Assembly (NCBI GenBank): GCA_002269645.1 | Contig: NIVC01000506.1 | Location: 1-64,000, forward strand | Reading direction: 5' to 3' | DNA: 64,000 nucleotides | DNA from: Macrostomum lignano | Taxonomy: Eukaryota | Part shown: piece after piece, positions 1-64,000 of the stretch | Layout of the letters: each line of letters opens with the position of its first letter | Position numbering within the stretch: position 1 is the first letter of the stretch | Notes under the pieces: model-generated | Database searches by the model: none | Seen by the model: the letters and a program-made list of their open reading frames with translations, nothing else | What the model was told of the DNA's origin: nothing | Translations under genes and position numbers: made by a program

Positions 1-124
1 GTCTAATAAGAGTTGGCCTCAGAATTTGGGATAAAAATCGCAGATTTCCCATTGGGTATTGATATGGCAGCGGTGTCCAATTGGAAGAACAGAGTGATAG
101 AAAATTTCTAATTATGGGATCATA

Positions 125-660
125 ATGACAGAAATTTCCCAATTTAGGGGATCAAAGTGACAGAAATCTCCCAAATTTAGGGGACCAAAGTGACAGAAAT
201 CTCCCAATTTAGGGGATCAAAGTGACAGAAATCTCCCAAATTTAGGGGATCAAAGTGACAGAAATCTCCCAATTTAGGGGATCAAAGTGACAGAAATCTC
301 CCAAATTTAGGGGACCAAAGTGACAGAAATCTCCCAATTTAGGGGATCAAAGTGACAGAAATCTCCCAAATTTAGGGGATCAAAGTGACAGAAATCTCCC
401 AATTTAGGGGATCAAAGTGACAGAAATCTCCCAAATTTAGGGGACCAAAGTGACAGAAATCTCCCAATTTAGGGGATCAAAGTGACAGAAATCTCCCAAT
501 TTAGGGGATCAAAGTGACAAATTTCAAAATTTAGGGGATCAAAGTGACAGAAATTTCCCAATTTAGGGGATCAAAGTGACAGAAATCTCCCAAATTTAGG
601 GGATCAAAGTGACAGAAATCTCCCAATTTAGGGGACCAAAGTGACAGAAATCTCCCAAAT
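125..660. repeat. 32/33-bp tandem minisatellite (AGGGGATCAAAGTGACAGAAATCTCCCAATTT) in the intron upstream of the SET exon
   Basis: About 16 units read directly. The GGGACCAAAG variant recurs at 181, 311 and 441 (130-bp four-unit period). The array ends next to the acceptor CCGCCAG at 671-677. Confidence 0.95.
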
Positions 661-677
661 ATAAATCTCCCCGCCAG

Positions 678-1762
678 CTACCGCCATGAGCAGGGCATGG
701 GCGCTCGCATCGTGTCCACCCGAGACTGGCAGGCGGGCGAGTCCGTCTCCATGCTGATTGGCTGCGCGGCCGAGCTCACGCCTGACGAGGAGCTGCACTA
801 CCTGCGCCCGGGCGTTAACGATTTCTCAGTGATCTACTCAAGCAGGAGGCAGCGCTCGCAGCTGTGGCTGGGCCCTGCCGCCTACATCAACCACGACTGC
901 GAGCCCAACGTGGAGCTGGCGCTGCAGCCTGCGACTGGCAGCGGCGCCGCGTTGCACTTCTACAGAACCATCCGGCCGATCAAGCGGGGCCAGGAGGTGC
1001 TGCTATACTATGGACCCGACTTCTTCGGCCCCGGCAACTGTCAGGTGAACGAATGGCTGTCCGTGGGATCCAGAGAGATACTGAATTCCCGAAGGAGCTT
1101 GACCCATTTTTGAAGGATCTGGAGTGCAGCTTGACCCTCCCCTGAAAGATCTGGAGTGCAGCTTGACCCTCCCCTGAAGGATCTGGAGAGCAGCTTGACC
1201 CTCCCCTGAAGGATCTGGAGTGCAGCTTGACCCTCCCCTGAAGGATCTGGAGTGCAGCTTGGCTTGAGAAGTCTCACCCGCTTCCCCCGCCTCCCTGCAG
1301 TGCGAGTGCGAAACCTGCGAGCTGCGGGGCAGCGGCGCCTTCGCCCGAACAGCCGCGGCTGCCAGCAAGCCGGCACCCCCGTCTGCCTCGCCGCCCCTGG
1401 CGCCGACTTGTTCGCCCGCTGCGGTGCTGCCCGTGCCGCCGGCGTCGCTGCCGCAGTCGGCAGCTCCGGTAGCGAGTCACCAACAGTGCTTAAACGGCAG
1501 CGCCACAACCGCTGCTGAAGCGCCGCGCCGGCGCCCGTCCTACTCGCTGAGGGACACGGCCGTCCGTCTGAGCAGTCGGCGCCGGTTCAATGGCTCCGCC
1601 ACCCTTGGCGCCGACGATCCGCAGGCGCTGCGAAAGCCGAAGCTGGCCGCTTCGTCGGCATCCGCAAAAGCGGCTTCGACAGAAAAAGCGGCGTCGTTGG
1701 CGGCAGCGGCGCGACACCGGCGGCACCAGGCTCGCGCAATGAAGAACTCCGGCAGACTTTAA
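678..1762 (+). CDS. suv4-20: SUV4-20/KMT5B-C-like histone H4K20 methyltransferase, 3' exons (678-1044, 1301-1762); 5' exons not found in the window
   Basis: SET motifs [41 protein letters not shown] and [15 protein letters not shown] phase-0 intron (GT 1045, CAG 1298-1300) joins to the post-[17 protein letters not shown] and later [10 protein letters not shown], matching the Suv4-20 CECxTCERRGTGAF and YxLRETxxRL patterns. Stop at 1760-1762. Confidence 0.9.
1112..1265. repeat. 32-bp tandem repeat (GAAGGATCTGGAGTGCAGCTTGACCCTCCCCT) x~5 in SET intron 1045-1300
   Basis: Units start at 1112, 1144, 1176, 1208 and 1240. Confidence 0.95.
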
Positions 1763-1884
1763 AATCACAGCAACGGATTGTTTGCATGAAACTCGATGCA
1801 GTTATTTGTAATAGGCAGCATAGCAACTGGATTTATTAGGGAATTATTTCAGTATAAACAAATTTAGAATAGCAAAAATTTAAG

Positions 1885-2755
1885 CTTTGTTGTCGCATAG
1901 CTAGATTTGGCTTAGCAACAGCATAGCAACAAGCTAGATTTGGCTTAGCAACAGCATAGCAACAAGCTAGATTTGGCTTAGCAACAGTATAGCAAGAAGC
2001 TAGATTTGGCTTAGCAACAGTCATAGCAACAAGCTAGATTTGGCTTAGCAACAGTCATAGCAAGAAGCTAGATTTGGCTTAGCAACAGTCATAGCAAGAA
2101 GCTAGATTTTGGCTTAGCAACAGCATAGCAACAAGCTAGATTTGGCTTAGCAACAGTATAGCAACAAGCTAGATTTGGCTTAGCAACAGCATAGCAACAA
2201 GCTAGATTTGGCTTAGCAACAGTCATAGCAAGAAGCTAGATTTTGGCTTAGCAACAGCATAGCAACAAGCTAGATTTGGCTTAGCAACAGTATAGCAACA
2301 AGCTAGATTTGGCTTAGCAACAGTATAGCAACAAGCTAGATTTGGCTTAGCAACAGCATAGCAACAATGTAGATTTAGCTTAGCAACAGTCATAGCAACA
2401 AGCTAGATTTGGCTTAGCAACAGCATAGCAACAAGCTAGATTTGGCTTAGCAACAGCATAGCAACAAGCTAGATTTGGCTTAGCAACAGTCATAGCAAGA
2501 AGCTAGATTTTGGCTTAGCAACAGCATAGCAACAAGCTAGATTTGGCTTAGCAACAGTATAGCAACAAGCTAGATTTGGCTTAGCAACAGTATAGCAACA
2601 AGCTAGATTTGGCTTAGCAACAGCATAGCAACAAGGTAGATTTAGCTTAGCAACAGTCATAGCAACAAGCTAGATTTGGCTTAGCAACAGCATAGCAACA
2701 AGCTAGATTTGGCTTAGCAACAGCTTAGTAACAATCTATATTTTGGCTTAGCAAC
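1885..2755. repeat. 30-32-bp tandem minisatellite (ATAGCAACAAGCTAGATTTGGCTTAGCAACAGC)
   Basis: About 28 near-identical units read directly, downstream of the SET stop codon. Confidence 0.95.
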
Positions 2756-3504
2756 TGCCGACAGTTTCAGGGCATCAGTGATCAAATTTTATTTCTTTAT
2801 TCATATTTGATGGATAAAGTTATGTACCAGTTCTTGTTTGCCAGTAGTGCGTTCTTTTTACTATGTAGTTTTGACAGTTTACGGTCAGGAACTGAATACC
2901 GTAGCTGATTAGCAAATATTTTATTTTATAGCCTTTCTATGGCCAGTCAGCCTGTCTATATCAATTTAAATTAACAGATCCAGGCCAGTTGAAGTCCTTG
3001 GCTAAGAAAGTACTCCTTGTTGGTGCCAAGTCGCGCGCTGTCCGTGTCAATGGATTGAAGACCCCCAGAGCTGGCATACTTTTCTGCTGTAGATTTCAGG
3101 TGAACATGCCGAGTTATACGCTCTCACATGCTACTTACAGTAATGCTTATTATTGCAAACTCTGATTATACAATATTAGTAAACACTGCGATATTCGCGT
3201 CTGTACCATAATAATGCAGCTTAGAAATATACAAAAGATTTTCTCTGAGACGATCGCAAGAGTGAATTTATTTGTTGAAAGCGCCAGAATGAGTGAATCA
3301 GTTTTAACAGAGGGAAAATATTATGCAAATCTATTGGGATACTAAATTTAGCACTGTCTCTCCAGGCTACACTGCATATCGATAAAAAATCGATAATTTT
3401 ACCTGTCAAAAAGCGCATCAGATTTCAGTCCCGGCCAACTGGAGCTACAGGAGTTGAAATTGAAAAAAATATCGAGAAGTTGCTTTAAAAGATATTAAAT
3501 AATG

Positions 3505-3750
3505 ATAATAACTGATTACACCTGCCCTAATAGTGCAATCTGAAGGCTGCGTACGGCTGTTCACTCCAACGACTGGGGGGTCGCCACACACCTTCAATTA
3601 CCTGTGCTAATTCCTGCATTATACAGCTGCGTGAACAAGCAATGCAGAGTTATTAGTGTCTTGCTCATGGACACAAATTGTTCCATTGGGATCGGGAATC
3701 GAACCCCCGACCTTCAAGTCCTGAGTACGACGCTCTGACCACTGGGTTTG
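3505..3750 (-). mobile_element. tRNA-derived SINE with CORE-like central segment (family A)
   Basis: Minus strand reads CCCAGTGGTCAGAGC (A-box-like) ... GGGTTCGATTCCCG (B-box), then TGTCCATGAGCAAGACACTAATAAC, resembling the CORE-SINE motif. Its 3' part (TGATTACACCTG.CCTAAT...GGGGTCGCCACACACCTTCAATTACC) recurs at ~18450-18542. Confidence 0.65.
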
Positions 3751-3884
3751 TGTTCACAGCTGGAACTGGAATCCAATGCGTTTTTTGACAGAAATCTTAG
3801 TCTAAAAATGATCTTAAAGCTCAGAAGTCCAACTATCGACGAGATTGCAGTGCGAGCGTATTTAAAGTATAATACTGGCAAATT

Positions 3885-6800
3885 CTAGCCGGTCTGGATT
3901 CTCACAGCATCCTCTCCTCCATCATCATCGGTCCATTCTTCCTCGCCGTCGAGCAGCCGCTGCTGCTCCTCAGCCGCAGTTGCCGAGGCCCAGGGCTGCA
4001 CCTGGGCGGAGCCGAAAGCCAGGTAGCCGAGGCAGCCGGCCAGCACGATGCCGGCGCTCAGGTAGAACACCTTCAGCCAGTTGGAGCGCACACTGGCGTG
4101 GTTGGTGAAGCCGCCGACGATCACGGGGGCCACCATGCCCGGCACGGTTGCCAGGGTGTTGCTAAGGCCGTGCAGGGTGCCGGCGAAGCGCGGCGCCAGG
4201 TCCAGCTGGTTCGGCCCGAAGCCGCTGACGATGAAGCCGGACAGGCCGACCGCGGCCGTCAGCACGGCGATGGCCGGGCCGCGGCGGCAGCCCAGGTGGC
4301 CGACCAGGGCGATGCCGGCCGCGCCGCCGACCGCGCCCAGCGCGATGCTCAGCTTGCGAATGGCCGTCACCCCCAGCCAGCCGCGGCTGCGGGTGGCGTC
4401 GGCCAGGAGAGCCGTCAGGTTGGAGGTCGCCCACAGGACGAGGTAGGGCAGGGCGGAGACCAGGCCGTCCTGCGGGGCGCGGATGCCGACGATGTGGAGG
4501 GTCGCTGTGCTGGGCGTGTGCATTTTTGGCGCCCTTTATTTCACTGGTTTTTAAGCCCCCTCTCGCCTGTTTTAATGCGCTCACACCTGTTTTGGCACCC
4601 TCACACCTGTTTTGGCACCCTCACACCTGTTTTGGCACCCTCACACCTGTTTTGGCACCCTCACACCTGTTTTGGCACCCACCCTCACACCTGTTTTGGC
4701 ACCCTCACACCTGTTTTGGCACCCTCACACCTGTTTTGGCACCCTCACACCTGTGTTTTGGCACCCTCACACCTGTTTTGGCACCCTCACACCTGTTTTG
4801 GCACCCCTTACACCTGTTTTGGCACTCTCACACCTGTTTTGGTTGGCACCCCTTACACCTGTTTTGGTACCCTCACCTGTTGTGGCACACCTTACACCTG
4901 TTTTGGACCCCTCACACCTGTTTTGGCACCCCTTACACCTGTTTTGGTACCCTCACACCTGTTTTGGCACCCTCACACCTGTTTTGGTACCCTCAAACCT
5001 GTTTTGGCACCCCTTACACCTGTTTTGGTACCCTCACACTTGTTTTGGCACACCTTACACCTGTTTTGGCACCCCTTACACCTGTTTTGGACCCCTCACA
5101 CCTGTTTTGGCACCCCTTACACCTGTTTTGGTTGACACACCTCACACCTGTTTTGGTTGGCAACCCTTACACCTGTTTTGGCACCCTCACACCTGTTTTG
5201 GTTGGCACCCCTTACACCTGTTTTGGTACCCTCACACCTGTTGTGGCACACCTTAAACCTGTTTTGGCACCCTCACACCTGTTTTGGACCCTAACACCTG
5301 TTTTGGCACCCTCACACCTGTTTTGGCACACCTTACACCTGTTTTGGCACACCTTACACCTGTTTTGGACCCCTAACACCTGTTTTGGCACACCTTACAC
5401 TTGTTTTGGACCCCTAACACCTGTTTTGGCACACCTTACACTTGTTTTGGACCCCTAACACCTGTTTTGGCACACCTTACACCTGTTTTGGACCCCTAAC
5501 ACCTGTTTTGGCACACCTTACACCTGTTTTGGACCCCTAACACCTGTTTTGGCACACCTTACACTTGTTTTGGACCCCTAACACCTGTTTTGGCACACCT
5601 TACACTTGTTTTGGACCCCTAACACCTGTTTTGACACCCCTCACGCCCTCACGAATTGACAATATGACCTGTCTTTAAGCTTTCCGTGTAGAACTCCTGT
5701 TTGCTCCGGTTTTCTGTCACTGCCTCTTGCTTGCTTTCCGGTAAATGGCAGACACTGACTACAAACGTTCGGTGCATTCGTGACTCACCTCGGTCAGCGG
5801 TATGCTCAGAACATCGGCAAAGAAGGTGGGCAGGCAGGTCAGCAGGGTGTAGAACTGCCAGTTGTAGGCCATGTGCATGCCGATCATGCTCAGCACCGGT
5901 CCAGAGGTCAGCATCGCCTTCAGCGGCACCGCGGCAAATCCGCGCTAGGAATGGCAATGATTTTCAAAGATTGTCTACTTGATAGTAAGAGTTAAGCTCA
6001 TACATTTAGGCATAAAATAAAACTTGATTCTAATCATTTAGTAAATTTAGTTTAATTTTTGGCCTCACTCAGGCCAGGTAATTAGCGACATCCGCACTGC
6101 CCTGAAACTAGCAGTCACTTACGAGCGTATCTCTTATCTGTCACTTATCTGTCACTCATATCTTATCTGTTACTCTTATCTGTCACGTATCTCTTTTCTG
6201 TCACGTATCTCTTATCTGTCACTTATATCTGTCACTCATCTCTATCTGTCACTCTCCTATCTGTCACTCTCCTATCTGTCACTTGTCTCTTATCTGTCAC
6301 TTCTTCCATGTGTCACTTATCTCTTATCTGTCACGACATCTGTCACCCGTCTTTTATCTGTCACTCGTCTCTTATCTGTCACTCGTCTCTAATCTGTCGC
6401 TTACTTTTATCTGCCAATTATACAATTTACAATTATTAAAACTCGCCATCTTAGTTTTCTCCCATATCTGTCACTTATCTCTTATTTGTCGCCTACTAAA
6501 ATTCACCATGTTAATTTCAAGGACTACTCGAATACAATAAAAGGACGGGATTCGGGAAACGTTTATAAAAAAACTGGAGGCAGTTTTACCGACAACGGGG
6601 ACTTTTTCCCTTTATTCTGCACAAAAATTGGTTAATTAAGGAAGGCCCGGTGTTCATCTATCGATAGAGCACTCTGGGGTCCGCCTCCTATCAAAAGCAA
6701 TAACAATTTTTGTGCTTTTCTCGGTAAAACCGGCCTCCTTAAAGTTTCCAAGAATCAATAGTTTACCGTGCTACTTGAGTAGTCCTTGGTTATTTTTATC

Positions 6801-9492
6801 CCATATCTGCCGCGTATTTCTATCTGTCGCTCATGCAATTATTTAAACCATGTTAGCTGTCAGCCAAGCCAAGCAGATGAAGAAACGGATTACCCTGTCA
6901 GCAGGCTGGCCGCCCCCGCGCACCAACACCTGGTGCTTGAGGCTCTCTTGAATGTAGGTCAGCTCCTCCCGGCTGATCCAGGGATTGGCGGCTGGCGAGC
7001 TGTGCGCCAGAATGCTCCAGGCGATGAACCATGCGATGCCGGATGCACCTGGAGTATGATAATCGTTTGCGAGCGTTGCTATGCGTGATTGCTGCTATTG
7101 GAACTGTTGCTATGCCGATGGCCCTGGGAACTCACCAAACGTGTAGAACACTGCTGGCCAGCCGCCAAGGAAATCGGTGGAGCACAGGTAGCCGCTGAGC
7201 GGCAGGCCAATCACCGTGCCCATGTGGCTGCCTGCTCGAGTAGGAATCATTTGGCGATTGGTTTCCTGTTAGTTGCTATGCGGATGATTGCTACGCAACT
7301 GCGTAGTAACTGGGTTTTTACTAGTAGATGACTGCTACAGGGTATGCAGATGTTTGCTACGCGGATGATTGCTTTGCTGAGGGTTGCTATGCGGATTGCG
7401 GATGGTTGCTTTGCTAAGGGTTGCTATGCGGATGGTTACTTTGCTAAGGGTTGCTATGCGGATGGTTCCTTTGCTAACGGTTGTTATGCCTATGCGGATG
7501 TTTGCTGTTGGTGGGGAATGGTGGTTGCTATGCGCATAGTAGCTACGCGGATAGTTGCTATATGGATAGTTGCTATGCGAATGGTTGCTATGCCGATGGT
7601 TGCTATGTTGATGGTTGCTATGCGGATGTTGCTATGCAAATGGTTGCTATGTTGATAGCTGCTACGAGGATGGTTGCTGTGCAGATGGTAGCTATGCGGA
7701 TGGTTGCTATGAGGATGATTGCTATGTGGATGATAGCTATGCTGACGGTTGCTATGCGGGTGCTTAAGACTAACTTTTAAACTTTCGCGTACCTGAAATG
7801 ATGAAGACGGCCATGGTGGTTCTCTCGACCGGCGGCGCCCACTGGCTCAGCATGGCATTCAAGGAGGGAAACGTAACGCCCTGTCGAGATCGGGATGAAC
7901 TTAGAGTTATGAGTACGGATTTTTGAAAAAAAATGCAGAAGTTCAGAGCCCTCGCTGACCTCGCCGACGCCCTCCAGCACGCGCAGGCAGATTAGGGCGG
8001 CCACGCCCCAGTGCGCAGCCAGGGGGGTCAGCAGCGTCAGGGCCGCGGTCCACAGAATGCCGATGCCGAGCACCCACTTGGCGCCGAAGCGCTCGGCCAG
8101 CAGGCCGCCGGGGATCTGCGTGACGATGTAGCCCCAGAAGAATGAGCCCAGAATCAGGCCCTGGGTCTGCTCGTCCCAGCTGAACTGCCCGGCCTGCGGG
8201 GCCAACGTCGGATCAGGGATGCACCGGTAGGGGGCAAAATGCATGGGGGGCAAAATGCATGGGAGGGGCAAAATGCACCGGTAGGGGGCAAAATGCATGG
8301 GGGGGGCAAAATGCATGGGGGGCAAAATGCATGGGGGGCAAAATGCATGGGGGGAAATGCATGGGGGGGGGCAAAATGCATGGGGGGGGCAAAATGCATG
8401 GGGGGGCAAAATGCATGGGGGGAAATGCATGGGGGGCAAAATGCATGGGGGGTAAAATGCATGGGGGGGGCAAAATGCATGGGGTAAAATGCATGGGGGG
8501 CAAAATGCATGGGGGGGGGTAAAATGCATGGGGGAAAATGCATGGGGGGTAAAATACATGGGGGAAAATGCATGGGGGGGGGGTAAAATGCATGGGGGAA
8601 AATGCATGGGGGGAAATGCATGGGGGGGGTAAAATGCATGGGGGAAAATGCATGGGGGGGGGCAAAATGCATGGGGGGGCAAAATGCATGGGGGAAAATG
8701 CATGGGGGGGGTAAAATGCATGGGGGGAATGCATGGGGGAATGCATGGGGGAAAATGCATGGGGGGGAGGGTAAAATGCATGGGGTGGGGCAAAATGCAT
8801 GGGGGGAAATGCATGGGGGGCAAAATGCATGGGGGGCAAAATGCATGGGGGGCAAAATGCATGGGGGCAAAATGCATGGGGGGCAAAATGCATGGGGGGC
8901 AAAATGCATGGGGGGCAAAATGCATGGGGGGGGCAAAATGCATGGGGGGCATAATGCATGGGGGGCAAAATGCATGGGGGGCAAAATGCATGGGGGGCAA
9001 AATGCATGGGGGGGGCAAAATGCATGGGGGGCAAAATGCATGGGGGGGGGCAAAATGCATGGGGGCAAAATGCATGGGGGCAAAATGCATGGGGGGCAAA
9101 ATGCATGGGGGGCAAAATGCATGGGGGGCAAAATGCATGGGGCAAAATGCATGAGGGGCAAATGCATGGGGGGATGTATCGGGGAGGTCAGAATGCATCA
9201 GTTGAGCAAAATATGATGAACTCGAATAGCTTAGAAGCAACAAAAGAAATCGAGCCAAATCCCTCGGCTTACCCTCGCAGCCGATGTGTCATTTGAAGCA
9301 GAGTCAGGCGGGCAGACCTCGTCATCGCTGGGCGCTGGGCGATCGCTGATTCAAACTCGCAGGCGATATCCTCCCCGTTGCGTTTACCATGGCAACCAGA
9401 GCTACGCTGAGGTTCACGCGCAGCATGTACACGATGGCGAAGCCCATGAAGCTGAGCACGCATAGCAGAGCGCGCTGGCTGACCGCCATCAT
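3885..9492 (-). CDS. SLC17 family (sialin/VGLUT-like) MFS anion transporter; exons 9492-9273 (or 9492-9388), 8193-7960, 7880-7793, 7231-7136, 7048-6894, 5944-5789, 4469-3885
   Basis: Motifs [78 protein letters not shown] and [11 protein letters not shown]. Exons 2-7 have GT-AG junctions with matching phase and total 1314 nt (in frame). Exon 1 to the strong donor is 220 nt, one base out of frame (see findings). Confidence 0.85.
4580..5635. repeat. 18-21-bp minisatellite (CACACCTGTTTTGGCACCCT) in the last SLC17 intron
   Basis: Direct reading; explains the HPHTCFG/LAPSHLF pseudo-ORFs. Confidence 0.95.
6130..6490. repeat. Degenerate TATCTGTCAC-core repeat in an SLC17 intron
   Basis: Repeated TCTTATCTGTCAC motifs. 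Confidence 0.75.
6576..6738. mobile_element. Possible small MITE with ~17-bp inverted ends
   Basis: GGAGGCAGTTTTACCGA (6576-6592) versus TCGGTAAAACCGGCCTCC (6721-6738, reverse complement GGAGGCCGGTTTTACCGA). No second copy or clear TSD seen. Confidence 0.35.
7260..7765. repeat. Degenerate ~15-bp repeat (GGTTGCTATGCGGAT) in an SLC17 intron
   Basis: Direct reading. Confidence 0.85.
8225..9175. repeat. ~16-18-bp G-run minisatellite (GGGGCAAAATGCATGG) in SLC17 intron 1
   Basis: Direct reading with variable G-run length; explains the PPMHFAPH pseudo-ORFs. Confidence 0.95.
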
Positions 9493-11171
9493 TCGCTGTG
9501 TTGTGCTATCAGTGCTGTGCAGCTGAGCGAAGTACTCTGTGCACTAACATTAGTTTGCCTGACCTATTATTGCACTATTTTATAATGCTAAACTGAGTGT
9601 CTAATACTCGTACTTACTAAGCACAAGGCAAAGGTAAATAAATGCTATAAAATTGTTTCGAAAAGTCAAAGTGGTTTAGTGTTCTGTAACTGACTCCTGA
9701 CCTGGCTCTGAACTGGTTTTGGTTAATAGGACGCACACACGCAACAACACTATCTATACACGCGAACCTCTCTCGGTCTAGTCTAACCCAAAGAGCTGGG
9801 GGAGGGCCGACTCGTGTTTAATTGTGGCGGGCGGAGTTTCTTACCCGACCCCTCTGTTCCGCGACAACACCCCCCAATGTACATACTTCCCAAGTGTACA
9901 TACAGTAATGAATGTACACTATAGAGAAGTGTACAATTCTCTCTTGGTCGACGTTCTCCAATGCCCGCAGTGCTATGGCCAGATATCTTTTTTATCAAAT
10001 TAAAAGCTTAAAGTACTGATTTTTTTTATCAGTTTTTAAACCTTAAGAAAAATACTTCAAACATATAATTTCGATTTTTTGCTGCTCCTGAAAGCAAAAC
10101 AGAGTCTACTTTGGTCGCCCTCGAAAAATATTGTAATTGTAATTGTTCAATTAAAACAGCACCCTCAAAAGTTCAATCCTAACCTTAGCAATAGCATTCA
10201 CTCGTATCAAGAACCACGGCTAGTACATTCACATTCTGGGCTTCTAAAATTAAAGTAGTGCTTGTGCTTATTATATTAATGCTAATTATTCTTATACCTT
10301 TTGAGCTCGAGAAGATTGATAAGAAACCCCCTCTCCAGTTCACAGTTGTATTTTTTCAAAGGACAATTCTTTCAATGAACTTTTGAACGCACCTCCAAGC
10401 AAACGCATGCAAGTCCCTGAAAATGAGTCCAGCAATAAAAACCATACTATTCTACTTGCAAACAGTAGCGTATCTAGAATTTAATTAGAAAAGGAGAACA
10501 TGCAGAAAAATCTGATATGAATTTTCGCGTAAGCGGTCCCTAAATCAGCAATCAGATTGCACTTTATCCTGCCGACCGGAGCTGCATTTAAGAGACCAAT
10601 TGAGATGCCAGAAATGCAAAGAAAGTCCGCAGTTAGCTTGAAATTAAGTTGCTCAAACTCAATTTTTATTTATTTATATTTTTTTGCGAAAGCGTCTGTG
10701 CTACAAGCTAAAACAACATTAATTCGATTTTTTGTTTATTGATGAGGCAGCTTTGAGCTGCTGTCGGGAAACTGTACGAGTTAGCTCGTACTTTTTGTTG
10801 GCCTGCTGCAGGTTGCTGCAGTTTTAATGCTGGGAATTGGATCGATCGCTGCGATTTAGCGGCCGAAAGCGCTGCAGAAGACGAGTGAGAAAAGCTTTCT
10901 TTGCAGATGTCAGCAGCAGTTCCTGCATGATTCATGCGCGAAATTCAGGGCAGAACGTAATTGCCAAATGCTGGGCTGCAGCCACCGCAGGTCTTTGATG
11001 CCACTCTGCTCCCGCACCCAGCGGGCTCATTGTTGACCAGAACCGTCTTGGGAGCGAAGAGCAGATAAATTTTTTTGTTCTGGGATTTGAAAGTGCAGAC
11101 AGGAGTGACTAATGGGCTTTATAGACAGCTTTAACATTTTATACAACTGTTGAATTCTCGGTTTCTGCTGT

Positions 11172-11495
<324 letters not shown>

Positions 11496-12728
11496 ATATC
11501 GGCATATTTGCTAGAATGCATGCTCTGAACGCGCCCGAGTCGAGCAGGTTCGCAACCAGCTGCGATCCGGCTCCCAGTCAAGGTTAAAACTCGGCAAGCC
11601 CCCCTTCCGAGAATTAATTGGCAATGTCGATTCCAGCATTTCTCGTCACCTTTCACAGGAAATTTCACAGGAAATTATTCCTGCCGCCAAGCAGACGACT
11701 TTCCGAAGATCACAGAGACACAGCAATGTTTTTATTGATCTTTCCGATACAGCGGGCTGCCTGCCTCCCGCAGCCAGTTGCGAAGCGCAGCAACGGGGCA
11801 CGCAGATTTCTTAGAAAAAAACCGCGGCCTTGCCGGCTCTGCCGCCCGCTGTTTGCTTTCCTTTCTGGCGCCTTTGCACCCGGCAGTTTTAATTCTCAGG
11901 AGATTCGCATCTTCATCCCATTCCTGTTTTACTAATCCGGCAACGCAGTTCCATGGGATCAGCCCCACCCCGCCCCCCGATTGCTCTCCACCCATTATTT
12001 ATCTGCCAGCTCCTCTCCTCATCTCCCTTTTCTCCTCATCCATTTTCCTTTTTTTCTCTCTATTCAGAAATCAGAGCAAAGCTAAGTTAAGCAGAGTTGG
12101 CCGCGGTTAGCACTGGGATGAATAGGCTGCAGTGCGCCACCGCGGGTCTGGCCCCCGTTTTTGTTATCTTCATCTTTTTGAAACCAGTCATTTTTCTCCC
12201 CTGATCCCAAGTTTCTCCTAAAAACGCCAAACTGAGTGCAACAATGGCCCAGCTTTCTGTAGCGGAGATTCCGCTCAAGCCTCACCAAAGCAAAGCCCGA
12301 AGGGATTCAATTTGGCAAACAGCCCCGGGGGTCTCCCCGGATTCAGAAGAATTTCTCCCGTGGAATCTGCGCCAGTCAGTGAAATCCCGAGATCTCTGGG
12401 CCCTGAACTGGATTGATCGGCCCCAGGAGCAGATTGGTTTTGTTTTAATCCCAGAAAATATCTGCGGGAAAAATTTACTCGCGTGTTGAAGCTGCGCCTC
12501 CAATTGCGGAGCTCCGCATTTCATTGAAATTTTTATTTCCTGCAGCCCTGCCTGCCAATTGCTTTCACTTAATTAATTAGCCGATTCATGGACTCTGGCA
12601 GCCCCGCATCGGGCCGGCTGCAGCCCTCGGCGGCACGACTTGACAGTCTCAGGCCCGCTGCTTCCAGGAGCGGAAATCGGAGATTTCTGGGACTGGCGAC
12701 CGGCTTGCCTCTACCGGGCTGATGAGAG

Positions 12729-13312
<584 letters not shown>

Positions 13313-14163
13313 GTCGCCTGAGCATGCGCAGCTGTCGCACTCAAGCTATCAGCCAGTCTGCATGAAGTTTCCTCACTGAGAAAGTTCTTTGAAATTTTCC
13401 TTGCCAAAACTGCGTGAAAGCCGAGAGACGCTCAGGTAGAGCAGGTGAGCTCGCCTGCCCAGATCGGACACGCGCCGGCAATGGGGGATAATTCGGAGAG
13501 CTGATGGGAGAACAGCAGATCTTCAGAGTTCAGAGAACTGTTAAGGCAGAGGCTGTAAACCCCGACTCAGTCATCTGCAAGAATTAGCTGAGTAAAGCAA
13601 CTACTCTTTAGATGAAGCGGTGCAGCTCATGCAGGCAGCAATTTCGCATCGACCCCGCAAGATGATACCCGTTCGGTTCCTGCTGTATAACGTAGAAGGT
13701 CCTTGAGTGGACTAGAGGGAACAAAATTATACAAAACTATAAACTAAGCTTTCTCTTAGGTATGAAAATGAATGCGCTACACACGTGAGGCTGCGCTTGT
13801 AATTATTTTACTTTGGTCCGGGCTGTTACGGAAAAGTGCTGGAATTGAAACCGGAAGAAAACCGGCCATTCCACCCTAGCCGTTTTAGCTCGTAGTTTGC
13901 ATCCGGAATTCATTTGAACGGATAAGAGTTTTTGCTTAGAAATAGGGCCCGGGCTCTGATTGGCCCAGGGAAGTCACGTGCTGGGGTGGTGGGGGCAAAA
14001 AAGGGTGCTGTCACAAAAATTCTAAAAATAGCAACATTCTTTAGCCTATCAACCAATGAGATTTGCTCAGCCTGTTTTCATTCAAGTCAGCTCGTAGCTT
14101 GCAGCCCTCAGGGCGGCTTCAACTTTTGAAGTAAGTCACGGGTTCGCAGATCGACGCCTTGAC

Positions 14164-17100
14164 TCAGCCGCAGTCAGCTGTCCCGTCTTCGTTCCTGAGC
14201 TGCTTGCCGGAGTCGATTAGGTTCAGGGCCTCCCGAGCGGCCCCGGGGCCGCCTTCGGCATCATTGTTACCTTCTCCGCCTCTCCGGCCGGCGTAGACGT
14301 CGCAGCAGTGCACCAGGAAGTCGATCAGCTCCACGATGAAGATCATCGTTAGGCCGACAAAGATCGACAGCAGGCCGCCGACCTGGCTAAGAAATGATGT
14401 CAGCGACAGGACCTCCTTTTCCTCTACTTGGTGCAGGTCGAAGTTCGGTCGGATGAGCTGGATGGACAGCAGGTTCCGCTCCAGGATGCTGACATTTTGC
14501 ACCAGCTGGAAAGCGGAGTCCAGTCGGCCCGCGCGCTCCAGCTCGATGGCCTTCGCGTAGATCTGCATCTCCGGCCGCTGCTGCAGGCGGCTGTAGACGC
14601 GGGTCTGCAGCAGGTACAGCTGCCACGCCTTGGTGGGCCAGTCGGAGGTCGACCGCTCGGTCTGGTAGCTGTAGAAGGCGCACGGAATGCTGCAACTCTC
14701 CACCACGTCCTTGGAGTACTTGGAGATCACGGCCTGCTTGCAGCGGATGTGCTCGTACGCCCTATCCAGGGCCGCTTCGCAAACTTTGCTGCTGCTGTTG
14801 CCGGCTGTGCAGGCGCCCAGGGGCAGAAATTCTTGGAGACCGGTGCAGTAGGTGATGTTGCTGCCAGCCTCCTCGGGCACCAGCGGGTACTCGATGGCCT
14901 GTTGCGGTGGTTCAAGTAACTGAGGTGAGCAAGCGGGTGATCTTTTATTGGCGGTTTTAGTGAGTTGTGATGATCCGTCAGGATTTGGTGAATTTTCTAA
15001 GAAACAAAGGGTCAGCAGGGAGCCGCTGAGGTCACCTGACAGCCGCAGGAGGCGCGGATGTCCATCTGGATGGTCATCTGCCTGCAGGCGTCCTCGCTGT
15101 AGCTGTACTCCCTGCCCTGCAGCCCCAGCGACTGCGGGGTATCCGGCGAGCAGCGCCCGTACGGCGGCTGCTTCTGGACGTTCAGCACGTGCTTGAGCTT
15201 GACCTCAGTGAGCGAGCCGGACTTCAGGTGCACCGCGTTGTTGTTCACATCCGGGTGCGTGTCGCCGGAATGAATGGTCAGCACCGCGCCAGACAGCTGC
15301 GTGTTGATGTCCTGCGGGCGGGGCGAGCCAGGAATCGAGTCCTCAATGCCTTATTGAGAGGCGGCACCTCAGCTTTGCTCAACTTCAAAGGCATCATCTG
15401 AACCGCGGTCATCTGTCTAGCAAAGCCTCTGGTGCAGACGGGCGCAGTTGATGCTTGTGGCTTCAACTGTGCATCATTTATTGCAGACTTGCGCTGCGGA
15501 CCCCGCTAAGTGCTCGGAATGACTTGCAGCATGAAGGCAAAACAATAAAGACGGAAGCGTACCGGCCAATTTATAATTCAGACCGATGAAAGGCAAAAAG
15601 ATAATGTTTCATATCCCTCATTTGCTATTTGTGTTGGAGATCCCCTATTGTCACCTAAGCCACTCTCGATCAGCCTGCAATCGATCCGGATAATCAGTCT
15701 GCAATATAATCAGTCTGTAATCTAATCAGTGTACAATCTAATCAGTGTACAATCTAATCTGTGTACAATCTAATCAGTGTACAATCATATCAGTGTACAA
15801 TCTAATCAGTCTGCAATCTAATCAGTATGCAATCTAATCAGTCTGCAATCTAATCAGTCTGCAATCTAATCAGTCTGCAATCTAATCAGTCTGCAATATA
15901 ATCAGTCTGCAATCTAATCAGTCTGCAATCTAATCAGTCTGCAATCTAATCAGTCTGCAATCTAATCAGTCTGCAATCTAATCAGTCTGCAATCTAATCA
16001 GTCTGCAATCTAATCAGTCTGCAGTCTAATCAGTCTGCAGTCTAATCAGTCTGCAATCTAATCAGTCTGCAATCTAATCAGTCTGCAATCTAATCAGTCT
16101 GCAATCTAATCAGTCTGCAATCTAATCAGTCTGCAATCTAATCAGTCTGCAATCTAATCAGTCTGCAGTCTAATCAGTCTGCAGTCTAATCAGTCTGCAA
16201 TCTAATCAGTCTGCAATCTAATCAGTCTGCAATCTAATCAGTCTGCAGTCTAATCAGTCTGCAGTCTAATCAGTCTGCAATCTAATCAGTCTGCAATCTA
16301 ATCAGTCTGCAGTCTAATCAGTCTGCAATCTAATCAGTCTGCAATCTAATCAGTCTGCAATCTAATCAGTCTGCAATCTAATCAGTCTGCAATCTAATCA
16401 GTCTGCAATCTAATCAGTCTGCAATCTAATCAGTCTGCAATCTAATCAGTCTGCAGTCTAATCAGTCTGCAATCTAATCAGTCTGCAATCTAATCAGTCT
16501 GCAATCTAATCAGTCTGCAATCTAATCAGTCTGCAATCTAATCAGTCTGCAATCTAATCAGTCTGCAATCTAATCAGTCTGCAATCTAATCAGTCTGCAA
16601 TCTAATCAGTCTGCAATCTAATCAGTCTGCAATCTAATCAGTCTGCAGTCTAATCAGTCTGCAATCTAATCAGTCTGCAATCTAATCAGTCTGCAATCTA
16701 ATCAGTCTGCAATCTAATCAGTCTGCAATCTAATCAGTCTGCAATCTAATCAGTCTGCAATCTAATCAGTCTGCAATCTAATCAGTCTGCAATCTAATCA
16801 GTCTGCAATCTAATCAGTCTGCAATCTAATCAGTCTGCAATCTAATCAGTCTGCAATCGAATCAGTCTGCAATCTAACTAGTCTAGTCTCGTAGTCAAAC
16901 ATAGATCTTCAAGCCTGCAGCTCACCTGCAGGTAGCAGTCGGTGCAATAGAAATGCTCCGGGCTCCACTCGTTGTCCAGGTACACGGCCATCTCAACCAG
17001 AGACGCGTTCTGCCGCAGCTTCTCGTCGATGTCCAGCGTGAAACAGTTCAAGAAGCTGCCGTGAACGAATGCGTGGAAGCGGCCGGCCCAGAGGTCCAGC

Positions 17101-17819
17101 GGGCTGGGCGCGAACTCGCGGGAGCAGTAGTACTGGTTGCGGGCGCTGCCGTTGCGCAACAGCACCTTGCATTCCACGATGAAGTCAACGAGCTCGTGGC
17201 CCAGCTGGCTGTCCTGGCCGCTCGGCAGGCTCTCCAGGAAGGCCGGCAGGCCGAAGGAGCCGGTGAAGTAGTGGTACTTGTGCCGCGTCTCCGGCTTGTC
17301 GAAGTACTGCCTCCTGGCCGCGACCTCCAGCGCCATCGAGAACTGTCGTGGATTCTTCCAGCCGCGCTGCCGGATCAGCGACTTCCCGCGCGAGGACAGC
17401 GGACGCATGTTGCAGATGGTCAGCGAGGGGAACGGCGAGCTGGCGTCCTTCAGCACGCGCGGCGGGTGCATGACGTCATACTCGAGGAACTGGCCGACGA
17501 GGAAGCTCAGGCAGACGAGGCAGCTGGCGAACAGCATCAGCACGAAGAAGGTCCACAACAGGCGCAGCCGAGTGGACTCGGACTTGACGATCCGCGGGAT
17601 GCCCCGGATGGTGGTGTTCTCGCAGAAGCGGACAAACTGGCGGCGCAGCTCGGAGCCGCGGCCTCTGGGCGGCGGCGGCTGTGGCGGCGGCATGGCGGGG
17701 GCAGCTGCTGGCTCGGCGAGGCGCTCCGCAGGGCTGCCTGCATTTTGAAGGCTCGGCTGGCCGGCTTGTGCGAGAGGCGAGGCGGCCGGATTGGCTGAGC
17801 GGCGCTGGCGGTCGGGCAT
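14164..17819 (-). CDS. DEG/ENaC (ASIC/ENaC superfamily) channel subunit, ~634 aa; exons 17819-16926, 15311-15036, 14898-14164
   Basis: Pre-TM1 FVRFCENTTIRGIPRI, TM1 LLWTFFVLMLFASCLVCLSFLV, FPSLTICNMRP, thumb cysteines (PYGRC, YSEDAC, CGC, C..PC) and TM2 LSQVGGLLSIFVGLTMIFIVELIDF. Both introns are phase-0 GT-AG and exons total 1905 nt. The start at MPDRQ (17819) is inferred. Confidence 0.9.
15700..16877. repeat. 15-bp minisatellite (AATCTAATCAGTCTG-type unit) in ENaC intron 1
   Basis: Roughly 75 near-perfect units read directly. Confidence 0.97.
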
Positions 17820-17924
17820 CAGAGGGCAGGGCGGGCAAGTTTTGGGAGGGAAATGGGATGCGAGAAGGAGGAGGGGACAAGGAGACCTGTGGCCAGGGTC
17901 TATCATAACGTCGGTTATGAGGAG

Positions 17925-18232
17925 GGCCGTAGCCCGGAGGTCTAGCTTGGCGCTGATGTGCCAGCGGCCCAGGTTCGATTCCAAGTGCAGTCACATTCCA
18001 TTGGGGCTATATTGGAATCTCGGCTTGGCTCTACTTGTGCAATTAACGGCCTTGAGGGCCAACCCCAGTGTGCATGCCTAACGATAGATAAAGTGCGAGT
18101 GTGTACCTGTGCGTATGACTGCGTACGTATCCGCGCGCTTGTGTGCCTGCTCAGGGGAGTCGGCGAAATGGGCAGTAATGCCTCTCGCCGGTTGTGTGAC
18201 AATGTCGCTTACAGTGCGCTAGGATGCAGAAA
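17925..18232 (+). mobile_element. tRNA-derived SINE (family B), copy 1, just upstream of the ENaC gene
   Basis: GGCCGTAGCCCGGAGGTCTAGC ... AGGTTCGATTCCAAGTGCAGTCAC head. The body (TTGGAATCTCGG.TTGGCTCT, TTGAGGGCCAACCCC, ATGCCTAACGATA, CTCTCGCCGGTTG.GTGACAATGTC) is shared with 27683-27950. Confidence 0.7.
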
Positions 18233-19399
18233 GCCCCCTGTCTCTGATCTACGCTCGTAAAACGTTGTTTAAGAGCTATTGCTGACAGATCCAGTTTTAT
18301 TTTACCTTTTAAGCTGGATTTGTTACAGAGACACTTTGCTTGGCTCAAAATGTAAGCTTCTGATTTTTAAACCAGCCAAACAATAAAAATCCTTTCTGCT
18401 GCAAAATATACTTTTATGCCCAGCTAATAATAAGAATAAAATTAATAGTTGATTACACCTGTCCTAATGGGCAGATGTGCAACGGCTGCTCAGTCCAAAG
18501 GACTGGGGGGGGGGGGGTCGCCACACACACCTTCAATTACCCCAGCTAATGCTGGAAAACACCCTCTCCAGCTCCTTACGGCCTCCACCTTATTTCTAAG
18601 AAACTGATCGTGGCGTCCTGTCGCTTCAGCTGTCCATGCCGCAAAACACGAGCAGACAAGTAATTAAAGCAGAGAATATTGAGAACCGTCTTTGATGACA
18701 TAAAACACGAGAGCCAACCCGATGAAGTGTGGCCATAAATGCGATTCAATAGACAATAGAGGACTCATGATTGGCATTGAAATTCAAGCCAGAGTTTGCG
18801 CCAGCCAGTTCAGCTTGTACTCGTGCAAATCTCCTTTCATTTGCTGATGCAGGGCCTGTTTGATTGCACAGCTTCCCCAGCTCTGATGGAGCCCACGGTT
18901 CGTTCGTCTTCAACTTTCAATTAGCTTTTGGATTTGACCTGGGCGCCCGAAATGCAGTTTGGCGGAGGCTGGCGACCGGCGAAATCCCCCCGGTGCTGAG
19001 CTGGGGGAGTCTGGGAATCCCGGCTGGGACAAATCTAATTTCCACACTGGCTTTCTCAGCCGCCGCTCCGCAGCACTTCTTCTTCCGCGCTCCGCGAATC
19101 GTTTTGCCTGCTTCCGCTGTCTGCATCCTTACCGAACTCGCCCTGATCGAGTTCTGCTTTGCTCGGCTCTCACCTGCCCGCCGTCCCCGCTCTTCATGCT
19201 CTTTGAATTTTTTAGTTCACTTCATGGCTTTGCCTCAACGCTGTGCCGCCGTGGCCTGCGCTGAGTCGCTTAATTAACGGCTACAACTCACTCTGACTGG
19301 CGACTCCAGCAACTCACACACTGCGCCTCCTTACCTGACCTTTATCCCTGCTTTCGATTCTTCCGCCCAGTGTCTCTCCCTGTGTTCTGCATTCCTACC

Positions 19400-19915
19400 C
19401 CTTCTGTTCCCTCTCCACCCCATGTCCATCTCTCATCTCTAATCTCTTATCTCTCATCTCTTATCTCATCTGTCGACTGTCATCTTTTATCTCTCCCCTC
19501 CCATCTCTCATCTCTCATCTATATAACTAAATCTCTCACCTCATCTCTCATCTCTCTTATCTATTATCTCTTATCTCTTATCTCTTATCTCATGTTTTTT
19601 ATATCTCATCTCTTATCTCTCATCTCTTATCTCTCATCTATAATCCCTCACTTCTTATCTCTCCCCTTCCATCTCTCCTCTCTCATCTCTTTATACCATC
19701 TCTAATCTTTGTATCTCGTCTCTAATCTTTTATTTTTCACCTCTCATCTCTCATCTCTCTCATCTCCTTTCATCCCTCGTGTCTCTCTTATTTCTCCTTT
19801 CTCTCTTTTATCTTTTCTCTCATTTCTCTTTTCTCTCATTTCTCATTTCTCTCATTTCTCTTTTCTCTCATTTCTCATTTCTCTTATTTCTCCTATCCTT
19901 CTCGTCACTCCTTAA
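19400..19915. repeat. CT-rich low-complexity tract
   Basis: Degenerate TCTCATCTCT/TCTCTT sequence. Confidence 0.85.
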
Positions 19916-20102
19916 TCCGTATCAGCTGTAACAAACAGCTGAAATTTCTTAAGGCTAATTTCGCAATATTCGTAATTAGCGATCATCCTCTCCAGTCCAC
20001 TCTTAGCAGCTGTCCGCCTCTTTTTGCAACAATCTGAGTCTCAATCAGATTTCACCTCGTTTAGTTAATAGGAAAAAAATCCACATTCGCACAGGTGATG
20101 CC

Positions 20103-20300
20103 AATTCACCAATTCACCAGTTCACCAGTTCACCAGTTCACCAGTTCACCAGTTCACCAGTTCACCAGTTCACCAGTTCACCAGTTCACCAGTTCACCAG
20201 TTCACCAGTTCACCAGTTCACCAGTTCACCAGTTCACCAGTTCACCAGTTCACCAGTTCACCAGTTCACCAGTTAGGCAGTTAACCAGTTCACCAATTCA
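20103..20300. repeat. 9-bp tandem repeat (TTCACCAGT/CCAGTTCA-type unit)
   Basis: Direct reading. Confidence 0.95.
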
Positions 20301-20694
20301 CCTGGTCTGTGCCGGGGCCCAGTTGCCAAGCTATCAGATTTCCTAACGGCCGTCTAAGCCGCCCTACGCCCCAAGATTTTCTCTCGCTCGGACACCCGCA
20401 ATCGATAGCTGCCCGGCTCCGCTGGACACATTCCGCTGTCGCGACTCGGCCACCGGGTCGAACACTGCGCCCTGCACCCGGAAATTGAAATCGCTGGTTT
20501 GCCCTCCTCCAATTTCCCAGCTGCCAGCCGGATAGAACTCTCCCACTCGCCTCTGCAACACTGAGTGGCGGCAGAGTCTTCTGCAGCTGAAAGCTTCATG
20601 CCACCTCATACCAGCGAAGTCTCCATTGGCTTGCAAATTGGGGCGGTTACGGGATCAACTTTCCGCTAAATCAAAAAGCTTTTAGTCTGCAGTC

Positions 20695-21356
<662 letters not shown>

Positions 21357-21945
21357 CTTGTAGTAGCAGATTGAGCAAGTAAGGTGTGTTTCTCTAAGCA
21401 TTCGTAGGCTGCAAATCTGACAAGCTTTTGTCCTGAATCGCAGAAATCCACCTCTGGATTATTTTAGCTGACAAATGAACATTTCAGGGGCTGTGCAGAT
21501 CCTGCGGCTCACTGAGGCGCGATGGATGGCTTGCAAAGCTGCGGCTCTATCCGGGCAGCTGACTCGGATAATCCACCAAAATTTTTCAACGGCTAGCGGG
21601 GATTTGTGGAAGCTTGACAACCGGCGCGCACTTGAAATTCCCATCGAAGCGGTGGCCCCGAACTGCTCGCCCGGACTTAAAGGGGCCAAAACAATGAAGG
21701 CCTTCCTATCAACTGCTGGCTCCAGTGCACCGAAGGGGATGTTGTCACAAGCGCGGACTTTCCACAGGGTCCGGTGGAAATGAGAGCCAGATTGGCTCCA
21801 GTATGACAGTCAGAGTCAGCACTCGATTGCACACAACACTTGAGAATTGTTCACCAGCCATCAAATGAACCTTTCAGTGCAAAGTGGCCAAAAAATAAGT
21901 ACGAGCCGTGCCAGCGTCAAAGAAGACGCCAAGAGCAGATGGCAA

Positions 21946-22396
<451 letters not shown>

Positions 22397-22513
22397 CTAA
22401 GACTGCCTCCTTCCAGCCAATGGCAGCCCCGATAAATATCCAGACAAAAGCGGCCGCACAGAAGTCAAGAGTAGGCGGCTACTTCGTGCCAACAGCAAGG
22501 ACCCAAAGCAGCA

Positions 22514-24630
22514 ATGCCGTCCGTGAACTGTCAGCAGTGGATTTCGATATTTGCCATCGCCCTCTCAGCAGCAGTGGCGGCTGCGGCAGTCGCTGAGGCG
22601 CCAATCAGCTGCAGCGGAGCCGGTAGCGCGGAGCAGCGAGCTGCCCAGCTGGTGTTCGGGCTGCTGTCCGCCTACGGTGACTCCGGCCGCTTTGTCCAAC
22701 CGGACATCGGTGGGCCAAGCGGCGGCTTCCGAGTGAACATGAGCTTCCAGATTTTGCACTTCTACGGCCTCGACGAGAGCGAGATCCTTGAGATCGGCGT
22801 CTGGGCCGCCTTCCTGTGGCGCGACGGTCGGCTGGCCTGGCGCTGCCCCGGGCTGGCGGTGCTGAAGCTGCCCGCCGACAGGATCTGGCGGCCCGATGTC
22901 GGCCTCAGCAACACCAAGAAGGACAACCAGTTCGACTTTCGGCTGATGAGCGCGCTGGAGGCGCTGGTGTACCCGGACGGTTCGGTGTACACCTACTACC
23001 ACCTGGTGACCAGCGTGGCCTGCCCTGTGGACGTGACCTTCTTCCCCTTCGACTCGCAGCTGTGCCGCTTCCAGTTCGGGCCGTGGACCAGCTACCGCGG
23101 CGGCTACCAGATCCACCTGCCGCCGGCCAAGGTGCGCATGGCCAACATCTCCAAGTTCGTCAGCGAGTGGGACTTGGCGGGCTTCGATATCCAGGCCAGG
23201 TGAGCAATTTCTTTCATGCAAAAGTTTTTTCCCGAGAAAGCGTGTGACACTTCCAGTTCTCACAAGGTGCATGCTATGAGCTGGAACTGGCACCAAGGCA
23301 CCAAGTTCATCAGCTTTTCAGCTCATCATTTCCTCAGCTTCCGTCCCACGAGGAGCTCGCAGGGAGCAGCATCGTATTTGCCACAGCCATGGACAGACAC
23401 ACTGATGCGGCCTTCAGTGACCACCATCTCGCCCGGATAAGGACAGACACACTGATGCGGCCTTCAGTGACCACCATCTCGCCCGGATAAGGACAGACAC
23501 ACTGATGCGGCCTTCAGTGACCACCATCTCGCCCGGATAAGGACAGACACACTGATGCGGCCTTCAGTGACCACCATCTCGCCCGGATAAGGACAGACAC
23601 ACTGATGCGGCCTTCAGTGACCACCATCTCGCCCGGATAAGGACAGACACACTGATGCGGCCTTCAGTGACCACCATCTCGCCCGGATAAGGACAGACAC
23701 ACTGATGCGGCCTTCAGTGACCACCATCTCGCCCGGATAAGGACAGACACACTGATGCGGCCTTCAGTGGCCACCATCTCGCCCGGATAAGGACAGACAC
23801 ACTGATGCGGCCTTCAGTGGCCACCATCTCGCCCGGATAAGGACAGACACACTGATGCGGCCTTCAGTGGCCACCATCTCGCCCGGATAAGTGCGCAGTT
23901 CCAGAAACGCTGGCTATAGCGCGCACAGACGCTAGGCTTAGAGCCGTGCACAGACCGGTAGGTTCTCAATGAGATCAGAGACACCGAAGTTCTGGTGTCA
24001 GCTTCAAAGCCCCGGTGAATACAAAGTACGCTCGTATATGCTCAAACTGGCACGATACCACAAAACTGTTTTATCACACAGCTGACGTCAATCTAGAGTT
24101 CAATGTTGGAGTGACAACTTCAAAGCTGGAGTGACACCGAGCCGCAAAACCCCAAAACCAACAGGCAGTACTTCGACGACAACGTGCAGCAGATCTGGGA
24201 CTACTTCGAGGTGCAGGTGGAGCTGCACAGGAGGCCCTACTACTACCTGTTCGTCATCGTGCTACCGTTCTTCATGCTGTCCATCACGGCCTGCCTGGTA
24301 TTCCTGGCTGACGAGCCCGGAGACCGAGTGAACATGTCCATCGCCATCCTGCTCACCATGACGCTGTACATCATGATCAGCAGCTCGAGTTCGCCCAAGT
24401 CCATGCAGACAATTCCGCTGCTGGGCATCTACATCATGGTGCAGATGGCGGTGCTCATCCTGCTCACCTTCTGCGCCATCTGGAGCCAGCTGCGCCCAGG
24501 CAGCGGCAGCCAGGCGGCTGCATCGCGCCGGCAGCGGGACGCGTTCTTGATGTACCTGTACATCGGCCTGACCCTGGCCAACGTGTGCGCCTGCATGCTG
24601 GTCACCCCGCTCACCAAGAGGATGATGTGA
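22514..24630 (+). CDS. Cys-loop (nAChR-like) ligand-gated ion channel subunit, non-alpha type, 383 aa; exons 22514-23199, 24165-24630
   Basis: Signal peptide, WRDGRLAW, IWRPDV, Cys-loop CPVDVTFFPFDSQLC, EWDL, pre-M1 RRPYYYLF and four hydrophobic segments. The phase-2 intron (AG|GTGAGC at 23199/23200; CAACAG|G at 24164/24165) gives 1152 nt in frame. Confidence 0.9.
23391..23890. repeat. Ten 50-bp tandem units in the LGIC intron
   Basis: GGACAGACACACTGATGCGGCCTTCAGTG(A/G)CCACCATCTCGCCCGGATAA x10; units 1-7 carry A and units 8-10 carry G at position 30. Confidence 0.98.
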
Positions 24631-25197
24631 CCCCGGGGGGTCCGACTGGGGGCTCGGAGCTTCAGCCAAAGATTAGAGGGTGGTGGGAGCGGGGAGGCCT
24701 GAAGATTGGAGGATTGCGGGAGCGGGGAGGCGGGAGCAGCGAGTGGGATTGGAGCCGTCAGCTAAAGATTTGTTTCATAAAGTGCCATGAGTTCAGACGC
24801 TGAAAAATCGCTGCCAGAGAAAATTTCCAAAGCAAGAATTCATCAAGTGCAAAAATTTTTTTAATCAGTACTCGTAGGAAATTAAAGTGCATTGGTTTAT
24901 TTCAGTCTCCGACTTTGAAAAACGTGAACTTTAATGAGATTTGAGTCAAATTCTTTGGTTGCCGTACAAAGCGCAGAAAATCTGTTTTTAAGAAGACAAA
25001 GATGCTGTTTTGTTAAAAGCGTTTTTAGAGACTTTAGACGTTTTTTGAGCATGCAAAATAGAAGTGCTCTTAAGCCTCTAAATCGTGGGCATGACGATTT
25101 AATGAAAAATGCTGTCTTGACGGCTGAGTTCACTTTGGAAGCAGAAAATGGCCAGTGGGTAAAAAAACTTGCTGTTAACACAATTGAGCCAGCAGAG

Positions 25198-25708
25198 GAA
25201 GGGGGTCACTTGCACAGGTGGACCAGCTCAGGGGTCACTTGCACAGGTGGACCAGCACGGGGGGTCACTTGCACAGGTGGACCAGCTCAGGGGGGTCACT
25301 TGCACAGGTGGACCAGCTCAGGGGGGTCACTTGCACAGGTGGACCAGCACAGGGGGTCACTTGCACAGGTGGACCAGCTCAGGGGGGTCACTTGCACAGG
25401 TGGACCAGCACAGGGGGGTCACTTGCACAGGTGGATCAGCACAGGGGGTCACTTGCACAGGTGGACCAGCTCAGGGGGGTCACTTGCACAGGTGGACCAG
25501 CTCAGGGTCACTTGCACAGGTGGACCAGCACAGGGGGGTCACTTGCACAGGTGGACCAGCTCAGGGGGTCACTTGCACAGGGGACCAGCACAGGGGGTCA
25601 CTTGCACAGGTGGATCAGCACAGGGGGTCACTTGCACAGGTGGACCAGCTCAGGGGGGTCACTTGCACAGGTGGACCAGCTCAGGGTCACTTGCACAGGT
25701 GGACCAGC
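25198..25708. repeat. 29-31-bp minisatellite built from the wnt5 C-terminal codons and stop
   Basis: Unit GGGGTCACTTGCACAGGTGGACCAGC(T/A)CA; its reverse complement contains CTGGTCCACCTGTGCAAGTGA (LVHLCK*). About 17 copies. Confidence 0.95.
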
Positions 25709-28700
25709 CGGGTCACGGGGCACCAGTCACACCGGACTCTGCAGCACCACTTGAATCGGCAGTCGCATTTCTCCGCCGTGGTGAACAACCGAGATTCGAA
25801 CCCGCGACCGCAGCAGAGGCTCAGGCAGCTGTGCGGGCCGCCGTTGGGCCGGTCCAGCCAGCACCGCCGGCCCCGAGTGCCTGGCAGTCCCCGGTTCGAA
25901 TCCGGCAGGCAGTAGTCGGGCGACTCGGTCAGGAACACCAGGCCGGCGCCGTCGGGCTTCCGGCTGCCGCGTCGGCGACCCCGCAGGCGACGCAATTTGG
26001 TGCCGCGGCGGGCGTCAAGGCGGACGCGCTCGGCCGCGGTGTACAGAGTCAGCAGGCGGTCGCCTGTGCGGCTGAACTGGCCGAGCTGCTGCCAGCAGGT
26101 GCGCAGAGAGCAGCTGCCGGAGAGCCCGTGGCATTTGCAGGCCACCTCAGCGGCGTTGAACACGGCCTGCAGTGGGCGGCGGGGAGAGCTGGGTGGGTGG
26201 CCCGCTTGCCAGTGGCCTGCTCGGTGTGGGACTGGCTTGGGAGAGGACGTTGGACAGAGGAACAGTCTGTCAGGACACCAGTCTGTCAGGACACCAGTCT
26301 GTGAGGACACCAGTCTGTGAGGACACCAGTCTGTGAGGACATCAGTCTGTCAGGGGACCAGTCTGTCAGGACACCAGTCTGTGAGGACACCAGTCTGTGA
26401 GGACACCAGTCTGTCAGGACACCAGTCTGTCAGGACACCAGTCTGTCAGGACACCAGTCTGTCAGGACACCAGTCTGTCAGGACACCAGTCTGTCAGGAC
26501 AGTAGTCTGTCAGGACACCAGTCTGTCAGGACACCAGTCTGTGAGGACATCAGTCTGTCAGGACACCAGTCTGTCAGGACACCAGTCTGTCAGGACACCA
26601 GTCTGTCAGGACACCAGTCTGTCAGGACACCAGTATGTCAGGACACCAGTCTGTCAGGACACCAGTCTGTCAGGACACCAGTCTGTCAGGACACCAGTCT
26701 GTCAGGACACCAGTCTATCAGGGGACCAGTCTGTCAGGGGACCAGTCTATCAGGGGACCAGTCTGTCAGGACACCAGTCTATCAGGGGACCAGTCTGTCA
26801 GGGGACCAGTCTATCAGGGGACCAGTCTGTCAGGGGACCAGTCTGTCAGGGGACCAGTCTATCAGGACACCAGTCTGTCAGGACACCAGTCTGTCAGGGG
26901 ACCAGTCTGTCAGGACACCAGTCTGTCAGGACACCAGTCTGTCAGGACACCAGTCTGTCAGGGGACCAGTCTGTCAGGACACCAGTCTGTCAGGACACCA
27001 GTCTGTCAGGACACCAGTCTGTCAGGACAGTAGTCTGTCAGGACACCAGTCAGGGGACCAGTCTGTGAGGACATCAGTCTGTCAGGACACCAGTCTGTCA
27101 GGCAGCCTACCCTCCTGCCGGCCTCATTATTGTGGAGGTTCATCAGCGCCCTGGCAAGACGGTCGCTCCGTCGCGGATGGCTGCCTTCAGTCTCGCGAGC
27201 GTCCACAAAAGTGCGCGCGAACGTGTAGCCAAACAGCAGGTCATCGCCGCAGCCGCCCCAGAGCCAGTCCCTGGGCAGGTTGTTCGGTCTCAGGGCCGTT
27301 GAGCAGCCGCAGGCGGCACCGGCTGGCCGACTGCCGTCCCGGCCGGCCTCGTCGCTGTCGACGGCGGCTTGGCGGCAGGCGCGGGCGACCGCGTGAGAAA
27401 CACCGGCTGCCGTGATGGCGTGGGCGAAGGCGGCCTCCCGGGTCACTGCAGCGGGAGAAGTCGCGGTGCATGCGTTTGCAAATCGTGAGAGGTCGCCTTC
27501 TAGTGAGGGGTGCAGAGTTGCATGCAGCTCAACGTCTGCACCCCGGGTTCGATTCCGTGGGCTCATCAGGGGCGATGCCCGTCTGCTTCAAACTTCTTAG
27601 TGACTATGCAAAGCTTTTTATAAGCAGTGTTTCGTTCGTAAAGGTTTGTTTCTTCCGTTGCTGCTTTCAAAACCAAAATGGGGGTCCGTAGCCCAGTGGT
27701 CTAGCGCGGTGCTCTGATTGCTCGATTCCAAGTGCAGTCACACTAGTTTGAGACAAATTGGAATCTCGGTTTGGCTCTGCTCGTGCCCAGCTTGAGGGCC
27801 AACCCCCAAGGCACAGTGAAGTGTACATGCCTAACGATAAATTAAGTCAGGGCCGCTGTACATTACTGTGTGAGTGTGTGCCTGTGCGTATGACTGGCAG
27901 TAGTGTCTCTCGCCGGTTGAGTGACAATGTCACTTAAAGTGCACCAGGGTCGCCCACAGCGTATACTAACTCTAACAAAATAAACTGCCGCTTCCACAAC
28001 AGGGGGCTCAAATTTGCTAGTCTACTTACAATAATGCGCTCGTATTAAGTAATCAACGCACATAAGTATAACAAATTATTAGCAGTAAAAGGACAATAAA
28101 AAAGAATAAAATATTGTCGTTTTGATACGCGTCATAAAATCAGAGGAGAATCACCTAAGTCTATCATGAGTATATTTGCGTCGCGGACATTGCAGCTTAT
28201 CAGAAAGTGTCATTGCCACAGTATTTTTACCAACAGCTTGAATCCATCCGATAACATTTGGTAGCCGGTGGGTTTCTCAGCACGTCCAGCTCGTACGAGT
28301 GAAGATGACGAACATCCAGATGAGAATTGCCGACAAGTGAAGAGCTGGGCTGTGCTGACGAATAGCATCTTTGCTGTGCAGCCTCCACACCTCGGCCTGT
28401 TTGCTTTGCACCAGATTCCAGCCGGTCTGCACCCGGTACTCCGGCAGGCCGAATAGTCGAGCCTCGGACTTGGTCACTGAAGCGGAACATTCGAAGGACG
28501 CCTTCCACGAGACCCACCAAGCCTCCTCCTTCTTGCTAGTGGCCCGAACTGTCAATGCGCTGCTTGAGTCGGTGCGGTTGCTGCTCAGCGCGATGCCCCT
28601 GGGGTCGCCGTCCAGCACGGAGATGCCGAAGTTGAGAGGAGAAACGCTGACCCAGTGCTGGCCAGGCTTGAACCTCTCGAGCAGGCGGAACCGGGGCACC

Positions 28701-31700
28701 AGCTCGACTGGCTCGATGCCGGAGTAGGTCACCGCGCAGCTCAGCGAGGCCGGCTCCGACTTCGGGTCGAAGTGCAGCGTCTCAGTGCTGACAGACTCGG
28801 CCGTGAACAAGGGCAGCGAGACTACTGACACGTGGTAGGTGTTCTTGATGACCCCAGCAATAATGGTGTACTTTCCAGCGTGCATCTCGGAGGTCAAGCC
28901 GACCAGATCGATGTTGCACGAATTGGGCGACACCGAGAAGAACCTGGAGCACGGAGGTCGGCCAGCACGTCCAGCGTGTTCGGAGAAGGAGCCTTCATTG
29001 CTGCAGTGGCTGCCTTCGAAGCCGACTTTAAATCGCAAATCATCGTTGCAAAACACCGGACACGACAGCGACATGCCGCGAAGGTGGGCGGGCAGCAGAA
29101 TCCACGAGGAAGTATCGTCCGTAGGCAGGAAGCAGGTATTTGCAAAAAGTCCCAGTGTTCTCAAATGGTTAGTCGAGATTGATCTTTTCGAGCGATGTGA
29201 ATGAAGGCCTTCGAGTATAGATCTGGTTTTCCCAATGTGAAACGTCAGATAGTAGGGCCACAGCTCTCCCACGACGGAAACATTGAGGCATACGTCATAA
29301 CCGCCTTCAACGTTCCAAACTGGATCCCATGAGAAACGATCATACCTATGGGTGCCGTGTAGAACGCCAGTGTCTAAGTCTAGAAAATAATTTATCAAAT
29401 TCTTAATCCTATTTGTGCTGATGGTTCCGCCGGCTCCAGCTGAGGTCATAACCACTACCGGTAGAGTCTGGCTGACAGCACCGCAGCTCCGGCTGTAGTA
29501 CACAGTCAGGGTAAGCAGGTTGCGCACCATCGGCTCCGCCTGCTTGATGACCTCAAGAACATTCTTGTGCAGAAAGTCAAGGCGGCTACGAGCCTTCATA
29601 TTTGGATAATGAACCCACCTAGCCATCGCGTAGTTCCGAGAGGTCAAATACCTGAACGCTCGGGGTGTCACAAAGCCAAGATATTCAATCCCTGGCGGCA
29701 CGGTCTCAGTAGAGACTTTGCCCAGCGCGTCAAAGTTGAAGACGAACAGGCTGGCGGACTCGAGCTCGCCCTGGTGAAAACTCAGTCTCAGTCTGAACTC
29801 CAGAGTGTGCCTGAGCGCTTGCTTAAACGGTACCTGGTTCTCCTGCGACAGAGTCAGGCGGTACATCGCATGGCTCACTCGCTCCAGCGTGAACGGTCTC
29901 AGCGGCCTGCAGTGCGTGCTGCTCGACACACCGGCATCCAGCAGAGCTTCATTGAACTTGGAGTCCGTGGACGAACACTTGAAGAGCAGTCGGACTGACT
30001 GCAGGCTCGCGTTGGCCCCCCTCGGGTCGGTGCGAAAATTGAGCGGCTGTCCCGCCATGAGCACGGAGACTTGCGGAGTGCCGCTGGGCCGCCAGTCCTC
30101 GCTAGACGGCAAGTAGTAAGTGGGCGCTTTGTGCGTCACGGACGGGTGCTGCAGCGCCGGCAGCAGGTCATCGTCAGAGAGGACTCGGTGCGCCAGAAGC
30201 CAGCAGGCGAGAAGGCAAGTCAGCGCTGTCAGGTGCAAGTCATCTGCTCTCATTCTATTTGTTGATATCACGAAAGTATTTGCCGTCTGTTTTTGATTTC
30301 AATTCCGAGCTGCTGGGCAGCGGGCAGTGTCGGGTTTGATGCCAAATTTGGGCACTGCCGAGTGCTCCCAGTCGCAAAGTATAGAAAAAATGCTGGTTGC
30401 CACAGACAGTTTTAGCTGCGGAGTGAAATTTTAAGCGTAAAATGTGAGCTCACGGAATTAATTAGAATAGAAAATAAGAGGTGTACACAAAATATCGCGC
30501 ATGCATCCAGTGGTGCTGCGAGTTTTACTTGTCTTTGAACAATCTTGACTTGGTCAGCCTTGGGAGTTGCATTGTTCTATAGATATTTGCATTGCTTCAC
30601 GTAAGGCAATAACTGCGGTTGTTTAACGCTGCTGACTCGGTCATAGACAGTTGTGGGCGTAATTTATTTAACAAAGCAACGGTAAAATAATAAACGCGAT
30701 AACAGTTTTGAGTTTTTTCATTCAAAACAGTTTGAATTTTCGATGCCGGTGAACCATCACTTAGAAAAAGTAAAAGAGCAGTTTTCGAACTTGCACTCTG
30801 TGAATATAGATTCCACGGAACTCGTGACACCGATTGATCGATTGGATATCGATTGGATTGCTGCCCACGTAGCAACCGCAGGTTCAAGTGATTCGCCGTA
30901 GGTAGGCTCAATTGCCGATGCTGAAGTTGACGACGGACCAGCACTGCTTGCAGACTTCACGAGAGCCTGGCCGATGGACGATGACGCCTCCCGTACGACA
31001 TTGTCACGTTTCCGTGATAGGTAGCGTCCGTCGCACAGTTGCTTCGTTTAGCAGCCCCCAGTAATGCACATTATGTCACTAAGTACAAAACCAGAGTCCT
31101 TCAGGTCAGCAATTCGGGTCACTTGAATACTATGACTAGTATAGGTCCTCGACAGGAGACACACTTTGCTCAGTCTTTGCATAATTGAGCCGAGCCAGTT
31201 GATGCCACGCACCTGCTTTGTTGAGAAGCGAACTACAGTATCCTTGTTTGGCATTGGTCTCGGAAAAAAGGTGTCATCCTTTGTTTCCGCGGGCAGTGAC
31301 GCAGAGTACAGCAGAATCAGCTCTCTCTGCTTACCGTAGATTCTCGCCTGCTTATTGACGAATGATTTAGCTTTATTTGGATCGGCGCTCTGGTTTTTCG
31401 TTGGCAGAGTCGGTAGCTCCAGATAGGGATGCCCATCAGAATCTACTTTGTCCACGAGAAGATCTCTCCTTCGTAGACTTTTTAGGTGTTCTTGGCCGCG
31501 CAATCTCAATGGTGTCTGTCTGTCTGTTATCGTCTAAATAGTACACACAGGCTCTTACAAGCTTCGATCTGACCAAGAAAAAACTTGTCTTTGGCCTCAA
31601 GCAACCGAAATTTCTCGTCTTTTTAGCGTTGAACAATCAGACTCGCTTTATAGTTGAACAATGATGGATTTTCAACGCTGATCAAAAGAGTACATCTATG

Positions 31701-34700
31701 AGACAATGTTGATGCGTATGTGGTTTGATCATAGACAATGATTAAGTTGTCTATACATTGCAGAGACTTTTTGATCCGACTGTAGAGCGTTACTTCCTGA
31801 TTTTTCGATTTTCTTGAAACTTTCGCAATATACCTAGCTGTTACCTGATATTCAGTCATAACTTATTCCAGGAAATTTTTTTGCAAACAGTCCCGGTTAA
31901 AAGGGATTTAGGGCAAAATGGTGAATTTACGACAGAAACGACAGTGGCACGACAAGCACGACAGTGATACGACAGAAACTATACGACAGTCATCACTGTC
32001 GTATGGCTGTACGACAGTTTACGACAGAGCTTTACGACAGTAAACCGAGACCTTGACCCACGAAACTTGTGTACGACAAGTAACGACAGTGGTCTGGGTC
32101 AATGACTAAGGACCTGGACCCACCTTGACCCACGACAGTGTCATACGACAATGTACGACAGTGATTTACGACAGTGCCCAAACACACCCCCACCCCTCCT
32201 CCCATACGACAGTGTCATACGACAGTGTACGACAGTGATTTACGACAGTGCCCAAACACACCCCCAATGGCATCTTAAGTGATAGTGATCTGAATTGTAC
32301 GAGCCGTAACTCCACCGAAGCCGGTCCCAAGCCCGGTTGTAAAAGGAGGAGGGGATTCCTGACAGCATGCTGCAAAATTTGTGCACCATGTGGTGGGATA
32401 CAATTTTCACACCGTAAACGTCTGGTACATAAATTCGTTATGGGGGAGAGAAGTACGGAACATGGGTAGGGTGTGCTGGGTCGTTATGGAAGTCTTTTAT
32501 AGTTCTTTTAAGGTTTCCTAGTGCTTTCTGTATGTAAATTGCAATGGAGGACTCCTCTGCGACAAATGTAAATTTAAAAGGGCAGTCAGTTAATTCAACG
32601 TTAAGTAGATCTACTTAGAAGTAAGGCAGCATAAGTGGCTCATTAGTTACTTTCTTTTTACCATGAAATGTTCATTGTTTTTACCAGCTTTGGGGAGAAA
32701 GCAGCCAATAGTTAGTCCATTCAATTTGTGTAAACGTAAGTTGTCTTTCAATTTTTTTCTAAACTTTTGTCATCCGTGATTAATAATTCATTGAACGGCC
32801 AATTAATATTTTCGCCTAAGTCATTCGTTTGGACCACGGTGGCAACTGTCTGCTGTGGGCAATTAAGCCCAAGCAGAGTCAATTTATTTTGAGCATTTGC
32901 ATGCTATAGAGTATTCGCAAGGTTCAGGTCTCGCATCTCAATTCTTTATGCTTGGCGGCACAGCTGCAAAATAAAAAGAGGTAACACAACGGACCAATAC
33001 CGGAGCTAGTTGCTCACGGCACATAATATCTAACACAACCATAAGGACATTGTGTTCGTTTATTGTGTTCCATCAAGAAACACAACAGTGTTTTTAGTAT
33101 GCATGGCGCTTTAGTGGCGGCAAAGTGGTGCGAAACTCTTATTGTCAGAGATTTAAGCATTTAGAAATCGATATTTGCGTGGGGTGGAGTTGCGCCTGAT
33201 AAACAAGAAGCGTGCAAGCTGATTGGCTGCAGAGCGACGGGGCAGGCATTGTACACTTGAGAGTCAGAGAGTTAAACGGTGTACGGCCAACAGTTACAAA
33301 TAGGAATGAAATGTTGTGTATTACGCATATGCTGTCACCCATTACAGCCTACGACACGCAATAATCATGGATGATCCCAATGACGTTGACGGGCTGCGGG
33401 ATTTCCAGCGTCGCGTTCGCAAGGCTATGGAGGCCAAGGCCCGAGTCGTTAAGCGGACTCGTCTCAGTCTGGAGCAGAGCATCAACGTGGTCACCAACGC
33501 TGCCGCTCTTATGGCGCCGCCGTTGACAGCGACGGCTGGCAACGTTCCTCACACTGTTGACAGTGCCGCCAGTTCTCTACAGGCTGACGCACCCTTTGTT
33601 CAGGTGATTTGGGATCCATTATACTGTTTTTCATCTTTTTGAGTTGATCATGACCGCAAGTACATTCGATCATGACCGTGTATTCGAATACCGTGCGTAC
33701 CCCCTAATTAGTAGCCCGTGCATTTTATTCAGTTCAAATCATCCATATGCCAATATTTGGCATGGCAATATGACAATGTTGCAATGAAAAAAGCTTTAAA
33801 CACAGTCCGATTCCGATACAGTTAATTTTTGTTCATTTATGTGCATACCTTTTAGTGCTCTGCACTGCAATGTATTATACATATTGAAAGTATATACAAC
33901 CGGCCTTCCTATCAGTAATTTACGAGGGCAGCCAACCAGCCAGCCAGGCATGACTGTCCTGATATGCCGTGAAAATTACATTATTAACTATTTTAGTATG
34001 GCACTGTCGTAGGGCACTGTCGTAGACTGTCGTACAGTACTGTCGTATGGTCACTGTCGTAGGGCAGTGTCGTACTCTGTCGTAGGGTACTGTTGTATGG
34101 TCACTGTCGTAGGGCACTGTCGTATACTGTCGTACTCTGTCGTAAGATCTAGGTGGGTCAAGGTGGTTGACCTAACAAAGTTGGGATGCGGCACTGCCGT
34201 ATTATGTCGTAAAAACGCCTGTCGTATGCTGACGAGGACTGTCGTAAAAGCTCTGTTGTATGGCTCTGTCGTACGACTGTTGTTTTTTTCAAACGGGAGT
34301 AATATTTAATTCGCTCATCACATTATCTGCCTGTACTGGATAAATTTTTCCGGTTATTCGCTACACGGTTTTAGCTGATTCTTTCTTCTTTCACTTGATT
34401 TGTTTGTCTCTTTGCAACTGCATCGTGAGCGTGGCGAATAGTTTTGAATTTAAAAAAGACAATTAAGCGTGCACACCTACTAAGACATCATTTGTTCCTT
34501 TATTCTGCAGACTGCTCCATATTTTATGCTCACACTAGTATCCTTTCACGCTCTCCATCGGTTAAATCTCTTCATATAAAAATCAAAACTCTGTCTGTGT
34601 GTCTGTGTGTGTACAATTTTGATCGCTATGGACTCCCAAACTGCTCAGCCAAATAACACCAAATTTTGCACCCACCCTAAAATCACTACGAACTCACGGA

Positions 34701-37700
34701 GAACGTCTTAGGCTACCATTAAATATCAATTTGAGTCTTCCTACCTAAAAGTGCAAAAAAGCGCGATTTTTTCACTAAATCCTCCATAGCGCCGCTCCAC
34801 TTCTACTGATCCTCTTTAAATTTCACACAATCAATCTTCAACTATTTTGACACAATCGTGTAAAATTTTGAGTCTTAAAGTTGATTCCGAACGGCGCTGT
34901 GCACTTTTAAAGTTAGGCTGTTTTTGTCAGCCTCTCTTTCCCGATCTGGGCGGCCCAGATGTGTAAAAAGGTTTCAAAATTAACTAACTTCGGCTGCCAT
35001 AAGTTTGCTCTACGTAAAGCGATTCACTTCAAACTTGACACAATTCTTCATTGACTCATTCCCTGTCGAAATGTAAAGTTTCAACTCTGTACCCCAATCA
35101 TAACAGAAACTGTAAGCATGCGAAGTTTTTCTGCTTTTTCTGTTGTATGTGCCACTCACTCACTCATTCGAGTCATTCCCCCAGAGCCAGACCAAGGGTC
35201 AGGCGATAGGGCTGAATGTACATAGCAAATGTACAGTGTTTTGGAATAACTTTTTTAAAGCCTTCTATGCACCCACGTGGAGAGGCTACGTTTAGCCACC
35301 ATAAACATTTTAAGTTTCTCTTCAATCAAGGTTACTTTAAAATTTAAATGGCCTTCTAAGAAATGCGTATTTCCTTGGTTGTTTGTTTGCAGTGGAGCTG
35401 AAGATACACAAATTCCTTTCAGGGTCGCAAATTGGCAAGAAAGATGACATTATCAAAGCATGAGAACAACGATGAGAGTAGTACGTCCCACAAACTGGTC
35501 TTCCAAGCAGGGATGGGCAGAATTTTACCTCAAAGGCCAGATAAAGAATCCAGCTCTTGGCTGAGGGGCAGATGAGAGTGGAAAGAAGGAATAGACTATT
35601 CAAAAAGAGAGGAGAGGCGAGAGAGGGGGTAAGAGATAAGATAAAAGATAATAGGAGAGATGAGGGAGTGAGAACGATGAGAGAGAGAGAGGGGAGAAAA
35701 GGGAGGAGAACAGGAGAGAGGAGAAGTGAGATGAGAGAGGATAGAGTAGAGAGGAGCGAGTTAAGAGGAGAGAGAAGAGAGTAGAGATGGGGGAGCAGAA
35801 AGCTGCAGATGAGAGGAGAGAGCTGAGGAGACAGGAGAGAGGAAAGAGATGAAAGGAGAGATGAGAAAGTAAAGGGAAGAGAGAAGAGATAAGGTTGTAG
35901 AGATGAGAGAGGTGTAAGGAGAGATAAGAAAAGAGAGATGAGAGATAAAGGAGGAGAGTGGAGAGTGAAGAGAGAAGAGATGAGACAAGAAAGGGAGAGA
36001 AGAAAGGAGAAAGGAATGTGAGGAGTCAAAAGAGGGGAAGAAAAGAGTACAGAGGAGAAAGGTGAGAAAATAGATGACAAATGAAAAGAGGGAGGGGGAT
36101 GAGAGAGCAGAGACAAGAGTGAACAGACGAGAGATGGGAGAGTAGAGAGAACAAAGGAGAGATAAGAGAGAAAAGGAGAGAGTTGAGAGAGGGGAGAGTG
36201 AGAATGAGAAGAGGGGAGAAAAAAGAGAGAGTAGAGAGCAGAGGAGAAAGGAGAGACGAGAGAGCAGACCAGAGAGAAGAGAGGAGAGAGAAAAGAATAG
36301 AGAGGAGTAGGAAGATACGAGAGGAGAGAGGAGAGAGGAAAAAAGAGACGAGATGAGAGGAGAGACGAGGGACGAGAGAGGAGAGATAGGAAACAGAAGA
36401 GAAGATAGAAGTTTCAAAGGATCCAAGGGACGTAGGGAGAGTCAGAGCAGAGGCCAGAGTTTGCCAATACATGTTTTAGAGTCAGGCAGACATTGCCTGA
36501 CATTCTGCGCAGCACCCCAGCCAACAATATCAAATGTTTGCCTCAAATCCTAATTTTACACGATTGTACTCCATTTTATGTTTACCTCTATCCTACTAAC
36601 TATTAACAAGTCTTTGTTTGAGTATGGCCTCAGATTTCAGAATACATGAAAATTAGTTCCGGGTATTGGAATTCCGGGTTTCAACAGCTTGTCTTACCTA
36701 TAACTACCTACTAATAGTTCCATAGTAGGCCTCAATTGAAGTTGAAAATTAGGTTGCTAAATCAGGCCCTACTCAAGAATCCTCGACTCCCTCGTACCCC
36801 CTGTCCTGGTCCGAAAGAGTAGTTGAACCTCAGTGCATCTTGAAAGCGACAAGCCACAGGACAGAACCAATGCTAAAAGATTTGTTGTCCAAACTTGAAA
36901 GGGAAAGTGCAAGCCTTCACTGACCATGTTTCACGAAGAGGGTTGCCCGGAGGGGAGAAATTTAGAAAATGGGATTCAATGTGAATTCAAGGCTCTCAAA
37001 CTGAAGCGGTGCCCGATTGAGCGGTGGCTATCGAATCCCACTGGGTTGAGCATGTTCGCTGAAGGCCTTCCTTTTGCGTTTCATGTCTGAAAACAAATTT
37101 TTGGCTTTGTTTTCGTTCTTCGACTTATTCGCTTCCAAAATCCGCTCAAGTTCTCTAATCAGCCTCATAAAGAACCCCAAAACCACAGATTTAAAACCCG
37201 TCTGGCCGAGTACTGGCTAAAACTAATATTTTCGAGTACTACACGTACCCGAACCTTCAAAAAGTTTTGCGGTATGAGCCATAGGAAAATGCTCATAGGA
37301 TTAGGAATGAGAATTAGGCTGGGCATATGGTCGTGTCACCTGGTCGTTTCACCTGGTCGTGTCACCTGGTTGTGTCACCTGGTTGTGTCACCTGGTCATG
37401 TCACCTGGTCGTGTCACCTGGTCGTGTCACCTGGTCGTGTCACCTGACAGAGGCTGGACGGCAACGAGAGGCCCCAACGTTGCGGACGCTGGCCTTGGTC
37501 TAAGGCAACCAACGTAGCTCGGCTCACACCGTCAGCAGCATCAATGATCTCAGCAGCACGAACATCGACAATCAGCAGATCAGCTCAGGACAGCAGGACC
37601 TGTGCATCAGGAGACCGGAAGTTCATTGTGCTGGCCACGCCTAATGGGATGCACAAGCGAAAATCGGAAAAGTTCAGCCTGCTGATGTCGGTTTGCACTG

Positions 37701-40700
37701 AGAGCATCAGGGTCACACGACAACTGCTGACATCAACGCCCAATATCTGCGACAGCGATACTGCGTCACTGGTGGAGCTGCTGAATGACGCACTACGGCC
37801 GGGTCTGATCTAGCAAGAGTTCACATGGAAACTGCATGCAGGCGTTCAAATTTTACCCACCAAGTCGCTTCACTAAGACGTTCGACAAAAGGATATGCAT
37901 TAAAAATACAATCTGTTTCGCAGGTGATTGCTCAGTGTGAGACAGTGAGAGAGCAGTGTGGGGCATGCCGCATGTAAATTTAGCAACCACACTCGGTTTG
38001 CGTGTTTCCCCATAGCAAGGACGTCTCATCAGAGACAGCAGCAGCAGCAGCACCTGAAACAGCCGTGGGCTGTACGTGCGTTCCAGCTGGAGGGCGTATT
38101 TCAAGGTCTGCCAGGTGGAACCGGCGCAGTGAATCTCCAGGAGGTCAACGGTGCAGACCGGCGCAGCGATAAAGTCGCTCACTGCCTCCCTGAATTTAAA
38201 GGCTCAACAGGCCCGCGTGTACTGAGTTGCAAGTGTGCTTGTATGCGCTAGTCTCTAGGGCAACAATCGATATGCCGTATTTACCCTGCGTACCAATCTA
38301 ATCAGCTCTGTGCATTAGCCTACACGTGTATGCAACATCCGCATTCTGTTAGAACGCGTCCGCCAGAGTCCATGCATCTCTAGTGTTTTCAAGCTGGATA
38401 GTCCTGACCACCGCCAGGAAGAGAACGACACAGCCTCGATGGCGTCAGATTTGCACGGCTCGCTGTGGAGCCACTCCGGGTGGCAATCCACCCGAGCACT
38501 GCGGCTTGCAACACGGCCACTCCAGCATGAAAACAAAACACGCTGAACCTGGAGCTGCATCCCACAAAATGTCTGTGTGAAGCTGGATGTTTGGTCTGGC
38601 CCGTACTGCGCTCCAGTGGGGATGAAAAAGTTTTTGTGTTGCTCAGTGCGCAAGCACCTCTCTGCCAGAAACCATGCCAAGATGTCGAGCAAATCGAAAC
38701 TTCGAAAATTTCAAGGATAGGAGCTAAGATTCCAGCAAATTTGGGTGCCAACTTATGTTGTATTCAGAAGAATTACATTAAACAAGGAGACTGGATTCGG
38801 CAACTACACAATACTCCGGGACTAATTCAAGGGGAAAGGATGAAAATGGTGAGCCACCGGCAACTAAAGAAGCTGTTCTTCACTAACCAAGAGAAGTCAT
38901 GAAAGAGAAATAAGAGAAATTATAAACTTGAGTAATCCGAATTTTCACTCCAGTTCCCATGAATGATTGCCGAAAAGTCTGATCGAGTAGGAGCAGGCAC
39001 TCCAAGTTTGGAATTGTGATACCCAACTGATTGGAAAAGATAAAGATCGAACCCACTGTAAGTGAATTTCTGCATTCATTCAACACCTGGCATTCATCTT
39101 AAATAGACTTGCAAACCTGTCACAATAGCATCAACAACAGACATGAGTACATAGGCACCAGCGCAGGGAGAATTCCGGCACTTTACAGGAAGCCTTTGTC
39201 ATAACGTTGAAATTTATTTGTACGACACTTGGATCGAATTAAATTTTAGGGCAGCGCGTATTCACCAATAGCTGGTCAAATCTATGCTAAATTTTAGTTA
39301 CAATCCGTCATAGAAAAACAATGGCTATTATAAGTGACACATAAATGAACCTATCTTTTCAAAAATTAGCTAATTAGGTGATAAGTAGAATCTCAAATTT
39401 CGTAAATTAGCTACCGATTGCAGTCTGATTCAAGACTGATACAAAAAAAGTTAGAGCACACACACCAAAGCATTTCGTAGGGTCCTTAACATGCAAAGCA
39501 GTCACTGAGAACAGTGCAGCTGACAGATAAAAGAACGAGCACTGCACACAGTCTCAGAGTAGATGGAGGCCCGCTAGTGGCGGCGCGCTCCGTTTGCCTC
39601 AGGTCTTTAATGAAGGCCAGGCTCCACGTCTCCTGCACCCGGTACTCCGGCAGGCCGAATAGTCGAGCCTCGGACTTGGTCACTGAAGCGGAACATTCGA
39701 AGGACGCCTTCCACGAGACCCACCAAGCCTCCTCCTTCTTGCTCGTGGCCCGAACTGTCAATGCGCTGCTTGAGTCGGTGCGGTTGCTGCTCAGCGCGAT
39801 GCCCCTGGGGTCGCCGTCCAGCACGGAGATGCCGAAGTTGAGAGGAGAAACGCTGACCCAGTGCTGGCCAGGCTTGAACCTCTCGAGCAGGCGGAACCGG
39901 GGCACCAGCTCGACTGGCTCGATGCCGGAGTAGGTCACCGCGCAGCTCAGCGAGGCCGGCTCCGACTTCGGGTCGAAGTGCAGCGTCTCAGTGCTGACAG
40001 ACTCGGCCGTGAACAAGGGCAGCGAGACTACTGACACGTGGTAGGTGTACTTGATGACCCCAGCAATAATGGTGTACTTTCCAGCGTGCATCTCGGAGGT
40101 CAAGCCGACCAGATCGATGTCGCACGAATTGGGCGACACCGAGAAGAACCTGGAGCACGGAGGTCGGCCAGCACGTCCAGCGTGTTCGGAGAAGGAGCCT
40201 TCATTGCTGCAGTGGCTGCCTTCGAAGCCGACTTTAAATCGCAAATCATCGTTGCAAAACACCGGACACGACAGCGATATGCCGCGAAGGTGGGCGGGCA
40301 GCAGAATCCGCGAGGAAGTTTCGTCCGTAGGCAGGAAGCAGGTATAAGTAAATCTGCTTTTAGATGACGGTGTTGTTTGGATTGGCTCGACTGTTTTCGG
40401 CTCAGGTGTAGTAGTTGTAGTTGCAGTGGTTGTCGTAGCTGGAAGTTCAGTTAAAGGGCGTGTTCTACGACTATTATTCGGTCTAATCCTAGAAAATGTT
40501 TCATATTTGGCAGCCTCTCACCATGTACATACGGCGCTGGTCGGGCTTCCCGCTCAGTTGATTCGACCAATGGGGAGGTGGCACCATAAATGCCGCTCAG
40601 CATCTCAGCATCTCGCTCCTCAAAAGCTGAACCAGGCGGTAAAGCAACCCGGCGACCTCGGGATTTATATTTAGATGGTGTAAAATCAACTGTCTTTACC

Positions 40701-43700
40701 AAGACAAAGGTTGAGAAATAGGGCCAGATCCCGCCTTTGACGGAGATGCTCAGGCAGCTTTCAAAAATGCCTTCACGTTTCCTAAGCTGGTCAAGTATCA
40801 CATTACGCGCCTCAAAAGTATATGTGAAGTGAAGCATGCCATTGTCAGGATTGAGTAAATAGTTCCTGAAGGCTTTGGTAGAGCTGGAGCTAACAGTTTT
40901 ACCCACTCCAGCTGTGGCCACAACAATTCGAGGTTCGCTGGGAACGCTGCAATTCCGGCTGTAGTAGAAGCTCAGGGAAAGCAGGTTGCGCACCATAGGC
41001 TCCGCCTGCTTCAGGACGCTGACGAGCTCACTACTAAGTATTTGGAGGCTGCTGTTCGATATTCTCCATTCAATATTAACAGATGACACTACTTCAACGT
41101 TCTGATGGCGCAGATACTTTCTTCCATTATATGTCGTAAATGCGTGGATTTCTATTTTCCTAGGCCCCCAATATCCTTCTACGATCCTATTAGGTAGCTT
41201 CGACAGCGCGTCAAAGTTGAAGACGAACAGGCTGGCGGACTCGAGCTCGCCCTGGTGAAAACTCAGTCTCAGTCTGAACTCCAGAGTGTGCCTGAGCGCT
41301 TGCTTAAACGGTACCTGGTTCTCCTGCGACAGAGTCAGGCGGTACATCGCATGGCTCACTCGCTCCAGCGTGAACGGCCTCAGTGGCCTGCAGTGTGTGC
41401 TACTCGGCACACCGGCATCCAGCAGAGCCTCATTGAACTTGGAGTCCGTGGACGAACACTTGAAGAGCAGTCGGACTGACTGCAGGCTCGCGTTGGCCCC
41501 CCTCGGGTCGGTGCGAAAATTGAGCGGCTGTCCCGCCATGAGCACGGAGACTTGCGGAGTGCCGCTGGGTCGCCAGTCCTCGCCAGACGGCAAGTAGTAA
41601 GTGGGCGCTTTGTGCGTCACGGATGGGTGCTGCAGCGCCGGCAGCAGGTCGCTCCTAGAGACAGTATAGGAGACGGCGTCCACGGCTGCTGCACTGATCA
41701 GAGGCAAGCAGACGAACAGGAAACGCAGCTCTGCGCGCATTTCCGAGAGAATTCAGTTTTGTAACTGATCGGATTTAAAAAAAATTAAGTTGTGCTTTTA
41801 GAGATCTGCAAAGTTTTTTAATCGGCTTTTAGCCGCAGCGGTTAGAAATCTCCCCTTGCCATAGAGTGGCTTTTGAGCGGCTGCATCTGATTTGCCTTAA
41901 GTAGCTTGAACAGACGTACTCGTTGTAGGTCACAGTACTCGTAATTGTTGTGTAGTGATTAAAAATATATAGATTTTGTTGAGCAGTACAAGCATTGGAC
42001 TTATAGAATATTAATAGATTATTTTTTAGCTTCTCTTCCTTATATTCTACTGTCAGCAGAGAATCAGATAAATGTACGATGTTTTGTGGCGGTTCAATAA
42101 TACATGTATACTGGTGCGGTCCATAACTCCATTTCAGGTGTGCGCTCAGGTGTCTCCGCTGTTACACTTTACCGTCTCCTGGCCTTAAAGTCTCCTTCCG
42201 GAGCCTGCAAGGCAGCAACCATTCTCCAACCTCGAAATCGCAAATGAGTGATTAAATCAGAAGCCTGAGCAACTGCTCACAATGTATGATTAAACCAATT
42301 CAAAACGGCTAGGACACAACTTCCCAGACGGGAATTGTTCACTGAGTGATTCTAGGGATTTGAGTCATAGGCATTTTCCACTTGGCGCAAGCCAAATGAT
42401 GGCCATAGACTAAACGTCTGGAACGAAAAATTAAGCGGAACAGTCTGAAATTACCATAGACGAAACATGTTAAATGAAGTTGTGGATACTCTGCAGCAGA
42501 GGATACATGTTCCTGTTTCTTCTGTTTGCTCTAACCTCTATTCATGCCACTCATACGAATGATAAGTTGGTCGAATTTGCTGATTGAAAGCATTGACGGC
42601 TTGAATGGAAATGAGGTCAACTTTCTCAGCGACTTGAGTATGGGTGGACGTGACGAGGCGGATGACGAAGAGTTGATGGAGTTCATCCGATTCATTGAAT
42701 GCGGTAACGATGATGCTCTGCCACCACTGCCAAGCAAAGAAGAGGCTTGCCCCGAGGATCCCATCCGGAACAAACCATGCAATTCGGCCGATGTGAGTGT
42801 AACGTCTAAAGACATTTCTTCGGCTGACGTATCCGCAATGGATACTGCTGTGCTGCAGGCTGTTACCGTTTTCGTATGTATACAATCTGTTTATTCAGCT
42901 TTGTTGTATTGAAAAAAAATCCTCGCAAACGCATTGATACAGGAATATACAGATTGCTCATGTGCAAATGGGTATATCCAAATATAACCCGTTGGGTATA
43001 TCCAAAGATGGGGGGCGGCTTGACCATAGACTATTCGCAGATAAGCAATCTGTTGTATTCCTGTTTCAATGCCTGAAAGGCGCGCAAAAATTTGCTTAGT
43101 TCACAATTTCCGTCGACGCAATCGTTTGTGGCCCAAACGAAACTAGACACAATTTGTAAGAATAAATATTTTTCTCAAACTTGGATCAAACTCTCAACCA
43201 CCCCAGCAGTTGCTCAGAAGATTGAAACCATATACATAAAGTGGGTGCGAAAATGCCCTTATTTTATTCAAGGAACAAACAAGGCTTGGAAGTTTCGTCT
43301 ATGGCCAGAGTTAATTCATATCGATGAGAGTCTCTTCTTAGTCACAGATCATTTCCACAAGATGCGAACAATGACTTTTGAGACATTTAGCTTGAGCATT
43401 TCTTTTCTCAGGCTTGACAGTGAGGAGGCGTCGCCGCCCATTCCACTAATTCCCTCCGATCCTTCAGTGCCCTACCCTCCGATCCTTCAGTGCCCTACCC
43501 TCCGATCCTTCAGTGCCCTACCCTCCGATCCTTCAGTGCCCTACCCTCCGATCCTTCAGTTCCCTACCCTCCGATCCTTCAGTGCCCTACCCTCCGATCT
43601 TTCAGTTCACATCGGTATACTGTACTTTGTGTACTCACTACTGAGCACTGAGCAGGTACATGTATAAAGTACTTGTCGCAATGCGGCAGCCATGCGGTTT

Positions 43701-46700
43701 TGGAACATATTTTAAAGAGGGCGATTGGTGGGAGGGCACATTGCACATACATTTTTGTAAATCTAAGGGCTCCCTAATTCCTGATGTTATGTCTGTTTGA
43801 GATGTTGTGACAACCAGGCCAATATTCAATTCTGTGCTGGAAGGCCAACAGTTTGAAAATGCTCGAATTTTCAACTGATTCAAACATTGCGCAACTCGAA
43901 TATGCCCGAATCCTGGGGTTTAGAATCCCAGAATCACACTTGTCCGTATTCTAAATCCTAGGATCACAATTGTCCGGGATTCTAAATCCTAGGATCACAA
44001 TTGTCTGGGATTCTAAATCCTAGGATCACAATTGTCTGGGATTCTAAATCCTAGGATCACAATTGTCCGGGATTCTAAATCCTAGGATCACAATTGTCCG
44101 GGATTCTAAATCCTAGGATCACACTTGTCCGTATTCTAAATCCTAGGATCACAATTGTCCGGGGTTCTAAATCCTAGGATCACAATTGTCCGGGATTCTA
44201 AATCCTAGGATCACAATTGTCTGGGATTCTAAATCCTAGGATCACAATTGTCCGGGATTCTAAATCCTAGGATCACAATTGTCTGGGATTCTAAATCCTA
44301 GGATCACAATTGTCCGGGATTCTAAATCCTAGGATCACAATTGTCCGGGATTCGATAATCCTAGGATCACAATTGTCCGGGATTCGATAATCCTAGGATC
44401 ACAATTGTCCGGGATTCGATAATCCCGGGATTGACCATTGAAGACTTGAAGACAAATCTAATTATTAATCTAAACCTGTAAAGTCTAAAGCAATAGAGGC
44501 CAATTCCTCATTAATTGTTTCCGATCGCAGCGCTTGCTTGCCAGACGGGAGTCAATCATTGTTCATTTGAACTCTCCCTCTATCTCAAACCCAGCTAAAA
44601 TCAGGGGGTCTCGACCTTGCGCAGATCAGCAGCCCCCTATTCGAAAGACCTTATTCTCGGCACTGTCCAGGACACCCTTTAGATGCCCAGCATAGGGGTG
44701 GTGACAAAACTACTTTAAGCAGTCCCTGCCTTGACCATCCTTGACCGTAGTTGGGATTAGAACAGTGGGACCTTGCTATCGGACCACAACCCAATCAAGC
44801 TACCAACTCTCCCCAGGGCGGGTGCCCCCTGGGAGGGTGAGGTCTGATCCTCTTCTACCCTGGCATCAGTACCTCGGGCATTAGCTCTGTAAGCTATCAC
44901 TCCCCAGGTTACATCACAGTCAAGTGTGATTCTCCTGAGCTGATACCGACATGTAAAAGCACGTCTATTACGCCAGCTCGTACACCACACTCCAATTCAG
45001 AGCTCATTGTCAGTTTCTTGTTTGCAAATATTTTGTTCTGTTCTGCTTTACTATTGGAAGGATTTAAAATCAGATTAGATGGCTTCGTACACCAAAATTG
45101 CACCAACAAAGATTAGAAACTTTTTTAATCCCTGGGTCCCAGGATTCCGACGAATTGAGCCGGGATCCCGGGATTGGCAAAGTCCGGGATATCCCGATCC
45201 CAAAATAGCCTTCCCTAGGCAAGACCAATCAGTTAATTTTCTGGATCTCTTGGCTGCCTCCTTCAGTTCCTATTGGCGCTGTCTCTTTATTCTTTTAGCT
45301 GACGGCATTTTAGTGATTTTGGTTGCAGCGCCAGCAGCGGCTAAAGTCTTGGGGATTGCGGCAGACTCGGAATGTCGATCAGAGACGCTAAAGAAAAAGG
45401 GCAAAACACTAAAAGCACTGGGCGTAGGCACATTAGATTAAAAAACTGTAGTGGAATGGGATTGAGAACAACATGAACTATGATTTCTACATACCCCATT
45501 GAGGGTTACGGAGCCTATACTATTTAACCAAGCGGTGATTAGGAGGGGGGCATGAAAAGAAAGGAAGGCTTGTCGCTTGCGGAAGGAAGCACAAGCCATG
45601 TGCAAACCCGTACCCACTGGCCAAGCTGTACATTCATCATTCTTACATGTACATTGATCTCTAGGGTGTGCATAGAGGTGCCCTCTCGCTCCAGCTTGCA
45701 TCCTTGGCTCCCAAGACTTAGAAAAGCCAAAGCCCAAAACCCCAACACACATGTAGGATCATGCTAAAAAGTGCGGGGGGGCTCCAGACCCCCATGCCCC
45801 CAGGGTTACGACACCCCTGCGCATAACGATTTTAAGGCATGTTGTGAACAACGAGTAAACAGTGCTCAATAGTTTATATGATGTATACTCACTCATTTGA
45901 CAAGTGAGCACCGTGTACATCGCACGCTGTAAAAGATATCAATAGCTATCAATGTCTGGAATTTGGGCCAAACGTTTTTGCAATTTCACTCGCCATAATT
46001 AGCTGGCACCATGAAAAAAGGTCGGCATTGAAGTGGCTGCCGCTGCACACCATCTGCAGCTTGTTAGACAAGCTCTGAGCACAGGGCAGGGCGGGACAGT
46101 CGCGGCTCCCCTGCGCTCTGATTCTTACCCTCCGACTGCCGCCTCCAGCTCCGCCCTGGAGTGTTTTAAAGTGTTAATGGAAGCCCCCGACAGTGCTAGG
46201 AGAGGCAGATTGCTGCAGCACAGCCTGTCATGGGCGCTGGAACACAAGCGGTCTGGAGTGGCAGCACCGGAGCCCCAGCTGCTGTTAACAACGACTCGCT
46301 CAGGGCGGAGTGACACTCTGGCGAGTCTCTGAGAGAGGCCGGGCAAGTGGCGGGAGCGGCAGAGCCCCTATACCACTCGAGAGAAGCCTCAGACCCGAGC
46401 CTGACAGCTCAATTCAATGCTTATAAGTCCTGCTCAGCCTCACAGGTTAATTGAAGCGCGCAGTCCAATTGCTTTGTTAAAGCATGATATAGCGAAATAC
46501 AAACAAGCTGATGGTTTTACAGCAAGGTTACAATATTGTCAGTGTCTAATGCCTGTGACCTCCGCTTACCTACCTACCTGTATGTCAGCTCTCCAGCTTC
46601 CAGTTGGGTGATTCTAGGTCAAATAAACCAATCAGGTCGAATCTCGTAAATCATGAACCGCTTTAAATCAACTGTACCATAACCTGTCAAGCAGGTGCTA

Positions 46701-47444
46701 CGCTTGTAGCCTTGGTTATAATGACCCTAACTGTACTTTACACCTTTTTGTCTGAATCATTAAAGCCGTGACTGCATAACCTGACTCACTGTCCACTGCC
46801 TGCATCATCAAAGCCGTGACTATATGCAAATCACCTGACTCACTGTCCACTGCCTGGATCATCAAAGCCGTGACTACATGCAAAACACCTGACTCACTGC
46901 CTGCATCATCAAAGCCGTGACTACATGCAAAACACCTGACTCACTGTCTGCATCATCAAAGCCGTGACTATACATGCAAAACACCTGACTCACTGCCTGC
47001 ATCATCAAAGCCGTGACTACATGCAAAACACCTGACTCACTGTCTGCATCATCAAAGCCGTGACTACATGCAAAACACCTGACTCACTGTCTGCATCATC
47101 AAAGCCGTGACTACATGCAAAACACCTGACTCACTGTCTGCATCATCAAAGCCGTGACTACATGCAAAACACCTGACTCACTGTCTTCAGCCGCAATGCC
47201 GAGTGTGAAGGCTGCATCCCCGCCACCGCCGCCGCCGCCGCAGTTCCAGGTGCGGCCGCTGAACTGGCGGGCGCATTCTCGAATGCCAAGTCGAAGACCG
47301 TCGGTCACCGCCGGCATCAGAGCCAGGTGGCGCCGGCAGAGGCGGGTCTGGCTGCCGGAGAGGCCGGCGACGTTGGCGCACAAATCAGCGACCGGGGCGG
47401 CTTCGCCGAGAGCGGCAGCCCGCCATGAGAGGTGGCCCAGATTC
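25687..47444 (-). CDS. wnt5: Wnt5 ligand; exons found: 47444-47182, 27445-27111, 26166-25687 (signal-peptide exon not located)
   Basis: LC...[10 protein letters not shown]...GIREC..QF..RTWNC, then [43 protein letters not shown] and [15 protein letters not shown], then [25 protein letters not shown]...CCGRG...[15 protein letters not shown].[13 protein letters not shown] and V(F/Y)N.A.VACKCHG are Wnt5-type. Phases agree (A|TG across the 27446-47181 intron; phase 0 across 26167-27110). Confidence 0.88.
26262..27100. repeat. 16-bp minisatellite (CAGGACACCAGTCTGT) filling wnt5 intron 26167-27110
   Basis: Direct reading. Confidence 0.97.
27683..27950 (+). mobile_element. tRNA-derived SINE (family B), copy 2
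   Basis: GTCCGTAGCCCAGTGGTCTAGCGC head, TCGATTCCAAGTGCAGTCAC, and collinear body blocks shared with 17925-18232. Confidence 0.7.
28277..30271 (-). CDS. Unrecognised secreted, probably GPI-anchored surface protein (paralogue 1), single exon, ~660 aa, nested in the wnt5 intron
   Basis: 664-codon open ORF with a signal-peptide-like N-terminus ([19 protein letters not shown]), a furin-type RSKR site, Cys-spaced beta-rich segments (LSCAVTY...FECSASV, Ig-like by inference) and a hydrophobic C-terminal tail ([17 protein letters not shown]). A paralogue lies at 39486-41740. Confidence 0.75.
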   Translation of the reverse strand: MISTNRMRADDLHLTALTCLLACWLLAHRVLSDDDLLPALQHPSVTHKAPTYYLPSSEDWRPSGTPQVSVLMAGQPLNFRTDPRGANASLQSVRLLFKCSSTDSKFNEALLDAGVSSSTHCRPLRPFTLERVSHAMYRLTLSQENQVPFKQALRHTLEFRLRLSFHQGELESASLFVFNFDALGKVSTETVPPGIEYLGFVTPRAFRYLTSRNYAMARWVHYPNMKARSRLDFLHKNVLEVIKQAEPMVRNLLTLTVYYSRSCGAVSQTLPVVVMTSAGAGGTISTNRIKNLINYFLDLDTGVLHGTHRYDRFSWDPVWNVEGGYDVCLNVSVVGELWPYYLTFHIGKTRSILEGLHSHRSKRSISTNHLRTLGLFANTCFLPTDDTSSWILLPAHLRGMSLSCPVFCNDDLRFKVGFEGSHCSNEGSFSEHAGRAGRPPCSRFFSVSPNSCNIDLVGLTSEMHAGKYTIIAGVIKNTYHVSVVSLPLFTAESVSTETLHFDPKSEPASLSCAVTYSGIEPVELVPRFRLLERFKPGQHWVSVSPLNFGISVLDGDPRGIALSSNRTDSSSALTVRATSKKEEAWWVSWKASFECSASVTKSEARLFGLPEYRVQTGWNLVQSKQAEVWRLHSKDAIRQHSPALHLSAILIWMFVIFTRTSWTC
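30757..31860 (-). pseudogene. Decayed Crypton-type (DUF3504-like) tyrosine recombinase
   Basis: LRLRGQE (R-box), [35 protein letters not shown]...LKDSG...IMCITG matches the Crypton pattern N..M..IS..LS..YTNHSLRAT..L..G..IM..TGH. The HxxR Arg is Gln, there is an in-frame TAA at 31048-31050 and a stop/frameshift upstream of 31509. The C-terminal [13 protein letters not shown] is typical of this family. Confidence 0.7.
31892..34297. mobile_element. Non-autonomous CACTA/EnSpm-like or foldback DNA element with inverted subterminal repeat arrays
   Basis: ACGACAG(T) arrays at ~31928-32250 face ACTGTCGT arrays at ~34007-34280. CCACCTTGACCCAC and a CAGAGCTTT(T)ACGAC motif occur inverted in both arms. 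Termini CCCGGTTAAAA and TTTTCAAACGGG are both flanked by AGT (31889-31891, 34298-34300). Confidence 0.55.
34570..35200. mobile_element. Possible non-autonomous Helitron/Helentron-like fragment
   Basis: CATATAAAAATCAAAACTCTGTCTGTGTGTCTGTGTGTG...AAACTGCTCAGCC...CCAAATTTTGCAC resembles the 5' layout of DINE/HINE-like elements. Pattern recognition only; no second copy. Confidence 0.3.
35570..36480. repeat. GA-rich low-complexity tract with a unique tail shared with 60160-61215
   Basis: Degenerate GAGA tract ending in TTCAAAGGATCCAAGGGA...CAGAGGCCAGAGTTTGCCAATACATGTTTTAGA. Confidence 0.8.
37330..37448. repeat. 13-bp tandem repeat (GTGTCACCTGGTC-type unit)
   Basis: Direct reading, about 9 units. 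Confidence 0.9.
39486..41740 (-). CDS. Unrecognised secreted, probably GPI-anchored surface protein (paralogue 2), ~736 aa if a 44-nt intron at 40489-40532 is spliced; nested in the wnt5 intron
   Basis: Signal peptide [22 protein letters not shown]. Two blocks are nearly identical to paralogue 1. RGRR sits at the RSKR-equivalent position. GTATGT...TTTTCTAG (44 nt, phase 2) joins the two listed ORFs through a T/P-rich linker (2211 nt, in frame). Hydrophobic tail [20 protein letters not shown]. Confidence 0.7.
43455..43600. repeat. 23-bp tandem repeat (CCGATCCTTCAGTGCCCTACCCT) x~6
   Basis: Direct reading. Confidence 0.92.
43915..44432. repeat. 31-bp minisatellite (ATTCTAAATCCTAGGATCACAATTGTCCGGG) with internal palindromes
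   Basis: About 16 units; each contains ATCCTAGGAT and ACAATTGT. Confidence 0.95.
46755..47185. repeat. 47-bp minisatellite carrying copies of the wnt5 exon-2 splice donor
   Basis: Unit CATCATCAAAGCCGTGACTACATGCAAAACACCTGACTCACTGTCTG; its reverse complement contains GACA|GTGAGTCAGG, the same as the real junction at 47182/47181. Confidence 0.95.
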
Positions 47445-48082
47445 CTGCGAAATCGGGTTCCAGATGATGACGGAAATTTGCGATTGCAGTACGTGTACCT
47501 AGGTGACTTTTATACATGTATGAGCTGCCTTGCATGTGAGTGTACTATATTACATACAGTTCACGGCTTTACAGGTAGCTTTGCCGTTCAGCAGCTGATC
47601 CCCTTCCTAGCCTAAGAGTGACTCCCCATCAGACTGGTGATCCAGCCACTCACCACCAGGAGCCGGCAGCCAGGGCGCAACCGGACCACAAGAGGCAGCT
47701 TAGGCAGCTGAGCAGTAGGCCGATAAGTGGCAATCTAAGAGTCTGCATTTTGCCGCTGATCCACTTGCTTCAAAATGCGGCAAGGAGAATACCCATAAAG
47801 CGCCGGACGGCTCTGATGCGAGTGGAATACTCGCTTGCTAGCATTGGGTTTTGAATGCCCCTCAGCCATTCGATGGCATCTAGCGCGACCAATGGAGATT
47901 GGGCTGACCGGGCGGTGCAATGCGAACAATGCCATTCAAGTACGGAGCGAAACCACAAGGTTTGCGGCATTCTGTTTCAATATGTTTGTCTTCAAGGCAA
48001 TTTTTCAGGCCTTAAGGCAAATTTCTGGTATCTTCTAGCACAGGTGTGCATTGGGTTTAGGACATTGAAACAATTGTGGCCT

Positions 48083-48674
48083 ATTTACCCTGAGACATGC
48101 AGGTGATTTACCCTGAGACTTGCAGGTGATTTACCCTGAGACATGCGGGTGATTTACCCTGAGACATGCAGATGATTCACCCTGAGACATGCAGATGATT
48201 TACCCTGAGACATGCAGATGATTTACCCTGAGACATGCAGGTGATTTACCCTGAGACATGCAGATGATTCACCCTGAGACATGCAGATGATTCACCCTGA
48301 GACATGCAGATGATTCACCCTGAGACATGCAGATGATTCACCCTGAGACATGCAGATGATTCACCCTGAGACATGCAGATGATTCACCCTGAGACATGCA
48401 GATGATTCACCCTGAGACATGCAGATGATTTACCCTGAGACTTGCAGGTGATTTACCCTGAGACATGCAGATGATTCACCCTGAGACATGCAGATGATTC
48501 ACCCTGAGACATGCAGATGATTCACCCTGAGACATGCAGATGATTCACCCTGAGACATGCAGGTGATTTACCCTGAGACATGCAGATGATTCACCCTGAT
48601 ACATGCAGATGATTTACCCTGAGACATGCAGATGATTCACCCTGAGACATGCAGATGATTTACCCTGAGACATG
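48083..48674. repeat. 23-bp satellite (TTTACCCTGAGACATGCAGATGA), left arm flanking the gypsy element
   Basis: Direct reading; the same unit resumes at 53785-54689. Confidence 0.97.
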
Positions 48675-51600
48675 AGAGTTCATGCCGCCGCTCGTCGCTT
48701 CCTCGCCCAGGTCATCCAGGTCCTCTTCCTCGGCGTCCAGCACCAGGACATCCGCGTCCGCAGCAGGGCTGGAACGGCTGGGTTCCCCCGTCCCGGGTGC
48801 CATTGGTGCCCGCCTAAAAACCTTATTGACCAGGAAGGGCCTAAAGCGACGCACTGACGCTAATAACACTCCTACACAGCGGAACTCTAGCGAATGAGCA
48901 GCTTCCCGCACCGCTCTTGATGTCGATTTGTACTCGTCGACGCTCATGACAATCTTCGAGCGGCCGATCTTTTTCGTCGCTAGATCCTTTAACCCATTCA
49001 GTAACGCTCTCTTGACCTCAGCTACCGCCTGACGCGCCGAATATAACTGCCGGATTTCCGCCATCAACCTCGCAATTTCCGACGCGTTCCCACGTAAACA
49101 AGCGCGCTTCAATTTGTTGCGGACCGCTGTATTCACCGGCTCATCTTCGCTTCCCACACTCGGCTTCCCGATCAACTGCAGTCGACTTTCCTGCTCATCC
49201 TCGGTGTCATCCTCAGATTCTGACGATATTTCCACCTGCTCAAAGTACTCAGTCGGTATTGCCATCCCAGCTGGCAGTCTCAGTCGTGACAGAAACATTT
49301 TCGGCGCCTGCGCACCCTCGGGACCAAACTGTTCGTACACGATTCGCAGAAACGGATCACTCAATACTCGATACGCTTCATTTATTTCTTGTGCCTGCCG
49401 CCGAGCGCCTGGCCCCACCTTGTCTGGATGTGCGTGACGTATGCGCTGGTAGTAAGCCTTCTCGTCGGCATTCCCATGGTCCCGGCCTGCTCGATGTATG
49501 ATCGTGTAGTCAAAGCAGGCTAGCTGCTCCAGCCATCTCGCAGCTTGACCTTCCACATTCTTGAATGAATGCAGCCAGCGCAGACTGCTATGGTCGGTTC
49601 GAAGAATGAAGTGCTTCCCGAGCAGAAAGTACTTGAATTGGCGAATAAAGGTGACTACAGCGAGGAGCTCAACGCGGGTCGTGCAGTAATTCCGCTCTGC
49701 AGATGACAGGGTGCGTGATCCGTACGCAATGACTTTCTCCGACCCGTCCGGTTGCAGCTGAGATAGGACGCCTCCGATTCCCACTGACGAACTGCCATCT
49801 GTATCCAGGATGAACGGCGGTGCATCTGGAGCGAAGTTCGGGTACGCCATGACCTGTTCTCCGGTCAGCGCCTCTTTCAGCCGCTGGAAGGCTTCTTCTT
49901 GGGCCGATCCCCACTGGAACGGTGATGTAGATCTCGTCAGTTCCGTCAACGGTTCAGCTGTGTGCGAAAAATCTTGAATAAAACGCCGGTAGTAGCCAAC
50001 AGTGTCGAGAAACGCTTGCACATCCTTGACAGTGCATGGTGTCGGCCACTCGCGAATTGCTCGGACCTTCTCTGGGTCAGTTCCGATGCCGTCCGCCGAG
50101 ACTCGATGACCCAGAAAGCTCACTTCGGAACTGAGCAGCTCGCACTTCTTCGGATTCAGCTTTAGATTTGCATTTCTCAGCCGCTGAAAAATTTCACTCA
50201 ACCTGGCCAGATGATCTTCCACGGTGTTGGAAAAAACCAAAATGTCGTCCAGATACACGAGGCATATCTTCCAGGCCAATGGGTGCAGCACAGTTTGCAT
50301 GATGCGGCTGAACGTTGCTGGGCCGTTGGTGACACCAAACGGCATCACTAGCCATCGGAATTGTCCGCGGTGCGGCACAGCAAATGCGGTCTTGTCTCGG
50401 TCTTCTGCAGCCACCGGAACTTGATGGTAGCCAGATCGCAGATCTAGGGAACTGTACACGGCTGTTCCATGTAGCGCTTCTAGGGCTTCATCGACGCGAG
50501 GTAGCGGAATGGCGTCCTTAACGGTCACGTCGTTGACCCGACGATAGTCCACGCACATTCGAAGCGAATTGTCTTTCTTTCGCACACAGACCACTGGCGA
50601 GCTCCATGGGGACATTGCCTCTTCGATTTTTCCTTGCGCCAGAAGCTCATCAAGTTGCTCGTCAACTTCTGCTCTAAGATGTGGCGGCAGTCGTCGTGGA
50701 GCCTGTTTGATAGGTCTTGCCGTCCCCGTGTCGATTCGGTGCTCACTGACATTCGTTACCGTGGCCTCGGCAAGTTCGGTTGCAAATACGTCTCTGTTGC
50801 ACTGGATTAGCGCTTTGAACTTCGCCTCTTGCTCTGCCGACAAACCACAACTTCCCCAATTCTTCAGACCTGCTAGGAGCTCCTCGGCCGCCTCACTCTC
50901 TTCTTGGCGAGGCTTTTCCAGTGTCGGAGCTGCATCCTTGGCTTCACTCAACGTTGCTAGCGCGATGGGCTGCAGCGGATCGAGCGGATGGTACCACGCA
51001 ACTGTCTCGCCCTTGCGGATGGTGACAGGAACCTCCGAGAAGTTTGCCAGCCGTACGGGGACTCGAGCGTCTTCCGTGGGCATCACTAAGGACCTCGCTA
51101 ACACCGCGGAACCTGCGCGCTTCCGGTCTTGACTTTCCTCAATTACTCCTGGGCTTCTCGTGTATCGTCCTCTTCCACCCTTCATTAAGAATCGACCAGA
51201 TGCTATCTTCTCTGCTCCAGGCGGAACCACAATTCGCTCCGACGCTAGAATGCGACACACAGTCGCAGGCCGTTGGTGAAAACGTAGCGGAACGCTGGCA
51301 TCTGCTAGGTGAAGTACACCATCTTGAAAATCGATGCGGCAGTTGTGCTTAAGCAGAAAGTCGGCTCCCATTAACAGCTCGTAGGAAACCGACGAAGATA
51401 CTAGAGCTGTCATACTCAATTCGCTCTCGCCTATCACTAACGGAAGTTGGCAGATCGCACTGATGTTGATTGGGCTGCCGTTGGCAGCATGGATTGTTGA
51501 TTTATGAGGCTGAATGCTCGGTGGCGATTTTGTCCAAGTCTTTCTCACTCTCTGAAACAAAGCTTCATTTATGATCGTCACAGCAGCGCCCGAGTCGACA

Positions 51601-51764
51601 CATGCAGAGACCACCTGACCACCGATTTGACAGGACACGTACACACTGGTGGGATGCATCATCAGACTTGGTGTGTCGACCGGCTGCTGACTGGACGGGG
51701 GAGGTTTGGCTGACTGGATTAGAGGCCCTAGCTCCCCTTCCCAGGACCTCTGTTGAAGTTTCCC
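48660..51764 (-). CDS. Gypsy pol (aspartic protease, RT, RNase H) fused in frame to a partial J-domain and an unknown helical region
   Basis: CVDSGAAVTI (protease); LRMCVDYRRVN, LDLRSGYHQ, MPFGVTNGPATF and YLDDILV (RT); LDTDGS, VIAYGSR, ELLAVV and TDHSSL (RNase H). After HRAGRDHGNAD it continues EKAYYQRIRHAHPDK...QEINEAYRVLSDPFLRIVYEQFGPEG. No stops; the stop codon lies in the satellite. Confidence 0.9.
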   Translation of the reverse strand, partial: GKLQQRSWEGELGPLIQSAKPPPSSQQPVDTPSLMMHPTSVYVSCQIGGQVVSACVDSGAAVTIINEALFQRVRKTWTKSPPSIQPHKSTIHAANGSPINISAICQLPLVIGESELSMTALVSSSVSYELLMGADFLLKHNCRIDFQDGVLHLADASVPLRFHQRPATVCRILASERIVVPPGAEKIASGRFLMKGGRGRYTRSPGVIEESQDRKRAGSAVLARSLVMPTEDARVPVRLANFSEVPVTIRKGETVAWYHPLDPLQPIALATLSEAKDAAPTLEKPRQEESEAAEELLAGLKNWGSCGLSAEQEAKFKALIQCNRDVFATELAEATVTNVSEHRIDTGTARPIKQAPRRLPPHLRAEVDEQLDELLAQGKIEEAMSPWSSPVVCVRKKDNSLRMCVDYRRVNDVTVKDAIPLPRVDEALEALHGTAVYSSLDLRSGYHQVPVAAEDRDKTAFAVPHRGQFRWLVMPFGVTNGPATFSRIMQTVLHPLAWKICLVYLDDILVFSNTVEDHLARLSEIFQRLRNANLKLNPKKCELLSSEVSFLGHRVSADGIGTDPEKVRAIREWPTPCTVKDVQAFLDTVGYYRRFIQDFSHTAEPLTELTRSTSPFQWGSAQEEAFQRLKEALTGEQVMAYPNFAPDAPPFILDTDGSSSVGIGGVLSQLQPDGSEKVIAYGSRTLSSAERNYCTTRVELLAVVTFIRQFKYFLLGKHFILRTDHSSLRWLHSFKNVEGQAARWLEQLACFDYTIIHRAGRDHGNADEKAYYQRIRHAHPDKVGPGARRQAQEINEAYRVLSDPFLRIVYEQFGPEGAQAPKMFLSRLRLPAGMAIPTEYFEQVEISSESEDDTEDEQESRLQLIGKPSVGSEDEPVNTAVRNKLKRACLRGNASEIARLMAEIRQLYSARQAVAEVKRALLNGLKDLATKKIGRSKIVMSVDEYKSTSRAVREAAHSLEFRCVGVLLASVRRFRPFLVNKVFRRAPMAPGTGEPSRSSPAADADVLVLDAEEEDLDDLGEEATSGGMNSHVSG
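51725..51764 (-). promoter_or_regulatory. gag-pol programmed -1 ribosomal frameshift signal
   Basis: G GGA AAC heptamer (plus-strand GTTTCCC, 51758-51764) in the gag frame; the -1 frame is pol. A possible stem AGGTCCT...AGGGCCT starts ~8 nt downstream. Confidence 0.75.
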
Positions 51765-52866
51765 GACCGACAATTCTTGGCCAGATGACCCGGCTGGTTG
51801 CACGCGTAGCAACGCCTCGGACCGCCGGTCCTCGCCGCTGGATTCGACTGCGGTTGCTGCATCATTCCGGAGCGACTCGGGCACTCGCGCGCTAGGTGGC
51901 CGATGTTTCCACACTGAAAGCAAGCACCGGCCTGCCTCTGCTGCTGCCCTGCCAGATGACTAGGGGTCGCGCCATACACGCAGGCCCCTCTGCCACCTTG
52001 CAACCCGGGCCCCGGGCCGCGCGAATGCGCAGACCCAGAAGACAAGGGTGCAGCAGACCGTTGAGGAGGCGGTGCCTGATTCAGCCGCTTCAACTGCCCT
52101 TCCAGGTCTCGAATCCGCTGTTGAAGTTCTTCTAATCCGTCTGAACTGGTGCCTCGGTATTCACCGCACCAACGGTCGAAGCAATTTTCCGGTAAACCTG
52201 TTCTGAACCTGTCGGCTTGGCGGCTCGACCGGCGGCCTCCTTACGTCGCACGCAACGAACCGCATCCGTAAGGGTGGCGGGTTGCTGCAGCATAACGTAC
52301 TCTTTGACATGTTCCGGTGCTCGGATGCCCTTCTTGAAGCGGTCTCTGGCAAAGCTGTTGATGATTCCGACTGGCATGTCTTCATCTGGGTACGCGTTCC
52401 TTGCTAACTCTAACAGCACATCCGCATAAGTCTCATACGTCTCGCCCTCTTTTTGGACTCGCGACTCCAGCTCCAGCTTGAAATCCTCGGCCGTGCGGTG
52501 CTGCTGGAACCTTTCTAGGAGTGCATCGGTGAAATCATCATACGTGGTACCCTCCTCCAGCTGAATATTCTCCACTGCCGCGAAAGCCGTATTTAGATCC
52601 AAGAAGCTGAGGAGATGAGGCCGGCGATCGTCTTCCACTATCTGCGATGCTTCACAATAGGCATTGAACCTCTGCAACCATAGCCTGAAATTATCTCCAA
52701 TGCAGTACTTCGGGGGCTTCGCTGGCCGCTGTACATTCTGTGCCACGTTGATGTCCTGCTGCAACGCCCGACGAACTGACGCCGACATTAACTCCACCAG
52801 TCTATTCACACCTTCGTCTCCCATCACGACAGCGCAATCGTATGCTCGACACCGACAGAAAAACAA
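51728..52866 (-). CDS. Gypsy gag, split by a frameshift near 52135, with two CCHC zinc knuckles
   Basis: Capsid-like region KPPKY...FRLWLQRFNAY...LESRVQKEGETYETYADVL (52866-52132). In the -1 frame it continues GLEELQQRIRDLEGQLKRL, CFQCGNIGHLAREC and CYACNQPGHLAKNC. Confidence 0.85.
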
Positions 52867-52981
52867 CGACGTAAAAACGACACTAACAAATCGGAAGCAA
52901 TCCCTCCTCCAAACAGATCCCTAGCAGCACTAATCTAAACTATTCTAACACGAGCTCATAAACACCCTCAAGCACAATACT

Positions 52982-52999
52982 ATCCTGGTCACGGCACCA
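52982..52999 (-). promoter_or_regulatory. Primer binding site complementary to the tRNA-His 3' end
   Basis: TGGTGCCGTGACCAGGAT, one base after the LTR end ...CACAACA; complementary to the invertebrate tRNA-His 3' end ATCCTGGTCACGGCA-CCA. Confidence 0.88.
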
Positions 53000-53000
53000 A

Positions 53001-53784
53001 TGTTGTGTCCCGAGACGGACCAGCCAGCTACGTCTTGCGCTCTGTACGAGCAGGAAAACGCAGCCCCAGTCCTGCTGCTTGCCAACCCACTGTCGCACAA
53101 ACGCGCAGGCAGTAGGCCAGCAACCAGGGTCGCAGCGAACGCACAGGCCCCGGTGACAAAGTCCTAGAGGCACTTGACCCCGAAATAACAGGAACAGAAC
53201 GATACTTACTGTGGCGCGGATACTTGGCGCGCTGGGCGTCTATGTTGAACACGATTGTTGGCACGCTTGTTTTTGGTTTATTGTCATATACTATTTGCGG
53301 CGAAGGAGTCAGAGGAGAAGCGGTCGCATGGGGGGGGGAGAGGACAGGAGCGCACGCCAATAAATATCTGCCAGCACAACATGGGGTGGGGCAAAAGCCG
53401 CAGGGTAAGAGAAAAGGCGGGGTGCGTAGAGAGAGCGAGCGGGGATTGGCTGCAGCCACACAAAACGCGACTGGGGGGGTAGAAAACCAGAATTACAGAA
53501 AACAGCGACAGCCAATGAGAGAGCACGGAGGGGGAGGGATAATAATAATCAGGGGTGAGAAAGTTGCAGACATAGGCTGGACAAATAAACAACTACAATA
53601 ATAGTTCATCAATTGATTGGGTCTAGTGCAGTGGCACCAAAAAAATAAATAAAGTACTCTAAGAAAATAGCTCACAGCAAGTTGCAAGCATGGAAGGGTG
53701 GGGAGGGTTGGCAGAGGGAGAGAGAGAGAGAGAGATAGAGAGACTACAGTAAGGGCAAATACATTGAGTTACGAATTCACAACA
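53001..53784 (-). mobile_element. 5' LTR (784 bp) of the gypsy element
   Basis: Starts TGTTGTG (minus, 53784) and ends CACAACA (53001), a perfect 7-bp terminal inverted repeat. It is followed by the PBS and abuts the satellite. Confidence 0.85.
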
Positions 53785-54689
53785 GATGATTTACCCAGAG
53801 ACATGCAGGTGATTTACCCTGAGACATGCAGGTGATTCACCCTGAGACTTGCAGATGATTTACCCTGAGACATGCAGATGATTTACCCTGAGACATGCAG
53901 ATGATTCACCCTGAGACATGCAGGTGATTCACCCTGAGACATGCAGGTGATTTACTCTGAGACATGCGGGTGATTTACCCTGAGACATGCGGGTGATTTA
54001 CTCTGAGACATGCGGGTGATTTACCCTGAGACATGCGGGTGATTTACTCTGAGACATGCGGGTGATTTACTCTGAGACATGCGGGTGATTTACCCTGAGA
54101 CATGCGGGTGATTTACTCTGAGACATGCAGGTGATTCACCCTGAGACATGCGGGTGATTTACTCTGAGACATGCGGGTGATTTACCCTGAGACATGCAGG
54201 TGATTTACCCTGAGACATGCGGGTGATTCACCCTGAGACATGCAGATGATTCACCCTGAGACATGCAGGTGATTTACCCTGAGACATGCAGATGATTCAC
54301 CCTGATACATGCGGGTGATTTACCCTGAGACTTGCAGATGATTTACCCTGAGACATGCAGGTGATTTACCCTGAGACATGCGGGTGATTCACCCTGAGAC
54401 ATGCAGATGATTCACCCTGAGACATGCAGATGATTTACCCAGAGACATGCAGGTGATTTACCCTGAGACATGCAGATGATTCACCCTGAGACATGCGGGT
54501 GATTTACCCTGATACATGCAGGTGATTTACCCTGAGACATGCAGATGATTCACCCTGAGACATGCGGGTGATTTACCCTGAGACATGCAGGTGATTTACC
54601 CTGAGACATGCGGGTGATTTACCCTGAGACATGCAGATGATTCACCCTGATACATGCGGGTGATTTACCCTGAGACTTGCAGATGATTT
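53785..54689. repeat. 23-bp satellite, right arm
   Basis: Same unit family as 48083-48674, with more GCGGGTGA variants. Confidence 0.97.
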
Positions 54690-56056
54690 CAATGTTTCTG
54701 AGAACACGAAATACATTGTAAGCTATTTTAATTGTAAGGTAAAGCGCACAAAGAGGAAATGAAATTCAGTTTGCCCATTTTTATTGTTAGAAATAAGCAA
54801 CAGAGAATGAAGGATATCGCTGAGATCAATATTTGCTGCAAAAATAGACGAAACGAGGCTGAAAACCATCATCATACTACCGGCATCTTCGCTCACTGCG
54901 GTCTGCTCTTTTATTTTCAAGTTCTTGGAAAAATCTAATTTTGAAATGGCGCCAGACTGCCAAAGTTTGTTAAATAGAGACAAACAAATCAACGTGTTGG
55001 TGAAGTGGGTTAAAAAATAATTATTTAAGAGCAGCCAGTTACCTCATAGTTAGCAACTGGTGGCGTGCAAAACCTGCACAGAATCGGAAATCAAACAGGT
55101 AAAAAATTATTGGATTTTAACGAGACGCTTTGCAGCCTTTCATCCTCATGGGTTTCCCCGCCGTTAAAAAGCGACATAAAAGCAGAGAGTTGAATTCGGA
55201 TGCGGTGCAGGCAGGGGGCGCAGTGTTGAAGCTCCGTGGCGCATTGATCTATTATAATGGCGCACTTCGCAGACTACTTACAGTTTTATGTGTAAGTAGT
55301 CTATTCAGGAAATACATGTACTCTATTCAAACAGCAACAAAATGATTGGGCGACACGGAAAACAAAGTTTTTTTGTACTTTTAGAATCTTTTTTGTCGCA
55401 GTGGAACAGCAAAAGCACCAGAAAATAACTGACACAAACGGAGCAGTGGCAAAGCATCCCCAGGTGCTGGCAGGGTTCGACATCAACACGAATTTCATAA
55501 CTAAAAATATTGAATACAGAGAGAAACTCGCTTTCAAATTCATGGTCATGGTCAAAGCATGCCGACACAGATTCGCTGTTATGCTACTGTTAGTAGTGTG
55601 GGCTCTCGGGGAAGCATTACGTCTAAACTTTCGAACTACCAAAAATATCAATAACCAGTAGACCGGTGAACCACAGCACTAGCAAAAATCTACCGACATG
55701 TGTCGAAAATAACGTATCCTGTATATAGTGAACTGAATCACAACAGCATGCGATGCAACAGCTACATGTGCCGTTCAATTGAAGAAAATGGCGCCTGTAA
55801 AGGTGAAAAATACCGGGGGGGGGGTAAAAAGCGGCATCTCATTGGTAAGAGCGCACGATATGATATTGAAGGCTGAGTAACATGTGCATGGATGCCGTAG
55901 TGAGAGAACAGATAGGATTTGCTGGCGTGGCGGCTCGCCCCGCTACCGACTACTTCAAGTAGCCAGCTGTGGGAAAATTAGTTTGAAATTTAATGGAGAA
56001 TGAAAAATATTACAGAATGACGCCACCAGCTCTGCTGGTCCCCGCGGGCAGCAGCC

Positions 56057-59000
56057 TCACGGCGCTTCCTCCATGGCCGACGGCCCGTCCGCCTCGCCGC
56101 CCTCCTGAATGTCCGGCAGGCAGTTGGACAGCTCGTGCCGGCAGGTCATCAGGTGCAGCTGGGTGGTGATGTTGCGCAGCGAAGGATCGCCAGCTGCCTC
56201 GCAGCCGCTGTTCGCAGCCTCCCGACCGGCCACGCCGGTGGCAGCGCCGTCGCTGCAGCTCTCCAGCACGGCGTCCGTCAGCGACTCGATGAGCAGCGTT
56301 TCGATTGGCTGGCTGGGGTCCAGCAGGCGGTCCTGTGGGACCAGCTGGTGCAGCACGTCTGCCACCTGCCAGGGTGGGGCGGCCGGGGTGGATGACAGCA
56401 GGCTTACAGCAATAATATGACAGGGTTACAGCTTAAATGTGACAGGCTGACAGCTTAAATGTGACAGGCTTACAACTTTGAAGTGACAGGCTTACAGCTT
56501 AAATGTGACAGGCTTACAGCTTTGAAGTGACAGGCTTACAGCTTACAGCTTTGAAGTGACAGGCTTACAGCTTTGAAGTGACAGGCTGACAGCTTAAATG
56601 TGACAGGCTGACAGCTTAAATGTGATAGGCTTACAGCTTAAATGTGACAGGCTTACAGCTTTGAAGTGACAGGCTGACAGCTTAAATGTGACAGGCTGAC
56701 AGCTTAAATGTGACAGGCTGACAGCTTAAATGTGACAGGCTGACAGCTTAAATGTGACAGGCTGACATCAATAATATGACAGGCTGACAGCTTAAATGTG
56801 ACAGGCTTACAGCTTTGAAGTGACAGGCTGACAGCTTAAATGTGACAGGCTGACAGCTTAAATGTGACAGGCTGACAGCTTAAATGTGACAGGCTGACAG
56901 CAATAATATGACAGGCTGACAGCTTAAATGTAACAGGCTTACAGCTTTGAAGTGACAGGCTGACAGCTTAAATGTGACAGGCTGACAGCTTAAATGTGAC
57001 AGGCTGACAGCTTAAATGTGACAGGCTGACAGCTTAAATGTGACAGGCTGACAGCTTAAATGTGACAGGCTGACAGCTTAAATGTGACAGGCTGACAGCT
57101 TAAATGTGACAGGCTGACAGCTTAAATGTGACAGGCTGACAGCTTAAATGTGACAGGCTGACAGCTTAAATGTGACAGGCTGACAGCTTAAATGTGACAG
57201 GCTGACAGCTTAAATGTGACAGGCTCACGGATCTAAAGCGACAAGCGAGGCTGAAACAAAAAAAATCAAGACGAACCTGCAGCTCTTGCGGCGGCATCGG
57301 CTGCGGCTGCTGCAGTTCCATAGGCACCGCAGCGGGCATCAAGGACGGCGACGCGGCATCCGAGGACATCGACGAAGACATCTGGCCGGTGCCGCTTCCG
57401 CTAGCCTGTCGGCAGTTTCCTCTGCCTGTTGCAGCGGCGGCGGCGGCGGCGGCTGCAGCAACGGCAGCATGCCGCTTCTTGAGCATCTCGGGGCTCTTGG
57501 TGACGTCGGCTGTGGCGGCGCGGCGCCGGTAGCTCGCGCGGTCGCGCACGCCGTAGTCGATGGTCCAGTAAGACGACTTGCCCGTCTGCTCGTTTTGCAC
57601 GCGAACGAACTTGCTGTGCAGGGAGAGGTTGTGGCGCACCGAGTTCTGCAACCGGGGTCAGGCGGGGACAAAGGTCAGCGAGTGCGGCATTTGAATCTCA
57701 TTCTTGAGATCGCATGAGACTGTAGAATCTGATGCTTGAGATCGCATGAGACTGTAGAATCTGATGCTTGAGATCGCATGAGACTGTAGAATCTGATGCT
57801 TGAGATCGCATGAGACTGTAGAATCTGATGCTTGAGATCGCATGATACTGCAGAATCTGATGCTTGAGATCGCATGAGACTGTAGAATCTGATGCTTGAG
57901 ATCGCATGAGACTGCAGAATCTGATGCTTGAGATCGCATGAGACTGTAGAATCTGATGCTTGAGATCGCATGAGACTCTAGAATCTGATGCTTGAGATCG
58001 CATGAGACTGCAGAGAATCTGATGCTTGAGATCGCATGAGACTGTAGAATCTGATGCTTGAGATCGCATGAGACTGTAGAATCTGATGCTTGAGATCGCA
58101 TGAGGCTCTGAAATGTTAACTCTGAGCTTTACTATGAGATTTTTGGAATCTCATCCTGGAGATTCTAATATTTAATCCATGAGATATACGTGAGATTCAA
58201 ACATTTAATCTCTGAGATTTACATGAGATTTTAATATCTAATCCCTGGGATATACGTGAGATTATAACATCTAATCCATGAGATATACACGAGATTATAA
58301 TATCTACACACGGCAAGTGCATTAACTCTATCAGCACAGATTTATGCACTCTGGTTGCTGCAAGTCGCTCTGAGCACACAGCAGCAGCAGACCCACCTTC
58401 CACCCGGCGGAGCTGTTGGTGTCCCCCTTGTTGCCGAAGTAGCTGATATTCTTGATCATCCAGTCGTAGATCTCGGACAGAGTCAGGCGGCCATGCGGGC
58501 TGGACTCGATGGCCTGGGAGATCAGGTCCGCGTAGCTCTGGTTGCCCCAGGCGTTGCGACGCTTCTGTGAAGCCGACGAAGCGTGCAGGTGCTGCCACTG
58601 GCCGTCAGAGGGGCGCGGGCTGAGCGAACTGCGGGCGCTGCCGGCGCTGTGATGGAATGGGCTGTGCCTGGCCGAGCTGCGGGGGAGGCGGGGGCGGAGC
58701 TGCAGCTCAGTTTAGTGGCAGGCCTAGCGGCTGAAACAGCAATAAGCCGATCTGACACATTCACGACCGATCTGACACATTCATGATGCAGCCTGACACA
58801 TCCATGACCGATCTGATACATATTCATGATGCAGCCTGACACATTCACGACCGATCTGACATTCATGATGCAGCCTGAGACATTCACGACCGATCTGACA
58901 CACATTCATGATGCAGCCTGAGACATTCACGACCGATCTGACACACATTCATGATGCAGCCTGACACATTCACGACCGATCTGACATTCATGATGCAGCC

Positions 59001-59791
59001 TGAGACATTCACGACCGATCTGACACACATTCATGATGCAGCCTGAGACATTCACGACCGATCTGACACACATTCATGATGCAGCCTGACACATTCACGA
59101 CCGATCTGACATTCATGATGCAGCCTGAGACATTCACGACCGATCTGACACACATTCATGATGCAGCCTGACACATTCACGACCGATCTGACATTCATGA
59201 TGCAGCCTGACACATTCACGACCGATCTGACATTCATGATGCAGCCTGACACATTCACGACCGATCTGACAGTAATGACCCAAGCTGACACAGAAATAAC
59301 CCGATCTGACACAGTAATGACCCGATCTGACATCATTCACGGCTAGAGATGATAATGACAGAATCATAACAAAAGATAACATTGTATGACCAAAGCTGAC
59401 GATAAGACACGACATCTTCTTCAACAATTTTGCTGTCACGGCAGCCAAGACATTTCAACCAGAAAGCCTCTGCACCCAAATCTGATCTCAGAGAGACTCC
59501 GCCGTCCCGCTCTGCTCACCTCTCAGCGCTCGGCCCCAGCTCAGGAGTCCCGGACAGTCCGCTGGGAAACGGCGACTGCGGGCAGTGGACGGTGAGCGGG
59601 GCGACCGAGCCAAGCTGCTCAGCTGGCCTGTCCGAGCAGTGCCAGGTGGACGAGCGCGGCCGAAAGTCGACGCAAGACTCGGCGCTAAACTGCGTCTCGA
59701 GCTGGTGCGGCAGGCCGATCATGTCGTCCATGTCGTCGCTGTCCAGGCTGCCGGCGGCGAAGTCGGGGTCGGGCTTGCACAGGGAGTCCAT
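56057..59791 (-). CDS. foxO: Forkhead box O transcription factor, 409 aa; exons 59791-59520, 58676-58397, 57645-57277, 56365-56057
   Basis: ACCGCCATGG start context; FRPRSSTW (Akt site 1); RRNAWGNQSYADLISQAIESSPHGRLTLSEIYDWMIKNISYF..KGDTNSSAGWK, then NSVRHNLSLHSKFVRVQNEQTGKSSYW; RRRAAT (Akt site 2). All junctions are GT-AG and exons total 1230 nt in frame. Confidence 0.92.
56415..57225. repeat. 22-bp minisatellite (TGACAGGCTGACAGCTTAAATG) in foxO intron 3
   Basis: Direct reading. Confidence 0.96.
57704..58104. repeat. 32-bp minisatellite (GAGATCGCATGAGACTGTAGAATCTGATGCTT) in foxO intron 2
   Basis: About 12 units read directly. Confidence 0.96.
58747..59340. repeat. ~39-43-bp minisatellite (ACATTCACGACCGATCTGACATTCATGATGCAGCCTG) in foxO intron 1
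   Basis: Direct reading. Confidence 0.95.
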
Positions 59792-60159
59792 GGCGGTGCG
59801 GGAAGCGAGATGCGTGCAGGTGTGCGGGACTCCGGGACTCACATGCAGCTCAGTGCTGGCATGCACAGGAAAAAGTGCATCAGGGGTAATAAGATCGGCG
59901 TGATGTGCATCTTAATTAACTATCTTAATTCATTTAGACACCACAGTCTGCAATTGCAATATTGAGCAATACATATTTCAATCGCACAAGGCTCAGGTCT
60001 ACTTACTACCATGCAAATCCAAGCACTTTTTAGCTCTGCTACTTAGCAGGTCTTTAAAGTTGAATCTCGCAATTAATTCTGTAGAATACAGTCAGCTCAA
60101 GAGCACTAAGGGCAAAGTGCAGAAAAAGGACATGACAAACCCAAACAGACCTTTAAACA

Positions 60160-61215
60160 TTAAAGAGAGGAGAGAAGAGGAGGGAAGAGAAGAGAGGGAA
60201 GAAGGGGTGAGAGAAAAAGGAAGAGAAAAGAGGAGAGAGAAAGGGAAAAAGTAGAGAAGAGAGAAGAGTGGAAAGAGCATAGAGAAGACAGCTAAGAGAA
60301 GATAGAGTATAGAAGAGAGAGGAACTAAAGGTAGAGAGGAGAGAATAAATAAAAGAGGAGAGAACAGAAGGAAAGGAGTAAGGAGAATTAAGAGAGTAGA
60401 GAGGAGAGATGAAAGTATAAAGTAAAGAGGGAAATATAAAAGTAGAAAGTAGAGAGGGAGAAATGAAAGTAAAGAGTAGAAAAGAGAAAATATGGGCAAA
60501 GAGGATAGAAAAGAAATGAGAAGAGAGAGAGAAGATTCAATATGAAAGATAAGAGGTAAAAGGAAGGAGGACAAATGAGAAAGAAAAAAAAGAAAGTAGA
60601 GATAAAAGAGAAGAGAAGATTTAAGAGAGGAGAGAAAAACAAGGAAAGAAGAAGGAAGTGAGGAGAAGGAAAGAGATAGGCCTAAAGAGAAGAGAGTGTA
60701 GAAAGCAAAGAGAAGAAAAGAGAGGAAAAAATAAAGAGAGAATGAGAAAAGATCAAAAAAGAGAAAAGAAAGATAAGAGAGCAGAGATAAGAGAGAAAAA
60801 GAAAGAAAAAAAGAGAGAAGAATAAGAGGAAAAAGAAGAGAGGACATAAGAAAGGAAAGAAGAAAAGAGGAGAGATACAAGAGAAGGGGGGAGAAAAGAG
60901 AAGAGAGAAAAAATTGGAAAGAGAGGAGAATAGAGATGAGAGAAAATAAAAGAAGAGAGATATGAGAGGAGAGAAGAGAAAGAAGAAACAAGGGAGAAAA
61001 GGAGAGCAGAGATAATAGAGAAAGCAGTAGAGAGTAGAGAACAGAGATAAGAGAAAAGAAAAGATAAAAATAGGAGGGATAAGAAAGAAAATATAATATG
61101 ATAAATAAGATAAAAAAGCAAGAGAAAAGCAAAGAAAGAAGAAAAGCTTCAAAGAACCCAAGAGATAGAGAGAGGCAGAGTGCAGAGGTCAGAGTTTGCC
61201 AACATATGCTTTGGA
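60160..61215. repeat. GA-rich low-complexity tract with the shared unique tail
   Basis: Ends in TTCAAAGAACCCAAGAGA...CAGAGGTCAGAGTTTGCCAACATATGCTTTGGA, homologous to 36413-36480. Confidence 0.8.
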
Positions 61216-61594
61216 TGGGTACCAGTCATTTCAGTGACAAGTTGCTTTTGTGATAGACACACTTCATTTTTTATGAAAAATTAAAGATATAATAAGTATT
61301 GTCATTTTGGTGATAAGAGGCATTTCATAATATTAGCTTATAGTTACTAGCAATCTAGTGCGGCCCTCCTTCGGGCGCCCAATAAGCAAGGAGCAAAAAT
61401 AGTTAATGGAAAACAATTAAAAAAGCACATTTTCTTAAGAACCAATTTCTTCTTCACTTTTAAAAATCACCTGATTCGTGAAAAATTGTCACAGACAAAG
61501 GTGTTGGCTATGAATCACTTTTTCTTTAAAATTAACAACCAGACAACAAAATATAGCTCCCTCTAGATAGAAAATATTCCCAAGACAGCAAACT

Positions 61595-62350
61595 TCCCCC
61601 TAGATAGCAAGCACCCCCCACAAAAGTAAGCAACCGCAAATAGCAAGCATCCCCTAATGCTCATAGCAAGCATCACCCCAGATAGCAAGCATTTGCAGAT
61701 AGCAAGCATCCCCCAGATAGCAAGCATCACCCCAGATAGCAAGCATCACCTCAGATAGCAAGCATCTATAGACAGCAAGTATCCCCTAGATAGAAGCATC
61801 CATCTAGATTGCAAGCATCCTGCAGATAGCAAGCATCCCCAGATAGAAGCTGCATCTACCTAGATAGCAAGCATCCCCAGATAGCAAGCATCACCCCAGA
61901 TAGCAAGCATCTGTAGACAGCAAGCATCCCCCAGATAGAAGTATCCATCCAGATCGCAAGCATCCTGCAGATAGCAAGCATCCCCCAGACAGAAGCTGCA
62001 TCTACCCAGATAGCAAGCATCCCCCAAATATTGTAGAAGTATCCACTCAGATAGTAAGCATCCCCCAGATAGAAGCATCTACTCAGATAGCAAGCATCCT
62101 GCAGATAGCAAGCCTCCCCCCCAGATATTATAGAAGCATCCTGCAGATAGCAAGCACCCCCCAGATATTATAGAAGCATCCACCCAGATGGCAAGCATCC
62201 TGCAGATAGCAAGAATCCCTAAATAGCAAGTATCCCTAGATAGAAAGAATCCCATACATGTAGTACCCCGAGTACCCCCTTCCCAAATAGCAAGTATCCC
62301 CCTCAAGAGCAAGCATCCTCCAGATAGCAAGCATCCGCAAGATAGCAAGT
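61595..62350. repeat. Degenerate GATAGCAAGCATCCCC repeat array
   Basis: Direct reading. Confidence 0.85.
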
Positions 62351-62539
62351 AGCTAGTGCAAATGTTACCTCCGCTAATGCAATAATCACTTTCGCAGGTT
62401 GTGCAACAATCCACATCTCAGCGAGTGCAATAATCTCTTTTTTAAAAAGCACAATAATCAGCTTCTCAGCTAGTGTTATAATCCTTTACTCATCAAGGCC
62501 AAAAATTGATGTCTCAGCTAGTGCAGTAGCCCTTTCTAA

Positions 62540-63140
62540 TCTAGTGCAACAATCCTTGGCTTATCAAGTGCAATAATCATTGGTTTATCAAGTGCAATAT
62601 TCTTTATTATCAAAGTGCAATAATCCTTGGCTTATCAAATGCAATAATCCTTGGTTTATCAAGTGTAATAATCCTTGGCTTATCAAAAGTAATAATCCTT
62701 GGTTTATCAAGTGTAATAATCCTTGGTTTATTAAGTGCAATAGTCCTAGGCTTATCAAGTACAATAATTATTGGCATATCAAGTGCAATAATCCATTGTT
62801 TATCAAGTGCAATAATCCTTGGTTTATCAAGTGCAATAATCCTTGGTTTATCAAATGCAATAATCCTTGGTTCATCAAGCACAATAATCTTTGCTTTATC
62901 AAGTGCAGTAGTCCTTGGTTTATCAAGTGTAATAATCCTTTGTTTATCAAATGCAATAATCCTTAGTTTATTAGGTGCAATAATCCTTGGTTTATCAAGT
63001 GCAATAATCCTTGGTTTATTAAGTGCAATAATCCTTGGTTTATCAAGTGCAATAATACTTGGTTTATCAAGCGCAGTAATCCTTGGTTTATCAGGTGAAA
63101 TAATCCTTGGTTTATCAAGTGCAGTAATCCTTGGTTTATT
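62540..63140. repeat. 24-bp minisatellite (AATAATCCTTGGTTTATCAAGTGC)
   Basis: Direct reading; produces the 8-aa periodic pseudo-ORFs. Confidence 0.95.
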
Positions 63141-64000
63141 TTCGCCATAATCCAGGTCTTTTTTAATTAGTCCTTGAACAAAAGCTTTCAATAAAAAATT
63201 ATGCTTCTTTTATTTTTTAATACACTACTAAGATCCAAACCCAGGATGCTGCGTTAGCAATCTAGTGTGTTTATATCTTGGCTAGCTCTCATTGAAATTA
63301 TAAATGAATTTGTAGCACTTATAATTCAACACTCACACCAAGTCAATTGAGTAAAAGTCACACAAAGCAGTTATAACATAATCAATTTCTTAGGCAAGTC
63401 AGTACTAGTCTCTATTAAAGTTAAAGCAATATGGTTACGCAATATAAATCAAGTATTGTGCTATGCTTCCACACTGCTTTTACAATATTGTGACACAATT
63501 CAATTCAGTGTCAAAATTCAGCCAGTATACACAGATGATAAATAAAAAGCCTATTGTGATGCAATCTATTTCAGAATCAGAATTCAATCAATCAGTTTTT
63601 TCCTAGCATTCTTACAATGCATTTCAAGTTGAAAGAACTGCTTGACCTTTGCAAAAAGCATGTTTTTTGAATATTTAATCCCTTTAGCATCAAGCAATTT
63701 CTTAGCCATGTTGCATGTACCATCACGGGAAAATTTCTGATCGAACAGTGCAAGTTCGAACAAAATTGATTGAGCCATTTTTGCTAAAATCAATCATATA
63801 CCTAGATACCAACAGACAATTTTTAATATAGTTGGATGGATTTTGTTAAGATTTATGCTTTATACCTATATATTTAAAAACTTTTGTTGAAAGATTAATA
63901 TATTTAGGAAAACAAATAAAACTAATTATGTTGTTTTCTTCCTGTATAGATCATTTTGAATTGTCCCAGAGTTTTCAGACACATAAACCATAAACCTATA

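Follow-up and report, generated by a model that had tools for sequence, protein, structure and literature searches.

Domain-limited gene conversion around a divergent second domain in tandem genes for predicted Ig-like surface proteins of Macrostomum lignano

The window, a stretch of 64,000 nucleotides of the Macrostomum lignano scaffold NIVC01000506.1, carries two tandem genes on the same strand with 9 kb between them (Table 1). The NCBI annotation of the scaffold includes the exact protein of gene 1, which consists of a signal peptide, four predicted Ig-like domains, an RSKR linker and a hydrophobic C-terminal end. For gene 2, the numbering of the GenBank record is identical to that of the window. 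The GenBank gene models come from an RNA-seq-guided assembly (PMC5730564); expression of both genes is known indirectly, and RNA-seq reads map to several near-identical copies.

Table 1. Positions of the two genes, their near-identical blocks and their divergent parts in the window.
Feature	Position	Strand	Description
Gene 1 (P0003)	28277-30253	minus	single exon, 658 aa; basis: ORF list, AlphaFold model
N-block, gene 1	29723-30169	minus	domain 1, aa ~29-178; GC3 0.81
Variable part, gene 1	29140-29722	minus	domain 2 (aa 179-345) and linker; GC3 0.56
RSKR motif, gene 1	29183-29194	minus	aa 354, in linker
C-block, gene 1	28427-29139	minus	domains 3 and 4, aa ~372-609; GC3 0.78
C-block sub-tract, gene 1	28811-28973	minus	five third-codon-position sites: 28973, 28922, 28919, 28823, 28811
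Gene 2 (P0002, BOX15_Mlig012689g1)	39486-41740	minus	723 aa, one intron
Exon 1, gene 2	40522-41740	minus
Intron, gene 2	40439-40521	minus	GT-AG, 83 nt; its removal in silico gives P0002 exactly
Exon 2, gene 2	39486-40438	minus
N-block, gene 2	41204-41650	minus	partner of 29723-30169; GC3 0.79
Variable part, gene 2	40346-41203	minus	domain 2, then RGRR linker, intron, Thr-rich stretch; GC3 0.51
RGRR motif, gene 2	40649-40660	minus	aa 361, in linker
C-block, gene 2	39633-40345	minus	partner of 28427-29139; GC3 0.78
C-block sub-tract, gene 2	40017-40179		equivalent of 28811-28973
Identity island in domain 2	29488-29545 vs 40954-41011	minus	58 nt, 91.5% identity

Based on blastn comparison of both loci (word size 11, E ≤ 1e-3, 4 kb around each gene) we found that the genes share two near-identical blocks. 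The N-block, put at about 98% identity in the initial annotation, was 97.99% identical (9 mismatches in 447 nt; dS 0.073, dN 0.012), and the C-block was 99.16% identical and gapless (6 mismatches in 713 nt; dS 0.006). The expectation of about six, mostly amino-acid-changing C-block differences was borne out, with five replacements (D380E, W384R, M394I, N447D and N471Y) and one silent change; another N/Y difference is located at codon 372, just beyond the block edge. The longest identical run was 304 nt, whereas no run exceeded 53 nt when the differing sites were shuffled 10,000 times (P ≤ 1e-4). The block edges, from which the initially annotated coordinates deviated by 1-9 nt, fall within a few residues of predicted domain edges, though gene 1 has no intron.

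The middle domain of the two genes showed 39% amino-acid and 55% nucleotide identity (dS 1.30, dN 0.57, dN/dS ~0.44) and retained the motifs noted at the outset, in line with the earlier description of a diverged sequence on a kept scaffold. Silent sites were saturated in the signal peptide, middle domain, linker and tail. Signal peptides and tails were 21% and 28% identical, which is the level of unrelated sequence, and with the blocks and the 58-nt island set aside blastn found no further match within 4 kb around the genes, so that the flanking DNA is unrelated as well, as had been claimed for all three. Near-identity at silent sites was confined to the blocks (dS 0.006 and 0.073, versus 1.3 to saturated elsewhere), and interlocus gene conversion best explains this mosaic. 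The signal peptide, domain 2, linker and hydrophobic tail have gone unconverted for long enough to reach silent-site saturation. We gave next to no credence to strong purifying selection acting alone without DNA exchange: both blocks do encode folded domains conserved throughout the family, but constraint on a protein does not preserve silent sites, dS exceeds 1 right alongside the blocks, the block domains are only 19-35% identical to those of other family members, and all the locus-grouped sites described below are third codon positions.

An R-x-[KR]-R motif occurs once per protein (RSKR; RGRR), each time after the middle domain, which places the variable domain N-terminal of the sole furin-type motif, as first noted. 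The motif is kept in both genes and in subgenome copies (P0004 and the L003 copy of gene 1), and it sits in a low-confidence linker of the AlphaFold model. Judging from this motif, both proteins are probably cleaved by a furin-type convertase after domain 2, and the variable domain could then be shed. Their C-terminal ends (31 letters considered in gene 2 and 22 in gene 1) appear GPI-like by inspection, and both proteins are probably held at the membrane via a GPI-like or short hydrophobic tail.

GC3 differed significantly between blocks and middle in both genes (Table 1; p < 1e-5), with a rise in the blocks of 0.22-0.28. A second tandem pair of the same family (L005; 705 aa and 676 aa) on another scaffold showed a similar organization. 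Its N-block was 100% identical over 493 nt and its C-block 95.6% over 607 nt, while the middle domain had 36% identity and saturated dS. The GC3 of this pair was 0.58/0.40/0.59 for N-block, middle and C-block, a rise of 0.18-0.20. No such contrast was seen in two unconverted long-form tandem paralogues (0.54/0.51/0.49 and 0.48/0.50/0.42) or in a singleton short form (0.86/0.83/0.90). GC3 raised only in the blocks is a GC-biased signature that backs gene conversion. As the C-block of the second pair begins about 35 residues later than that of the first, the boundaries of the two pairs are similar and not identical. Middle domains were 36-39% identical within pairs compared to 15-21% across pairs, indicating that domain 2 came to escape, or went on escaping, conversion separately in the two pairs. 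Among the short forms the middle domain is the least conserved part, with 15-23% identity across pairs compared to 23-35% for the remaining domains.

A HMMER search of 1.84 billion representatives gave nine matches (representative clusters), all of them M. lignano proteins. In a collection of 5.8 billion proteins no annotated protein shared the middle domain with gene 1 or gene 2, and the best other representative had at most 32% identity to them. Cys257 and Cys322 of domain 2 were invariant in 22 sequences. The family is apparently restricted to Macrostomum and comprises previously undescribed proteins that are predicted to be secreted, attached to the membrane and built of four Ig-like domains. 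The searches also bear on a recent whole-gene duplication after which other family members would have supplied a new signal peptide, a new middle domain with linker, and a new tail. Several members could act as donors; however, a donor middle domain is missing from the 5.8-billion-protein collection, the flanks have no DNA similarity, the blocks differ in age according to their dS, and each of the two pairs would require one duplication plus at least three separate replacements, as opposed to two conversion tracts. We therefore regard this history as very unlikely.

The scaffold NIVC01000952.1 (L003) holds a collinear subgenome copy of the locus with both genes present, and this allowed the conversions to be ordered in time. 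In a five-sequence alignment, gene 1 and gene 2 were the same at the five sub-tract sites of the C-block inside each subgenome copy, and the copies differed from each other. Pairwise C-block differences amounted to 6 and 4 within loci versus 8 and 10 between loci. Six sites of the N-block separated gene 1 from gene 2 in both subgenome copies, and the site patterns of the two blocks differed (Fisher test, p = 0.015). As the five silent C-block sites sort by locus, conversion there is later than the subgenome split, and part of the C-block was reconverted after the split, independently in at least one copy. The N-block sites sort by gene and not by locus, hence this tract is older, and its last homogenisation predates the separation of the three subgenomes in this neopolyploid.

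Mlig_3_7 is an error-prone draft in which most loci occur in three subgenome copies at ~98% identity, and 93% of read pairs have multiple mapping positions in the genome (PMC10733133). Blocks made of collapsed or cross-polished copies could arise in such an assembly, and the L003 copy of gene 1 has a 1-bp deletion in a four-C run that could be a consensus error. We consider such an artefact extremely unlikely as the source of the mosaic, which is in frame in two independently assembled scaffolds for the first pair and in a third scaffold for the second pair. Polishing could lift 97% to 99% identity but never 55% to 99%, the six N-block differences recur in both subgenome copies, and majority-rule errors would remove locus-specific variants rather than make them. 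Silent-site identity, locus-grouped variants, GC3 and the second pair agree with the initial proposal of gene conversion on constant domains, and they support a history in which interlocus gene conversion repeatedly overwrote domain 1 and domains 3-4 of old tandem paralogues. Of the three copies of gene 1 in the subgenomes, two had frame-breaking deletions.

We used structure prediction and profile searches to characterize the proteins. The AlphaFold model of gene 1 has four beta-rich domains at modest confidence (pLDDT 66, pTM 0.68), and the ectodomain is accordingly predicted to consist of four Ig-like domains with the variable one second. The best Foldseek matches of the model were neurofascin Ig1-6, the neurofascin Ig1-4 horseshoe and sidekick Ig1-4, with neurofascin 7ok5_A as the top match (E = 1e-10, TM 0.38/0.42) and a target TM of 0.54 for 3p3y. 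Domain 2 modelled alone matched nanobody and V-type Ig domains weakly (E ~6e-3, TM 0.41-0.48). Neither of the two proteins matched a Pfam family at E ≤ 1, a PDB profile search gave nothing below E = 0.48, and these sequence methods did not tie any domain significantly to the Ig or L1 families. The long-form paralogues P0008 and P0009 carry a Bravo_FIGEY (FIGQY ankyrin-binding) tail above the Pfam threshold (E = 5.8e-15), with sub-threshold matches to Ig_2 and Ig_3 and no Ig or fn3 domain above threshold. This tail is absent by Pfam from genes 1 and 2, both of which end in a short hydrophobic stretch, and the only relatives of the two genes are adhesion-molecule-like proteins with such an L1-type tail. 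No observation links either gene to the immune, allorecognition or gamete-recognition roles raised in the initial annotation. The UniRef name of P0006, another model of gene 2, is MPEG1/perforin-2; Pfam found no MACPF domain and no perforin-like fold was among the top Foldseek matches. Likewise, a viral or retroelement envelope was rejected, as a viral structure library gave only multi-Ig proteins at TM ≤ 0.25, and so was a location inside a mobile element, given the unrelated flanks and the collinearity of the locus between subgenome copies.

The initial annotation had called the middle domain old or positively selected. Its age is confirmed by dS, but positive selection is not: the dN/dS of the paralogues is below 1, and the 11 non-synonymous and 1 synonymous changes in the variable part between subgenome copies did not depart significantly from neutrality (p = 0.18). 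The corresponding count in the blocks was 7 non-synonymous to 13 synonymous, with shared sites counted once, and the two ratios differed from each other (p ~0.003). We favour, with a probability of about 0.72, an account in which domains 1 and 3-4 are converted and selection keeps domain 2 distinct. Selection would purge conversions that reach domain 2 because this domain would give each protein its own binding partner, whereas the shared scaffold of domains 1, 3 and 4 would tolerate homogenisation. The outcome would be two surface proteins with a common scaffold and different recognition domains.

Conversion would be equally real if the weakly constrained domain 2 had simply become too dissimilar for recombination at an early stage, with no selection keeping the two copies different. 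The dN/dS, the neutral-compatible changes between subgenome copies and the low conservation of the middle domain across short-form pairs are consistent with such an escape, as are the escape of the weakly constrained signal peptide, linker and tail and a divergence of domain 2 that is even over loops and core (35% identity in predicted loops versus 41% in strands and helices, not significant). Against it, the same domain was spared in two pairs, with middles closer within than across pairs, and the block edges of the first pair lie at predicted domain edges inside one exon. Moreover, in the long forms the middle domain was as conserved as the others (34-48% versus 26-57% identity), which means that it is not intrinsically unconstrained. 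We consider neutral escape unlikely, and selection on domain 2 remains our preferred reading.

Among known systems, the nearest parallel is the regional gene conversion of clustered protocadherin genes, described for fugu, zebrafish and human (PMC1852091, and Noonan et al. 2004 as cited there). In these genes EC4-EC6 are >99% identical, silent sites included, with raised GC3 in the converted part, and EC1-EC3, thought to set binding specificity, are spared (PMC1852091). The M. lignano pair resembles these tandem paralogues, whose single-pass adhesion-type surface proteins are encoded in one large exon, and it shares the limitation of conversion to part of the ectodomain, the raised GC3 of the converted part and the sparing of the part that would set specificity. 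Protocadherins form arrays of tens of genes and not pairs. The fold in M. lignano is predicted to be Ig-like and not cadherin, there are no shared constant exons, and the unconverted domain lies inside the protein, flanked by a homogenised tract on either side; neuronal or stochastic expression forms no part of the likeness.

With the L1 family (L1CAM, neurofascin, NrCAM, neuroglian) the long forms share the Bravo_FIGEY tail, and the neurofascin horseshoes best match the predicted four-domain head of gene 1. The Ig2 edge makes the homophilic dimer of neurofascin and TAG-1 (PMC3406286), and the variable domain of the M. lignano pair is also predicted to be the second. However, the long forms have ~900 aa compared to ~1,250, neither gene 1 nor gene 2 has a transmembrane-plus-FIGQY tail, and the six Ig and several fn3 domains of L1CAM are not recognisable by sequence. 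The tail motif in the paralogues, together with a model of moderate confidence, suggests a possible L1-family relationship. Siglec-5/14 and Siglec-11/16 are also neighbouring Ig-superfamily genes, in which continuing conversion keeps some domains >99% identical. In these paired Siglecs conversion has made the ligand-binding domains alike and left the signalling tails distinct, whereas in M. lignano it is the putative binding domain that stays distinct. By functional analogy only, arthropod Dscam1 combines a constant Ig scaffold with alternative internal Ig2, Ig3 and Ig7, which set homophilic specificity, and Dscam dimerizes via Ig2-3 (PMC3406286). Dscam1 obtains thousands of variants from one gene by alternative splicing, in contrast to two genes with two variants here.

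The mosaic of genes 1 and 2 adds a clear-cut new instance of a known process and represents no new kind of system. It is a small case of domain-limited concerted evolution that brings its own replication, as it comprises two pairs and three subgenome copies from a recently polyploid animal, and single silent sites suffice to tell conversions that preceded genome duplication from those that followed it. Additionally, it draws attention to an undescribed family of proteins with four predicted Ig-like domains whose long forms reuse an L1-type ankyrin-binding tail. Whole-length alignments of these genes would give wrong trees and orthology calls. We hold it improbable that the short-form pairs constitute a small flatworm recognition code, with the specificity of domain 2 kept distinct or actively diversified by selection and the scaffold kept co-adapted by conversion. 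Such a code would parallel the diversity of Dscam or protocadherins by way of gene duplication, and an animal without the classical systems could use it to recognise self and non-self, tissues or gametes. Transgenesis and RNAi exist for M. lignano, which makes the predicted partner specificity of domain 2 directly testable.

The 58-nt island inside domain 2 encodes a stretch that includes eleven residues (letters not shown) and, further on, YYSR. The same codon was used at 13 of its 14 conserved residues, compared to 26 of 48 in the rest of domain 2 (p = 0.011), and the island may possibly be an old conversion micro-tract.

Comparison of the gene 1 (P0003) and gene 2 (P0002) loci with blastn gave three matches in all, namely an N-block covering domain 1, a C-block covering domains 3 and 4, and a short island (see table). 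The two genes are spaced 9 kb apart on the same strand, gene 2 being the upstream member. The scaffold record gives gene 2 the same coordinates as the window, which is thus the opening 64 kb of NIVC01000506.1. Their longest run of identity was 304 nt, compared to a maximum of 53 nt in 10,000 shuffles. In the codon analysis the N-block (dS 0.073, dN 0.012) and the C-block (dS 0.006, dN 0.010; five non-synonymous differences and one silent) each showed 98% amino-acid identity, whereas the middle domain (aa 179-345) reached 39%, with a dS of 1.30 and a dN of 0.57. Signal peptides and tails were 21-28% identical, which is the level of unrelated sequence, and the linkers 33%. Both proteins contain one R-x-[KR]-R motif, located immediately C-terminal of the middle domain. 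Every factual statement of the initial annotation was upheld, covering the near-identical blocks, the diverged middle domain, the unrelated signal peptides and tails and the furin-type motif behind the variable domain. The block edges lie at most a few residues from the predicted domain edges, despite gene 1 being intronless. Since the GenBank models of both genes are derived from RNA-seq-guided transcript assembly (PMC5730564), the genes are probably transcribed, with reads that are not assignable among the near-identical copies.

Coordinates of the tandem genes, their homogenised blocks and neighbouring features (window positions unless another scaffold or locus is named)
Feature	Position	Strand	Description
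Gene 1 (P0003)	28277-30253	minus	single exon, 658 aa
Gene 2 (P0002)	39486-41740 (NIVC01000506.1, assembly Mlig_3_7)	minus	723 aa
Gene 2 intron	40439-40521		83 nt, GT-AG; P0002 reproduced exactly once spliced out
C-block	gene 1 28427-29139, gene 2 39633-40345		99.16% identity, 6 mismatches / 713 nt (blastn)
N-block	gene 1 29723-30169, gene 2 41204-41650		97.99% identity, 9 mismatches / 447 nt (blastn)
Short island	gene 1 29488-29545, gene 2 40954-41011		91.5% identity (blastn)
Locus-grouped C-block sites	28973, 28922, 28919, 28823, 28811		5/5 third codon positions
Deletion in L001 gene 1	6513 (window equivalent 28607-28653)		47 bp
Deletion in L003 gene 1	window equivalent 28696		1 bp within four consecutive Cs; possible consensus error
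Gene 2 long linker	40346-40660		Thr-rich
L005, second tandem pair	NIVC01000068.1:93064-115094		genes at 3441-5558 and 10001-12031
MFS transporter exons	7777-9258	minus
DEG/ENaC (amiloride-sensitive) channel exons	14164-14880, 16878-17984	minus
Wnt-family exon	27107-27449	minus	inside ORF 27006-27566 (Pfam wnt, E = 2.6e-23)
16-bp minisatellite	26263-27102		53 copies, directly adjoining the Wnt exon
Gene 1-gene 2 spacer	31487-38105		6.6 kb; 2.2 kb in L003
CT-rich low-complexity stretch	~35.3-36.5 kb		gives long spurious Ser/Leu ORFs
LTR-retrotransposon pol ORF	48660-51923	minus	protease, RT, RNase H, and DnaJ domain above Pfam threshold
PNMA/gag-like ORF	52132-52866	minus	weak; upstream of pol ORF
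23-bp minisatellite	48083-48674, 53783-54689		LTR element embedded in it
Other minisatellites (examples)	23391-23891, 25200-25708, 43924-44425, 46749-47186, 56399-57225

The assembly of M. lignano, a recent polyploid, holds three copies of most loci at ~98% identity (PMC10733133). We recovered two additional copies of the window locus: L001 (NIVC01001099.1), which has gene 1 alone at 99.8% identity, and L003 (NIVC01000952.1), which has both genes and is collinear with the window across ~30 kb at 96-99% identity. In the resulting five-sequence alignment, six N-block sites distinguished gene 1 from gene 2 in all copies, and this block was therefore homogenised before the subgenome split and never after it. 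The C-block behaved differently (p = 0.015 for the site patterns): five sites had one state in both window genes and another in both L003 genes. Paralogues of one locus differed here at 6 and 4 positions, compared to 8 and 10 for the same gene across loci. This grouping of sites by locus is the signature of concerted evolution, and reflects post-split conversion either of one locus or of both in opposite directions. The blocks are very unlikely to be an assembly artefact, as the mosaic is present on three scaffolds and the fixed differences between the genes recur across copies. Gene 1 is frame-broken within the C-block in two of the three subgenome copies, the window copy being the intact one.

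A second line of evidence for conversion of the blocks is the GC3 contrast within the genes. GC3 in the N-block, middle and C-block was 0.81, 0.56 and 0.78 in gene 1 and 0.79, 0.51 and 0.78 in gene 2 (p<1e-5 for each), and 0.54, 0.51 and 0.49 in P0009 and 0.48, 0.50 and 0.42 in P0019, two unconverted long forms. As the singleton short form P0037 has values of 0.86, 0.83 and 0.90, and is thus at 0.83-0.90 throughout, raised GC3 by itself is no proof of conversion and the within-gene contrast alone is informative. The same type of argument has earlier been applied to fish protocadherin clusters (PMC1852091). The proposal that gene conversion had acted on the constant domains is hence borne out by the silent C-block sites grouping by locus and by the GC3 of the blocks relative to the middle.

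In a collection of 5.8 billion proteins, the translated ORF 28277-30271 (minus) matched Macrostomum lignano entries and no others. Nine family members, all from M. lignano, came out of a full HMMER scan covering 1.84 billion representative proteins, which was the sole search to recover the distant relatives; a word-indexed search using the profile of the family found the two known clusters and nothing further. The family is undescribed and apparently confined to Macrostomum. Gene identifiers sought in papers and in the PMC5816591 supplements had no match. One HMMER match, P0010, is on NIVC01000068.1, where an annotated paralogue of 705 aa lies 4.4 kb upstream of it. This second pair (L005) is likewise a mosaic, with an N-block of 493 nt at 100% identity, a C-block of 607 nt at 95.6%, a middle domain at 36% amino-acid identity with saturated dS, unrelated signal peptides and tails, and a GC3 of 0.58, 0.40 and 0.59 in N-block, middle and C-block. 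The middle domains are 36-39% identical inside the pairs and 15-21% between them, so each pair separately acquired or retained an unconverted middle domain. A single ancient pair ancestral to both is for the same reason largely, if not fully, rejected, the point in its favour being the long linker in the upstream gene of both pairs. In each, the upstream linker is long (82-97 aa) and the downstream one short (about 26-30 aa); the long gene 2 linker was compared with the hA linker of L005. This pattern could be a trace of a common ancestral pair, or convergence. Divergence is uniform in tandem pairs of long forms (45 / 48 / 53 / 45%), and the mosaic is limited to short-form pairs. No tandem partner was found within 10 kb of the third short form (P0007/P0037).

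For the gene 1 and gene 2 proteins Pfam gave zero families at E<=1, and sequence searches of the PDB with two profiles gave chance-level matches alone, to streptavidin and single Ig domains. The long forms (~900 aa) have a transmembrane helix followed by the Pfam Bravo_FIGEY tail (E down to 5.8e-15), known from L1, neurofascin and NrCAM as their ankyrin-binding tail, and the short forms (630-720 aa) end in a hydrophobic stretch. Homology within the family spans all parts, including the middle domain, and Cys257 and Cys322 are invariant. An alignment of 22 sequences was used for an AlphaFold model of gene 1 (pLDDT 66, pTM 0.68), in which there are four beta-rich domains (approximately aa 45-172, 180-345, 375-483 and 500-616) and a disordered linker (aa 346-372) that contains RSKR. 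The best PDB matches of the model were neurofascin-155 Ig1-6 (E = 1e-10), the homophilic horseshoe of neurofascin Ig1-4 and sidekick-2 Ig1-4; the middle domain modelled in isolation gave weak matches to V-type Ig domains (E = 6e-3). From this model and its PDB matches, the variable part would be Ig-like domain 2 of four. In neurofascin and TAG-1 the homophilic dimer is made by the Ig2 edge (PMC3406286). Judged from motifs, convertase cleavage behind domain 2 and GPI-type anchoring are putative features.

The UniRef name of P0006, another model of gene 2 (A0A1I8GLB3), 'Macrophage-expressed gene 1 protein', was rejected, as the protein has neither a MACPF domain nor a perforin-like fold. Names given to other old models in the family (EGF-like, RNA helicase, NRXN3, protein kinase) are just as unrelated. 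The combination of signal peptide, furin site and anchor raised the idea of an envelope gene from a virus or retroelement, which was also rejected, as no fusion-protein fold was found and the flanks are not a mobile element.

The variable domain had been proposed to be old or positively selected. Its age is supported by the dS of 1.30, but the dN/dS between gene 1 and gene 2 (~0.44) gave no sign of pervasive positive selection. Across subgenome copies, domain 2 and the linker, together the variable part, had 11 non-synonymous and 1 synonymous change, compared to 7 and 13 in the blocks with shared sites counted once (p = 0.003); the non-synonymous excess of the variable part did not differ from the neutral expectation (p = 0.18). 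The blocks are clearly under purifying selection, and the variable part is under either relaxed or diversifying selection. The predicted loops of domain 2 had not diverged faster than its core.

We propose that old tandem paralogues swap DNA through non-allelic conversion wherever similarity permits. Exchanges over domains 1, 3 and 4 would be tolerated and then fixed, and exchanges into domain 2 would be rejected by selection, because the two versions may bind different partners. Alternatively, exchanges into domain 2 may cease since similarity there is too low. We favor selection as what keeps domain 2 unconverted, because two pairs share the pattern, block edges coincide with domain edges in pair 1, and the long forms do not have a poorly conserved middle domain. 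Clustered protocadherins, with their regional gene conversion, are the nearest known case, and the present one is a further example in an undescribed family: in both, tandem adhesion-molecule genes have one part homogenised, with raised GC3, and the putative specificity part spared. A role of the pair in immunity, allorecognition or gamete recognition is hypothetical.

Several other features were observed around the pair. In P0014, an old gene model, the third short form of the family is fused with a helicase and an ENaC N-terminus. The CT-rich stretch belongs to the DNA by which the spacer exceeds that of L003. The LTR element is missing from this collinear copy, and the paper on heat-induced LTR elements of M. 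lignano has no mention of DnaJ. Minisatellites are unusually dense across the window (periods 16-92 bp, arrays 0.3-0.9 kb long), and the array lengths vary among subgenome copies.
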